DNA of 64,000 nucleotides from Heptranchias perlo (taxonomy: Eukaryota), in contig NC_090340.1 in NCBI RefSeq assembly GCF_035084215.1, positions 14,570,001 through 14,634,000 of the forward strand, read 5' to 3'. Positions 1 to 64,000 of the stretch are shown here, piece by piece. A program made the position numbers and the translations under genes. The number at the start of each line of letters is the position of its first letter. Positions within the stretch are counted from its first letter, which is position 1. The notes below the pieces were generated by a model. That model was not told the DNA's origin, made no database searches, and worked only from the letters and a program-made list of their open reading frames with translations.

Positions 1-199
1 ATTGCAATCATGCAGCCTATGAGAAGATAGTGCCTGGTATTACCACCTGTTGTGTTCCAGATGAAGCACACTTGTCTGCATCGGAACCCAGGATTCATCC
101 AGAGTACTTCCTCAACTTCCCCCACAAACCAGAATATTGTCCAATTCATCACCCTTCATGTGCTTTTTAACCGTAATTACAATGGGAGTCCTGTCCTCT

Positions 200-1712
200 T
201 GGAACAGGAGTGGGCCGTTCAGCCTCTCAAGCCAGTTCCATCCTTCATTTAGATCACGGTTGATTTGTACCTTAACTCCATTCACCCATCTTGGTTCTCT
301 AAACATTAATACCCTTACCTAACAAAAATCTATCAATGTCAGTTTTGAAATTTTCAATTGACCCCCAGCCTCAACAGATTTTTGGGCTTGAGAGTTCCAG
401 ATTTTCACGGCTCTTTGTGCGAAGAAGTGCTTCCTGGCTCCACCCCTGAACGGCCTAGCTCTAATTTTAAAGTTGTGTTCCCTTGTTCTAGACTCCCCAC
501 TGGAGGATACAGTTTCACTCTATATACCCTATCAAATCCTTTAATCACCTTAAACATGACAATTAGATCACACCCTTAACCTTCTACACTTGAGGGAATA
601 CAAGCCTAGTTTATGCAACCTGTCATTAGAATTTAACCCTTTTAGCCCAGGTATTATTCTGGTGAATCTACGCTGCACCCCCTCCAAGGCCAAAATATTC
701 CACCTGAGGTGCAGGGCCCAAAACTGAACGCAGCATTCGATGTGGAGTCTAACCAGAGCTTTCAATAACTGTGATATAACTTCCACTCCTTTGTATTCTA
801 CCCACCCTGAGATAAAGGCCAACATTCCATTAACATTTTAAATTATTTCCTGTACCTGTCCTTTAGCTTTTAGTGATTTCTGTACTTGGACCCCTAAATC
901 TCTCTGCTCCTCCACAGTTCCTAGCTTCCCACCATCTAGATAATACTCCGATTTCTCTTTCTTAGGTCCAAAGTGGACGACCTCATACTTCCCCGCATTA
1001 AAATCCATCTGACACAGTTTTACCCACTCACTTTATCAATTTCCCATTGCAACTTTCTTCTCCCATCTATTATATTTACTGTGCCACCTAACTTGGTGTT
1101 GTCAGCAAACTTGGTGTTGTCAGCAAACATACGGCTGTCAATTTCTTCATCGAAATCATTTATAAATATAGTGAAAAGCTGAGGTCCCAAGTACAGATCC
1201 CTGGGGAACACCACTAGTCACATTCTGACAATTTGAATATATATCCATTATTGCTACTCTCTGTCTCCTACCTTGTAACCAATTCCCTATGCATATCCAT
1301 AGGTTCCCTCCAAATCCATGTGCTCTCATTGTTGTTAACAGTCTCTTATGTTGAACCTTGTCGAATGCCTTCTGGAAGTGCATATAAATAACATCCATAG
1401 ACACTCCCTCATCTACCACCTTAGTTACCTCCTCAAAAAATCAACTTGGTTCGTTAGACATGACGTAACCTTTTCAAATGCATGCTGGCTCTCTCTGATC
1501 AGTTCATATTTGTCCAAGTGCTCAGTCACTCTGACCCTAATAACAGATTCTAGTAACTTCCCCACAACGGACGTTAGACTATTAGGCCTATAATTGACTT
1601 GTTTATCTCTTCTACCCTTCTTAAATGATGGAATAACTTTGGCAATTTTCCAATCGAAGGGGACAATTCCTGAATCAAGAGAGTTTTGGAAGATCATCGA
1701 CAATTTCCTCAC
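200..1712 (-). mobile_element. CR1-clade LINE, 5'-truncated, decayed RT/3' part
   Basis: Minus-strand ORF fragments with CR1 RT motifs (YRPNSLTSVVGKLLES, FQKAFDKV, GVPQGSVLG, FADNTK, EGVQRRFTRIIPG); frameshifted; 18-bp tandem duplication near 1090-1128 (FADNTKFADNTK). Confidence 0.9.
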
Positions 1713-2170
1713 CTACTTTTGCCCAGTGTCCTGTCCCTGTGGTGGTTCGAGTAGGGCGTCAATGATGTCACAGCAGGAGAAGAACTACGCAAAATCTTCT
1801 CCATGATCGCCTCCATCCTACAGTTCGAAGGTATAAAACACTGTAATAAGGGATAACGTTAATTAACAGCATTCCTCTTAAAATAGTTATAATTATGAGG
1901 AAATTCTATGTAAAAATCCATCACTGATGCTAAATTCTGTTTACGTTTTAACTAACTGGCCAGAAATTACATTTCGGGATCCCGTATGATCAGCGGAACA
2001 GTGTTGCGTACATGAAGAAATTTCATGGGAGGGATTTAACCAATTCACTATAGCAGAAATGCAGGCGAAATAAAATAAAACGCTCGTTAATGTATTTCGA
2101 AAAACACAACTGCTGTTTGTTCCACATTTAGTATAATGTCGGAAAATATGGAGAATGGAACAGATATACC

Positions 2171-3950
2171 GGGCTCGATTTTACCGTCGGGTTTCCTGTG
2201 GGTTTCCAGCGGGGGGGCCCCTAAAATCCCGATATCCAGGCACGTGACCGGATCGCGCCACGATCCCGCCCACTTCCGGGTTCCCCGATGACGTGCGGGG
2301 GTGCGTGCGTGGCCCCCGCTGGTGGGAATCCCGCAGGCAATTAAAGCCAGCGGGATGCCACTTGAGGTTATTTATTTTGCTTGTTCAGGTCATTAACTGA
2401 CCTGATTAAGGGACTGTGTGTGATTTTGGGGAAACATGGGACTGTTTCACACACTGGGGGAAACAGTCCTAGTTGAACTGGACGTGTTGCAGCCGTCAGC
2501 CTGTGGCAGCTGCAAAGGTCCATTTGACAGGTGGGGGGGGGGGGGGCGGGGAGACCCTCACCCATTGCAGGAGGCCACTCTGTCACTTGGGAGAGAGAGA
2601 GAGAGACGCGTCGCAGAGGGCACTACCCTCGCCACAGGGTCCCCGGACCTCTCAGAGCAGCAGTGCACACGGAGGCGCAGATTCACTCGACATGTAGTCG
2701 TGGAGATCTGCAGGCTCTTTCATGCCAAGCTGCTCCTGGCTGGCCCCAGCACCATCTGCTTACCTGTCGCTGCCAAAGTTACCACTGCCCTCCACAACTT
2801 CTCCTCCGCATCCTTCCAGGGTGCAGCCGGGTACACCGCCGATGTCTCTCAGTCGTCTGTGCGGAAAAGCCCTGCAAATACACCTGCACCTACTCTGCAG
2901 TAACACAATGGGTGGCATCAGTGGTGGGTCCTCATAGTGATACCCAGGAGCGGGCATTATTGGACACAACAGACAGGATTCGCGGAGACATGGCAGTGGT
3001 GGTGCCAATATAATGTGTGATGTTTGTTGCTCTGAAATTCAATATAGGTAACATCCATGGCAAACCCTCAGACACCCTTGTGCATCCCCTTCATGCTCAC
3101 GACACGTTTGCCTTATGCTGCCGACTGCACATATGTGATGCATGCCCTGTGGCTGCAGCACAGGTGGTGGCAGGTTGAGTGAGGCTGGCCGTGAGGGAGA
3201 TGCACGAGAGGGTGAGTATGGGATAGAGCCATGAGATTGTATGAGGATTGGGTTGCGTGTTAGTGGCGGGGTGAGTACTCGCGAGGTGAGTAGGTGCAGG
3301 TAAGATGAGGATGGGGTTTGAGTGGGTATGAGGGGTGATGTGACAGAGTAGTGTTGGCGGTGCCGAAGGAGATGTGGGGTGGGGGCAGTGTTGTGGCAGA
3401 CGGAGTGTAGGGGAAAGACTACGTGTTCTCACAGTGGCTGACCTATTGCGGTCATTGGAGCACCTCCTGCACTGTATGCAGGTGGGCGATATGTTGGTGG
3501 CGCAGGTGTCCGCCTCTGCCACCTCGAGCCAGGCCTTCTTGGTGGCAGAGGCAGGCTGCTTCCTCCCGCCCGCCGGGTGGAAGATCTCTGTTCCCCCCCG
3601 ACTCCTCCTCACCCCATCTGATAATACCTGGGGTGAGGCATCATTAAACTGGGAGCAGCCTTCCCCCTGGGCTGCTCCATGCTGTAATTTGTTCCATTGG
3701 TTGCAGCATCTGTCAGTGGAGGACTGCCCCTTTAACTAGAGAGCTTCCAGCTGACAGATCGTACTGCGCATGCGCAGCCCGCCCGACGCGCAGACCAGCA
3801 GCGCGGACCCCGGGGGAGCAGGTAATTGATTCCAATTAGTGGATTGCCTGGCACGATCGCGCGGGAAACCCACTAATTTCACCGGGCGCGGAGACCACGC
3901 ACCCGAAACCCAACCCGCCGGAAACCCGCAGGCCTGCTAAAATCAGGCCC
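2171..3950. mobile_element. PIF/Harbinger-derived DNA transposon, internally deleted
   Basis: Imperfect TIRs gggctcgatttta (2171) / taaaatcaggccc (ends 3950). The + strand carries a HARBI1-like nuclease N-terminus (DLSEQQC..RF....V.EIC...LPVAAKVTTAL...SFQ, ~2645-2870). The - strand carries a Myb/SANT-like remnant (ASATKKAWLEVAE...CIQCRR, ~3430-3660). The convergent layout is typical of Harbingers. Confidence 0.8.
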
Positions 3951-4936
3951 AACGTCTTAAGGTGGCGCGATTATACATTCTAGATTTTACCACTGGAGAT
4001 GTTAAGAAATGTTACAGGGCAAGTATGTAGTGAAGTCGTGGTTGAATATGGACATTTCATGTTGGTGCATATGCGGCGCTTTTGCAGGATGTTGCAATGA
4101 ACAGAGCTAAATTAAATACTTGAACTGCTGCTGTGGAGAGGCGAACTGATGAGCCATGTTCTTTATTTAGATGGGGAAAGTGGTGCGCTCGTATCACTAC
4201 TAAACAACAAGTTTCAGTACAGCAAAAACAACACGGTCAAAACCTTCGCCATTTGCCTACATTTCATCAGAATACATGATAAGTCGAACATACTGACATT
4301 TCATGCTTCTATATCTGGATTGCGTTATATTCCGGGTTATCAAATTAATTCATAGCCCAAATATGTATTCTCCAGTTTGAAACACTATTATTAGATAAGG
4401 AAATCGATTGTAAAAAAAAACAGAATTATAGGTGAACAGTTGCTGGACATTTACGATATTTTTTCCGACTGTCTCACAGTGGAACACTTGGTATTGTAAG
4501 CATGAGCCCACTTGCTAATGCCGATTGTCATCAGACCCAGATAATTAGGCGATCCACTCTGTTCACCTTATCACCTTTAAATTCAGAGTAATACTGCGTA
4601 TTCAAACGTTACCAACGGGAATATAAGGCTATCAGTCCCGAGTTCGCTTTCAGCCTGGAGGGCTCATTAATACGTCCAAAATGATATCTGAATTATTTGG
4701 TTTATTGACGTCATTGTGCCATCAAACAAGCACACAAAATAGCATTGTCAAATCTGAAGCGATTAAAGTGGGTTTAACCTTATGCTCAGGAACAACAGCC
4801 AATTGGGCACAATTTTAGGTGTGATTTCCTCCCTAAACCTTGCCCAATTTACCTTTTGGGACGGGAAATACAGAGGACTGAATTTATACTGTGGTTTACG
4901 ATCTGCTACTGCAATTAATTTGATCGGACATCGACC

Positions 4937-5240
4937 ATGGGAGTGAAACTCAGCCTTGGCGGGAGCGCAGAATGGGCGATGGTGGATCGGCCACTCGTTG
5001 TGCACCCTGTCAGATTTTCCTTGTCGCAGGAAGTCAAAATCGACCCCAGTGTCCTATTGAAGTATAAATTCGTCTTGTGCATGAGCGCAAATCGGGCGCT
5101 AGCAAATCGTCATTCCGTTTTGCACTTTGCACGATTATTTTCCATTGAAGTAAATGAACCGGAAAATCGGGCCGAGTACAAAAAGTGGTGCCGATTCGCT
5201 ATGGTTCATTTGTGCGCTATCGCTCAAAAGGAATTTATAC
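4937..5240. mobile_element. Short MITE-like palindromic elements (two adjacent)
   Basis: 5062-5240 is bounded by the perfect inverted repeat gtataaattc/gaatttatac with further internal self-complementarity. 4937-5047 resembles the reverse complement of 44232-44356. Confidence 0.55.
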
Positions 5241-5439
5241 CCAGTAGTGAGTCCTGACTCTGATTTCAGGCTACATTTGTATTATAAGTGCAGCGTTCAA
5301 GTCGCTACAAGTGTAATGTGAATGCACCGTAAGAGGTGACTTTTGATAATCTGGGCCACAAGTTTGAGATAGATCTGTAAAGTTATTCCACAGTTCTGAC
5401 AAGTGCAGTTCGTGTCCCTTTATTCAGAAGTTGTCTTGC

Positions 5440-7266
5440 GTGAATTTCAAGGAAAACGCAAAGATGTTTTATAAATACATAAATAGCAAGAGGATAACTA
5501 ATGAAAGAGTAGGGCCTATTCGAGATCAAAAAGGTAACCTGTATGTGAAGGCGGAAGACGTGGGTATGATTCTAAATGAATATTTTGTGTCTGTCTTCAC
5601 AAAAGAGAGGAAGGATAGAGACATTGTAGGTAAGGAGGAGGAGTATGAAATAGTGGATGGGATAAACATAGTGAGAGAGGAAATATTAGGGTGATTAGCA
5701 TCTTTGAAAGTAGATAAATTGCTAGGCCCAGATGAAATGAATCTCAGGCTGTTAAGAGAAGCAAGGGGGGAAATAGCCGAGCTCTGACCATCTTTTTCAA
5801 ATCCACTCTAGCTACTGGCGTGGTGTTGGAGGATTGGCAGACTGCTAATGTACCGTTGTTTAAAAAAGGAGAAAGGGATAGACCAAGTAATTACAGGTCA
5901 GTCAGCCTAATCTCGGTGGCAGGCAAATTATTGGAAAAACTTCTGAGGGACAGTATAAATCGTCATTGAGAAAGGCACAGATTAATCAACGACAGTCAGC
6001 ATGGATTTGTTAAGGGATGGTCGTGTCTGACTAAATTGATTGACTTTTCTGAGGAGGCAACAAGGATGGTCGATGAGGGTAACGCATTTGCTGTAGTGTA
6101 CATGGATGTTAGCAAGGCTTTTGGCAATGCCCCACATTGCAGACTGGTCAGAAAAGTAAAAGCCCATGAGATCCAAGGGAAAGTGGCAAGTCGGATCCAA
6201 AATTGGCATAGTAGCAGGAAGCAAAGAGTAATGGTTGACAGGTGTTTTTGTGACTGGAAGGCTGTTTCCAGTGGGGTTCCACAGGACTCATTACTAGGTC
6301 GGTCCCTTGCTTTTCATGGTATATATCATTGATTTAGACTTAAATATAGGGGGCATGATTAAGAAGTTTGCAGATGATACAAAAATATGGCAAAAGATAT
6401 CAAGGACGGGTCAGGTGGGCAGAAAAGTAGCAAATTAATTTCAATCCAGAGAAGTGTGAGGTAATGCATTTGGGGAGGGCAAACAAGGCAACGGAATACA
6501 CAATAAATGGGAGGATACTGAGAGGTGTAGAGGACGAGAAGAACCTTGGAGTGCATGTCCATGGATCCCTGAAGGTAGCAGGACAGGTAGATAAGATGGT
6601 TAAGAAAGCAAATGGAATACTTCCCTCTTTAGCCAAGAGATTGAATATAAGAGCAGGGAGGTCATGCTAGAACTGTATAAAACACGAGTTAGGCCATAGC
6701 TTGAGTACTGCTTACGGTTCTGCTCACCACATTACAGGACAGATGTGACTGCACTAGAAAGGGTACAGAAGCGATTTATGAGGATGTTGTCAGGAAAGGA
6801 GAATTTTAGCTATGAGGAAAGATTGGATAGGCCGGGGTTGTTTCTTTGGAACTTAGAAGGCTGAGGGGAGATTTAATTGAGGTGTATAAAATTATATGGG
6901 GCCTAGATAGAGTGGACAGGATGGACCTATTTCCCTTAGCAGAGGGGTCAATAACCAGGGGCATAGATTTAAAGTAATTGTTAGAAAGATTAGAGGGGAG
7001 ATGAGGAGAATTCTTTTCACCCAGAGGGTTGGGGGGTGGGGGGGTGGGTGGGTGTCTGGGTCTCACTGCCTGAAAGGATGGTAGAGGCAGAAACCTTCAT
7101 CACATTTAAGAAATACTTGGATATGCACATGAAGAGCGATAACCTACGGACCAAGAGCTGGAAAGTGGGATTAGGCTGGATAGCTCTTTTTTTGGCTGGC
7201 ACAGACACGATAGGCCGAATGGCCTCCTTATGTGCCGTGAATTTCTATGATTCCATGATTCTATGA
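5440..7266 (+). mobile_element. CR1-clade LINE, 5'-truncated
   Basis: ORF2 fragments (KMFYKYINSKR, YFVSVFT, VYMDVSKAF, GVPQ, MHLGRAN) ending in a (ttctatga)-like tandem tail at ~7242-7266. Confidence 0.9.
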
Positions 7267-8661
7267 ATTTGATTCTTAACAACTGGAACTTCCGTAACCA
7301 TCATTTGGATTGGTTGCCTTAAGATAGTAACAGAATATGAAATCAAAACGCAAATGTTAGGTTTTTAATCAATCAAATTATTGCCTCTAGAGCTTTGTGA
7401 TTTGTTTATTTCAGAGTAATGGTACCACGTCTATTTTATTAATCGCTGGAGGATTCCCATTGGCCCTGCTCACCGAATCGGGGGTTCTCGAAGAACAGGG
7501 ATCTAAGGAAAAGTAATTTTAGAATGGAAATTGATTCAGCAGCATTCAGGCAGACCAGGAATCTGGGAGTATTCGGAAGATGAGAGTTTTAAAAGTATTG
7601 GGATGGGGGTCTAGCAGTACTTTGAGTGTCTCGGGATCTGACTGCTTTGAGAGAGTGCCCAAGTATTCTGGGAACACTCAACAGAGAGAGGTAATGGCAA
7701 TAAACTGCAAGGCCTTTCTTACGGGATCTCAGTGAGATGGATGCTGGGTTGTGCTCAGCGTCCGGCAGCAATGGCGGCAGTTCTAGGATCACGGAGCTTT
7801 CGAAATGTAGTTGAGGGGTTTGGGAACACTGAAAGAGAGGGGTGGGCGGTCTCAGATCTGACAGTTTGGTCAGAAATTCCAAGAAGGGGAGCTGTAGGAT
7901 CCAGCTAGACTGAGACAGTAGTTTGGGAACACCGGAGGACAGGACCCGGCAGTATTGGGTGCTGTTGAGATCTGGCAACAATGGGAGAGCAAGGTCTTGC
8001 AACTTTGCAGGGGATGGGGGCCCAGAAGAATAGGACCTAAACTGCCTTTGGTCCCTTTCAAACCATTAGACCCCAACTTACCACTATCTTCCAGGCTTTC
8101 CGCCTGCTCACTCCCAGAGGTCCTTAGGTGCCCTCTATCAATAGACGCGTTGGCAGGCAATCTCTGCTTTAAAGCACCTAAATGTAACTTTTCTGCGTCT
8201 TCCAATTAGTGGGCAGCATGGAGCGGAGGTGACATTTTCAAAATATTCTCCCTCAGCCTATGCCAGGCGCACAAGTGTGAAAAGTTTATCCTTTAGTTTA
8301 TACGCCAGCTTACTAGCCTTTTCATTCCACAGCGGTACTCCCAGTCTTTCAGCCATTTGCACTGTTTCGCCAATGCTTTTGCCCGTCTCCTGCCGACGTT
8401 ATAGCAGATCAGGATAATGAACACGGAATTTCATGGGACAGTCTTTAATAAGCATAACATTTTGGTTGTGGAAACCACAGTCACAAGGTTGCAAATCACA
8501 GGGTCTGTCTCTCACTGGTGTTATCTGAGCAGTTCACAACAGAGAACAGCATCTCTTAATAAATGTTATCACTTTCATGAAATAAATATTTGAGAATTCA
8601 ATCTTAATTTTATTTCAAAGTCTTTTGGAAAAAGCAAAGAAATTCTGAAATCCTCACTGAC

Positions 8662-9770
8662 TTTTTTTATTTGTTCATGGGATGTGGGCGTCGCTGGCGA
8701 GGCCGGCACTTATTGCACATCCCTAATTACCCTTGAGAAGGTGGTGGTGAGCCGCCTTCTTGAACCGCTGTAGTCCGTGTGGTGAAGGTTCTCCCAAAAT
8801 GCTGTTTGGAAGGGAGTTACAGGATTTTGACCCAGCAACGATGAAGGAACGGCGAGAAATCTCCAAGTCGGGATGGTGTGTGACTTGGAGGGGAACGTGC
8901 AGGTGGTGTTGTTCCCATGTGCCTGCTGCTCTTGTCCTTCTAGGTAGTAGAGGTCGCGGGTTTAGGAGGTGCTGTCGAAGAAGCCTTGGCGAGTTGTTGC
9001 AGTGCATCCTGTGGATGGTACACACTGCAGCCACTGTGCGCCGGTGGTGAAGGGAGTGAATGTTTAGGGTGGTGAATGGGGTGCCAATCAAGCGGGCTGC
9101 TTTGTCCTGGATGGTGTCGAGCTTCTTGAGTGTTGTTGGAGCTGCCCTCATCCAGGCAATTGGAGAGTATTCCATCACACTCCTGACTTGTACCTTGCAG
9201 ATGGTAGAAAGGCTTTGGGGAGTCAGGAGGTGAGTCACTCGCCGCAGAATACCCAGCCTCTGACCTGCTCTTGTGGCCATAGTATTTACATGGCTGGTCC
9301 AGTTAAGTTTCTGGTCAATGGTGACCCCCAGGATGTTGATGGTGGGGGATTTGACAATGGTAATGCCGTTGAATGTCAAGGGGCGGTGGTTCGACTCTCT
9401 CTTGTTGGAGATGGTCATTGCCTGGCACACGTCTGGCGCGAATGTTACTTGCCATTTATCAGCCCAAGCCTGGATGTTGTCCAGGTCTTGCTGCATGCGA
9501 GCACCTACTGCTTCATTATCTGAGGGGTTGCAAATGGAACTGAACACTGTGCAAACATCAGCAGACATTCCTATTTCTGACCTTATGATGGAGGGAAGGT
9601 CATTGATGAAGCAGCCGAAGATGGTTGGGCCCAGGACACTGCCCTGAGGAACTCCTGCAGCAATGTCCTGGGGCTGATATGATTGGCTTCCAACAACCTC
9701 CACCATCTTCCTTTGTGCTAGGTATGACTCCAGCCACTGGAGAGTTTTCCCCCGATTCCCATTGACTTCA
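8662..9770 (-). mobile_element. LINE, same family as the element at 26205-29478, 5'-truncated
   Basis: 327-aa ORF (GVPQGSVLGPTIF..FINDL, WADKWQVTF) nearly identical to 28432-29415; A-rich tail reads as T-run at ~8662. Confidence 0.9.
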
Positions 9771-10289
9771 AAGGGACATACCCTCTACTCTTCAATTCCT
9801 GTTGATGCACAGGTAGTATGTTGGGAAATTCTGCAAACTGGGCATATTCAGAACGCAAAAATTACAGGCTGGAAAATGCTGCAAACTACAGAAACTCAGA
9901 ATGCAGAGATGAGGTGAAAGTTTCCTCCAACTGCTGTGAGATAAAAATATCTAGTTGAAGTCTAAGTTTTTGAGATAGGTGACAAACAAAGACTTTAATG
10001 AAGGTTTTAAAGGACACAAGAGTGAATTGAATGGGTAAGTTTAAACAATAGCAAGATTAAGAGATTATCATTTTATTTGTCCTCTGTTAACAGATACAGA
10101 GTTAACATGAAAAGATATCAAAAACTTAAATTTTAATATAAAATTGATTTGCTGATTGAATTCTACACTCTAGTGCTAAAATGTGCTCGGTCTCGGATGG
10201 GTGGTAATATAATAATTACATAACATGCGGCCATTACGGTGCAGTGCGATCAGTATATACCGATAAATTGGTTTCAGTATCTAAAATTG

Positions 10290-13200
10290 TACGCACTTGC
10301 TTCTGTGTACGTGGCTTCTGTTACCCCTTTTAGGATTTTCGCCTGTAGCTCGGAATACTCCGTACTTCTTTCGTTTTTTTTTAGATATCCCCGTTTTCTT
10401 GGAGCAAGTCAATTCTAGAGTCGCCTACGTCGACTTGTCACGGGCTGTTTTTCATCGTGAAGTCACGATTTGGATTGTTAATTGGTTGTTTTACCAGTTT
10501 GTGAATTGCTGGTCAAAGCAGTTATCAGCCTGAGATTAAATACACGGTCAAAGTCAGCACAAGACGAAGTACTCCTCCATCGCATAAATCTGGATGCTCC
10601 ACACGAGTACCCTATTCCTCTCTGAGTGTTTCTCAGTCCTACCTGACCGTACGATGTCCTCTCCTTTTCACATTTACGTCCTGGAGTTTTCTTGTTGCTG
10701 CTTCTCGGTTCTACATAACGTGCGCGTTCCTCTCCTCTTCACGTTTAGGTTGGAGCTTGATTTAGTCTGATCAAATTTAATTCTCACCGCTGCTCCCCGC
10801 ATGGGCTGCAAAGAAAGCATTTTGTTCTGTGGTTATTTTACTGTGCCAGTTTACATACGCCTGGCCAAACATTGATCACCATGACCGGGGCTACAAATAA
10901 AGTGCAGAAACCATAGTGGATACATTTAAATAGGTGAGAAAATGAAGACCGATCACTAGTGCGGTCACTGCAACTGATATTTCAACCTGTCAATATTCAC
11001 ACCACAATACACTGTTACAAACGAGTTGAAATGAGCGACAACATCAGAACATGTCTGTGTAAGGTTATACTCCACACACACGATTTGACGAATCATTAAA
11101 TAGTTTTATCTGGTTACATATTTAACAAACCTAACTTTAATTATGTACTTTTTAACCATCAACAGAAGCAATGTTCCGTTTGCTAAATATTTTTCCTAAT
11201 TTTTTTTATTCGTTCATGGGTTGTGGGTGTCGCTGGCAAGGCCAGCATTTATTGCCCATCCCTATTTGCTCTTGAGAAGGTGGTGGTGAGCCGCCTTCTT
11301 GAACTGCTTCAGTCCGTGCAGTGAAGGTTCTCCCGCAGTGCTGTTAAGAAGGGAGTTCCAGGATTTTGACCCAGTGAGGATGAAGGAATGGTGGTATATT
11401 TCCAAGTCGGGATGGTGTGTGTCTAGCGTGAATGTTACTTGCTACTTACCAGCCCAAGACTGGATGTTGTCCAGGTCTTGCTGCATGCAGGCACGGACTG
11501 CTTCATTATCTGAGGGGTTGCGAATGGAACTGAACACTGTGCAATCATCAGCGAACATCCCCATTTCTGACCTTATGATGGAGGGAAGGTCATTGATGAA
11601 GCAGCTGAAGATGGTTGGGCCTAGGACACTGCCCCGAGGAACTCCTGCAGCAATGTCCTGGGGCTGAGATAATTGGCCTCCAACAACCACTACCATCTTC
11701 CTTTGTGCTAGGTATGACTCCAGCCACTGGAGAGTTTCCCCCCTGATTCCCATTGACTTCAATTTTACAAGGGCTCCTTGGTGCCACACTCGGTCAAATG
11801 CTGCCTTGATGTCAAGGGCTGTCACTCTCACCTTACCTCTGGAATTCAGCTCTTTTGTCCATGTTTGGTCCAAGGCTGTAATGAGATCTTGAGCCGAGTG
11901 GTCCTGGCGGAACCCAAACTGAGCATCGGTGAGCAGGTTATTGGTGAGTAAGTGCCGCTTGATAGCACTGTCAACGACACCTTCCATCACTTTGTTGATG
12001 ATTGAGAGCAAACTGAAGCGGCGGTAATTGGCCGGATTGGATTTGTCCTGCTTTTTGTGGACAGGACATACCTGGGCAATTTTCCACATTGTCGGGTAGA
12101 TGCCAGTGTTGTAGCTGTACTGGAACAGCTTGGCCTGGAGCACAAGTCTGCAGCACTACAGCCGGGATGTTGTCGAGGCCCTTAGCCTTTGCTGTATCCA
12201 GTGCAATCTGCCGTTTCTTGATATCACGTGGAGTGAATCGAATTGGCTGAAGACTGGCTTCTGTGATGGTGGGGATATCGGGAGGAGGCCGAGATGGATC
12301 ATCCACTTGGCACTTCTGGCTGAAGAGGTTGCAAACGCTTCAGCCATGTCTTTTGCACTCACGTGCTGGACTCTGCCATCATTGAGGATGGGGATGTTTA
12401 CAGAGCCTCCTCCTCCCGTTAGCTGTTTAATTGTCCACCACCATTCACGACTGAATGTGGCAGGACTGCAGAGCTTTGATCTGATCCGTTGGTTGTGTAA
12501 TCGCTTAGCTCTGTCCATAGCATGTTGCTTCCGCTGTTTAGCATGCATGTAGTCCTGAGTTGGAGCTTCACCAGGTTGGCACCTCAGTTTTAGGTACGCC
12601 TGGTGCTGTTCCTGGCATGCTCTTCTACACTCCTCATTGAACCAGGGTTGATCCCATGGCTTGTTGACAATTACGATTTGAATCACTCTAGAGGGACAAA
12701 TGCTTTTGTGAGTAAGAGTTGAAGTGTTCTGACATGTTTGTGATAAAATCCCTTCATTTTATAATCTTTTTTCACATTTGAACCTTCTGCCTGGATGAAT
12801 TATATAAGCGTGTCAGTTACCTACCGGTCCCATTAGACTTGCCCGGGAATCAATGGAATTTAATTGAGCAAGTAATTGGAATATTTACTCAATATCCATG
12901 TTCGTGATTTCAAATACATTTTTCTTGTCAGTGGAAAGCCTTGCATCATTCTCAATATCACATTTATCCGACAGCGTTTGTAATCCCGGCCCGTGTAACG
13001 ATCTGCAATCATGAGCAGCCACTCCGGGCTTCACTCATACTAGTTACAGCTCGCAATGGACTGATATTAAAAGTGACGACGTACGAAGGCAGATTTCACA
13101 TATCAACTACTCTAAAATGAATATTTCTGCTCTCACTACCGAGATATTCCGACCCATTTATAATATGATTCTGTGAGGATCGCTACACTTCAAAATGTCT

Positions 13201-13465
13201 AACGTATTGCTGTTTGCTGCAATCGCCAATCGGTGTGCCTGTGGCCCCGGACAACGCTGCTTTCAGTTTTCAGTGATGCACCAGTTCTTCTCCCTTTGTG
13301 TCACCTGGGACCGTCTCGTTCTCCCTCTGAAGTTTTGTAAAAGAAACAACAGTAAACGTAAAACTGTGCGGTATCGCGCCCCGGTGATGATCATAACCAT
13401 TAGAAATGCGAATCTAGAAAATACACACCCTGAAACCCTGACGTAAGAAAGCATACCGCTACAAT
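10290..13465 (-). pseudogene. IgSF receptor copy E: TM exon and cytoplasmic exons only
   Basis: The reverse complement aligns with copy B exons 4-7 and their introns. TM exon starts at 13465 (DCSGMLSYVRVSGCVFSRFAFLMVMIITGARYR) with the donor lost. Exon-5 relic at ~12808-12850. Exon-6 relic at 10643-10796 has AG>GG at the acceptor and an internal duplication. Exon-7 relic has the ITIM Tyr TAC>TAG at 10425-10427. Confidence 0.8.
11200..12672 (-). mobile_element. LINE, same family as 26205-29478; 5'-truncated with internal deletion, inserted in an intron of copy E
   Basis: RT ORFs 11442-12143 and 12156-12686; junction at ~11420 skips part of the C-terminal region; T-run tail at ~11200. Confidence 0.9.
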
Positions 13466-14321
13466 CTACAAGACACCAGCATCTAAATCCAGCTCCCGTT
13501 GCCTCTTTGTGGGTGAACAGTCCAAAGCTTGGTGAAATCTGCTTGTGATGTTTATCCAAGGATAAAAAGCGATTTCGCAATAAATCCTTGACTGCCAGAA
13601 CCTAATTTTCCCTGTGGCAGCTTTTCAGAAATTTCCTGCTTAAATGCACCTTATGTGTTTTGTATAACCCATTTTGTAGTCCAGTTCTGATTGAATTGTA
13701 TGGAATCCATGGATCAACGCGAGAATCACATTGCTCTTGCATCGCATCACATCGGGAAATCTGCAAAACAGGATTTCATCCAAAGTCTTGCAGATAACGG
13801 CACTGTGTATGACATGCGTTCTATAAAGCCTGGTTTAACCCCTTGTGGTCAGTTTCTATCTTTACTGCTTTAAATAATACACTTCTAGCGACTTGCCGCG
13901 TCTTACTGTTTCTTTATGTCCCCTTACGCCTAAAGGAATGTATTATTGCTTTTAGCCTGAACACATTAGTCTAACGATGTGTCCTTGGAGAAAACGAGAG
14001 CATGGATTGGGCATTCTGCATAATCTTCGATGCACCATCCTGCATTTGGCAGGTAATTATTAACCCCTACACCCTTGTGGCACAATGACTATGCAGGTTT
14101 CGATTCATAGGGGATTTTCTTCTGCTTATGAAACCATCGTTTCTGCAGTGGCCTAAAGTTACAAGTATTGAAAGTTCAGTCTGTTACAATCTATTTCCTG
14201 AATCAGCAGCCATATGCCCAACGTCACTGCGACACAATTCGTATTACACAGTCCGCAACCACCTTTACATTACCAAATCCATGCACAGTGCGGGAGCAAT
14301 CACCTTACTCCTTTGCTCAGA

Positions 14322-14987
14322 ATGTTGACGAGTTTTGTATTTCTCCTGAAGATCATTTACACAGGTACCTACAATTCTATAACCCAGCTGCCTCGATAAA
14401 AAACATGTGAAATGGTTTCCGCTGAATCACCATGAAATTCAAATCTCTCCCAATTTTGCTGATTTCTTTGTTTCATCCTCACGACGTATCTAATAAAATT
14501 AACCAAACTTTGAATCTATTGCCTCACAGCCGCTTCTAATATTTCGATCAGTCACTTAACTTATTGGACATGCAATTAGATTCAGAGGGACACACATCAC
14601 CTTCTACTGGATATTCCACTGAACACAAATTCAGTGAAATTTAGATAATCTTCGCGATTCTTCTTCACCTCTTTCATTTGTAGGTAGAAGTGTGTTCCAA
14701 AGTGTTCGGTTTCACGTCCAATACAATTAACCACGTATATTTTCTAACATCTGCGGCGCATACTTCGATCAGAGTGGCTCAAATTCCCGAACATGTGATT
14801 GCATTAAGAGGGACAGACATCGTGTCCTACTGTGTAATCTCCCTCTCTCAGGACAACTCTTGAATAGACGTGTGTTGGTGGAAACAGGTTGTGAATGGAC
14901 CTGCAAAGTGGAACGGATAACAGAAAATCATTTGGTATGAAAATGAAAGAAGGCGGTTTCTTTCAGTTGCTGAACGCGACTTTAAGA
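14322..14987 (+). pseudogene. IgSF receptor copy A: leader exon plus truncated V exon
   Basis: Leader 14322-14364 (MLTSFVFLLKIIYT, acag|gtacc as in copy B). V exon from 14751 has acceptor AG>AT, TGA at 14861-14863, a WWKQ motif and a frameshift, and is cut at ~14987 by a CR1 insertion. Confidence 0.85.
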
Positions 14988-17310
14988 TAAGAACATAAGA
15001 ACATAAAAAAATAGAGCAGGAGTAGTCTATAAGGTTCGCTCGAGCCTGCTCCGCCATTCAATAAGATCATGGCTGATATTCTACTTCAACTCGACTTTCC
15101 CACCCTATCCCCATATCCCCTGATTCCCTTAGTGTACAAATATCCATCGATCTCAGCCTTAAATGTACTCAACGACACAGCATCCTCAGCCCTCTGGGAT
15201 AGAGCATTCCAGAGATTCATAACCTTCTGAGTGAAGAGATTTCTCCTCATCTCGGTGCTAAATGGACGACGCCTTATCTTGACACTATGATCTCTAGTTC
15301 TAGACTCTCCAGCTAGGGGAAACAGCCTCTCAGCATCTATACGTTTCAATGAGATCACCTCTCATTCTTCTAAACTCCAGAGAATATAGGCCCATTCTAC
15401 TCAATCTCTCCTCATAGGACAACCCTTTAGTCCCAAGAATCAATCCAGTGAACCTTCTTTGCACCGCCTCTAAGCAAGGTATATCATTACGTAAGGAGAC
15501 CAAAACTGTACACAATACTACAAATGTGGTCTCACCGGAGCCCGATATAATTGCAAGACTTCCTTACTCTTATAATCCTATCCCCTTCCAATAAAAGCTA
15601 ACATATTGTTTGCCTTCCTAATTGCTTGCTAAACCAATATGTTAACATTCTGTGATTCATGTACAAGGACAAATTCCCGTGACTATCAACATTTCCTGGT
15701 CTGTTTTTCTATTCTTGCTACCAAAGTGGATAATTTCACATTTATCGATGTTATTCTCCATCTGCCACCTTCTTGACATCCACTAACCTGTCCACATCCA
15801 TTGCAGTCTTTTTACGTCCTCCTCACAGTTTACTTTCCCACCTAGCTTTGTATCATCAGCAAGCATGTATACATTACACTCAGTCCACTCATCTAAGCCA
15901 TTGATATATATTGTAAACAATTGAGGCCCAAGCAGTGATCCTTGTGGCACCCCACTAGGTACAACCTGCCAACCTGAAAATTAACCGTTCTTTCCTAAAC
16001 TCTGATTTCTTTCCGTTAGCCAATCCAAAATCCATGCTAATCAGTTGCTCCCAATCTCATGATCCCTAATCTTGTGGTAACAACCTGTTGAGTGGTACCT
16101 TATCAAATGCCTTTTGGAAATCCAAATTACTAAATCTACTGATTCCCCCTTTTCTACCCTGCTCGTCACACCCTCAAACAATTCTAATAAATTTGTCAAA
16201 CACGATTTCCCTTTCACAAAACCGTGTTGACTCTGCCTAATCATATTATCATTTTCTAAGTGCCCTGTTACCACGTCTTTAATAATAGATTCCAGCATTT
16301 TCCCCACTACTCATGTCAGGCTAACTGGCCCATAGTTCCCTGTTTTCTCTCTCCCTCCTTTCATGAAAAACGGGGCTACATTTGTCACCTTCCAATCCAC
16401 AGGGACCATTCCACAATCTTGGGAAATCTGGAAGATCAGAACCAATGTATCGACTATCCTTGTAGTCACCTCTTTTAAAACCCTAGAATGTAGGCCATTA
16501 GGTCCAAGGGATTTGTTGGCTTTTAGTCCCAATAATTTATCCAATACTTTTTCTTTACTAATCTTAATTACTTTGTGTTCATCACTCTCATTAGACGCTT
16601 GTTTTTCCACTATTTCCGGTATATTTTTTGTGTCTTCTATTGTGAAGACAGATGCAAAATATTTGTTTAATATCTCAGCCATTTCCTTGTTCCCCATTAC
16701 AATTTCTTCTGTCTCTGCCTCTAAGGGATCCAAGTTTACTTTTGTTAACCTCTTCCTTTTTACATACTTGTAGAATCTCTTATAATCTATTTTTATATTT
16801 CTTGCTAGTTTACTCTTATATTCAATTTTCTCCCTCTTATTCCTTGGTCACCCTTTACTGATTTCTAAAACCCTCCCAATCCTCTGGTTTACTACTATTT
16901 TTGGCAACATTGTGAGCCTCTTCTTTTAATCTAATTCTATCCTTAAATTTTCTAGTTAGCCACAGTTGGATCACTTTTCCCATGGGATTTTTATTTCTTA
17001 AGGGAATGTATACTCATTGAGAATTATGAATTATTTCTTTAAATGTTCGCCATTGCTTATCTACCATCATATCTTTTAATGTAATGTCCCAATCTACCTG
17101 AATCAACTTGCCTCTCATACCTATGTAAAAGCCTTTGTTTAAATTTAAGACCCTAGTTTCGGACTTAACCAGATCATTCTTGAACTCAATATGAAGTTCT
17201 ATCATATTATGACCACTCTCCCCCATAGGATCCTTAACTATATGATTACTAATTAAACTTGTCTTATTACACAATACTAGATCTAAAATAGCCTGTGCCC
17301 TAGTTCTCCA
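14987..17310 (-). mobile_element. CR1-clade LINE abutting the broken V exon of copy A
   Basis: (ataagaac)-type tail at 14987-15005; minus-strand endonuclease-to-RT fragments (ILDLVLCN, YFASVFT, QSQHGFVKGKSCLTNL). Confidence 0.9.
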
Positions 17311-17742
17311 TTCATCCCTGTGCTCACTGATCGACATTGTCTCCCAGTCCCGGAAGGCCTCGATTTTAAATTTCTCATCCTTGTTTTCAAATACCTCCAT
17401 GGCCTCGATCCTCTCAATCTCTGTAACCTCCTCCAGCTCTTCGAGATCTCTGCTCTCCTTCAATTCTTGCCTCTTGCGCAGACCCGATTTTAATCGCTCC
17501 ACCATTGGCTGTCGCGCCTTCAGCGGCCTAGACCCTAAGCTCGGTAATTCCCTCCGTAAACTTCACCGCCTTTCTATCTCTCCTACTTAAGACGCTCCTT
17601 AAAACCCAACTCTTTGTCCAAGTTTTCGGTCACCTGTCCTAATACCTCCTTATGTGGCTCCGTGTCAAATTTTGTTTGATGACGCTCCTGTGATGCGCCT
17701 TGGGTCATTTTGCTACATTAAAGGCGCTATTTTAATGCAAGT
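17310..17742 (+). mobile_element. L2-clade LINE 3' fragment
   Basis: Encodes an L2-type C-terminus relic (H.LPV..RLDFKFLILVFKYLHGL) and an L2-like 3' end (gcgctattttaatgcaagt). Confidence 0.65.
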
Positions 17743-18119
17743 CTTTTTCTCACCAACGTTTTTCAGAAAACATTGCCGGTTATTATCCAAAAGCTAATGA
17801 TGAACGATCTATGATGGACCCCACTTTGTATTCATTTAGCATTTGGTCACGTTAAAGGAATGGGCAAAGGATGACCAGTGTACACATCAACGTCTTGCGA
17901 AATTCATCCCGAGAAGATCGCACTCGCACCTCCATTCCGGCATTTTAACTCATCAGGAAACAACACTGACTGCACGAGTTAGTAAATTCTGCACTTGGAA
18001 AGCAAATATTTTCCCTTACTCTTTGCTGTACGTGACACATGTGATTTAACAGTCGAATATGTGCAGAAATTAGCATATCGTACTGAACAAACGAAGCATC
18101 TGTTCTAAAGCCGCAGTTA

Positions 18120-18230
18120 CAGGATGTCAAACGACATTGCGACGCATCTCAAGAAAAACAACCGCAAACTATTGTTAACAGTGGCAAACTCGTAATTAGT
18201 GCAGTGCGTCAGCTTAATCTGTTGCTCAGA
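18120..18230 (+). promoter_or_regulatory. Putative proximal promoter/5'UTR block shared by copies A, B and D
   Basis: acgacattgcgacgcat and tggcaaactcgtaattagtgcagt recur at similar distance from the ATG in copy D (~40425-40500) and copy A (~14220-14290). Function is inferred only. Confidence 0.35.
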
Positions 18231-18285
18231 ATGTCGGCGAGTATGGTGTTTCTGTGCTTGACGCTCCGGGGGATTATTTACACAG
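18231..18285 (+). CDS. Copy B exon 1, leader (MSASMVFLCLTLRGIIYT)
   Basis: ATG, hydrophobic stretch and phase-1 donor acag|gtacc; homologous exons in copies A and D. Confidence 0.75.
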
Positions 18286-21200
18286 GTACCTCTTTATTCA
18301 CAGTCCCCACAAGAATAGCTAATTTAATTAATAAAATGATTCTGAAGCAGTTTCTACTTAATTGCAATTAAGATAATTCCTCTATCTAGATTCATGTTTT
18401 CTCTCTTCCATCTCCATGTCGTATCTAATACAATTAACCTATACTGAACTATATTTTCTGACAGCTGCGGACCACAGTTCGTTCAGAGTGACTCAAGCGC
18501 CCGAACAGGCGACTGTATCCAGAGGGGGAAACGTCACCTTCCACTGCATATTCCCAATCTCTCAAACCCATTCCTGGGTAAGAGTATATTGGTGGAAACA
18601 GGGTGAGAATAAATACCTGCCAAGAAGCGGCGATAAGAGAAAACGATTTGGTCTGGAAGGTAAAGCGAGCGGTTTCTTTCAGTTACTGAACGCGAATTTC
18701 CAAGACTCTGGAGTCTATCACTGCGCAGTGATCCGAGAGGGAACAGTTGGAGGAAATGGAACCGCATCTCATCTAATTGTGCATGGTAAGTGTGAAACAC
18801 CACAGAGCGGGACTGTCGTAAACATATCAAACATAACAAACGGGAGTGTTTTGTGATTGTTTTATTGTACAATTTTTGACAGCATAAATATTTTTATGAA
18901 CACATTTCGCGAGAAAGTTAAGCTGTATGTTCGTGCTCTCTGTATAGAACTGCCAATTAGAGAGTAAAATGTGACCCTCCACACGCAGGGTACTGCAACA
19001 TGTATTAATATTAAGGAATTGGACTGTAACTCCAAATAAATTTATACACCAGATAACTGATAGCGGAAGTTCGGATAATTTCCAAGCTGAGTGATAATTG
19101 TTTATATTAATGCGCTTTCCCCACCATATACACCGGTCTTAGCCAATTTTAGATGCTCTGTCTGCCCCCACCGCTGTCTTGGGGTTTAACATTCATGAAA
19201 TTAATTCTCACACGATGATTGACTAGTTAGCGTCACAGATTTGAAAGCCAGCGTCCAACTAACTGTTGATTAACGGATTCACTCAACAAACTGGAGCTCG
19301 GAATTCACAACGTTATCACCTCACTAACCCCCAATAAATACAATAATACGCAGGAACTGTGTTGCTGAAACCTCCTGAAGTTCAACCGAATATAGTTTCT
19401 TTCACCAATCGTTATGCTTCGGCTGTGGGATCAGTCCGATACCTTCTAATGCCCTCGTTTTATCATCGGCAATGTGTAGATTACTCGATTACTCGTCACT
19501 TTCTAACTGAGCAAAAAAAAATGGAGGACTGGGCGCGCCAACTTTCCCCCAGGGCTTATTTCTTTAATTCTTTGGACTATGAAACGTGACATTGATTAGC
19601 GATTGTTGCGACGTGTCTGCCGTTTAACTCAAAGTTTTGGACTCGATGGTGCATGTAAAATTGAATATATGCTGGTGACGATAAATGATATGGTTGAGGT
19701 GTGTGTTGACGATCTGCCTAACATTGACAGGACAGGAGGGTGTGCTTTAGAATGTTGCTGTTAGAACAAAATGGACCAAAGGTGCCCAGTAACTCGATTT
19801 TGATCATTGTCTGTTCCGCAGCTCCCCCAACTCCACTGAAGATTGTCTCCAGGACAGCTGAGGGGAATTCATCTGCGTCTCTGACTCTTGTGTGTGAAAC
19901 GGCTGAGTTTTTTCCGGAGAATTTCACCCTCGCTTGGTATAAAAACGGCGTTGTAATTGCAACAGGAATAAATACCATTAAACGGCAGAACACTGAGGGG
20001 CTGTATGAAGTTTCCAGCTCTTTGGAAGAGACGCAGCCTGTCCCGAGCGACGCCAATTATACCTGTTTGGTATCTCACGTCTCGCTCAACATTCCAGCTG
20101 TTGCCACCTATAGTGTTACGAAATCTAACCAAGGTACGAGGCCAACAGTCCGAAAAGGATAGTTAAAATCGCAAACAGATATATCGTAGAATTTGTACAT
20201 ATTGATAATCATGAAGATAGTTCACGGGAAACTCATGGGGAATATCAACGAAAACATAAACATCTTCTTTTAATGTATAATATAATTGAACCCGATGTGT
20301 TGTAAAATGGGGTTATATCGTCCGGTACACAAATATTCTCAGTCAAACCTTGTTTGCTTTCAACTTCCTCTATTTGAGGTATAACAAATATAAACAGGAG
20401 TTTATCTTTTGTATCCCATTATATTTCTCTCCTGCTCATTATTAATACTTATCCGGGTTTTTTCTATATTAAACTGGTTTTATTCTGCCGGCTTTCCCTG
20501 CATCAGGACAATTACCAAGAGCTTCATTGGACGTGTTTGCTCTTTGGCTTCTTCCAATGCAGTTCTCAATCCTGAAATCCCCCTCCTCCTTCCGGCTGTG
20601 TCTTGTGCAGAGTTCTGAACTTAAACCGCTGTCCAACTTCTGCCCCACATCTCTCCATGCCACAGCGGGTTCAATTGGGACCTGTCTCATAAATCTCATG
20701 TAAACTGTACCCGCAAATTGGTTACAGTGCATCCGGTTCACTATATCATTTTATTAACAAATCTTAGCTTTGCCAGACAATAATTAATAAACCGCCGCCC
20801 GTTGATCTCCTTTATATTCAATGACATTTTTACTTCAATAAACACAGTGCGGATAATTGAATGAGGATTATTAACCAATTGCTGCAATCCAGAATTTTGT
20901 TCGGGCAGCGAGTAAACCCGTGTGAACAAATTCACCCCGATTTCGTCAAACTATATGTTAATAAATAAGAATGGTCAAGGACATAAACAAGTCATTCGGT
21001 CCAGGGAAATTTATCCCCCTAATTGTCCTAAAACATTGTTTTGAGATCCCTAAACAGTAGTCACCTTCGCAGATTATTCCAGAACATCTCATCCATTCGA
21101 TGAAGAAGTTACTTCAAATATATATAAAAAATGAACGTTTTTTTATTTACACTTCCTTATTGTCATTCTATACAGCGGAATTACTGAAAGCATCAATAGT

Positions 21201-22870
21201 TTAACCAATTAACTATCTTGCGGCCTCTTTTTATCAAACGCCCACCATAACTTAATATTCCTATTAATCTTGCAGCTACTGTCATTGATGTGTCCTTTTA
21301 CTTCTGGGCTCTTGGGTGTGCGATGGGTGGATTGGCGTTTCTAGTGCTGTTGATCGTCATTGGGAAGCGGTGCCGTCTGCAGAATAAAGAAGGTAAGATC
21401 TACTGTAAAAGCTTGATTTTAGCCCGAGACCTCAGGGTGACACAGAGGAAGCAGAACTCGATTATAACTTAAAGTTGAAAGGAATGTTACCTGTTTTCAG
21501 GGAGCGCAGATTGTTCCAACTACACATTACAACGCAGAAATCTCTACAGAATTGTATTAAAATTTGCGATAATTATCTGGATGTTTGCAACAGAAATTGA
21601 CAATTTACAGCAAGTGATAAATGAACTGTGCCCTGGCACACAGTCACTTTCCAACCCATTACTCTGTGGTTGCGTAATGAGTTTGAGTGAAACCGTGTGA
21701 GGCCCCGGCCCGGGAATGGTTGTGCACCGTTGTTAATCGCTACAGGGGCTGGGATTCAAACATTGTCAGCACAAACTGAAATTGAAAATTATGTTCGCTT
21801 TCTACCGAATCTAGAAATTTCTTTGAAATCACTGAATGGAAACTGAGTAAATGTGTCAATCTTTCAATATCATTAAATTTCATTCGTTTCCAGGTAAACA
21901 GGGGCGTGTAATGGGACCGACCCGCCATGAAGAGCTGGTACGTTCATTCATTCATCCTCTGCAGAGAGTTCAAATGTGAAGAAAGGTTGCTATAATGGAG
22001 AGATGTTATCACAATCATGTCAGTACGTTAGGTGGCGGACAAGAAAACTGCCAGTTTCGTTTAAAATGTACCGATGTAATAACAGTTTATAGATTAATCC
22101 ATTCCTTTAATTTGAAAAAATACTTTATGTTCTAAAACTGCCGTTCATTTAAACATTTCTGGAACATAGTATTGTAGAGTGAATATTAACAGGTTTAAAT
22201 ATTAGTTATAGTGACCACAGAACTCATTGGTCTCAATATTCGTATTTATGCCAATATATTAATTATGCTTTGTACACTTGATCTCTAGCCCAGGTCATTC
22301 TGTTCAATGTTTGGTCAGCAGTACGTAAAGTGGTGAAGGCAATGAACTAGCCACGTAATCAATCATTTGCTTTGTTGCCCATGCAGGGAACGGAGGCTGA
22401 GATCGTGCATTATGCTGCATTAGATTTGAGCAAAGCCAGGAAAACTCCAAGACTTAAAGGTGAAGAGGAGAGAACCGTGTACGCTCAGGTAGGGCTGAGT
22501 AACAGATCAGAGAAACATAGATCATGAGTGTAACACCAACATTCATGCGATAGTGGAATATTTCGGGTTGTGCTGACTTTGATCGTGTGATGTATCTAAA
22601 ACTATTTGTGTATTATTCTGACGACTGCTTTGAGCAGCAGTCCACAAAACTTGCAAAACGACCAATCAACAATATTTCCAAACATTGGCTTTACAGAACA
22701 AACAAGGGGCAGCCCGTGACAAGCTGACATACGCAACGCTAGCATTGACTGGCTCAGTGAAAAGGGCGCAATGCAAAAATAACGAAAGAAGCACCGACTA
22801 TGCCGAGCTACAAACGCAAAACCAAAGAAGAGTAACAGAGGCTGTTTACTCCGAAGCAAGAATCAAATAG
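18231..22870 (+). CDS. Intact IgSF inhibitory receptor, leader-V-C1-TM-ITIM tail (SIRP-alpha-like / VJ-C1 type), 374 aa, 7 exons (copy B)
   Basis: Exons 18231-18285, 18465-18785, 19822-20133, 21276-21392, 21894-21937, 22387-22488 and 22697-22870. All introns are GT-AG, phases 1,1,1,1,0,0, total 1125 nt with no internal stop. Confidence 0.88.
18465..18785 (+). CDS. Copy B exon 2, Ig V-set domain
   Basis: VTQ.P...G.NVTFHC, VYWWKQ, L.N..FQDSGVYHCAV, GNGT..L.V; 321 nt, phase 1-1. Confidence 0.93.
19822..20133 (+). CDS. Copy B exon 3, Ig C1-set domain
   Basis: LTLVCETAEFFP, WYKNG, GLYEVSSSL, YTCLVSHVSL; 312 nt, phase 1-1. Confidence 0.93.
21276..21392 (+). CDS. Copy B exon 4, transmembrane
   Basis: FYFWALGCAMGGLAFLVLLIVIG followed by KRCR; no charged residue in the TM; tgcag| acceptor and |gtaag donor. 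Confidence 0.88.
21894..21937 (+). CDS. Copy B exon 5, 44-nt cytoplasmic linker
   Basis: tttccag|...ctg|gtacgt; converts phase 1 to phase 0 as required; homologue at 44018-44059. Confidence 0.7.
22387..22488 (+). CDS. Copy B exon 6, ITIM (VHYAAL) plus TVYAQ
   Basis: atgcag|gga...cag|gtaggg, 102 nt, phase 0-0. Confidence 0.82.
22697..22870 (+). CDS. Copy B exon 7, ITIM (LTYATL), TDYAEL, AVYSEA, stop
   Basis: ttacag|aac; open to TAG at 22868-22870. Confidence 0.85.
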   Translation, partial: NKQGAARDKLTYATLALTGSVKRAQCKNNERSTDYAELQTQNQRRVTEAVYSEARIK

Positions 22871-23201
22871 CGATAGAATTTTAGATGTGGAATTCATTTT
22901 TTGGTGTCCACTTATAGCATTCCGCTGCTGTATTAACTAAATGCCTGTGTGTATCGTGTGATAGCATACCTCTGAGAGGTAATGCATTCCAGTGTAATAT
23001 TAGAGAATGCAGCCTCTAGTCTTTACTTACTGTTCAACTGTTTCCTGAATTTTCATTTAGTTGATTTCAAGAAAAATATGACTTTCCTGACATACTTGCA
23101 TGTTAAATCTGTATTATCTAACGGAAGACAAATCTCTACACTTTCAATTAGCTAATACGCCAATAATCTTGGTGAACCTAATTATCATCATACATAAATT
23201 C

Positions 23202-23207
23202 AATAAA
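23202..23207 (+). terminator. Candidate polyadenylation signal of copy B
   Basis: AATAAA ~330 nt after the stop; similar context (ttcaataaaaataga) downstream of copy D near 46590. Confidence 0.5.
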
Positions 23208-23442
23208 ATAGATTATTTACGAACTCTTACAAATCAACGATTCGTGCTCCTTTTTTGGAAGAAAAACTGCAAAACCTGAGAGTTGATTTATGTGTAACGT
23301 TACTGCGTTCTGACTTCCTGTCCTGGTGACGCTCCTGATATGGAACGCAGGAAGTTCCAGTCTATGGACTCCTCCATAAATCTACTGAATTTAGCTTCCA
23401 GTTGTTTTATGTCCTGCAAACATCTGTTTACCCATGTGACCA

Positions 23443-23640
23443 AGTAGAATCATATAATTTTACAGAACAGAAGGAGTCTATGCGCCTGTTGTGCCGGTGC
23501 AGACTCTTTGAAAGAGCTATCCAATTAGTCTCGCTCTCTGCACTTTCCCCAAAGCACTGCAATGTTTTCCTTTTCAAGTATATATCCAATTCCATTTTGA
23601 AAGTTCCCATTGAACCTGCTTCCACCACTGTTGCCCTTAC
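23443..23640 (-). mobile_element. CR1 3'-tail fragment
   Basis: Reverse complement of a CR1 3' end (VVEAGSMGTFKMELDIYL); a similar fragment lies at ~51015-51260. Confidence 0.65.
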
Positions 23641-24375
23641 TTCCAAGATTCATTATCTTGTGATGTTACCTTGTCAATTTTTTTCAATATCCATGTAAAC
23701 GACATCTGCTGCATTTTCTATAACTAGTCTCTGCTGTTTCCCCAAAGCATCCTGAACTCGAAGTCAAGCATGATCTGCCTTTTCGAAATACGAGCTGACT
23801 TGCCTTGAGCTCAGGTTTCGACAGGAAGACAGCAGTTTTATCCCGAATGACACAGGGCCTAGAAAATGCAAGGAAATGCGCAACTGTTTACCTGCCATCA
23901 TGTTACAGTTTACTTCACATTCGATGTTTTTATCTAATAACAATTCATTACTTCAAAATGGAGTCGAAGTGCTGCAGATTATTTTCATCGTTAGTTAACC
24001 GAAAAAGTGACACATCTATATAAAGGAATCAAAAGGTCAATGTGTGGGCGTTCTATCAGTCCTGTGTTCTGATAAAGTTTAAGCGATTAGCTGGGGTTTT
24101 ACAGTCTGGTGTTAGCTGCACTGATGTGTTGCTAAATATTGACATGGGCGAATCGCTTTTTCGAACTAAGTAAATGACATGGTTCAGTCGCTCAGCTCGA
24201 AGCACCAACACTTCCAGTTCTAAATTTAACCCTGTTAATTGCAAAATACTGAAAACGCATCTAGTGTCAAATAGCGGCAGTTATTGCCCATCGCATGTTT
24301 CAGTGTAATTATAACAACACTTGATGTTCACATTCAACTGATATTTTATTTCACATTTGCCATTGAAGCTTCCAT

Positions 24376-25003
24376 AAGAACATAAGAAATAGGAGCAGGA
24401 GTCGGCCATACGGCCCCTCGAGCCTGTTCCACCATTCAATAAAATCATTACTGATCTTCGACCTCAACTTCACTTTCCCGTCCGATCCCCATATCCCTTG
24501 ATTCATTTCGAGTCCAAAAATATATCGATCTCAATCTTGAATATACTCAACGACTGAGGATCCAGCTCTGGGGTAAAGATTTCCAAATATTCAGGCCCTC
24601 TGAGTGAATAAAATCCTCATTATCTCTGTCCTAAATGTCCGACTATGTTCTAGACTGTCCAGCCATTGGAAATATCCTCTCAGCATTTAAAATGTCAAGT
24701 CCTCTTAGAATTTTATATGATCCAATGAGATTATCACTTATTCTTCTTATCTCCAGAGAGTATAGGATCACTCTACTCAATCCTTCCTTATAGGACAACC
24801 CTCTCATCCCAGGAGTCAATCTAGTGAACCTTCGTTGTACTGCCTCCAACACAAATATATCCTTCCTTAGGTAAGGAGACCAAATTTTCACACAGTTCTC
24901 TAGGTGTGGTCTCACCAAAGCCCTGTACAAATGCAGCAAGTCTTCCTTACTCTTGTACTCCAACCCCCTTGCAATAAATGCCAACATACCATTTGCCTTC
25001 CTT
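24376..25003 (-). mobile_element. CR1-clade LINE 3' part
   Basis: ataagaacataag tail; ORF RKANGMLAFIARGLEYKS...EAVQRRFTRL. Confidence 0.88.
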
Positions 25004-26042
25004 AACCTGCGCCCAATCATTGTGATGCAGGCAGCACATGATATTCGTGCTGCCCGGTTATTTGATTGATTCCTGCCAGCAGCCAGCCCTTGTTGCACTG
25101 TTGGGTGGCTGCTCACCAGCAGGGGGACTCAGATATCGCGTGAGTGGCTCGCATCACGTCAAGGCAGCCTGCACCTCTCAAAAGCAGCCTGCAACTCTTG
25201 CAAAATATAAGATACAGGTCTGCACGGAGTCTGAACGGAGAACACAGATGCCGGTCCCATACCTGTGTTTACAAACTGTTGAGTTATGTTGAAACATTGA
25301 ATAAAGGTTGCACAGTATTAAATCCCACATCCTCCAATCTGCATGGCAGACCTCACCAATTTGCCGATCTGAGTTTGTACCAGGTCTGTATGACAGCATG
25401 CACCAACATCCTCTGCTGATGCAATGGAGGCCTGGTTCAAGAGGTGGACAGATGAAGGAGCATCATATATCCGCGGTCCTCTGGAGATATGCTCAAGAAG
25501 CAGTGGGAGTCAGTAGGAGACACAATCAATGGCAGGCCTATAGCACCATGCACATGGATGCAGTGCAGGACGAAGTTCAATGCTTTGACACGAGTGGTTA
25601 AGGTGAGTGAGGTCAAATGTCAAGTAGCATCTCCTAGCAACTGCACCACGAGCAGCATCAACTGCTCCATGTACTTCACCCCCATCACCCACCTACCAAC
25701 AAACAATTTCAATCAGTACTCAACTCTTCCAATCAGATGCTTCCTCTCACCCTCACACATTACCATTCTTGCAAGCCACACACCCACAACTCACAGGCCA
25801 CACACAGGCAACTGTTCAACATGACAGGCACATCACCAAACATCATGCAAGACACTCACTGACAAACATCCCACTTTCTTGCAGGAGAAGGTGGCGCATG
25901 ACAGGTGGTATCAAGTAGCAGTGGCTCCATGGAACACAAACCTGCTGTCATGTCTCAGGATGACGGCATTGCTGCCCGTGCCCTTGCTGTTGCCTGTCAT
26001 CCAGCCAGCCCACTCCCTGTAGAGTATTGAAACTTTATTATT

Positions 26043-29000
26043 GGAACATAGGAAGTATGCTATTTAGCCCGGTGAGCCTCGTCCACCATTCAATGAGATC
26101 GTGGTTGATCTGTGACCGAACTCCATACATCCGCCTGAGCCCCCAATATCTTTAATACCTTCGGTTAACAAAAATCTATCAATCTCAGATTTAAAATTAA
26201 CAATAGGGTACGGTAGCATAGTGGTTATGTTACTGGGCTAGTAATCCAAAGGCCTGGACTAAAATCCAGAGATATGAGTTCAAATCCCGCCACGGCAGCT
26301 GGCGAGTTTAAATTCAATTAATTAAATAAAATCTGGAATTAAAATACTAGTATCAGTAATGATGGCCATGAAACTACTGGATTGTCGTAAAAACCCATCT
26401 GGTTCACTAATGTCCTTTAGAAAAGGAAACCTCCCGCTCTTACCCGGTCTGGCCCATATGTGACTCCAGACCCACAGCAATGTGGTTGATTCTTAATTGC
26501 CCTCTGAAATGGCCGAGCAAGCCACTCAGTTGCAAAATCTCACTACGAAAAGTCATAATAAGAATAAAACCGGACGGACCACCAGGCACCGGACACGACA
26601 ACGGCAAAACACCAAGCCCAGTCGACCCTGCAAGGTCCTCCTTACTAACATCTGGGGACTTGTGCCAAAATTGGGAGAACTGTCCCACAGACTAGTCAAG
26701 CAACAGCCTAACATAGCTATACTTCAGAATCATATCTTTCAGCCAACGTCCCAGACTCTTCCATCACCATCCCTGAGTATGTCCTGTCCCACCGGCAGGA
26801 CAGACACACCAGAGGTGGCGGTACAGTGATATACAGGCAGGAGGGAGTGGCCCTGGGAGTCCTCAACATTGACTCTGGACCCCATGAAATCTCATGGCAT
26901 CAGGTCAAACATGGGCAAGGAAACCTCCTGCTGATTACCACCTACCGTCCTCCCTTCAGCTGATGAATTCAGTCCTCCTCCATGTTGAGCACCACTTGGA
27001 GGAAGCACTGAGGGTAGCAAGGGCACAGAATGTACTCTGAGTGGGGGACTTCAATGTCTATCACCAAGAGTGGCTCAGTAGCACCACTACTGACCGAGCT
27101 GGCCAAGTCCTGAAGGACATAGCTGCCAGACTGGGCCTGCGGCAGGTGGGGAGGGAAAAACTTACTTGACCTCGTCCTCACCAATCTACCTGTCGCAAAG
27201 GCATCTGTCCATGACAGTATTGGTAGGATTGACCACCGCACAGTCCTCGTGGAGATGAAGTCCCGTCTTTGTACTGAGGACACCATCCAACGTGTTGTGT
27301 GGCACTACCACCGTGCCAAATGGGATAGATTCAGAACAGATCTAGCAGCTCAAAACTGGGCATCCATGAGGCGCTGTGGGCCATCAGCAGCAGCAGAATT
27401 GTATTCCAGCACAATCTGTAACCTCATGGCCCGGCATATTCCTCACTACCATTACCAACAAGCCAGGGGATCAACCATGGTTCAATAAGGAGTGCAGAAG
27501 AGCATGCCAGGAGCAGCACCAGGCGTACCTAAAAATGAGGTGCCAACCTAGTGAAGCTACAGCTCAGGACTACATGCATGCTAAACAGTGGAAGCAACAT
27601 GCTATAGACAGAGCGAAGCGATTCCACAACCAACGGATCAGATCAAAGCTCTGCAGTCCTGCCACCTCCAGTCGTGAATGGTGGTGGACAATGAAACAAC
27701 TAACGGGAGGAGGAGGCTCTGCAAACATCCCCATTCTCAATGATGGCGGAGTGCAAAAGACAAGGCTGAAGCGTTTGAAACCATCTTCAGCCAGAAGTGC
27801 CGAGTGGATGATCCATCTCAGCCTCCTCCTGATATCCCCACCATCACGGAAGCCAGTCTTCGGCCAATTCGATTCACTCCACGTGATATCAAGAAACGGC
27901 TGAGTGCACTGGATACAGCAAAGGCTATGGGCCCCGACAACATCCCAGCTTGTAGTGCTGAAGACTTGTGCTCCAGAACTAGCTGCGCCTCTAGCCAAGC
28001 TGTTCCAGTACAGCTACAACACTGGCATCTACCCGACAATGTGGAAAATTGCCCAGGTATGTCCTGTCCACAAAAAGCAGGACAAATCCAATCCGGCCAA
28101 TTACCGCCCCATCAGTCTACTCTCAATCATCAGCAAAGTGATGGAAGGTGTCGTCGACAGTGCTATCAAGCGGCACTTACTCACCAATAACCTGCTCACC
28201 GATGCTCAGTTTGGGTTCCGCCAGGACCACTCAGCTCCAGACCTCATTCCAGCCTTGGTCCAAACATGGACAAAAGAGCTGAATTCCAGAGGTGAGGTGA
28301 GAGTGACTGCCCTTGACATCAAGGCAGCATTTGACCGAGTGTGGCACCAAGGAGCCCTCGTAAAATTGAAGTCAATGGGAATCAGGGGGAAAACTCTCCA
28401 GTGGCTGGAGTCATAACGACCACAAAGGAAGATGGTAGTGGTTGTTGGAGGCCAATCATCTCAGCCCCAGGACATTGCTGCACGAGTTCCTCAGGGCAGT
28501 GTCCTAGGCCCAACCATCTTCAGCTGCTTCATCAATGACCTTCCCTCCATCATAAGGTCAGAAATGGGGATGTTCACTGATGATTGCACAGTGTTCAGTT
28601 CCATTCGCAACCCCTCAAATAATGAAGCAGTCCGAGCCCGCATGCAGCAAGACCTGGACAACATCCAGGCTTGGGCTGATAAGTGGCAAGTAACATTCGT
28701 GCCAGATAAGTGCCAGGCAATGACCATCTCCAACAAGAGAGAGTCTAACCACCTCCCCTTGACATTCAACGGCATTACCATCGCCCAATCCCCCACCATC
28801 AACATCCTGGGGTTCACCATTGACCAGAAACTTAACTGGACCAGCCATATAAATACTGTGGCTACGAGAGCAGGTCAGAGGCTGGGTATTCTGCGGCGAG
28901 TGACTCACCTCCTGACTTCCCAAAGCCTTTCCACCATCTACAAGGCACAAGTCAGGAATGTGATGGAATACTCTCCACTTGCATGGATGAGTGCAGCTCC

Positions 29001-29612
29001 AACAACACTCAAGAAGCTCGACACCATCCAAGATAAAGCAGCCCGCTTGATTAGCACCCCATCCACCACCCTAAACATTCACTCCCTTCACCACCGGCAC
29101 ACAGTGGCTGCACTGTGCACCATCCACAGGATGCACTGCAGCAACTCGCCAAGCTTTCTTCGACAGCACCTCCCAAACCTGCGACCTCTACCACCTAGAA
29201 GGACAAGAGCAGCAGGCGCATGGGAACAACACCACCTGCACGTTCCCCTCCAAGTCACACACCATCCCCACTTGGAAATATATCGCCGTTCCTTCATTGC
29301 CGCTGGGTCAAAACCCTGGAACTCCCTTCCTAACAGAACTGTGGGAGAACCGTCACCACTCGGACTGCAGCGGTTCAAGAAGGCGGCTCACCACCACCTT
29401 CTCGAGGGCAATTAGGGATGTGCAATAAATGCCGGCTTGCCAGTGACGCCCACATCCCGTGAACGAATAAAAAAAAAATTGAACGAGCATCAACTGCCAT
29501 TTGCAGAAGAGCGTTCCAAACTTCTACCATCCTTCATGTGTAGAAGCATTTACTGACTTCACCCCTGCAAGTCCTGGCTCTAATTTTTAGTCTACGCCCC
29601 CTGGTCCAAGTG
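26043..29612 (-). mobile_element. CR1 3'-tail fragment split by the 26205-29478 insertion
   Basis: 26043-26204 (...gatttaaaattaacaat) continues at ~29477 (aattgaacgagcatcaactg...) as one CR1 tail. Confidence 0.7.
26205..29478 (+). mobile_element. Apparently full-length ~3.3-kb single-ORF LINE (APE endonuclease + RT, CR1/L2 group) with tRNA-like 5' head
   Basis: A-box-like gtagcatagtgg and B-box-like gagttcaaatcc at 26213-26290. APE motifs (VLLTNIWGL, GDFNV, LDLVLTN, DH) from ~26630, then RT (LDIKAAFDRVWH, VPQGSVLGP, FTDD). A-tail at the 3' end; a few frameshifts and stops. Confidence 0.9.
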
Positions 29613-29837
29613 TTCAAATATAGGAGACCTCCAAAAACAGGTACAAATGCATCAGTAGCCAGAAGCAATAATACTTTACATGCTGCCTGGGTTCAGGCCG
29701 CGCAAACGCTTTCACCAAGGTGACGTCAGGTGCACGTCATGCTGGTCGTGTCCACGTGGATTACGGACGCCATTTTGGGTCCTTAGGAGGTCCTGTGGCT
29801 GTTGCACAACCAGCGCTAAGTGGTCCAATTGATAGCC

Positions 29838-30805
29838 CTATATTCGGTTGAACCTTAGGAGGTTGGCAAAACAGTTTCTGCGAACGTTTTACTTATTGGA
29901 GATGAGTAAGGTGACAATATTGTGAGTTCCAACATCCAGTTTGTTGGGTGAATCCATTGATCAGCACGCTGGCTTTCCAATCCATGACGCGAATGAGCCA
30001 ATCATTATATGAGAATTAATTAATCATCAAGGAGTGAAATGGGGCAGACGGAACATCTAAAATGGGCAAAGTGCCGTGTATATAGCGGGGCAGGCGTGTA
30101 TACATTTCCAGCCTGTTTTTAAATTATATTTGGAATTTGTTGCGAAGCTTTCGCCATCAGACATCACATGCATAAAATTTTAAGTTGAATCCAGGAGCGG
30201 GTTGTGTAGCAATGATTATATTTACATTAAGCCACCAGCAAAATACTAATCTACAAGTCTACCGGGACGGAGAGAGCCAAGATGTGCTCCCATTGACATT
30301 CCGAGTTGGATATTGTCAATAAGTATCCACAGCCACGATTAATTTGCCATGCGTGTTTTGGTCGGTATCCTTGCTTCTATGCATGTATCTGCTATCTGCG
30401 CATTGTCTTTTCAACCGTCTTGTGCATAATCATAGACAGTGTATTCCTTAAGGGGAATGCAAACATGTCGACGCTTCAGCACTGTCTTACCTCCCTTCAG
30501 TGTTGTAACCGGAAATACCTCTCCACTTACTACTGTTGCCTAGCTTCCCCTTGTTATAATGCAGAACTGCTGGTTGGAGGCAGTGTGGCAGCAGGAATTC
30601 CGAATGTAAGTGCCTCTCCTGTGACATCACGAATGGGGGTGTCTTGCCTCTGCTCAGTGTCCTGATGTGATTAAAGCGAGATGGCAAGATGGCACTTTGG
30701 AAGTTCTTTGCAAAATCTTTCCCTTTATCACCTCCAAACTGCAGTTCTATGGTGTAAAACATTATGATAGGAATAACTTAAATGAGTAACATTTCTCACA
30801 AAATT
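29838..30805 (-). repeat. Inverted piece of the gene unit (intron-2 part plus upstream flank) belonging to copy C
   Basis: 29838-~30170 is the reverse complement of ~19030-19396; 30500-30805 is the reverse complement of ~39915-40210. Confidence 0.75.
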
Positions 30806-30814
30806 ATTACAATT

Positions 30815-31672
30815 ATGGGGAAATTGAAAAAAAAAAGTGCTTTATTGGATTGGAAGGTAGCAACTGTAACCCTGATAGTCAAGAAAGGAGGGAGAGAGAA
30901 AAGAGGGACCCATAGGCCAGTTAGCCTGACATCAGCAGCAGGGAAAATGCAAGAATCTATTATTAAGGATGTAGTAACAGGACACTTAGAAAATCATTAT
31001 ATGATTCGGCAGAGTCAACACGTTTTAAATTGGAAATCGTGTTTGACAGATCTATTAGAGTTTCTTGAAGGTGTAACTAGCAGGGTAGGTAAGGAGGAAC
31101 CAGTGGATGTAGTATATTTGAATTTTCAAAAAGCAAGCAATAAGGTGCCACATAAGAGGTTTTTATACAATATGAGAGTACATGGGATTGGATGTAATAT
31201 ATTAGCATGGATTGAGGATTGATTAACGGACAGAAAACAGAGAGTGGGAATAAACGGATCATTTTTAGGTTGGCAGGTTGTAACTAGTGGGGTGCTGCAG
31301 GGATAGGTGCTTGGGCCTCAACTATTTACAATCAATATTAATGACTTAGGTGGGGGGACCGAGTGTAATGTACCCAAGTTTGCTGATGATACAAAGATAG
31401 GTGGGAAAGTAAGCTGTCAGGAGGATGCAAAGAGTCTACAAAGGGATATGGACAGCTTAAGTGAGTGGGCAGGGAGGTGGCAGTTGGAGTATAACGTTGG
31501 AAAATGTGAGGTTATTCACTTTGGTAGGAAAAATAAAAAAAATGAATATTTTTCAACGGTGAGAAAGGATTAAATGTTGGTGTTCAGAGGGATTTGGGTG
31601 TCCTTGTACAGGAAGCACAAAAAAGTGAACATGCAGATAGAGCAAGCAATTAGGAAAGGAAGTGGTATGTTT
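30815..31672 (+). mobile_element. CR1-clade LINE RT fragment
   Basis: ORFs 30782-31222 and 31307-31573 with RT motifs; ends at QAIRKGSGM. Confidence 0.88.
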
Positions 31673-32330
31673 TGCCGATCTTCTCTAAAAGTCAAGTACC
31701 CTGGAATATTTAGTTCCCAACCTTGGTCACCCTGCAACCACGTCTCAGTAATGGCTACTCGATCAAACCCATTGATCTCTATTTGTGCCATTAATTCATC
31801 TAGCTTGTTATGAATGCTTTATGCATTTCAGATGCAGAACCTTTAAGTTTAACCTTTTACTTTTCCCCCGGATGTCAATAATACCTTTTTATCTTTGTTA
31901 AACTCTCTGTACCTTCCTGACACACTCTGCTTGTTTTTACCCAAATCGCTACTCTGCTCTACAGCCTTGACTTTTCTTTCTGGCTTATAAATTTAAAATT
32001 ACCCTTACGTGACCTCCCCCCCCCCGCCCCGCCACACACACTTTATTATTTTATAGCCCTATCTACCGCCCTAGTTATTCAATTCGGCAGGACACTGGTC
32101 CCAGCACAGTTTAAGTGGAGCCCGTTCCAACGGAACAGCTCCCTCCTTCCCCAGCACTGGGGGCAGTGCCCATGATTTGAAACCCCTGCTTCTCACACCA
32201 CTCTTTCAGCCACGCAATTAACCCTCTAATCTGATTGTCCCTATGCCAATTTACGCATGGATCAGGTAGTAATCCAGAGATTATTATCTTTGAGGTTCTG
32301 CGTCCAGATTCCAGGGTTATCGAATTTAAC
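31673..32330 (-). mobile_element. CR1-clade LINE 5' fragment (end of ORF1 plus start of endonuclease)
   Basis: IIISGLLP...LIAWLKEWCEKQGF (CR1 ORF1 esterase-like) and DRVAITETWL...WELNIPGY (APE start). Confidence 0.8.
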
Positions 32331-32828
32331 TCCTGTAGTTTCTTATAGCAAATGTTATGCTTACGCTGTGAGATCTGTCCGATACCTACTAATGCCCTCG
32401 TTTTATTGTCGATAATGTGTGGATTACTCGTCACTGTCTATCTGTGTGTATCAACCGTGGAAGAACCAGGCGCGCCATCTTTTCCCCAGTGTTCGATCAT
32501 TTAATTCTTTTTGGAATATGGAGCGCAGGCATTTATGAGAAATCATGTAATGGGTCTGTTTGAAAATTGCGATTAAAGTTGAATAATTTAAAGGCTTGGG
32601 CTCAATAATAACACAAGGTGCATCACAGGTGGAATTGAACAGGGGCCGGTGACCATGAGAGATATTGCTGAGGTTTGCGTAGATGACGTGCGTAACATTA
32701 AAAAGACAGGATAATGGCTTTCTAATGGTGCTACTACAATACAATAGTTCGAAGATAAATCATAGTGATGTTTGGTATCACCCAATGCTACCCAGTAATC
32801 TGATTTTGCTCCATTCTCTGTTCCGCAG

Positions 32829-33138
32829 CTGCCCCAACTCCGCTGAAGATTCTCTCCAGGACACCCGACAGCAATTGATCTGTATCTCTGACTTGTGTGT
32901 GAAAGGGCTGAGATTCATCCGAGAAATTCCACCCTCCCTTGGAATTAAAATGGCATCGTAACTGCGATAGGAATACAAAACATTCAATGGCAGATCACTG
33001 AGTGGCTGTATGACGTTTCCGGCTCTTTGGAACAAACGCAGCCTGTGCCGAGCGGCGCCAGTTATACCTGTTTGATATCTCATATGTCGCTCGAGACTCC
33101 ACCTGTGGTCACCAACACGGTTACTAATTCTAACAAAG
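32829..33138 (+). pseudogene. IgSF receptor copy C: decayed C1 exon
   Basis: ttccgcag|ctgccccaactccgctgaag matches copies B and D; TGA at 32876-32878, frameshifts, YTCLISHMSL retained, aaag|gtac donor. Flanking intron homology spans 32335-35490. No leader, V, TM or tail exons found. Confidence 0.88.
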
Positions 33139-33221
33139 GTACAAGGCCAACAGTCCAAGGAGAGCCAGCTACTGTTAAATTCTTAAAGAGATATTTCATA
33201 AAGTTCGCTCATATTAATAAT

Positions 33222-34774
33222 AAGACCATAAGACCATAAGAGATAGGAGCAGGAGTAGGCCATTCGGCCCCTCGAGCCTGCTCCGCCATTTAATGAGATC
33301 ATGGCTGATCTGATTTTTACCTCAACTCCACTTTCCCGCCTTTTCCCCATATCATTTGACTCCCTTGTTGATCAAAAATTTGTCGAACTCAGCCTTGAAT
33401 GCATTCAATGACTCAGCCTCCACAGCTTTTTGGTGTAAAGAATTTCAAAGATTCACGACCCTCTGGGAGAAGAAATTCCTCCTCATTTCCATCTTAAACG
33501 GGCGACCCCTTATTCTGAGACTATGTCCCCTAGTTTTAGATTCCCCATGAGGAGCAACATTCTCTCAGCATCTACCCTATCGAGTCCCCTCAGAATCTTG
33601 TATGTTTCAACAAGATCTCCTCTCATTCTTCTAAACTCCAATGAGTATCGACCCAACCTGTTCAATCTTTCCTCATAAGACAACTCTTCCATACCCTGAA
33701 TTAACCGAGTGAACCTTCTCTGAACTGCCTTCAATGCAAGTATGTCCTTCCTTAAATAAGGGCACCAGAACTGTATGCAGTACTTCAGGTATGGTCTCAC
33801 CAGCACCCTGTACATTTGTAGCATGATTTCCCTGCTTTTATACTCCATCCCCCGAGAAATAAAGGCCTTCCGGATTACCTGCTGCACCTGTATGTTGACT
33901 TTTTGTGTTTCATGTACGAGGACAGCCAGATCCCTCTGTACCACAGCATTTTGTAGTATTTCTCCATTCAAATAATATTTTGCTTTTTTATTTTTCCTCC
34001 CAAAGTGGATGACTTCATATTTTCCCACATTATATTCCATCTGCCAAATGTTTGCCCATTCGCTTAACCTGTCAATATCCTTTTGCAGACACTTTGTGTC
34101 CTCATCGCAACTTGCTTTTCCACCTATCTTTGTATCATCCGCAAATTTGGCCACAAGACACTCTGTTCCTTCATCCAAGCCATTGATATATATTGTAAAT
34201 AGTTGAGGCCCCAGCACTGATCCCCGCGGCACCCCATTAGTTACAGATTGCCATTTTAAAAATGACCCTTTTATCCGGACTCTTTGTTTTCTGTTCGTTA
34301 GCCAATCCTCTATCCATGCCAGTATATTACCCCAACACCATGAGCTCTTATCTTGTGCACTAATCTTTTATGTGGCACCTTATCGAATGCCTTTAGGAAA
34401 TCCAAATATACTACATCCATTGGTTCCCCATTATCCACCATGCCCGTTCCTTCCTCAAAGCACATGATTTCCCCTTCATAAAACCATGTTGACTCTCCTT
34501 GATTGTATTATGAGTCTCCAAATATCCTGCTACTACTTCCTTAATAATGGATTCTAGCATTTTCCCAATGACAGATGTTAGGCTAACTGGTCTATAGTTA
34601 CCTGCTTTCTGTCTCAGAATCTAGTGAAGTCTGGAAGATTACAACCAATACACCCACTCTCTCTGTGGCCACTTTCTTTAAGACCCTCGGAAGCAAGCCA
34701 TTAGATCCAGGGGTCTTGTCAGCCTTTAGACCCATTAGTTTACCTCGTACTTTTTCTCTAGTGATAGTGATAGT
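33222..34774 (-). mobile_element. CR1-clade LINE inserted in copy C intron 3
   Basis: (taagacca)n tail; 240-aa RT ORF; host sequence catattaataat|catgaag is split with a possible ataat duplication. Confidence 0.9.
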
Positions 34775-35202
34775 GATAATCATGAAGATAGTTCACGGAA
34801 AACTCATGGAAAATATCAACAAAAATATAAAATTCATATTTTAATGTAAAATATAATTGACAATCGGTAGTAAAACCTGAAGTTATATCATCCGCTGCAC
34901 AAATATTCTCAGCCAAACTTTATTAGCTTTCAAATTCCTGTATTTGATGTAAAAGCAAGAGGTTTATCTTTGTTATCTAATTATATTTCATATTCTGCTT
35001 ATTATTAATCACTTTATTTTTTGTTCCCATCATCAAATGGTTTTATTCGTTATTATTATCTAGCTTTCCTGCCACAGGATTACCAGGAGCTACATTCAAG
35101 TTGTCGGCTCTCGAGTTTCTCCCAATGCAGTTCCCGATCCTGACCACCATTTTTGGCCACTCCTCGTGAAGAGTTGTGAAATTAACTCTCTGGCCAACTA
35201 GT

Positions 35203-35373
35203 TCTTTTTTATTCGTTCATGGGATGTGGGCGTCGCTGGCGAGGACAGCATTTATTGCTCATCCCTAATTGCCCTTGAGAAAGTGGTGGTGAGCCGCCTT
35301 CTTGAACCGCTGCAGTCCGTGTGGTGAAGGTTCTCCCACAGCGCTGTTCGGAAGGGAGTTCCAGGATTTTGAC
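35203..35373 (-). mobile_element. Short 3' fragment of the tRNA-headed LINE family
   Basis: Matches 8662-8835; absent at the paralogous site near 42740. Confidence 0.85.
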
Positions 35374-35499
35374 CCCTCACCCCTCCATGGCACAGCGGTT
35401 TGGAGTTGAACCTGTCTCATACATTTCATTTAAACGGTTCCCACAACCTGGCTCCAATTCAGCCGGTTACATCGTTTTCGTAACAATGAATGAATAAAA

Positions 35500-38043
35500 A
35501 ATATCAGTCTGGGTGGAGTTAAGAATCACCAAGGGGCAGAAAACACTGGTGGGAGTTGTCTATAGGCTTCCAAACAGTCGTGGCAATGTAGGGGATGGCA
35601 TCAAACAGGAAATTAGAGATGCATGTAGCAAGGGTACTGCAGTAATCAGCATAGACTGGCTAAACCAAATTAGCAATAATACTGTGGAGGATGAATTCCT
35701 GGAGTATGGATGAGATTTCTTTTAGACCAGTACATTGAGGAGCCAACCAGGGAACAGGCTATGTTAGATTGGGTATTGTGCACTGAGAAGGGCTTATTAA
35801 TAATCTTGTTTTGCAGGGTCCTTTAGGGAAGAGTGACCATAACATGGTAGAATTCTTCATTGAGATGGAAAGTGAAGTAGTCCCATCCGAAACTAGGGTC
35901 CTATATCCAAACAAAGGAAACTACGAAGGTATGAGGAGTGAGTTGGCTATGATAGATTTGGAAGCTTCATTAAAAAAATGACAGTGGATAGGCAATGGCT
36001 AACATTTAAGGAACAAACGCATGAATTACAATAATTATACATTCTTTTCTAGTGCAAAAACGCAAGAGGACAAGCGGCCCAACCATGGCTAACAAAAGAA
36101 ATTAAGGATAGTATTAGATCCAAAGAGGAGTCATATGAGCCAGAAAAGTAGCAAGCCTGAGGATTGGGAGCACTTTAGAATTCAGCAAAAAAGGACCAAG
36201 AGATTGATTAAGAGAGGAAAAATAGAGTATGACGAAGGAAAATAAAAGTGGACTGTAAAAGCTTCTACAAGTCTGTAAAAAGATAAAGATTAGTGAAGAC
36301 AAATTTAGGTCCCTTACAGTCAGAGAGATTTTATAATGGGGTACACGGAAATGGTAGAGCAATTAAACAAATACTTTGGTTCTGTCTTCACAGAAGAGGA
36401 CACAAATAACTTCCCAGAAATGTTAGGGAACCAAAGGTCCAGTGAGAATGAGGAATTAAAGAAAATTAGTATCAGTAAAAAAATAGTGCTGGAGAAATTA
36501 ATGGGACTGGAAGCCGATAAATCCCCAGGGCCCGATAATCTGCATCCCAGAGCACTAAGAGAGGTAGCCATGGAAATAGTGGATGCATTGTTTGTCATCT
36601 TCCAAAATTCTATAGATTATGGAACAGTTCCTGCAGATTGGAGTGTGGCAAATTAACCCCACTATTTAAAAAAGGAGGGAGAGAGAAAACAGGGAACTAC
36701 AGACCGGTTAGTCTAACATCAGTAGTAGGGGAAATGCTGGAGTTTATTTCCAAAGAATGTGATAACAGGACAAGTAGAAAATATCAACGGGATTGGACAA
36801 AGTCAACATTGATTTATGAAGGGGAAGTCATGTTTGGCAAACCTACTGGAGTTTTTTGAGGATGTTTCTGGTAGAATAAATAAGGGAGAACCAGTGGATG
36901 TGGTTTATTTGGATTTTCAGAAGGCCTTTGATAAAGTCCCACATAAGAGGTTAGTATGCAAAATTAAAGCACATGGGATTGGTGGTAATATACTGGCATG
37001 GATTGAAAATTGGTTAACAGACAGGAAACAGATAGTAGGAATAAATGGATCTTTTTCGCGGTGGCACAGTTCAGTGCTGGGGCCGCAGCTATACACAATA
37101 TATATCAATGATTTGGATGAGGGAACCAAATGTAATAGTTCCAAGTTTGCTGATGACACAAAACTAGGTGGGATCGTGAGTTGTGAGGAGGATGCAAAGA
37201 GGCTTCAAGGCGATTTAGACAAGTTGAGTGAGTGGGCAAATACATGGCAGATGCAGTATAATGTGGATAAATGTGAAGTTATACACTTTGGAGGAAAAAC
37301 AGAAAGGCAGCGTATTATGTAAATGATGATAGACTGGGAAATGTCATGTACAAAGGGACCTGGGTGTCTTTGTACACCAGTCACTGAAAGCAAACATGCA
37401 GGTGCAGGAAGCAGTTAGGAAGGCAAATGGTATGTTGACCTTCATTGCAAGAGGATTTGAGTACAGGAGCAAGGATGCCTTACTACAGTTATTCAGGGCC
37501 TTGGTGAGACCACATCTGGTGTATTGTGTGCAGATTTGGTCTCCTTACCTAAGAAAGGATATACTTGCCATAGAGGGAGTACAGCGAAGGTTCACCAGAC
37601 TGATCCCTGGGATGGCAGGAGAGATTGGGTCGACTCAGCCTGTATTCACTCGAGTTGAGAAGAATGAGGGGGGATCTCATTGAAACATATAATTCTGACA
37701 GGTGTAGACAGACTGGATGCAGGGAGGATGTTTCTCCTGGCTAGGGGTTCCAGAGTGAGGGGTCACAGTCTCAGTCTTTAGGACTGAGATGAGGAGAAAT
37801 TCCTTCACTCAGAGGGTGGTGAACCTGTGGAATTCTCTACCACAGAATGCTGTGGAGGCCAAGTCACTGAATATATTTAAGAAGGATATAGATAGATTTC
37901 TAGACACAAAAGCATCAAGGTGTATGGGGGGAGAGCGGGAATATGGTATTGAGATAGAGGATCAGCCATGATCATATTGAATAGCGCAGCAGGCTCGAAG
38001 GGCCGAATGGCCTACTCCACCTCTTATTTTCTATGTTTCTATA
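35500..38043 (+). mobile_element. CR1-clade LINE ORF2, decayed
   Basis: Endonuclease (LVGVVYRLPNS) through RT (DFQKAFDKVPH, FADDTKL) to a ttctatgtttctat tail. Confidence 0.9.
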
Positions 38044-38044
38044 T

Positions 38045-40310
38045 TACATTCGAACCAGCCTTTGTGTAGAGAGTATTTTACCTCTCCCTTTATTTTTTGA
38101 GATTATGTTCAATTTGTGGTCAGTCGTTACAGTCTACTGACCACTGGAAACAATCTATCATTATTACCTTATCATAACGCCTCATGCTCTTGAAAGCCTC
38201 TATCAGGTCACTGCCTAAATTTTTCAACTCAAGTGAAAGGTGTCCAAGCTTCTCAAATAATAACAACTCCACATTCCTGGTAATAAAGCCTGCCCCTTTT
38301 CAATTGTTTTTATATCCTTCCTTAGCTTTAGAAAAGCTCTTACATCAGTTGAAGATTATCTCCTTGAAATTGTATTCAATGCCACCAAATACAAAACCAT
38401 GACATTCCCTTGCATCTTTATTGTACAATAAACTTCTGCTGCCATCATTATTTAAGGTCCCTTTGCTGCTCTCCATTTAGAATCCTATAATTTTTGATGG
38501 ATTTCCTATTCTTTCTTCCAGAAATGTACTATTTTACATTTTTTTACATTCTCCATGGAATATTTATCTGCCCTTCGAACTAACTATCGATGTCGCCTGC
38601 AGGATTTCACAAGCTGCATCAGAATATCCGTCTTACCTCCCCATTAGGTGTTATCAGCAAATTTTAATGTTGCTCCCTCAATTCCCCAGTCGAGATAATT
38701 AATCTTTATAACAAATATAAGCAGCTCAACACAGACGCCGGGGAACATCTCTCGGCACGCCTTTCAACTCGGAGAAGCGTCCTTTTACCCTTGCACTTTG
38801 TTTTCTGTCCTCCAACCATCTCTGTATCCACCTGGCCACCTTGTCCTTACTTCCACGTGCCTTTGTGATATGTGGTATCTTATCAACTACGTTTTCAAAA
38901 TTCATGCAATCTACATCTGCGGTACTCTCTTTTTCTCTATCCTCTCTGTTATTTCTTCAATTCATTCTTTGAATCTGTTTTTTTCGAAATCCGTACTGCC
39001 AGGACTTGATTAGCTTAGGTTTCTACAAGTTTTATGCCGACTGACGTAGGTCCTGCTAAATGCGAGTAAATGTGCAACTGTTTACCTGTCATTTTATGTT
39101 TCAGGTTGCTTCACATTCTATTTTCTCATCTATTTACAACTCGTTGGCTTCGAGATGAAGATTAAGTCAACGTGGTGTAGATTATTTTGATAATTAGTTA
39201 ACCGAAAGTGATACATTCATGGGTAATGGTACAAAATTAAAATTTGGGCGTTTTGTGTTCTGTGTCCTGCGTTGTGATACAATGTAAGCTATCAACGAAG
39301 TGTTGATTTTAGCTGCACCAGATGTTTTGCGAAATAGGTACACTAGCGAATCGTTTTATCGAGCTAAATAAACAAACGGTTAAGTAGTTCAGCTCGAAGC
39401 ACCACCTGCTCAAACTTTAAATTTAGGTCTGTTAATTCCAACATCATCAAAACGTGCCGAAAGTCAAATAATGGTAGTTATTAAACACCATGTTTCAATG
39501 TAATTGTGATAACATACGATATTCACATTCAACTGAGATACGATTTCATATTTGCCGTTGTAACATCTGCTATCATCATCAATAGTACAGTCTGAAATAT
39601 ATAATCCCCTTAAGGCGCCTGTTTGTATTCCATTCTTTCCAATTTCTTCTATTATATTAAGTGTAAGGTAAACCGCAAAAGTGTTTCCTAAATACATTTT
39701 CTGGCGTTTCATTTATTCATCGGTACACAAATACAGTGAAATTGGTTAAACCCATGACACTTGGCATAATTTCTTCGTGTACTGCAATACTGTAAGATTA
39801 ATCACACGGGCTTCCAAATTGAAGTTCTTGGTATTGTCCAAAATGTCAACAGAGTTCGGCTAAAATGAAGCGCATGTTATTTAGTCGCCCCATAATTGTA
39901 ACTATTTATGTGACATGTTATGAAGAACGTTACTCATTCAAGTTGTTCCTATCGCGTGTTTTACGCCTGAGAACTAGAGATTGGAGGCGATAAAGGAGGA
40001 GATTTTGCAAATACTTTTGAATGCGGCATCTCACAGCCCCGCTCCAAACACATTAGGGCACTGGGCAAAGGGAAGAAGTCCGCATTCGGGATATCACAGG
40101 AGAGGGAATTCCACATGGAATTCCTGCTGCTCGACCGCCCGGCAGCACCAGTTCATAACAAGGGGTGACTGGAAGACAGTAATAAGTGGAGAGTTATTTC
40201 CCTTTAAAACATTGTAGGAATATAAGATAAATCTGTTATGAATATCTGTGTTAGAAGAAGCAGAATCGGTGAAATTGACACCTGTTTTGAGAAAGTAAAA
40301 TGTTGGTAAG
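38045..40310 (+). repeat. Intergenic segmental-duplication unit upstream of copy D
   Basis: Colinear with ~47615-49350, ~54600-56740 and ~23660-24375, and in reverse with ~1850-2150 plus 3960-4400 (e.g. ctaaataaagaacatggctc near 55965 vs gagccatgttctttatttag near 4151). Confidence 0.8.
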
Positions 40311-40781
40311 CGCAAAGTGATCGTGACACGGGCGACTGCACTGGTTGCTTAGGAACAAAACGGTCAGCAAATCTCACTTCACCAACGAAACCGATCTTCC
40401 GAACCTGCAGATACAGGGTGTAGAACGTCATTGTGACGCATTTCAGCTTAAATATTCAGCAGACCCTTCTTCTAATGGCAAACTCATGATCAGTGCAGTC
40501 TGTGATCAGAGTAATCTTTTACTCGTAATGTTGTCGAGTGTAATACTTCTGTTCCTGCACCTGTCTCTCGGGGAATTATTTACACAGGTATCTTTTATTC
40601 TCTATCCCAGCTGTCTCAGTAAAAAATGCACCTGAAGGTGTTACCACTTAAACTGAATGACATTTAGTTCGTCTGTCTATATTCTTCTTTCTCTAATTTA
40701 TTTCCATGTACAAATATTTTCTAAAGTGCCTGGTTCCACATAGCATATAAGTAACCAGATCTTTAATATATTTTCTAACAG

Positions 40782-41084
40782 CTGCCGCGCGTATTTCTCA
40801 ACCCCCCGAACAAGTGATTGCATTAAGGGGGGCAGATATCACCTTCTACTGTGTAATCCCGCTCTCTCAGGACAACTCAGAAGTGCATTGGTGGAAACAC
40901 GGCGAGAAAGAATATTTGCAAACAACGGCCGATAACAGAAAGCGATTTGGTGTCAAAAATAAAGAAGCCAGTTTCTTTGAGCTGCGGAACGTGACTTTCC
41001 AGGACTCTGGAATCTATCAATGCACAGTGATCCGTCAGGGAAGAGTTCGTGGAAATGGAACGGGCTCAAATCTAATTGTGTGCG
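40782..41084 (+). CDS. Copy D V-set exon (intact)
   Basis: ISQPP...GADITFYC, VHWWKH, FQDSGIYQCTV, GNGTGSNLIV; 303 nt, AG/GT intact. Confidence 0.85.
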
Positions 41085-41460
41085 GTAAGTGACTGGGGTG
41101 AGTGGGAACTTCCAAATGTATCAAATGTAACAGTATAAAACATTTATATTAATACATTTACAGTCAAACTCAATGTCACTCCGATTTCTCTGTACATAGC
41201 TGTTAATTACACCGCACAATATGGCGCTTCATTTGCTGAGTTGTGTGAAATTCCATCAATATTAACCAGAGTAAGTAACATGTTACTGGATTCATCTCAA
41301 CATGTAGTTTCTACATCAGACTTCTGATGAGGGAAGGTGCGGAACAAATTCCAAACATATTGATGACTGATTCATATTAATGCGTCTCCCCCGTCATATA
41401 CAGGGGTTTAACCCTATTTTAGAAGCTTTATTTGTCCCTGTCGCTGTCAGTGGGGTTTAA

Positions 41461-41506
41461 CGGTCACTCCTGAAATTAATGCTCACATTAATTTCAGGAG
41501 TGACCG
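41461..41506. repeat. Perfect 21-bp inverted repeat with 4-nt loop
   Basis: cggtcactcctgaaattaatg-ctca-cattaatttcaggagtgaccg. Confidence 0.95.
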
Positions 41507-44500
41507 AATGGCGGTTCGAATGGCGGATTTCAGATAAGCTACAATTAACTGTTAATCATTGGATTTACTCAACACATAGAACCATGAACCAGAACTTTGC
41601 CGCCGCTTTCCCCTGCAATAAACGAATCATTCCCCAGAAATTGTGTTGCTGAAGCCTTCTGAGGTTGAGCGGAAAGTAATTTCCCTGAGCCGATCCCATG
41701 CTCCTGCTGTGTGGGCTTCCCGATATCCACTAGGGCCCTCCTTTCATTATCAGTAATACACAGATTACTCGTTTCTCTCTTGGGGAGACAGACAGACAGA
41801 GCTAGAGATCCTAACAGAGAAGGACAGAGGATGCCATTCTTCTCCCACATCTTCTGTTTCAGATCTCCCCAGAAACCTGATTTTCCCCATTTTCTGTCCG
41901 CAGCTGCCCCAACTCCACTGAAGATTGTCTCCAGGACACCCGAGAGCAAATCACCGACTTCTCTGACTCTTGTGTGTGAAACGGCTGAGTTTTACCCGGA
42001 GGATTTCACCCTCACTTGGTATAAAAATGGCGTCAAAACCACAACTGGGATAAATATCACGAAACGCAGAACACTGAGGGTCTGTATGAAGTTTCCAGCA
42101 CTTTGGAAGTGACTCAGCCGAAGCGGAATGGGTCTGTTTACACCTGTTTGGTAACTCATGTCACCCTCCAGGAACCCGCCATTGTAACCTACAATGTCAG
42201 CAATTCCAACCCAGGTAAGGGGTCGAAGAAGTGAGGTCAGCTATTGTTAAATACTGAACGGATATTTCATAGGGTTTGTTCATATTAATAATCATGAAGA
42301 TGATTCACGGATAATTCACGGAAAACTCATGGGAAATTTCTACAAAGCATAAAATGCATATTTTAATGTAAAACATCATTGACAACGGGTAGTAAAAGCT
42401 GAAGTTATATCATTCGCCACACATAGGTATTCAGTCAAACCTCAATAGCCTTCAAATTTCTGTATTTGATGTAAAGCAAATATAAGCAGAGGTTGATTTT
42501 TGTTATCTGATTATATTTCATATTCTGCTTATTATTTATCACATTTTATTTATTTTTGTTTCCATGTTAAAATGGTTTTATTCGTTACTATTATCTAGCT
42601 TTCCTGCAACAGGAAGATTACCAGGAGCTACATTCAAGTTGTCGGCTCTCGGGTTTCGCCGAATGCAATTTGCGATCCTGACCCCCCTTTTCGGCGACTC
42701 CCAGTGAAGAGTTCTGAAATTAATTCTCTGACTAACTTGTACCCCTCACCCCTCCATGGCACAACGGATTGGAGTGGACCGGTCTCATAAATTGCATTGA
42801 AACGGTGCTCACAACCTGGCTGCAGTTCTGCCGGTTACACCGTTTTATTAAAAGCTATTTGCCTGGTCAGGCGACAGTGAATAAACCATCGCGCGTTGAT
42901 CTCCTATTTTGCGATATTCTTACCTCAATAAATACAGTGCAGTGTAGATGTGTGAATTGGGCGTTTTAACCGATTTCTGCAATTCGGCATTTTGTGCGGG
43001 CAACGGTGAAATGATTGTCACCGAATTGCCTGCGATTTGATCAGACAATAAATAAAGAACATGAGAAAAGTCAAGGGTAAGAACAAACCATTCGGTCCAG
43101 GGAAACATCCCTCTCGTATTCTACCTCTTCTAAAACAGTGTTTCAAAAGTCATAAATTCAGTACCCCTCCTCGAAGATAATTCCAGAAATGTCTCATCCA
43201 TTTCAGACATTTGAGAAATTCCTTCCAACATTATATCCAAAAAAGTAACATTTTTAATTTAGACTTCCTTATTGCCGTTCTATGCAGTTACTGAAAGCAT
43301 CATTACTTTAACCAATACGCTCTCTTCTGGCACCTTTTTAGGAAACACCCGCCATAACGTACAACTCAATATATATGCTCCTATTGTTCTTACAGATCCT
43401 GTCGGTATGTCTCTTTACTACTCGGGTTTTAGATATGCCATGGGCGGTGCGGCGTTTCTAGTGCTCCTGGTCATCACCGGGACGCACTGCCAATTGCAGG
43501 TTAATGAAGGTAAGATCTATCGTAAGCGTTCGATTTGCATACAAAACTTCAGGGAGCGGTGGGGAGAGGTAGTGTGAGACTCCGAATAACACAAAGAAGG
43601 CAGTGTTATCTGATTTCAGGGAGCGTCCATTGTTCCAACAGTAACAGATTCTGCACTTTATCCTCACAGAATCAGATTAAAAATGGATCCGATTACCTGT
43701 ATATTTGCAACAACAATTTCCACTTTGCAGTGTGATAAACGAACTGTACCCTGACACATAATCACTTTCCAAACTAGTGGGTTGTGGGTCCCCAACTAGT
43801 TTGAATGAAGCGGTGTGAGGCTCCGGCCGATAATGGCCATAGGTCATTGCTGATCTCTACCGGGACTCCGATTCATTAACTATCGGTACAATCTGAAATT
43901 GAAAATCATGTTCCGCTTCATACTGGCTCTGGAAAGGTCTTTGAAATCACTTTGAAATCTTGGAAACTCAGTAAATATTTCAATCGTTCCTTATAATGAC
44001 ATTTCATTAATTCACAGGGAAAAAAGGCAAAGACTGGACCGAACGGTCGTGAAAGGCCGGTACGTTCATCCATTCATCACAGCAAAGTGTTCAAATATGC
44101 AGAAAGATTGATATCATGGAGATATTTTTATCATAATCATGTCAGAACAGTTTGCCTATTTCCTAAAAGTATTTGTTTTGTTCCGCTTAATAGGTCATTC
44201 AAATCGTGTTCAGAAAAATATTTGACGCTGGCGGGGAAAGATTTCACCCCCGAGGGCGAAATTGGTTTTCGGAAAAGAAAGGCGAGTGCAGTGTACAACG
44301 GGCGGCCGCTTCCCTATCGCCCGTTTCGCGCTACCGCCGAAGGCCAATTTCACCCAGTCTCCGGTGTGTTGCTATTTTAAATTATTAATTAGTAGAAAAT
44401 AAAACTGTCAGTTTCGTTGAAAATGTATCTAAGTAATTACTGTTTATAGAGTCAATATTATTTATAATTGGGGAAATTCTTAATATTGTGGAACAACCGC

Positions 44501-44577
44501 TCATTTAATCATTTATGTGGTGTATAATGAACATTGACGGGTTTACATAATAAGTTATAGCGAGCACAGTACTCAGC

Positions 44578-45850
44578 GGTCAGTTTGGGTTCCGCCAGGA
44601 CCACTCGGCTCCAGACCTCATTTCAGCCTTGGTCCAAACATGGACAAATGAGCTGTATTCCAGAGGTGAGGTGAGAGTGACTGCCCTTGACATCAAGGCA
44701 GCATTTGACCGAGTGTGGCACCAAGGAGCCCTAGTAAAATTGAAGTCAATGGGAATCAGGGGGAAAACTGTCCAGTGGCTGGAGCCATACCTAGCACAAA
44801 GGAAGATGGTAGTGGTTGTTGGAGGCCAATCATCTCAGCCCCAGGACATTGCTGCAGGAGTTCCTCAAGGCAGTGTCCTAGGCCCAACCATCTTCAGCTG
44901 CTTCATCAATGACCTTCCCTCCATCATAAGGTCAGAAATGGGGATGTTCGCTGATGATTGCACAGTGTTCAGTTCCATTCGCAACCCCTCAAATAATGAA
45001 GCAGTCCGTGCCTGCATGCAGCAAGACCTGGACAACATCCAGGCTTGGGCTCATAAGTGGCAAGCAACATTCGCTCCAGATAAGTGTCAGGCAATGACCA
45101 TCTCCAACAAGAGAGAGTCTAACCACCTCCCCTTGACATTCAATGGCATTACCATTGCCGAATCCCCCACCATCAACAACCTGGGGGTCACCATTGACCA
45201 GAAACGTAACTGGACCAGCCATATAAATACTGTGGCTACGAGAGCAGGTCAGAGGCTGGGTATTCTGCGGCGAGTGACTCACCTCCTGACTCCCCAAAGC
45301 CTTTCCACCATCTACAAGGCACAAGTCAGGAGTGTGATGGGATACTCTCGACTTTCTTGGATGAGTGCAGCTCCAACAACACTCAAGAAGCTCGACACCA
45401 TCCAAGATAAAGCAGCCCGCTTGATTGGCTCCCCATCCACCACCCTAAACATTCATTCCCTTCACCACCAGCGCACAGTGGCTGCAGTGTGTACCATCCA
45501 CAGGATGCACTGCAGCAACTCGCCAAGGCTTCTTCGACAGCACCTCTCAAACCTGCGACCTCCACCACCTAGAAGGACAAGAACAGCAGGCACATGTGAA
45601 CAACACCACCTGCACGTTCCCCTCCAAGTCACATACCATCCCCACTTGGAAATATAACGCCGTTCCTTCATCGTCGCTGGGTCAAAATCCTGGAACTCCC
45701 TTCCTAACAGCACAGTGGGAGAACCGTCACCACACGGACTGCAGCGGTTCAAGAAGGTGGCTCAGCACCACCTTCTCAAGGACAATTAGGGATGGGCAAT
45801 AAATTCCGGCCTCACCAGCGACGCCCACATCCCATTAACGAATAAAAAAA
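44578..45850 (+). mobile_element. LINE, same family as 26205-29478, 5'-truncated, in copy D intron 5
   Basis: 342-aa RT ORF 44629-45657 and A-rich tail at ~45841-45850. Confidence 0.92.
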
Positions 45851-47419
45851 CATTCCCACTTATGTAACAATATTAATTATGGTTTCTGCAGTTTATCTCT
45901 TGTCTACGTTGTTTTGTTCACTGTTTAACTCGTAGTCTGTAAACTATGAACTAGCAAATGAACTAGCAAACATACCAAAACATATACTTGTCCATGGCCC
46001 ATGTAGGAAGCAAAGGCTGAGATCGTTGATACGCTGCTTTCGGTTTGAACAGAACTCATTAAACTTCAAGACGTAAACTTGAATTGAAGAAGATTGTTTA
46101 CAATCAGGCGGGGGTGGGAAGCGGATCAGACAGACACAGATCACCAGCGTAGCACCAATATTCATGAGATAACGGAAAATATAAGGCTGGCTGACTCTGG
46201 TCGTGCATTGTATCTAAAGCTGTTTGTGTGTTATTCTGTTGATTATTTTCGGCAGCAGTCCACAAACTGGCAAACCCACCAATTAAAAATATTCCCAAAC
46301 ACGGGTTACAGACCAAAAATGGACCCTAGCGACTCTAGGCTCCCAAAAAATGGGGAAATCCCAAAATAACAAATAAACACAGATTAACATATTCCAGTAT
46401 TATATCATTCAAAGAAGGTGTAATTGTTTGTTATTGCTTATATGTTTGAGGAATTTTCATTGATTTACCTGTACGAAAAACTTACTTTCTTTGTACCTTT
46501 TTGATCAATCTGTTATGTTTTGCAGATGAGAAATCTCTGCAATTATATACGAACTGTTTTTTTTGTACCTGGTTATTATCATGCTTAACTTCAATAAAAA
46601 TAGATGTTCTACGATTTCTCTCTTATCAACCATTAGTGATAATTTTTCTTCTCGAGAAAAACTGCAAAACCTGAATTTTGATCTATGTGTTGGCTTGGTG
46701 TATTGTGACTTCCAGTCCAGGCGATTCTCCTGATGTGGAAGGCAGAACGCTCCAATCTATGGACTCGTCCATAAACCCACTGAACCCAGCTTGCATTTGA
46801 TGGAACATGAGGTGCCTTTCTCTAATTTCTGAATGAATATCCATTTAGCCCAGACAATTCCAAGTGGCTCCCAAAGGAAATGCCCCGATTATTCTCATTA
46901 TGCTCTCTCTTCAAAAGGACAGAGATTCTAGACAGTTCTGAGACAAGCAACAAGAATGAATCCGGGACCTGGCAGTTAAGTTGTGAGAAAAACCCCACGG
47001 AGCCGATTGCATTTTTATTGGAGGTAATAACAAATTACAAAGGATTCAGCCCTTTAAAATGTTGAAAGACGTGGCTGATGTAGATAAGCTCGCTGTGTGA
47101 CTTCACACGCAACAACAGGTTCTGAATTAACAATTCCCAAAGAAGAGAATAGATTTACAACCATTTTTTACTGTGGCTGTTTGTTCAGCTGGGGGATAAC
47201 TAGTAGTTTGAATGGTTAAACTGTCATCTATTTGGAAGTAGATCACTTGAATTACAGGGTGAGAACTATCTGGTTGCTGGAAGAATAGCAGCCCAACAGT
47301 TCCAGCGACTAAGCCTTCAACTCAGAAATTAAAGATAATACAAGACGTAGTGAATCGGTTGCATTTTATTTGGCCTAACTGTCTTTGTTTGATGACTCTG
47401 TGCATTAACAAGCGTTTTA

Positions 47420-49350
47420 GAGTCCTAGAATGTTACAGCAGAGAAGCAGATCTTTGGGCTTCTAAAGTCTGAACGTTTTTTCTCTCCACATGAACCACTT
47501 AATTTGACTTATTTTGCTTTTAGTTTCTCACAATCTTTAATATCCCTCTTTTCAAGCAACTAATTCCATTCTAAAAGAAATCCTGTGCTGGGGTTGTTGC
47601 AGAGAACTTTATATCACATTCTAACCAGCCTCCGTGTAGAGAGTATTTTACCTCTCCCTTTATTTTTTGAGATTATGTTAAATTTCTGGTCAGTCGCTAC
47701 AGTTTACTGACCACTGGAAGCAATATATAATTATTACCTTATCATAACGCGTCTTAGTGTTGAAAACCTCTTAAACATCTCAGCTCAAGTCAAAGATGTC
47801 CAAGCTTCTCAAATAATAACAACCCCACGTTCCTGGTAATTATACCTGCCCCTTTTCAATTGTTTTTATATCTTTCCATAGTTTTAGAAAAACTTTTCCA
47901 CCAGCTGAACATTACCTCCTTGCTTTTGTATTTTATGCCATCAAATACTAAACCAGGACATTCCCTTTGCATTTTTATTGTACAATAAATTTCTGCTGCC
48001 ATCATTCGTTAAGGTCCCTCTGCTGCCCTCCATTTGAAATCCTATAATTTGAGATGCATTTCCCATTCTTACCTCCAGAAATGTACTATTTCACATTTCT
48101 CTCCATTCGCGATGAACTATCTACCTGCCCTTCGAACCAACTATCGATGTCGCCTGCCGGATTTCACAATCTGCATCGGAATGTCCTTCCTGCCTCCCCA
48201 TTGTTTGTCATCTGCAAATTTTAATGTTGCTCCCTCAATTCCCCAGTCAAGATAGTTAATCTTTATAATAAATAAAAGCAGCCCACCAGAGACCCCGGGG
48301 GACACATCTCGGCACATCTTTCCACTCCGAGAAATATTCTTTTACCCTTATACTTTGTTTTCTGCCCTCCAATCATCTCTCAATCCCCATAGCCACTTTG
48401 TCCTTACTTTCACGTGCTTTTGTCGTACGTGGTATCTTATCAAATGCGTTTTGAAAATCCATACAAACTACATCTGCGGCATTCTCTTTCTCTATTCTCT
48501 TTGTTATTTGTTCAATTCATTCTTTAAATCAAGCGGATTTGCTTTTTGTAAATTCGTGATTGCTGGACTTGATTAGCTCAGGTTTCTACAAGAATTTCGC
48601 AATTTTATGGCGAATGTCGCAGGCCCTGCAAATTGCAAGTAAATGTGCAACTGTTTACGTATCATTATGTTGCAGGTTGCTTCACATTGTTTTTTCTCAT
48701 CTTATAACAATTCGTTGGATTCGAGGAACATTATTGTTGTAGATTATTTTGAAAATTATTTAACCGAAAGTGACACATTTATGTGCAGTGGTACAAAATT
48801 AACATTTGGACATTCTATCAATCCTGTGTTCTGAGAAAATGTAAGATATTAACTGAGGTGTTGACGAGTCTGGATTTAGCTACACGAAATGTTTTGCTAA
48901 ATATCGACACGAGCGAATCGTTTTCTCGAGCTAAAATGAAGCGCGTGTTATTTATTCGCCCCATCAGTGTAAACATCTTTAGAAGAATGTTACACATTCA
49001 TATTGCTCCTATTACAGTGTTTTGCACCTTGGAGGTGATAAAGGAGAAGATTGTACAAATAATTTCTAATGAGGCATCTTGCAATCCTGCTCCAACCACA
49101 TCGGAGTCAAGAAATCCACATTCGTGATTTCACAGGCGAGTAATTTCCATTCGGAATTTCTGCTCCTTGACCGCCGGGAATCAGCAGTTCAGGTTCATAA
49201 CAAGGGGTCACTAAAAGACTCACTAGAGGGGTATTTCGCTTTAAAGCATTGAAGGATTATAAGACAAATCTGTCATGGATATCTGTCATGAATATCTGTA
49301 TTCGCAAGAACCAGGACCGGTGGAATTGATACACGTTTTGAGAAAGTAAA
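47420..49350 (+). repeat. Segmental-duplication unit copy, including an old decayed minus-strand CR1
   Basis: Closely similar to 38045-40310 with an internal deletion near 48935; not followed by leader or V exons. Confidence 0.8.
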
Positions 49351-50505
49351 TATTAGTGTGGGATTATAAAAATAAATGACTGGACAGTGACTATTTTTAG
49401 CATAAGGGAACTCAACATTAATTATTCCCCATTTACATCCAGTTTCATCACACGATCACAGCTTGCAGTTAATGAACAGATCAGATCATTTACATGCTTT
49501 TTTATGAATTATAATGACATTTCATAATGGATATATCCAGTATAATTGTGAATACATAATAGGGACGTTAAAGGGAGATTACGGTGTGTAATACAGTAAA
49601 AACTTATATTCATTTTATTTCCATCTTTTTACCCAGAAAGAACATAACAGAAAATAGACAGTTACCTAGTAATGTTACAAAAGCACTTCAATCAGCTGAT
49701 TTCTAGTTTGTCTCGTGTTTTCCATAACTCTTTTCAACCCTGATGGTGAGCTGAACCATAATCCTTAACAACACCCGTTCACCCATATACTCACGATTTC
49801 GACTGAGTGTACTCAGCACTGACAGAAACATGCGAGTTGGTAAATTCAAGAATGTAACGCAGTCCGCAGTCCACAACATCATTTGAGCTACTTGATGCTA
49901 AAGTTGAACATTCATTGCCTTAGTGAATGATTCTGCAGTAATGATTAAATTGCAATGTTTGAATTGATTTATGGAAATACAAATTTACAATAAAAGGCTG
50001 CACATTGGGATCAGCTTGTGTGAACAGGTAATACCAGAGAGACTCAAATTCCTATGGCAGTGGCCACACTTGATATTTAACAAACTGACGATTTTAATGA
50101 CCAAAGCAACTTAAAACCCTGACTATTTTCATAGTGGAATGCCAGCACACGCTATCTGTGTCACACTTGTATCTGGTTTGCTTAAATTAGGTTTTCATTA
50201 AGAAAGCAATAAACTACAACTGAAAATGTACAGAACGCACAAATCAAACACGAGGAAGGTGGATAGAAACAACACCGATGATGAATTCCTAAGAACATGT
50301 TGAAGTAACAAAGCATGACTGGTGAGTACAATCTACAAACAAAATAAAGAGAAACCAACGAAATTGCTCCACTTTTTGAAAATCTTTTGCTTTCTGTTCC
50401 ATCACTAAGATGAGGGTTTACTGCTGGCAAAATATCGGGGTTACAAAATTTAGAAGAAAATATTCAAACCTATTGACACAATAACATTTTCTGTGTTTTC
50501 AACAG

Positions 50506-50816
50506 ATTCTGAGAACATTTTCGGTTGGAAGCTTGCTTCTCTCTGAGAAGCCTGAGTCTACAGTGTAAGGGCTTTCCAGAGATGTCAATCTGTCGGCTGA
50601 CAAGGCAGGAGAGTACAATTCCGACCATTCACTGCTGTGACTGATTTTAACAGCCTGTGTTGAGAATTGCGAGCAAGCACTTACAGCATCTTCCTTTCTG
50701 AATCCAATGAACACGCTCATTGTCAGAACATGTCATGACTTGTGATTCGAAAACACATCCTTTGTCCCTGTGCAACAACGAAAGAGGCAATGGTGCGGAA
50801 TGATGGAAGCAAAAAG
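50506..50816 (+). pseudogene. Possible highly decayed Ig C1-like exon
   Basis: ttttcaacag| and aaag|gtaaag bracket 311 nt. Across frameshifts it reads SLSLQCKGFP, DVNLS, TYS/ASSFL and MTC...H in C1 order. Confidence 0.3.
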
Positions 50817-51964
50817 GTAAAGAAGCATCGATTTTTCTCAACGAATACTTTTAAAGATAACAACATTTTTTTGCATGGAACATTAAAGCAATGTAAAACA
50901 GGAACTTTTGAAAACTTTCTTAAGCAGCTATATTCAACCGGCTACTGATTTATGTAACTAAAGATATTACATGCCATTCCGTTCAACGGACACGTGCACC
51001 TCTTTGACGTAGTATCATAGTAGGTACTGCACAGAAGGAGGCCATTCAGCCCATTGTGCATGTGCCGCCTCTTTAAGAGAGCTATCCAATTGGTCCAATT
51101 CCCCTGCTCTTTCTCCATAGCCCTGTAAATATTTCCCCTTCAAGGAATTACCAATTCATTTTTGAAAGTTGCCATTGAATCTGCTTCCATCATCCTTTCA
51201 GGTTGTGCACTCCAGATCATTACAACTCGCTGCCTCGCCCAGGCTCTTTTGCCGATCATCTTAAATGGAAACTTAATTGCAGAGGTTACCTTCATCCTAA
51301 CAGTCTGCGTCCGAAATAGGTGTGACCAGTTCCTTCTGAGAAACTGTCACAGAACCAAATTGCCCAATTTGGAACTCTCACTGAGAGAAACCATGTGATA
51401 GTTTGCATGGGGTTGAATTAATATCATATTGGTATAATTGCCAGCGTTCTACTCTGGTTGGGGCTGAGCCATACCCTTAGCACCATGCATGCCTTGCTTC
51501 TGGGTGGAGCTGACACCCTAAAATGTCCCCTGTATAATCTGCAACGAAATTGCAAACCTATTCGTTGTAAACGGGTTCGGAATTTTGTTATATATAGCAC
51601 ATAGTGGAGAACGACATAAGTCTACCAGGAAATAGTTCCATTCCCCAGCCCACACATCCTTCGCCTCGATTAGTGCAGAATTCACCCCAAGAGATTTCAA
51701 AAAGGAGGAAAATGGAATTTGAAATTCAGTTATACTAAAATCAGAAATATTCAATATCAGATTACACTTCGGTTGTGCACTTCAGCTGTTCAGTAAAAGT
51801 GTAAAGAAAACATGTTGATACAAATGAATCGCTTAGTGCCGTGCACATATTGACAGTGGTGTCATATGTTAAGTAGCTCAAAGCAAGGTCGAGGAACAGC
51901 ACTTCATCTTTCCATTAGGCACTTAACAGCCTTCCGGCCTTAACATTCAGTTCAACAACTTTAG

Positions 51965-52195
51965 ATCATAACACCAGGTTATAGTCCAACAGTTTTATTT
52001 GAAAATCACAAAGTTTCGGAGGCTTTCTCCTTCATCAGGTGAGTGTGGGATTCCATGGACCGTACCGCATATATAGTCAGAGAACAATGCCTGGTGATTA
52101 CAGATAATCTTTCCAACTGCCTGTTGTCAAGGCAATCAAAGTGTTCAGACAGAGAGTCATTACATACAGGGCTACTGAATATACAAACGGTAAGG
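51965..52195 (-). mobile_element. Penelope-like element terminal fragment
   Basis: Matches 62132-62310 (caccaggttatagtccaac, agaacaatgcctggtgatta). Confidence 0.75.
52006..52042 (-). ncRNA. Minimal hammerhead ribozyme motif, variant
   Basis: Minus strand reads UCAC-CUGAUGA-A-GGAG(aaagc)CUCC-GAAA-CU-UU-GUGA. Confidence 0.55.
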
Positions 52196-54399
52196 ACCCA
52201 AATGCCTATGTCGGAATTTCTAATGGAAATTGGTTCTCTGCGTATGTCAAGCTGTAATTATGCCCTCCCACAATCGGGGCATTGCACTGGCACGTGGGCG
52301 TAATTGCAACTCAACGGGTATATCATGGGAAATTTCCATTATAAAAATGAATATCGGAATTGATAGGACAGAATGTACATGACTTAAAATGGATATCGAA
52401 TTACGTCTGCTTGCAGCGGATCAAACAACACCCATCGTCTAATCTGATGACTGCACACCAGTTTGATTCTCCTTGTGCAACACTATGGGCGATTGAATCC
52501 ATTTTATAAAATTTACCTTAACATTAAAAAATGGCTGATGCGGACTAACATGATACAAGCAGAGCCAGTGACTTATGATGAGATGAGCTACAGGAAGACA
52601 GTTAGCCTTCGTGATTAGGATTACATCTTTTTGTGGAATATTTCAGCACCTCCTGCTGCTGGTCATTATTTATCCTTTTTATAAAAAGGACGTGGGCGGG
52701 AGTTCAAGTTAAATTAAAAGAAATAAAAAATGACAAATTTCCTCTTCTTGTAGTTGGGCATAAAGGATTGTTTCTCCTATTGCCATGCAATTTCTCCTGC
52801 CCGATATTCCAATGGTCCCATGACCTCTCACAATGTTCCTAGAACCTCCCTCTCCTGTGTATCCGGTACCTTGCGTCTTCCCTCCCACTCCTCCCGACCA
52901 TTGGGCCCAAGCTTCCCCTTCCCCTCCCTAAATTATACTGCGAAAACCTGAGACACCATCAAATTACTCCAGACCCTGATCCCCTTCCCAATGCGCCGTG
53001 GTCCTATGATTGGCCCGAATTGCGATAAGCCAATTGTCCCTCACAATAGAACTTGGCAAAAGAGCGTGTTCTTTCCAACCTCTGACTCATTATGAGCAAC
53101 GCCACGAGAGATCAGCTCGTTATATATTACAAAATCGAACAGCTTTGCACTGTTCATGTCACCTTCCTCCATTATAAATTGATAACTCCACATGATTAAT
53201 AGAAACAGCCAAAATAATCTTGTCACGCTATAGGTACACCATTTCAGTCGTGAAGGCCCTACTGCGTCATAACTAGCAGGACGGTGTAATTCGAGCTTGA
53301 GAAGTTTACCCTGGCAGTTTACATTATAAGTGTGGCTCTAAGAATTTGTATTGAAAACGCAGAAAAATTGCTAGTGAATGTATGACTTTAAAAAGTGACT
53401 GGATTATATCTGCACGTCCTGGCCCAATTAAAATCTGCCCACTAAAATCATTTTAATTGAAGACAACACATAGTCTTGACAGTGTGCAAAACCACGGGCA
53501 ATTAATTAGTAATATATTAACAATCTTACATATGCACCTGGTTCAATTATAACTTCCCCAGTTCACTTTTATAATGCGAAGTACCTAAATAAACTGGCCA
53601 CAATGTACTGCCATGCTGCCACTAGCACTGAACTGCCTCAGCGTTATACCTCGTTGCTCCTCGGCCTGTACTTCAGGGAAGCTCCTATGTTCTGACTGCT
53701 CTGCTTCCTAGATTGTCATAATTTTGCGATTTAACTATAAATAATTATATAAAACAAAAGTAGATGAGAATAAGGACAGAATTTATGATTTCAATATATA
53801 AATTGAATTAATTCTGCGTCCTCCGGGCCAATTATTTCTCAACCCTCAACCGCTCCGTCACGGAAACACCACCCTTGGTCCTGGCTCCCGGCGTGTAACG
53901 ACACGACGAAGGTGCCGAGTATTGTTGCTGACTCCACTCTCAGCGCGTCCGGACCACCACCGACCTGCTGGCACTACAACGTTTCTTCACTCGTTCAATT
54001 CATTTCTTCTGTTGCTATTTTTGATTCTTCTGCTGCGTTGGCCGAATCTGGGTGTGTTTGGTGTGGGTCGTACTTTGAAGTATTGGGCTCTGCGAAGTTT
54101 AAATTCTTCATTTGGATTCGACTATAAAGTACAGGACTTCAGGCATTGGGATCAGACTGCAAATGATTCGGGGTATAATTGTCAGTTTACAAAAGTGACC
54201 TCCCCAATTAGCACAGCGGCCCACTCATTCGGCCGTCCTTGTTCCCTCCTCAAAAATTTTAGTCAGACTCGACCTTCCCTGAACAAATCCATGCTGACTG
54301 TCCTTGATTAATTTGTACTTTTCTAAATGACGATTCATACTGTCCACAGAATTCTTTCCAATAATTTACCCACCTCTGAGATTAGGTTGTACCAGGTGT

Positions 54400-56740
54400 T
54401 TTAGAATCGTAGAATGTTACAGCACAGAAACAGGCCATTCGGCACATAGAGTCTGCACCATTGTTTCTCTCCACGTGAAACATTTGGTTAATTCCACTCT
54501 CCTGTTCGGTCTCCACAACCTTCAATATTCCTATTTTTTCATGCAACTACTTCCCTCTGAAAAGGATTTCTGCTTCAGAAAAGGAATGCGGCAGAAAACT
54601 CCACATTCTAACCATGATCATTTTAAAGAGTATTTTGCATCTCCCTTTGAATTATTTGAGCTTATTTTACAATTGTGCCCTCTTGTTGCCATGTCCCGGC
54701 CAGTGATAACGATTTATCGCTATTACTTTATTACATCCTTCACAATCTACAAAACCTCTACATGCTCATCCCTTAATCTCCTCAGCTCCATCGATGAAAG
54801 CCCCAGCTTCTCACATCTCTCCATAACATTATTCCACATTTTTAGTAACATAGTAGCCTATCTATGCTGCACGCCTTCCATTGTTTCCCAATCCGTCTTG
54901 TAAAGGGATACTCAAACCTCTGCACAACACTCCAATTGTAGTCTAACTAATTTCAAGTACATTACCTCTTTGGTTTTCTATTTTATGCCTCTAGAGAGGA
55001 ATTCAAACGAGACTGTTCGGCTTTTTATGACCTAATCTCCGTGTGCTGCCATTGTTAGTGTCTTGTGTATCTGCACACCAAGGTCACTCTGCTCCTCTGC
55101 ACCATTTCAAATCCAACTATTAAATGAGTGTTTTGTTTCTCTGTTTTTATCTCCAAAAATGTATTACTTCAAATTTCTCTGCTTTCTACATCTGCTATCT
55201 AACTATCTATCCAGCGACGTCTATCAATGTGCCCCTTCATGATTTCACACGCTCCATCCTAATTCTCCATCATCCCCTTCCCATTAGGTGTCATCTTTAT
55301 GTGTTTAGCGAATAAAAGCCGCATCAACCCCATTGTCTGGGAAGTATAAGTCATCAAATATTTCCATTCCAAGAAGCTGCATTTTACTCTTATACTTTGT
55401 TCTCTTCCTTCCAATCATCTCTCTAACCTTCTGGCCACATTCCTCTTTCATACTTTGCTGAGGGTTTCTTATCTGACTCCTTATCAAACGTGCTTCTAAA
55501 GTCCATATGAAACACATTCACAATCTTTCCTTTGCATTTTCCCTCTGTTATTTCTTCAAAGAATTCTCTAAAGGAAACCAAGCACGATCTGCTATTTAGA
55601 AATCGGTGTTGGCTGGCCTTGCTGAGCTCTTGTTTCTACAAGTGCCTGGCAGCTTTCTCTGGAGTGACACAGGGCCCATTAAATATAATTCAATGTTCAG
55701 CAACTGTTCATCTACGATTATATTTCAAATTAGTTTCACATTCGATTTTCTCATCTAATAACAACATAATTTCAAGATTCTTTTGATAATTAATCAACCA
55801 ATTGTGATACATTCGTGTGCAGCAGTGAATAGGTCAAGGAGTGAGCGCTCAGCCAGCCCTGTGTTCTGATAAAATTGAAGCAATTAGCTGAAGTTTTCGC
55901 CTTGTGTTTTTTGATATGCTAACAAGTGATGCTAAATAGTGACACGGGTGCGTGGGTTTCTAAAGCTAAATAAAGAACATGGCTCATTTGTTCATCTCCG
56001 CTCCAGCAGTACAATCTTAAATTTAGCTGTTAATCGGACTCTGAAAACGTACCGAGTGTTGAACAGCAGCAGGTATTCCGCCTCGTGGCCCAGTGCAATT
56101 GCAGCAACTGGCAGTGTTCTCATGAAGCGGAGACTCTTGTAACGTTTCTTTACCCCACTGTCTACTGGAATCGCTTCGTCTTAATGCGGCTGAATCGTTT
56201 CTATTCGCTCCATTTCCTATATTATGCTAAGTGTAGAAGTGTTTTCCTAAATACATCTTCGGGCGCTTCATTTATTCATCTACACATAAATTTCAGTACA
56301 GTGAAACTGGCTAAATCCACGACACTCTGCTTAATTTAATGTACTGCAATATTGTAATATTGATCACATAAGCTCCCAACTTGGAAGTTTTGGACAACTG
56401 TCTAAAATGTCAAAAGTATTTGAATAAAGTGAAACCTATTTGATTCAATCACCTCTTAATTGTAACAATTTTAAGATGAGTGTTACAACTTAAAATTGTC
56501 CCTTTTCACGGTGTTTTACACCTTAGGACCGCAGGCTGCATGCGACCAAGGAGGGGATTTTGTAAGGAACTTCTTATGAAATATCTTGCCGTGCAACTTC
56601 GTCCGCGTCGCGAGCAGTACGCAACGGAGAGGGCAATTGTTCCCATTCGTGATGTCACAGTAGGGGAACTCCCATGTAAATTTCGTGCTCCCAGGCTGCC
56701 TGGAAGCAGCTGTTTCACATCATATAAGAGGTGACTGAAG
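54400..56740 (+). repeat. Segmental-duplication unit copy, more diverged
   Basis: Colinear with 47420-49220 and 38045-40180; no receptor exons recognised after it. Confidence 0.7.
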
Positions 56741-59700
56741 ACAACAGGTACAGCTCCACATAAGTTGCGTGACCTGTTGAATGTATCCAGCATTTTCTGT
56801 TTCTATTATAAGTATTACACTTCATAACGCTGGAGGCATAATGGACAGGTTAGCAGAATGCGCTTCTCCTTTAAGAACATGCTGCCTTTGATTATGTTGA
56901 AGATGGCTGAAAAGTTTAAGAACACAAATAGAAACAAATATACAGACCAACACGCACGTATGAGTACGTGCGCGCATACACACGCACACACCACATTTAT
57001 AGTCTCTGTGCATATCCAGTGAAAAAGTATCCAACCCAGAGTATTAAAATGAATATAGAATGTAAATGAAAGTTAATATATCAATGAGAAAGAACAATCC
57101 TCTTATCTTACTCAAAGGGGGAAGATCATTTTTTTACGAACTGATCGACGTGAACCTAATTGTAGCAACTCAATTGGATATATTATTGTATATCGGTAGC
57201 ACATCATTTACACACTGTATATTTGAAAGCAATGGTTGTACTGAGACTGCCGCCTGTCCAGCAGTAAGAAGATTGCACATGCAACCGAGATCCTTTTGCT
57301 TTCAGTGGAGAACACAAGAGCTGATACACAAAATAAGTCAGTACAAAATATGGAAATAAGCGATCCCTTGGGACATTTATTTTTTAACGTACTTTCACCT
57401 CACACTGCAGTCACACTCAGTGCGGTGTCGAACCGAAGCCCTGTGACACTAACTCCACCAGGTCGGGCTTTAACTTGAATTCAAGCTGCAACTTTAGCTT
57501 GGTTGCGAAGCCGAAACGACTTCACGGGAAGCTAAAGTTCGTAACAATGGTTTACAGCCAACAACTGATAAAAAATGTTGGAGCCGAATATCCAGTTTGA
57601 AAATCCCAGGAGGACCGAATACGTCTTTTACAAGATGCACAGATTCCCGCTGATCTCTACCTTTTTTATTGTAAAAGTTGCCAATATGTAATAAGGAATT
57701 CCACTATAAGACAGAGGAACCGCTCATTGTTGGGGGAGGGGGGCTGTTAGGATTTTTTTAAAAATGAAGTATGTTTAGTAGGAATACATCCGCTTTCTTG
57801 TACAGTAGTCTTGTGGGTTACACTGTCCATGACCTAGTGCAATAATAATTCATTCGGGCCGCACTGGTCGTTCTCATTCAGGTTAGTAAGAAAGAATATG
57901 TGTCATGGGACTAAACTTTCCAGAATACACCTAGACGCTTCTTGTACTATTCGGTTAACTAAAAGTCAAAAGCTTGTTTGTCAGCCTATCTCAATACTGG
58001 GCAAGGCGATACAGATATGCTTATTGCAGCAGGAAATTCGGCACCGCCAGTCAACTAAAGCAGCAAACTAAAGCTGCATGTATATTTAGCTTGCAACCAC
58101 AGACAGTTAGATACGTGCCGATTCACATGTTCATTCATCTACAGTCAAACAAGCCTGCAGCGGCTCCACTTTTGCAAAGTGAAGTAAGATTAAACTATCT
58201 ATCACAAATATCTAGGACCACGTAATCTTGGTACACATACATTCTGATAATTATCTGAGCAAGTCTTTTCTCTAGGATCTTCAGACTACTTTACCGTTTG
58301 AAATTTTTACCGTAAAGTATGAAGAACTGCACCCGTTAATATTCTGACTAGCTGCGCCAGATTGTCTTTTTAGCCTTGGAGAAACACAAGTCTTACAAAC
58401 ATTCTGTGGAATTCGCTGATGGCGCAGGGGGCAAATGATCCCCGGAGTGCAGTACTGAGTTATGCAGAACAGGAAGGTCATTTTTTCTAATCCCGTTGTC
58501 TGTGGAAATAGAGTCTGGGAAGTGGGGTTCTACCACCGATTTCAGCTGTCGTGGCCTCCGCTTGAAGCGCGTGTATACAGAAGATAAAGCCGGGATGTGA
58601 TAGTTCCTACCATCTGATTATCCACTAATGGACCGGAGAGTGTAAAATGTAATTTGTGTAGCTAAAACTCCTGCTCGCTAGTGTCATTCCTAAGATTAAA
58701 TAAATCACTGGGGAGTTTGTCTGTCTATGCTGCAAGCAATGGTGTCGATGCAAAACGATTGTTATATTTTGGGTTTTTTATCTTCTTACTCTCTCACAGA
58801 AACAAGATGTTAATGGGCCTCCAACACGTCTTGTATTTATAATTCTACCAATGGAACTTTCTCTCTAAGGCACTTCGATTAACATCAGTAAATTATAAGA
58901 CGTGTGAAAGGTTTACACACTCAAAACAACTTGACACATAAAAAATCAACACTTAGACTTATTCGAAAATATTGTCAGCTGGTGACATACATCCAGCAAG
59001 AAACGTGTCAACCCGCAGGAAGTACTAACATGAAGTCCCAGCTACAACCCTCTCCCCCTTCTGATTACAGCTTTACATAGAATGCATTACGCTCATTTTA
59101 TATCCAGCCTCCAACTAGCAGTTACCTTTGTATCATCTAATGCTACAGGAAGATTATGTAGCGAAATACAACGGAAACTGTCTGTAAGCGAGTGCTGCAT
59201 GAACCCTTGATCCGTCTCGATTGTGGCTCCTTCGCCTCCTGCTTTTTGTTTCTGTTTTCATTTCCCAGCTGTACCTGGACACACTTTCCCAAAGGCTAAG
59301 GATTTGCTGTCGTGGAATTATGAGCAGCAGAGGCAGAGCTTCTCAACAGTTCTTTACCTGACCATTAAAAACAACATTTAGTACCTTATTTTTACATATT
59401 GTAAATACTTTGATAACTTTTTCTATTTTTCATCCACACGCGGTGCTCTTTTGTGCATGTTCGCATGAAAATTATTAAACTCGCAGACATAACCACCACT
59501 GCACCGGCTCACAGGCGCTCTCACAACTGTATCAATATTATTAGACTCACAGACATTCACCAATGCATCAATATCTTTAGATTCATAGACACACTCACCA
59601 ATTTATCGTTATAATTAGAGTTACACACAGTCACCACTTTATCAATATTTGGATTAAATTAACGGGACGTTCTTCAATTGCATCTTCTCATTGTGATAAA

Positions 59701-60059
59701 AATAATCTTACATTAAATCAGTGTTGGACTAAAACAAACTTTCCTCAATTTTAAATAAATATGCCATCATCTCAGGTTGTCACAACGTTCTTTCGGCGGT
59801 ACTCTTTCACTCATGATTATTGTGTATGTGCAATTGTAATTGAGAACTTTGCATTTTTTATATTAGGAAGCAATTGATTACCTAAACCATAACCGACGTC
59901 GCACAGATGGGTTTTCACTGCACTCAATGTTGAATGACATTAAAAGAAAAATACGGCTCTTAGTTTTATGAATAGATGAGTGAAACTCTTCAAACTCTCT
60001 GCATTTACTTGACAGCAAATGCTCTCTTGCACACGTTTAACCGTTACATTTACGCACTG

Positions 60060-62080
60060 AATTAAGACACATCTTAGGTCAAGGAGTGAATCTACTCTGG
60101 TAGAGTTAAGAAACAATGGAGGTGCCATTGCACTAGTGGATTTATTCTATAGGCCACCAACTAATGGGAAGGATAGAGAGGAACACATTTGCAGGGGAAT
60201 TACAGAGAGGTGCAACGGCCATCGAGTAGTGACAATGGGGGACATCAACTATCCCAATATAGTCTGGGATAGTAATGGTGTAAGGGGCAGAGAGAGAGAA
60301 GAATTTCTGGTGTGTTTAGGAGAACTTTCTTGATCAGTACGTTTCCTGCACAAAGAGGAAGAAGGCATTGCTGGATCTGGTTCTGGGGAATGAGGTGGGA
60401 CAAATGGAGCAAGTTTTGGTAGGGGACCATTTAGGGAACAGTTATCACAGTGTCATAAGGTTTAGATTAGCTATGGCAAAGGACAAGGGACAATCTAGAA
60501 TAAAAATACTTAATTGGCGGAGGGCCAATTTCAATCGGTTGAGAACGGATCTGGCCCGGGTAAGTTGGAATCAAAGATTGGCAGGCAAAACTGTAATCGA
60601 AAAATGGGCGGCCTTTAAACGGGAGATGGTTCGGGTACATTCTGGGTACATTCCCACAAGGGGGAACGGTAGAGCAACCAAAGCCAGAGCTCCCTGGATG
60701 ACGAAAGAGATAGAGAGTAAGATGAAGCAGAAAAGGGGGGTGTATGACAGATGTCAGGTTGATAAAACAAGTGAGGACCAGGCTGAATATAGAAAGTTCA
60801 GAGAGGAAGTTAATCAAAAGAATTAAGTGGGACAAAAAGAGAATATGAGAATAGGCTGGCAACTAACATGTAGGGAATCCAAAAGTCTTCTTTTGGCATC
60901 TAAATAGTAAAGGGGTAGTAAGAGGGGGGGGGGGGGGGCGATTATGGACCAAAAAGGAGACCTAGGCATGGAGGCAGAGGGAATGGCTGAGGTACTAAGT
61001 GAGTACTTTGCATCTCTTTGTACCAAGGAAGAAGATGCTGCCAAAGTCACAGTAAAAGAGGAGGTAGATGAGATAATAGATGGACTAAAATAGATAAAGA
61101 GGAGGTATTAGAAAGGCTGGCTGTACTTAAATTAGATAAGTCACCAGGTCCGGATGAGATGCAGCCGATGTTGCTGAGGGAAATAAGGGTGGAAATTGCG
61201 GGGGTACTGGCCATAATCTTCCAATCATCCTTAGATACGGTGGTGGTGTCAGAGGACTGGAGAATTGCAAATGTTATACCCTTGTTGAAAAAAGGGTGTA
61301 AGGATAAAGTCGGCAACTACAGTCAGTTTAACGTCGGTGGTGGAGAAATTTTTAGATACGATAATCCGGGAAAAAAGTAACAGTCACCTGGACAAGTGTG
61401 GCTTTACTAAAGAAAGCCAGCACGGATTTGCAAATCGTGTTTAACTAACTTGATTGAGTTTTTTGATGAGGTAACAGAGAGGGTTGATGAGGGCAGTGCG
61501 GTTGATGTGGTGTGTATGGACTTCCAAAAGGCGTTTGATAAAGTGCCACATAACAGGCTTGTCAACAAAGTTGAAGCCCATGGAATAAAAGGGGCAGTGG
61601 CAGCATAGAAACGAAATAGGCAAGTGAGAGGAAACAGAGAGTAGCGGTGAACGGTTGTTTTTCGGACTGGAGGAAGTAATACAGTGGTGTTCCCTAAGGA
61701 TTGGTACAAGGACCACTGGTTTTCTTGATAAATATTAATGACTTGGACTTGGGTGAACAGGGCACAATTTCAAAATTTGCAGATGACACAAAACTTGGAA
61801 GCATGGTGAACAGTGAGGAGGATTGTGATAAACTTCAAGAGGACATGGACAGGCTGATGGAATGGGCGGACATGTGACAGATGAAATTTAACGCAGAGAA
61901 GTGAGAAGTGATACATTTTGGTGGGAAGAACGAGAAGAGGCAATATAAACTGAAGGGTATAATTCTATAGCGAGTGTAGGAACAGAGAGACCTGGGGGTA
62001 TATGTGCACACATTTTTGAAGGTGGCAGGGCAGGTTGAGAAAGTGCTTAAAAAAGCGCATCGGATCCTGAGCTTTATAAA
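60060..62080 (+). mobile_element. CR1-clade LINE ORF2, decayed, cut by Penelope
   Basis: FYRPP, MGDINYP, LDLVLGN and RT motifs with many stops; ends abruptly at the Penelope junction. Confidence 0.9.
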
Positions 62081-62081
62081 T

Positions 62082-64000
62082 CGATGTGGAGATTCCGGTG
62101 ATGGACTGGGGTTGACAATTGTAAACAATTTTACAACACCAAGTTATAGTCCAACAAATTTATTTTAAATTCCACAAGCTTTCGGAGGCTTCCTCCTTCC
62201 TCAGGTGAACGGTGTGGAAATGACATTTTCGAATCCTTCGCATTTGAAAATCACAGAACAATGCCTGGTGATTACTGCCCGTTGCCAAGGCAATCACAGT
62301 GAGCAGACAGAAAGGTGTCACCTAAAAGGCCACCGAATATACAAACCCCCCCAAAAAAGAGAGAGAGAGAGAGAGAAGGAAGACAGTCAATGACCCGTTA
62401 TATTAAAAACAGATAACATTTGTTCGCTGGTGGGGTTACGTGTAGTGTGACATGAACCCAAGATCCCGGTTGAGGCCGGCCTCATGGGTGCGGAACTTGG
62501 CTATCAATTTCTGCTCGACGATTTTGCGTTGTCTTGTGTCCCGAAGGCCGCCTTGGAGAACGCTTACCCGAAGGTCGGTGGCTGAATGTCCATGACTGCT
62601 GAAGTGTTCCCTGACAGGGAGAGAACCCTTCATGTATGCTGAAGCTGTCAGGAAATGCGTCTATGCCAGATTCATCAGCCGCACTCGGAAGACAGTCCAG
62701 AATGTCACCCGAGCACAACGCAACACCATCAAAGCTCTCAAGACCAACCGCAACATCGTCATCAAACCAGCAGACAAAGGAGGAGCCATCGTCATACAGA
62801 ACAGAACGGACTATTGCAAAGAAGCATACCGACAACTGGACAACCAGGAACACTACAGACGGTTACCCACAGACCCGACCAAAGAACACACCCATCAGCT
62901 CAACAAACTGATCAAGACCTTCGATCCAGACCTTCAAAACATCCTACGCACTCTCTTCCCACGTACTCCCCGCGTGGGAGACTTTTACTGCCTCCCAAAG
63001 ATACACAAAGCCAACACACCCGGACGTTCTATCGTATCAGGCAACGGAACCCTGTGTGAGAACATCTCTGGATACATCGAGGGCATCCTGAAACCCATCG
63101 TGCAGGGAAACCCCAGCTTCTGTCGCGACTTTCTACAAAAACTCAGTACCCACGGACCTGTTGAACCAGGAACACTTCTCACCACGATGGACGTCTCGGT
63201 ACTCTACACCAGTATCCCCCACGATGACGGCATCGCTGCAACAGCATCAATACTCAACACCAACAACAGCCAATCTCCAGACGCCATCCCACAACTCATC
63301 CGCTTCATCCTGGATCACAATGTCTTCACCTTCAATAACCAGTTCTTTACCCAAACACACGGAACAGCCATGGGGACCAAATTCGCACCCCAATACGCCA
63401 ACATTTTCATGCATAAGTTCGAGCAGGACTTCTTCACTGCACAGGACCTCCAACCAACACTATACACCAGATACATCGACGACATTTTCTTTCTATGGAC
63501 CCACGGCGAGGAATCACTAAAGAGACTACACGATAACATCAACAAGTTCCATCCCACCATCAAGCTCACCATGGACTACTCCTCAGAATCAGTTTCTTTC
63601 TTGGACACACGAATCTCCATCAAAGGCGGGCACCTCAGCACCTCACTCTACCGCAAGCCCACGGAAAACCTCACGATGCTCCACTTTTCCAGCTTCCATC
63701 CTAACCACGTCAAAGAGGCCATCCCCTATGGACAGGCCCTGCGAATACACAGGGTCTGCTCAGACGAGGAGGAACGTGAAGGACACCTACAGACGCTGAA
63801 AGACGCCCTAGTAAGAGCGGGATATGATGCTCGACTCATCGATCGACAGTTCCGACGGGCCACAGCGAAAAATCGCGTAGACCTCCTCAGAAGACTAACA
63901 CGGGATGCAACCAACAGAGTACCCTTCGTCGTCCAGTACTTCCCCGGAGCGGAGAAACTACGCCATGTTCTCCGCAGCCTTCAACATGTCATCAATGACG
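62082..64000 (+). mobile_element. Penelope-like retroelement with inverted terminal segment; RT frame open to the window edge
   Basis: The + frame from 62632 has no stop I could find over 456 codons (IKPADKGG, YCLPKIHK, MDVSVLYTSIP, GTAMG, RYIDDIF, LYRKPT). 62082-62631 is an inverted 3' end encoding the C-terminus of the GIY-YIG endonuclease region (VREHF...EQKLIAKF.T...GLN). Confidence 0.92.
62171..62209 (-). ncRNA. Minimal type I hammerhead ribozyme motif in the Penelope terminal repeat
   Basis: Minus strand reads UUCAC-CUGAGGA-A-GGAGG(aag)CCUCC-GAAA-GC-UU-GUGGA: core boxes, stem I, stem II and a palindromic AGCU in place of stem III. Confidence 0.7.

What the first reader, a model, noticed from the sequence alone, without database searches (positions are those of the whole stretch)
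18231..22870. Intact non-rearranging V(J)-C1 receptor with an antigen-receptor-like ectodomain and a SIRP-alpha-like inhibitory tail
Seen: a complete 7-exon, 374-aa gene. Its single V exon already contains the J-like G strand (YHCAV...GGNGTASHLIV), followed by one true C1-set domain, an uncharged TM and five cytoplasmic tyrosines. Established: C1-set domains are largely restricted to Ig, TCR, MHC, beta2m, tapasin, SIRP and a few B7-related proteins, and V+C1 is the layout of a TCR or Ig light chain. Inference: this is a germline-encoded inhibitory receptor family in a cartilaginous fish, relevant both to SIRP/NK-receptor origins and to models of the pre-RAG antigen receptor. I cannot tell from the sequence whether the family is already named.
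Basis: partly seen in the sequence, partly recalled or inferred. Interest (0 to 1): 0.8.

Follow-up and report, generated by a model that had tools for sequence, protein, structure and literature searches.

The report
Shark SIRP-like V-C1 inhibitory receptor gene
This is a real, intact and transcribed sevengill-shark gene for a non-rearranging cell-surface immune receptor (one antibody-like V domain, one C1 domain, inhibitory tyrosine tail); it belongs to a large shark, ray and chimaera family that databases predict only under inconsistent automatic names.

Summary
Seven GT-AG exons (18231-22870, +) encode 374 aa: leader, germline-joined V(J) domain, one true C1-set domain, uncharged TM, and a tail with five tyrosines.

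All six introns are spliced out in public RNA-derived contigs. Exon by exon, the model equals a RefSeq protein of Heptranchias perlo, automatically named "tapasin-related protein-like". So the gene is already predicted, but misnamed.

It belongs to a large multigene family found in sharks, rays and the elephant shark. Automatic names vary: SIRP-alpha-like, SIRP-beta-like, tapasin-related, CD276, MHC II beta-like, Ig lambda-like. Members have either long ITIM tails or short tails with an arginine in the TM, which is the paired-receptor pattern. The gene has species-specific paralogues and no 1:1 orthologue.

Among non-rearranging receptors with solved structures, SIRP-alpha is the closest by sequence profile. 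The gene fails SIRP membership because it has one C1 domain, not two. It is not NKp30, tapasin or UrIg. A relationship to PRARP could not be tested.

The inhibitory function (SHP-1/2 recruitment) is inferred from motifs only. I found no paper on the family. The scan had already noted this family in other windows of this genome. Verdict: new member of a known kind, moderate interest.

The parts
18231..18285 (+). Exon 1: start codon and signal peptide (MSASMVFLCLTLRGIIYT, phase-1 donor)
   Evidence: Translation. The joint 18285|18465 is seen in a contig with no mismatches (X2 record 7). Equals residues 1-18 of P0163.
18465..18785 (+). Exon 2: V-set domain with germline-joined J-like G strand (…YHCAVIREGTVGGNGTASHLIVH)
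   Evidence: Pfam V-set E 1.5e-10. AF2 model pLDDT 91.8. Family J motif N-G-T-G-S/T-x-L-x-V aligns with SIRP-alpha SGAGTELSV and lambda FGTGTKVTV. No RSS.
19822..20133 (+). Exon 3: single C1-set domain (…LVCETAEFFPENFTLAWYKNG…YTCLVSHVSL…)
   Evidence: Pfam C1-set E 9.2e-12. Best PDB hits are UrIg2 and Ig constant domains, with SIRP-alpha and SIRP-gamma lower in the list. All three Hatherley C1 criteria are met. Joints 18785|19822 and 20133|21276 are in RNA contigs.
21276..21392 (+). Exon 4: stalk, uncharged transmembrane helix (about 21296-21364, FYFWALGCAMGGLAFLVLLIVIG) and stop-transfer KRCR
   Evidence: Translation. TM helix predicted in the paralogue model. The TM Cys is conserved in 30 of 48 family members.
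21894..21937 (+). Exon 5: short cytoplasmic linker (KQGRVMGPTRHEEL)
   Evidence: Translation. Joints 21392|21894 and 21937|22387 are in RNA contigs.
22387..22488 (+). Exon 6: first tyrosine pair. ITIM VHYAAL (22405-22422, Y292) and TVYAQ(N) (22474-22488, Y315)
   Evidence: Translation. Motif scan. The contig over this exon has no mismatches (X1 record 6).
22697..22870 (+). Exon 7: second tyrosine pair. ITIM LTYATL (22724-22741, Y329) and ITSM-like TDYAEL (22793-22810, Y352); then AVYSEA (Y368) and stop TAG
   Evidence: Translation. Joint 22488|22697 is in RNA contigs. Weak similarity to exon 6 suggests an exon duplication.
23202..23207 (+). Candidate polyadenylation signal AATAAA, about 330 nt after the stop
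   Evidence: Pattern search only. No read coverage here, so this is inferred.

Best explanation
The locus is a functional, transcribed gene of Heptranchias perlo. It encodes a type I membrane receptor of a cartilaginous-fish-wide multigene family of non-rearranging VJ-C1 receptors.

Shown here: an intact seven-exon reading frame, correct splicing in RNA, a V-set domain with a germline-joined J-like G strand, one bona fide C1-set domain, an uncharged TM, and a 115-residue tail. Also shown: relatives in sharks, rays and a chimaera that carry either such tails or short tails with a TM arginine.

Inferred mechanism:
- The membrane-distal V domain binds an unknown ligand.
- The two tyrosine pairs, VHYAAL/TVYAQN and LTYATL/TDYAEL, are each spaced 23 residues apart. 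They are phosphorylated by Src-family kinases and dock the tandem SH2 domains of SHP-1/SHP-2.
- This damps ITAM signalling, including signalling from the Arg-TM relatives, which would pair with an ITAM adaptor.

In other words it would work like SIRP-alpha within a SIRP-alpha/beta-type paired-receptor system, but with a light-chain-like V-C1 ectodomain.
For: - Gene structure and size.
- Domains: plus the C1 criteria from PMC2785349.
- Splicing: all six junctions are in exon-only contigs of public runs. Some contigs are identical to the window and others match the paralogue P0164.
- Independent prediction: the model equals RefSeq protein P0163 of H. perlo exon by exon.
- Family: 88 proteins at E<=1e-10 in an exhaustive HMMER search with the V exon. 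Sampled members come from Scyliorhinus, Mustelus, Heterodontus, Heptranchias, Stegostoma, Hemiscyllium/Chiloscyllium, Pristis, Hypanus, Hemitrygon, Mobula and Callorhinchus.
- Long ITIM tails versus short tails with a TM Arg occur within one subfamily. Examples: P0003, P0162 and P0168 against P0002, P0166 and P0006. Arg is present in 9 of 48 aligned members.
- The family profile aligns collinearly with V plus C1 of SIRP-alpha (71.2 bits, i-E 7e-19). This is on a par with a lambda light chain (69.8 bits) and above UrIg2 V-C1 (60.8 bits).
- No RSS in the gene.
Against: - No experiment shows phosphorylation, phosphatase binding, a ligand or the expressing cell type. The tissue of the RNA runs is not on record.
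- Only two tyrosines fit the strict ITIM consensus. TDYAEL is ITSM-like (L instead of V/I at +3). TVYAQN and AVYSEA are non-canonical.
- This gene has Ala at the second Gly of the J-like bulge.
- Differences from the closest expressed paralogue are mostly non-synonymous: 14:1 in V and 25:4 overall. That fits diversifying selection but equally fits relaxed constraint. The excess is statistically weak (binomial about 0.08 for V).
- No activating partner with a near-identical ectodomain lies in this window. The Arg-TM copy at 40.5-46.4 kb shares only 53% of its V and is frameshifted.
Confidence: 0.75

Rival explanations
1. It is a cartilaginous-fish member or orthologue of the PRARP family. [quoted passage not shown] 2019, J Immunol). 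From my memory of the abstract, these are non-rearranging VJ(-C1) membrane proteins with an ITIM in bony fish, amphibians, reptiles and birds. This reading concerns family assignment and is compatible with the inhibitory mechanism above.
For: The architecture is the same as I recall it: VJ, C1, TM, ITIM. PRARP is listed with SIRP, NKp30, CD79, CD8 and NITR among joined-VJ genes (PMC11599192) and as an MHC-associated VJ gene (PMC10751288). The best single-V hit outside cartilaginous fish was a kiwi V-plus-ITIM protein with no C1 (P0149, E 4.9e-5).
Against: The exhaustive V search found no bony-vertebrate V-C1 protein closer than generic V-set hits. The kiwi protein's only relatives found were Pogona V-V-TM proteins without C1.
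Confidence: 0.2
2. It is a true SIRP-alpha orthologue, i.e. the shark CD47 receptor, as many RefSeq names in the family imply.
For: RefSeq names many relatives 'tyrosine-protein phosphatase non-receptor type substrate 1-like'. SIRP-alpha and SIRP-gamma are the best non-rearranging receptor hits of the family profile in the PDB. The tail has two tyrosine pairs.
Against: There is one C1 domain, not two, and the spliced RNA shows no further Ig exon. The family is large, has lineage-specific duplications and gives no 1:1 orthologue in the tree. Automatic names are inconsistent across close relatives. V identity to solved SIRPs is too low to appear among the top V hits.
Confidence: 0.08
3. It is an NKp30 (NCR3) homologue, whose ligands would be B7-H6-like molecules.
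For: It has a joined VJ-type V with a GNGT-containing G strand. The predicted two-domain ectodomain of the paralogue best matches B7-H6 among non-redundant structures (Z 16.6). B7-H6 is the ligand, not the receptor.
Against: NKp30 has a single V and, from memory, a TM arginine. This gene has V-C1, an uncharged TM and ITIMs. NKp30 (6yjp_A) ranks only 34th for the V model, at Z 12.5 within a tied field. An unchecked scan note places an NKp30-like gene in an MHC class III block on another piece of this genome.
Confidence: 0.03
4. It is a decaying or functionally neutral copy in a birth-and-death cluster: transcribed, but no longer a working receptor.
For: The cluster is littered with broken relatives and LINE insertions. 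The second J-motif glycine is replaced. Non-synonymous differences from the paralogue are in excess.
Against: The 374-codon frame is intact, all splice sites are canonical, all structural hallmarks (both disulfide pairs, Trp, C1 motifs) are kept, and the RNA is spliced.
Confidence: 0.07

Closest known systems
SIRP family (SIRP-alpha, -beta, -gamma)
   Same: Non-rearranging V domain with a J-like G strand, followed directly by C1-set. Collinear profile alignment over V plus C1. Inhibitory members with two tyrosine pairs in the tail, plus relatives with a short tail and a basic TM residue, i.e. paired receptors. SIRP was proposed as a link to antigen-receptor evolution (PMC2785349).
   Different: One C1 domain instead of two. 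A much larger family with lineage-specific expansions, seen only in cartilaginous fishes in the searches made. No evidence of CD47 binding. Synteny not examined.
PRARP (Fu et al. 2019), as recalled from the abstract
   Same: VJ, C1, TM and ITIM architecture; non-rearranging.
   Different: No detectable close sequence relative in bony vertebrates in the searches made. The relationship is untested because no reference sequences were available.
UrIg / UrIg2 (Flajnik et al. 2023; 2025, PMC12227049)
   Same: Elasmobranch, non-rearranging VJ followed by C1. UrIg2 is the best PDB hit of the C1 exon and of the family profile.
   Different: UrIg2 has ten Ig domains, forms disulfide-linked homodimers and has Fc-like units. 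It has no single-C1 ectodomain and no ITIM tail.
Ig light chains / TCR chains
   Same: V-C1 layout. Foldseek's best matches for the paralogue ectodomain are kappa light chains over both domains. Lambda aligns at 69.8 bits.
   Different: V and J are joined in the germline and there is no RSS. The gene has a TM and a signalling tail of its own. A conserved N-glycan sequon sits at the position of the J-motif Phe (35 of 48 members), and there is no stalk cysteine.
B7 / butyrophilin family
   Same: The predicted rigid-body V-C arrangement is most like B7-H6, PD-L2, B7-H3 and BTN (Z 15-16.6). One relative is auto-named CD276 homolog.
   Different: The C domain scores as C1-set. It falls well below threshold for the CD80-like and BTN3-like C models. 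The tail is ITIM-bearing, and there is no B30.2 domain.

Membership tests
C1-set Ig domain (criteria of Hatherley et al. 2009, PMC2785349) | (F/Y)(F/Y/H)P at the start of the BC loop | tested here: met
   FFP in …VCETAEFFPENF… (criteria)
C1-set Ig domain (criteria of Hatherley et al. 2009, PMC2785349) | Exactly 13 residues between the B-strand Cys and the C-strand Trp | tested here: met
   C-ETAEFFPENFTLA-W has 13 residues between C and W
C1-set Ig domain (criteria of Hatherley et al. 2009, PMC2785349) | xVxH after the F-strand Cys; Pfam C1-set above the gathering score | tested here: met
   YTC-LVSH; PF07654 at 45.6 bits against a cut-off of 21
SIRP family | N-terminal V-set domain with a J-like G strand | tested here: met
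SIRP family | Two membrane-proximal C1-set domains (V-C1-C1) | tested here: not met
   Only one C1 exon. RNA joins 20133 directly to 21276. No other Ig exon lies within the gene.
SIRP family | Cytoplasmic tyrosine motifs in two pairs that recruit SHP-1/SHP-2 | tested here: inconclusive
   Motifs are present, with pairs Y292/Y315 and Y329/Y352. Only two are canonical ITIMs. Binding is not testable here.
SIRP family | Binds CD47; orthologous locus (synteny) | not testable with these tools
The window itself holds only family copies and LINEs.
Rearranging antigen receptor chain (IgL/TCR) | V and J separated in the germline and flanked by RSS | tested here: not met
   One uninterrupted V-J exon. 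No RSS-like heptamer-spacer-nonamer in 18000-23000.
NKp30 (NCR3) | Single V ectodomain, no C domain, charged TM residue (from memory) | tested here: not met
   C1 exon present and TM uncharged. NKp30 structure is not a distinguished match.
Tapasin-related protein (the RefSeq name of this gene) | Large N-terminal tapasin domain preceding the Ig domains | tested here: not met
   The mature protein starts directly with the V domain. Only V-set and C1-set are found.
UrIg / UrIg2 | VJ domain followed by an array of several C domains, Ig-like dimer (PMC12227049) | tested here: not met
   Single C1, then the TM
PRARP | Non-rearranging VJ (plus C1 outside birds), TM, ITIM (recalled from the abstract) | tested here: met
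   Met at the level of architecture only
PRARP | Sequence relationship or orthology to chicken, frog or fish PRARP | not testable with these tools
   The paper and sequences are not held. The kiwi and Pogona lead was uninformative.
Paired activating/inhibitory receptor family (general kind) | Related ectodomains with either ITIM tails or short tails plus a basic TM residue | tested here: met
   Met at the family level. Copy D in this window has the Arg-TM type.

The most novel reading that the evidence does not exclude
The family is the surviving cartilaginous-fish lineage of the ancestral single-V, single-C1 non-rearranging receptor. [quoted passage not shown] Its light-chain-like V-C1 layout would then be primitive rather than a secondary loss of a C domain.
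Probability: 0.1. Interest if true: 0.8.

Novelty: new member of a known kind. Interest (0 to 1): 0.5.

Why it matters
C1-set domains are confined to antigen receptors, MHC and a few associated molecules. Non-rearranging VJ-C1 genes are the material from which models of the pre-RAG antigen receptor are built (SIRP: PMC2785349; UrIg/UrIg2: PMC12227049; proto-MHC/AgR: PMC10751288).

A large, expressed family of VJ-C1 receptors in the oldest living jawed vertebrates would add a well-populated data point to that debate. This family is spread across cartilaginous fishes, has both inhibitory and activating-type members, and is known only through inconsistent automatic names. It would also give shark immunology a candidate NK- or myeloid-type paired-receptor system.

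This particular gene is useful as an intact, RNA-supported inhibitory member with a clean exon map. It also shows that the RefSeq name "tapasin-related protein-like" is wrong.

Tried and rejected
- PDB sequence searches with the V exon alone and with a V-only family profile gave only generic hits: I-set arrays, scFv, PD-L1, TCR, VNAR. They did not discriminate.
- Structure searches with the V model gave a flat field from Z 14.0 to 12.2. VNAR and NCAM were on top and NKp30 ranked 34th, so these also do not discriminate.
- The PRARP lead led nowhere. The kiwi hit P0149 has only Pogona V-V relatives. The Fu 2019, Flajnik 2012, Ohta 2015/2019 and Flajnik 2023 papers are not held.
- A C1-region search with an orthologue found only cartilaginous-fish proteins. 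No named bony-vertebrate references were obtained, so reference phylogenies could not be built.
- The excess of non-synonymous differences from the paralogue is too weak, and not focused on CDR-like loops, so I do not claim positive selection.
- Six literature searches found no description of the family.
- The spliced model was searched exon by exon, and the joined step was left out. I neither typed the joined model nor sent it to database searches or folding. Full-length database searches and the fold used other public proteins (P0003, P0149, paralogue P0164). The identical public protein P0163 appeared only as a search hit, as a row in the local tree and motif scan, and as one query of a local tblastn against the window.


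Full report
**Observation**

- The exons are 18231-18285, 18465-18785, 19822-20133, 21276-21392, 21894-21937, 22387-22488 and 22697-22870.
- Every intron is GT..AG. The exons sum to 1125 nt, i.e. 374 codons plus TAG.
- Pfam assigns the second exon to V-set (E 1.5e-10) and the third to C1-set (E 9.2e-12). Both are above the curated cut-offs.
- The C1 exon meets the three sequence criteria that Hatherley et al. use to separate C1-set from other Ig domains (PMC2785349). These are FFP at the BC loop, 13 residues between Cys(B) and Trp(C), and LVSH after Cys(F).
- The V exon has the F-strand motif DSGVYHC. It continues without a break into a G strand, NGTASHLIV.
- In a profile alignment this G strand sits in register with SIRP-alpha SGAGTELSV and with the lambda J segment FGTGTKVTV.
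- A loose scan for heptamer-12/23-nonamer signals found none in 18000-23000. The gene is germline-joined and non-rearranging.
- The TM segment (FYFWALGCAMGGLAFLVLLIVIG) has no charged residue.
- The tail has five tyrosines: Y292 VHYAAL and Y329 LTYATL (canonical ITIMs), Y352 TDYAEL (ITSM-like), and Y315 TVYAQN and Y368 AVYSEA (non-canonical).
- The tyrosines form two pairs, each spaced 23 residues apart and each on its own exon. The two exons are weakly similar to each other.

**Is it expressed?**

- Three public runs from one sample hold only exon-sized parts of the stretch.
- Their contigs, laid on 17900-23400, show all six introns removed exactly at the predicted borders. Depth falls on the exons and essentially none on the introns. 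This marks the runs as RNA.
- Some contigs match the window without any difference. Examples are the leader-V junction (X2 record 7) and the TM and exon 6 parts of X1 record 6.
- Others differ at 1-6% of positions. The V-exon differences translate precisely into the sequence of a second H. perlo protein, P0164. So at least two paralogues are transcribed.
- Contigs cannot give transcript ends or expression levels, and the tissue is not on record.

**Identity**

- Searching with an orthologue returned P0163, a 374-aa RefSeq protein of Heptranchias perlo named "tapasin-related protein-like".
- Each of the seven exon translations is found in P0163 at consecutive positions. The four split codons give the intervening residues.
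- The window is therefore sharpnose sevengill shark. The gene is already predicted by the public annotation pipeline.
- The name is wrong. The mature protein begins with the V domain and has no room for a tapasin N-terminal domain.
- Full-length searches and the fold used other public proteins (P0003, P0149, P0164).

**The family**

- An exhaustive HMMER search of 1.84 billion representatives with the V exon gave 203 hits at E<=1e-3 and 88 at E<=1e-10.
- The single-domain hits share hallmarks: VYWWKxGE…, QDSGVYxC…GNGTGSxLxV, VPPTPLKI…, LVCxTAxFYPE…LTWYKNG…, and GLYEVSS…VYTCxVSHxSL.
- Named members come from catsharks, houndshark, horn shark, sevengill, zebra and bamboo sharks, sawfish, stingrays, devil rays and the elephant shark.
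- Their automatic names are inconsistent: SIRP-alpha-like, SIRP-beta-1-like, tapasin-related, CD276 homolog, MHC class II beta-like, Ig lambda-like, or uncharacterized.
- Outside cartilaginous fishes the search found only generic V/I-set proteins. These were mollusc hemicentins, turtle multi-V proteins, one kiwi V-plus-ITIM protein at E 4.9e-5, and similar.
- In a 63-row tree the window gene groups with two H. perlo paralogues (support 97-98). This group lies inside a 13-row subfamily that also contains horn shark, houndshark, catshark and zebra shark genes, with a batoid sister pair. The picture is lineage-specific duplication with no 1:1 orthologue.
- Within that subfamily, long ITIM tails (P0003, P0162, P0168, this gene) coexist with short tails (P0002, P0166, P0006).
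- In 9 of 48 aligned members an arginine sits near the outer end of the TM. A TM cysteine is present in 30 of 48. This is the pattern of paired inhibitory/activating receptors.
- The window itself holds a second copy at about 40.5-46.4 kb with the Arg-type TM. That copy has frame breaks and a LINE insertion.
- The window also holds an orphan C1 exon, a broken V, and a tail-exon relic on the minus strand.

**Closest known relatives**

- The C1 exon's best PDB hit is shark UrIg2, then Ig constant domains, with SIRP-alpha and SIRP-gamma lower.
- A 48-member family profile ranks UrIg2 (6.6e-39), an Ig entry, then SIRP-alpha (4.1e-33) and SIRP-gamma (7.5e-29).
- At the level of single envelopes, the collinear V plus C1 alignment to SIRP-alpha scores 71.2 bits. 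This equals a lambda chain (69.8) and exceeds UrIg2 V-C1 (60.8).
- An AlphaFold model of the window's V exon (pLDDT 91.8) is a short V domain. Its best matches are VNAR, NCAM domain 1, PD-1, CD79b and TCR/Ig V, within a flat field. NKp30 is 34th.
- A model of paralogue P0164 (pLDDT 82) matches kappa light chains over both domains in Foldseek.
- In a non-redundant search the same model matches B7-H6, PD-L2, B7-H3 and butyrophilins (Z 15-16.6), with UrIg2 at Z 13.8.
- Structure thus confirms a V-C1 ectodomain but does not pick a family.
- The gene fails SIRP membership on domain number. It fails NKp30, tapasin and UrIg membership on architecture. It fails antigen-receptor-chain membership for lack of RSS.
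- It matches PRARP in architecture as I recall that paper. No PRARP sequence or text was available to test this.

**Mechanism**

- Shown: the domains, the topology, the motifs, the transcription and the family pattern.
- Inferred from established knowledge of ITIM receptors: ligand binding by the V domain, tyrosine phosphorylation, and docking of the tandem SH2 domains of SHP-1/SHP-2 on the two 23-residue-spaced pairs. The result would be inhibition of ITAM signalling, including signalling by Arg-TM relatives.
- The family conserves an N-G-T sequon at the position of the J-motif Phe (35 of 48 members). No stalk cysteine is present. I take this as a hint against an Ig-like V-V dimer, but that is speculation.
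- Differences from the expressed paralogue are 14 non-synonymous to 1 synonymous in V, and 25:4 overall. This is compatible with diversifying selection. However, it is statistically weak and not concentrated in CDR-like loops.

**Literature and earlier notes**

- Six full-text searches found no description of this family.
- The concept it belongs to is well established. Joined-VJ genes (CD79, NITR, SIRP, CD8, NKp30, PRARP) are listed in PMC11599192. [quoted passage not shown] SIRP as "a link to antigen receptor evolution" is in PMC2785349.
- The scan's own notes show that the same family was already met in several other windows of this chromosome and followed up with similar conclusions. I used those notes as leads only.
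- Unchecked notes place the MHC genes, and an NKp30-like gene in a class III block, on other pieces of the genome.

**Verdict**

- The gene is real, intact and expressed. It is best described as an inhibitory-type member of a cartilaginous-fish VJ-C1 paired-receptor family that works like SIRP-alpha without being a SIRP.
- It is already predicted in RefSeq under a misleading name. As far as I could search, it is undescribed in papers.
- I rate it a new member of a known kind, with moderate interest.
- Its evolutionary weight depends on reference phylogenies and synteny that could not be run here.

Noticed in passing
window 40528-46373 (+): A second family copy ('copy D'). It has a leader (60 nt against 55, so out of phase), a V exon 40783-41085 (53% identical to this gene's V), and a C1 exon about 41903-42216 with a frame break near 42067. 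Its TM exon (about 43401-43508) is of the Arg type (…YYSGFRYAMGGAAFLVLL…), like catshark P0002. A LINE RT is inserted at about 44560-45800, and the tail exons are degenerate. It is either a pseudogene or an activating-type gene with assembly errors.
   Followed up: partly
window 32886-33143 (+), 14747-14987 (+), 10298-10396 (-): Orphan relics of the same family. They are a C1 exon (about 60% identical), a frame-broken V exon, and on the opposite strand a tail exon resembling exon 7 (58% over 33 aa). These are signs of birth-and-death turnover in the cluster.
   Followed up: partly
window 8723-9706 (-), 27376-29415 (+), 44629-45657 (+), 11442-12143 (-), 33510-34232 (-): Several copies of non-LTR retrotransposon ORFs with reverse-transcriptase domains (Pfam RVT_1, E down to 2e-16). 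Three of them are near-identical 327-342-aa C-terminal RT segments, which suggests a recently active LINE family that is breaking up the receptor cluster.
   Followed up: partly
runs X1/X3 laid on window 18461-18784 and 19821-20133: The more abundant spliced contigs over V and C1 belong to the paralogue P0164, not to the window gene. Their V differences are 14 non-synonymous to 1 synonymous.
   Followed up: partly
family alignment A2 (columns of the J-like motif and TM): Two family-wide features of unknown meaning. One is an N-G-T glycosylation sequon at the position of the J-motif Phe (35 of 48 members). The other is a cysteine inside the outer half of the TM helix (30 of 48). In Arg-type members the arginine sits one residue before the cysteine's column.
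   Followed up: no
one search hits P0001, P0005, P0010, P0020: The highest total scores for the shark V exon came from mollusc 'hemicentin-1-like' giants with 9-25 matching Ig repeats (23-28% identity). This is a summed-domain effect, not a relationship.
   Followed up: yes

What the first reader, a model, noticed from the sequence alone, without database searches (positions are those of the whole stretch)
40528..46330. Copy D looks like the activating half of a paired-receptor system
Seen: the V and TM exons are open, and an Arg (GFRYAMGG) replaces the Gly of copy B (ALGCAMGG) at the outer TM edge. Exon 5 ends in an early TGA (GKKGKDWTERS*). Exons 6-7 are heavily eroded: 1-nt deletion, in-frame TAA, YAAL>YAAF, GT>GC donor, LTYATL deleted. 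Established: paired receptors combine ITIM forms with short-tailed forms whose basic TM residue recruits FcR-gamma, CD3-zeta or DAP12; Arg near the outer TM edge occurs in NKp30, NKp46 and LILRA. Inference: uneven decay (tail lost, ectodomain kept) suggests selection for an activating or tail-less paralogue next to inhibitory copy B.
Basis: partly seen in the sequence, partly recalled or inferred. Interest (0 to 1): 0.75.

Follow-up and report, generated by a model that had tools for sequence, protein, structure and literature searches.

The report
Shark paired receptor, broken activating copy
Sharks and rays have a family of antibody-like surface receptors in which many members carry long tails with inhibitory-type motifs while others carry a membrane arginine and a short tail that would likely switch the cell on; this copy is of the second type, but as assembled it is broken by two single-base losses in its outer part.

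Summary
As assembled, D makes no receptor. Copy B equals a RefSeq sevengill-shark protein; relatives form a V(J)-C1-TM multigene family in sharks and rays. Arg sits at exactly D's column in 14 of 73 members; none of these has two distal ITIM/ITSM-like motifs, against 29 of 59 others (p=0.0005). One smooth-hound pair shares 97% of its ectodomain but differs in TM and tail. D's TM matches a catshark Arg receptor with a 5-residue tail, and its ectodomain is not B's sister. Contigs of one sample show +1 base at both lesions, so an intact D-type haplotype likely exists, though paralogues could explain the C1 signal. Adaptor binding and expression are untested. Verdict: an apparently undescribed paired-receptor family; D is its recently broken activating-type member.

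The parts
40528..40587 (+). D exon 1, leader; 60 nt, one base short near codon 15 (about 40567-40573), out of frame with V
   Evidence: Heterodontus P0001 leader has the 20-codon+1 layout; contigs show net +1 between 40559 and 40603 (from record lengths and from_end values)
40782..41084 (+). D exon 2, V domain with J-like GxG end; open; phase 1-1
   Evidence: Pfam V-set E 1.8e-8; 72% to P0001, 65% to P0158, 55% to B
41904..42214 (+). D exon 3, C1-set domain; 1-nt deletion after 42065, stop at 42110; both splice sites intact; phase 1-1, so skipping keeps the frame
   Evidence: (both halves hit PF07654)
43396..43509 (+). D exon 4, TM; Arg codon AGA at 43431-43433, followed by 17 uncharged residues
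   Evidence: best family match P0009, 20 of 27 identical
44018..44059 (+). D exon 5; 2 nt shorter than B's, shifted frame ends in TGA at 44050-44052; tail about 19 aa with no Tyr
   Evidence: covered without gaps in runs X1 and X4
44580..45850 (+). Young LINE (reverse-transcriptase ORF remnant) inserted in D intron 5; absent from B's intron
   Evidence: 92-95% identical to copies at 8662-9771 and 28206-29475; ORF
46007..46107 (+). D relic exon 6: 1-nt deletion, TAA at 46060-46062 in B's frame, YAAF, GC donor
   Evidence: D-branch pN/pS 1.19 on 17 codons
46312..46440 (+). D relic exon 7: LTYATL region deleted, further small indels
   Evidence: (D-branch pN/pS 1.16 on 27 codons)
18231..22870 (+). 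Copy B, intact 7-exon gene (18231-18285, 18465-18785, 19822-20133, 21276-21392, 21894-21937, 22387-22488, 22697-22870), 374 aa, V-C1-TM, tail with three ITIM/ITSM-like motifs and two further tyrosines
   Evidence: same sequence as RefSeq model P0152; AlphaFold model with two Ig domains and one long helix 235-269
14322..14983 (+). Copy A: leader and broken V exon (acceptor lost, stops, frameshift, cut by a LINE)
32826..33140 (+). Copy C: broken C1 exon (stops, 2-nt deletion); serves as a dead control, branch pN/pS 1.41
10280..13468 (-). Inverted relic E: TM exon (Gly at the Arg column) and tail exons

Best explanation
Copy D descends from a short-tailed, arginine-bearing member of a shark V-C1 receptor family that would likely signal through an ITAM adaptor, and the assembled haplotype is a recently broken version with single-base losses in leader and C1, while an intact D-type haplotype likely persists in the species. 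Shown: family architecture, the Arg/short-tail versus ITIM/long-tail split, purifying selection on D's V and C1 with neutral drift of its tail, the two frameshifts. Inferred mechanism: the exon-5 frameshift cut off the tyrosine tail long ago; the Arg in the outer third of the helix pairs with the Asp of a zeta-family dimer (CD3-zeta or an FcR-gamma-like chain), giving ITAM-Syk/ZAP70 activation, while B-type members recruit SHP-1/2 through ITIM/ITSM pairs. Inferred origin: Arg-TM modules are repeatedly joined to different ectodomains by recombination or conversion, and activating copies are often lost, as in other paired families.
For: Arg at D's exact column in 14 of 73 de-duplicated family proteins with a called TM; tail over 65 aa in 0 of 14 vs 42 of 59 (p 7e-7); two or more distal ITIM/ITSM-like motifs in 0 of 14 vs 29 of 59 (p 4.5e-4). 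Arg occurs in 20 of 81 rows at that column and in 0-1 at each of the three columns before and seven after, so it is position-specific. 16-18 uncharged residues follow it in all 20 Arg rows, with hydrophobic columns before it; the equivalent G243 of B lies 8 residues into predicted helix 235-269. Mustelus P0158 (Arg, ~13 aa tail) and P0212 (Gly, Tyr motifs) share 229 of 235 ectodomain residues but 12 of 25 in the TM region; Heptranchias P0167/P0156 share 111 of 119. On a V+C1 tree of 59 rows the Arg label needs 12 changes, like shuffles (13.5). D-branch pN/pS: C1 0.34 (p 0.0012, 93 codons), V 5' part 0.38 (p 0.047, 60 codons), exon 6 1.19, exon 7 1.16; dead copies C and A 1.41 and 1.59. No nonsense codon in D's 788 nt of leader-V-C1-TM. 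Contigs from two DNA runs cover the leader with a net +1 base and five substitutions, i.e. another haplotype about 97% alike, and a G is put in behind 42065 in 26.4 of 26.4 depth (X1) and 80.4 of 145 (X4).
Against: Pairwise B-D dN/dS intervals overlap: V+C1 0.48 (0.34-0.70), tail 0.66 (0.39-1.13); the branch tests for exons 6-7 rest on 17 and 27 codons. D's TM exon shows no significant constraint (0.80, p 0.48). Exceptions: P0056 has the Arg with a 76-aa tail and one motif, P0167 a 61-aa tail; 15 of 59 non-Arg members also have tails of 50 aa or less; all relatives are predicted gene models. The NxxR motif of known FcR-gamma partners is absent (Asn at -3 in 1 of 15, D has Ser), and one survey found no FcR-gamma in sharks (PMC4016189). 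The G at 42065 may come from paralogues: Heptranchias P0082 has the same local peptide across the break and depth over C1 is several times baseline. The leader +1 is placed only within 40560-40602, which includes 15 intron bases; all runs are one sample. No Heptranchias protein matching D came back from three searches.
Confidence: 0.55

Rival explanations
1. Both single-base losses are assembly errors, and D is an intact activating-type receptor in this animal.
For: Both lesions are -1 at or beside G runs; in X1 all depth listed at 42065 carries the G, at about two-haplotype depth; no nonsense codons in the ectodomain.
Against: The leader contigs carry five substitutions next to the extra base in both runs, so they are another haplotype or gene, not a corrected read of this one; 64.6 of 145 depth in X4 is not listed with the G.
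Confidence: 0.15
2. D is a fixed pseudogene that died in two steps (tail first, ectodomain recently); the +1 contigs come from near-identical paralogues elsewhere in the cluster.
For: Two independent frameshifts on one haplotype; copies A, C and E nearby are dead; at least seven other Heptranchias family proteins exist; no D protein retrieved.
Against: The leader contig matches D at about 97% across flank, exon and intron, far closer than any copy in the window (73-80%); contig depths fit two haplotypes of one locus.
Confidence: 0.2
3. The Arg/short-tail forms do not activate: they are non-signalling decoy or adhesion receptors (like SIRP-gamma) that compete with ITIM members for ligand, the Arg merely anchoring at the head-group layer.
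For: No NxxR motif; hydropathy alone puts the best 19-residue window of D just after the Arg; adaptor presence in sharks is disputed (PMC4016189).
Against: Strict position specificity of the Arg and its exclusion from multi-ITIM members; the column lies inside a 22-23 residue apolar span in B.
Confidence: 0.2
4. D survives by alternative splicing as an NKp30-like V-TM receptor: C1 skipped, leader rescued by a downstream donor.
For: Skipping C1 gives an open V-TM-short-tail frame; phase-1 GT sites at 40613 and 40619 keep the leader open; C1-less family models exist (P0010, P0033, P0093, P0115).
Against: The canonical donor at 40588 is intact and the alternatives are poor matches; C1 was under the strongest constraint of any D exon, so the C1-containing form was the selected one.
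Confidence: 0.07

Closest known systems
SIRP family (SIRP-alpha / SIRP-beta / SIRP-gamma)
   Same: J-like V plus C1-set ectodomain; inhibitory member with paired ITIM/ITSM-like motifs; short-tailed members. SIRP-alpha (2wng) is the best-ranked membrane receptor for the family profile, V+C1 in one stretch, E 4e-30; RefSeq auto-names many members SIRP-like.
   Different: One C1, not two (PMC12975943, passages); activating-type members use an outer-third Arg, whereas SIRP-beta couples to DAP12 (its mid-helix Lys is recalled, not from a call); antibodies and UrIg2 score as high, so orthology is not shown.
LRC-type FcR-gamma partners (LILRA, NKp46, GPVI, Fc-alpha-R, PIR-A; Xenopus XFL TM1)
   Same: Arg at the N-terminal end of the TM with a short tail, paired with uncharged-TM ITIM forms (PMC2413239, PMC3533184, passages).
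   Different: They carry NxxR and non-C1 ectodomains; here Asn at -3 in 1 of 15 and the ectodomain is V-C1.
NKp30 (NCR3)
   Same: Non-rearranging VJ domain, TM Arg that binds CD3-zeta/FcR-gamma (PMC6514059, passages).
   Different: NKp30 has one IgV only; no NKp30 chain among the 32 matches of D's V; this family has a C1 and many ITIM members.
Non-rearranging VJ-C1 genes (UrIg, UrIg2, PRARP)
   Same: Unsplit VJ exon followed by C1; UrIg2 is the top match of B's C1 (E 1.4e-16).

Membership tests
Paired receptor family (definition in PMC3533184) | Members with very similar ectodomains but opposite signalling modules | tested here: met
   P0158/P0212 97% ectodomain, P0167/P0156 93%, P0019/P0157 89% (two species); B versus D only 55% in V and 69% in C1
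Paired receptor family (definition in PMC3533184) | Inhibitory-type members with ITIMs and an uncharged TM | tested here: met
   B has three ITIM/ITSM-like motifs; 29 of 59 non-Arg members have two or more distal motifs
Paired receptor family (definition in PMC3533184) | Activating-type members with short tail and basic TM residue | tested here: met
   13 of 14 Arg members have tails of 50 aa or less; 15 of 17 with three members added by eye
Paired receptor family (definition in PMC3533184) | Genes clustered | tested here: met
   Five copies or relics in 36 kb; family proteins of each species share one longest-contig length
Paired receptor family (definition in PMC3533184) | Association with an ITAM adaptor; expression on overlapping immune cells | not testable with these tools
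Paired receptor family (definition in PMC3533184) | Copy D itself encodes a full-length surface protein | tested here: not met
   Frameshifts in leader and C1 in the assembled sequence; read contigs hint at an intact haplotype
SIRP | V-C1-C1 ectodomain | tested here: not met
   One V and one C1 in B and D
SIRP | Orthology by synteny or tree; CD47 binding | not tested
   No flanking genes in the window, no genome held, no SIRP rows in the tree
LRC-type FcR-gamma partners | NxxR motif at the TM N-terminus | tested here: not met
   Asn at -3 in 1 of 15 Arg rows; D has Ser
NKp30/NCR3 | Single IgV ectodomain | tested here: not met
   A C1 exon with intact splice sites and past purifying selection lies between V and TM
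NKp30/NCR3 | TM arginine | tested here: met
   AGA at 43431-43433
NKp30/NCR3 | MHC linkage | not testable with these tools
   No genome held
UrIg | Secreted VJ-C1-C1-C1 homodimer | tested here: not met
   B has one C1 and a TM exon
PRARP | Sequence relationship and linkage to PRARP genes | not tested
   No PRARP sequence or paper text was found

The most novel reading that the evidence does not exclude
Cartilaginous fish have their own large paired-receptor system built on an antigen-receptor-like VJ-C1 ectodomain, in which two ancient Arg-TM modules are swapped onto different ectodomains to make activating twins of ITIM receptors, coupling to a zeta-family adaptor without the NxxR motif, and D is a segregating on/off activating locus in it, comparable to presence/absence variation of activating KIR or LILR genes.
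Probability: 0.4. Interest if true: 0.75.

Novelty: new variant of a known kind. Interest (0 to 1): 0.55.

Why it matters
One genome survey found no LRC-type or Fc-receptor-like paired receptors and no FcR-gamma in sharks (PMC4016189). A clustered family with ITIM and Arg/short-tail twins in sharks, rays and probably a chimaera would give the oldest jawed-vertebrate lineage a concrete candidate for balanced innate recognition, on the non-rearranging VJ-C1 scaffold discussed as the precursor of antigen receptors (PMC10751288). The 97%-identical Mustelus pair makes ligand and adaptor questions directly testable. Copy D itself matters less: it is a broken example.

Tried and rejected
No whole genome is held, so synteny and copy number were not examined. 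Run search: no RNA holder listed; two runs guessed to be RNA, of three listed, laid nothing on D's exons; this says nothing about expression. Only 40300-44550 was laid, on 4 of 7 listed runs, so exons 6-7 have no read check; the indel table was cut (12 rows not shown), which is why the leader base is placed by arithmetic. Pairwise dN/dS did not separate ectodomain from tail; three-way branch counts did. Solved-structure search with D's V alone gave only generic Ig hits. Fold search of the B model gave a flat list of V-C ectodomains (B7-H6 Z 16.6, rmsd 3.8, 193 aligned; SIRP-gamma Z 13.7, rmsd 6.2, 204 aligned), not diagnostic. The first motif count (p 0.016) was blurred by juxtamembrane matches and isoforms and was redone. 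Rows left out: 43 of 123 family hits had no TM called (three of them Arg forms, added back by eye in a second count) and 7 isoform or duplicate rows; 17 of 76 labelled rows lacked a full V or C1 and are not in the tree. Rejected: NKp30 orthologue, SIRP-beta-type Lys receptor, B as D's specific partner, Arg as a chance change. Literature: nine answered searches (less none; ten in all) listed no description of this family; only the top 20 rows were seen where more matched, and the library lacks most subscription journals. Ohta et al. 2019 was not held and a second look-up found nothing; shark NCR3 and PRARP papers in J Immunol and Immunogenetics (recalled, not seen) could already cover the family. 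No supplements were read. Earlier scan notes: none. No complex was predicted because no adaptor sequence was at hand.
Full report
Setting. The window holds LINE remnants and five copies or relics of one immunoglobulin-superfamily gene; no other gene was seen among 64 ORFs of 110 aa or more. Copy B is an intact seven-exon gene for a 374-aa leader-V-C1-TM-tail protein, the same sequence as RefSeq model P0152, labelled 'tapasin-related protein-like' of Heptranchias perlo. Pfam calls a V-set and a C1-set domain, and AlphaFold gives two Ig domains and one long helix at 235-269.

Observation. The exon-5 stop comes from a 2-nt shortening, not a point change, and is covered without gaps by contigs of both DNA runs laid. 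Two things were missed. The leader exon is 60 nt, phase 0, in front of a phase-1 V exon, so translation stops after 31 residues; there is no other in-frame ATG. The C1 exon lacks one base after 42065 and stops at 42110. As assembled, D encodes no receptor.

Uneven decay. Pairwise B-D dN/dS is 0.48 (0.34-0.70) for V+C1 and 0.66 (0.39-1.13) for exons 5-7, which overlap. Using dead copies as third sequence, changes can be put on D's own branch: pN/pS 0.34 for C1 (18 silent, 19 replacement, p 0.0012), 0.38 for the 5' part of V (p 0.047), 0.80 for TM (not significant), 1.19 and 1.16 for exons 6 and 7; the dead copies score 1.41 and 1.59. Two lesions in 788 nt of ectodomain and TM against at least five in about 273 nt of tail gives p 0.015. 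So the tail died early, the ectodomain stayed under selection for most of D's history and broke late.

Family. Searches with D's V, with P0002 and with a D-based alignment returned a chondrichthyan multigene family. Of 218 proteins held, 123 matched B's ectodomain, 80 had a TM called, and 73 remained after removing isoform duplicates. Fourteen have Arg at exactly D's column. None of them has a tail over 65 aa (42 of 59 others do) or two distal ITIM/ITSM-like motifs (29 of 59 others do; p 4.5e-4); with three low-hydropathy Arg forms added by eye it is 0 of 17. Exceptions are P0056 (Arg, 76-aa tail, one motif) and P0167 (61 aa), and 15 of 59 non-Arg models also have short tails. Arg forms are named from Scyliorhinus canicula, Mustelus, Heterodontus, Chiloscyllium, Heptranchias, Hypanus, Hemitrygon and Mobula; P0160 is probably Callorhinchus, inferred from its accession series. 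Near-twins exist within species: P0158/P0212 (229 of 235 ectodomain residues, 12 of 25 in TM) and P0167/P0156 (111 of 119). On the V+C1 tree the Arg label needs 12 changes, no fewer than shuffles, so activating-type TMs are scattered across ectodomain lineages; D groups with P0158, P0212 and P0179, not with B, while its TM best matches P0009, whose ectodomain is B-like. The TM modules may stem from only two or three origins, so the p values overstate independence. All relatives are predicted models.

Arg placement. Sixteen to 18 uncharged residues follow the Arg in all 20 Arg rows, and the four columns before it are mostly hydrophobic or aromatic; B's equivalent G243 lies inside the predicted helix, about seventh of a 23-residue apolar span. 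Hydropathy of D alone puts the best 19-mer just after the Arg, so the edge is not sharp. The NxxR motif of FcR-gamma partners (PMC2413239 and PMC4536121, passages read) is absent.

Is D dead? Contigs of one sample (4 of 7 listed runs laid, possibly the assembly's source, so not independent) cover the leader with five substitutions and a net extra base, placed between 40559 and 40603 by record arithmetic in X1, and show a G behind 42065. Exactly one base restores the leader layout seen in Heterodontus P0001. The substitutions argue for a second haplotype or very close paralogue rather than a simple assembly slip. The C1 signal is ambiguous because paralogue P0082 has the same local peptide and depth there is several times baseline. 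No protein matching D was retrieved in three searches.

Mechanism. Most likely B-type members inhibit through ITIM/ITSM-SHP recruitment and D-type members activate by pairing the Arg with the Asp of CD3-zeta or an FcR-gamma-like dimer, as described for NKp46 and NKp30 (PMC6514059, passages) and for paired receptors generally (PMC3533184, passages). Both steps are inferred. PMC4016189 (passages) reported no FcR-gamma in sharks, which favours CD3-zeta if it still holds; I could not test it.

Comparison and novelty. The family works like a paired-receptor system and looks most like SIRPs among membrane receptors, but has one C1 and an outer-third Arg, so it is not filed as SIRP, NKp30, LRC or UrIg. 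The fold search was not diagnostic. Ten literature searches showed no description; PMC10751288, PMC12227049, PMC11599192 and PMC12975943 were read as passages only and discuss VJ or VJ-C1 genes or SIRPs without this cluster in those passages; key subscription papers and all supplements were unseen. Verdict: new variant of a known kind; the family is the finding, and D is a recently broken activating-type copy. Interest 0.55.

Noticed in passing
P0040, P0064, P0113, P0114, P0160, P0167, P0196 (TM region): A second Arg-TM class has an Asp or Glu exactly 16 residues after the Arg at the cytoplasmic edge; it may couple to a different adaptor. P0082 has the same TM with Gln in place of Arg.
   Followed up: partly
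window 44050-44059, 46108-46109, 46593: D's stop lies 7 nt before the exon-5 donor; if the GC donor of exon 6 is not used, exon 6 becomes terminal and the short-tail mRNA would escape nonsense-mediated decay. An AATAAA at 46593 lies in sequence homologous to B's at 23202.
   Followed up: no
window 10280-13468, minus strand: Inverted TM-and-tail relic E without V or C1 in the window; its exon 7 still shows past constraint (branch pN/pS 0.22), while its TM exon shows 19 replacement to 1 silent change.
   Followed up: partly
P0010, P0033, P0093, P0115; P0154, P0180: Family models lacking C1 (V-TM-ITIM tail) and models with a duplicated V or V-C1 unit, suggesting exon skipping or shuffling.
   Followed up: no
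window 41470-41515: A short direct duplication in D intron 2 is missing from contigs of both DNA runs (15 gap letters), another sign of a second haplotype.
   Followed up: no
window 8662-9771, 11200-12666, 27456-29475, 44580-45850: Young LINE copies 92-95% alike, in both orientations, inside the cluster; possible substrates for the rearrangements that shuffle TM and ectodomain exons.
   Followed up: no
window 41862-42145: Contig depth over the C1 exon is several times that of nearby introns, showing more close C1 paralogues elsewhere in the genome.
   Followed up: partly
window 43392: All listed contigs in both DNA runs show G instead of the window's A just before the TM acceptor, as in copy B.
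   Followed up: no
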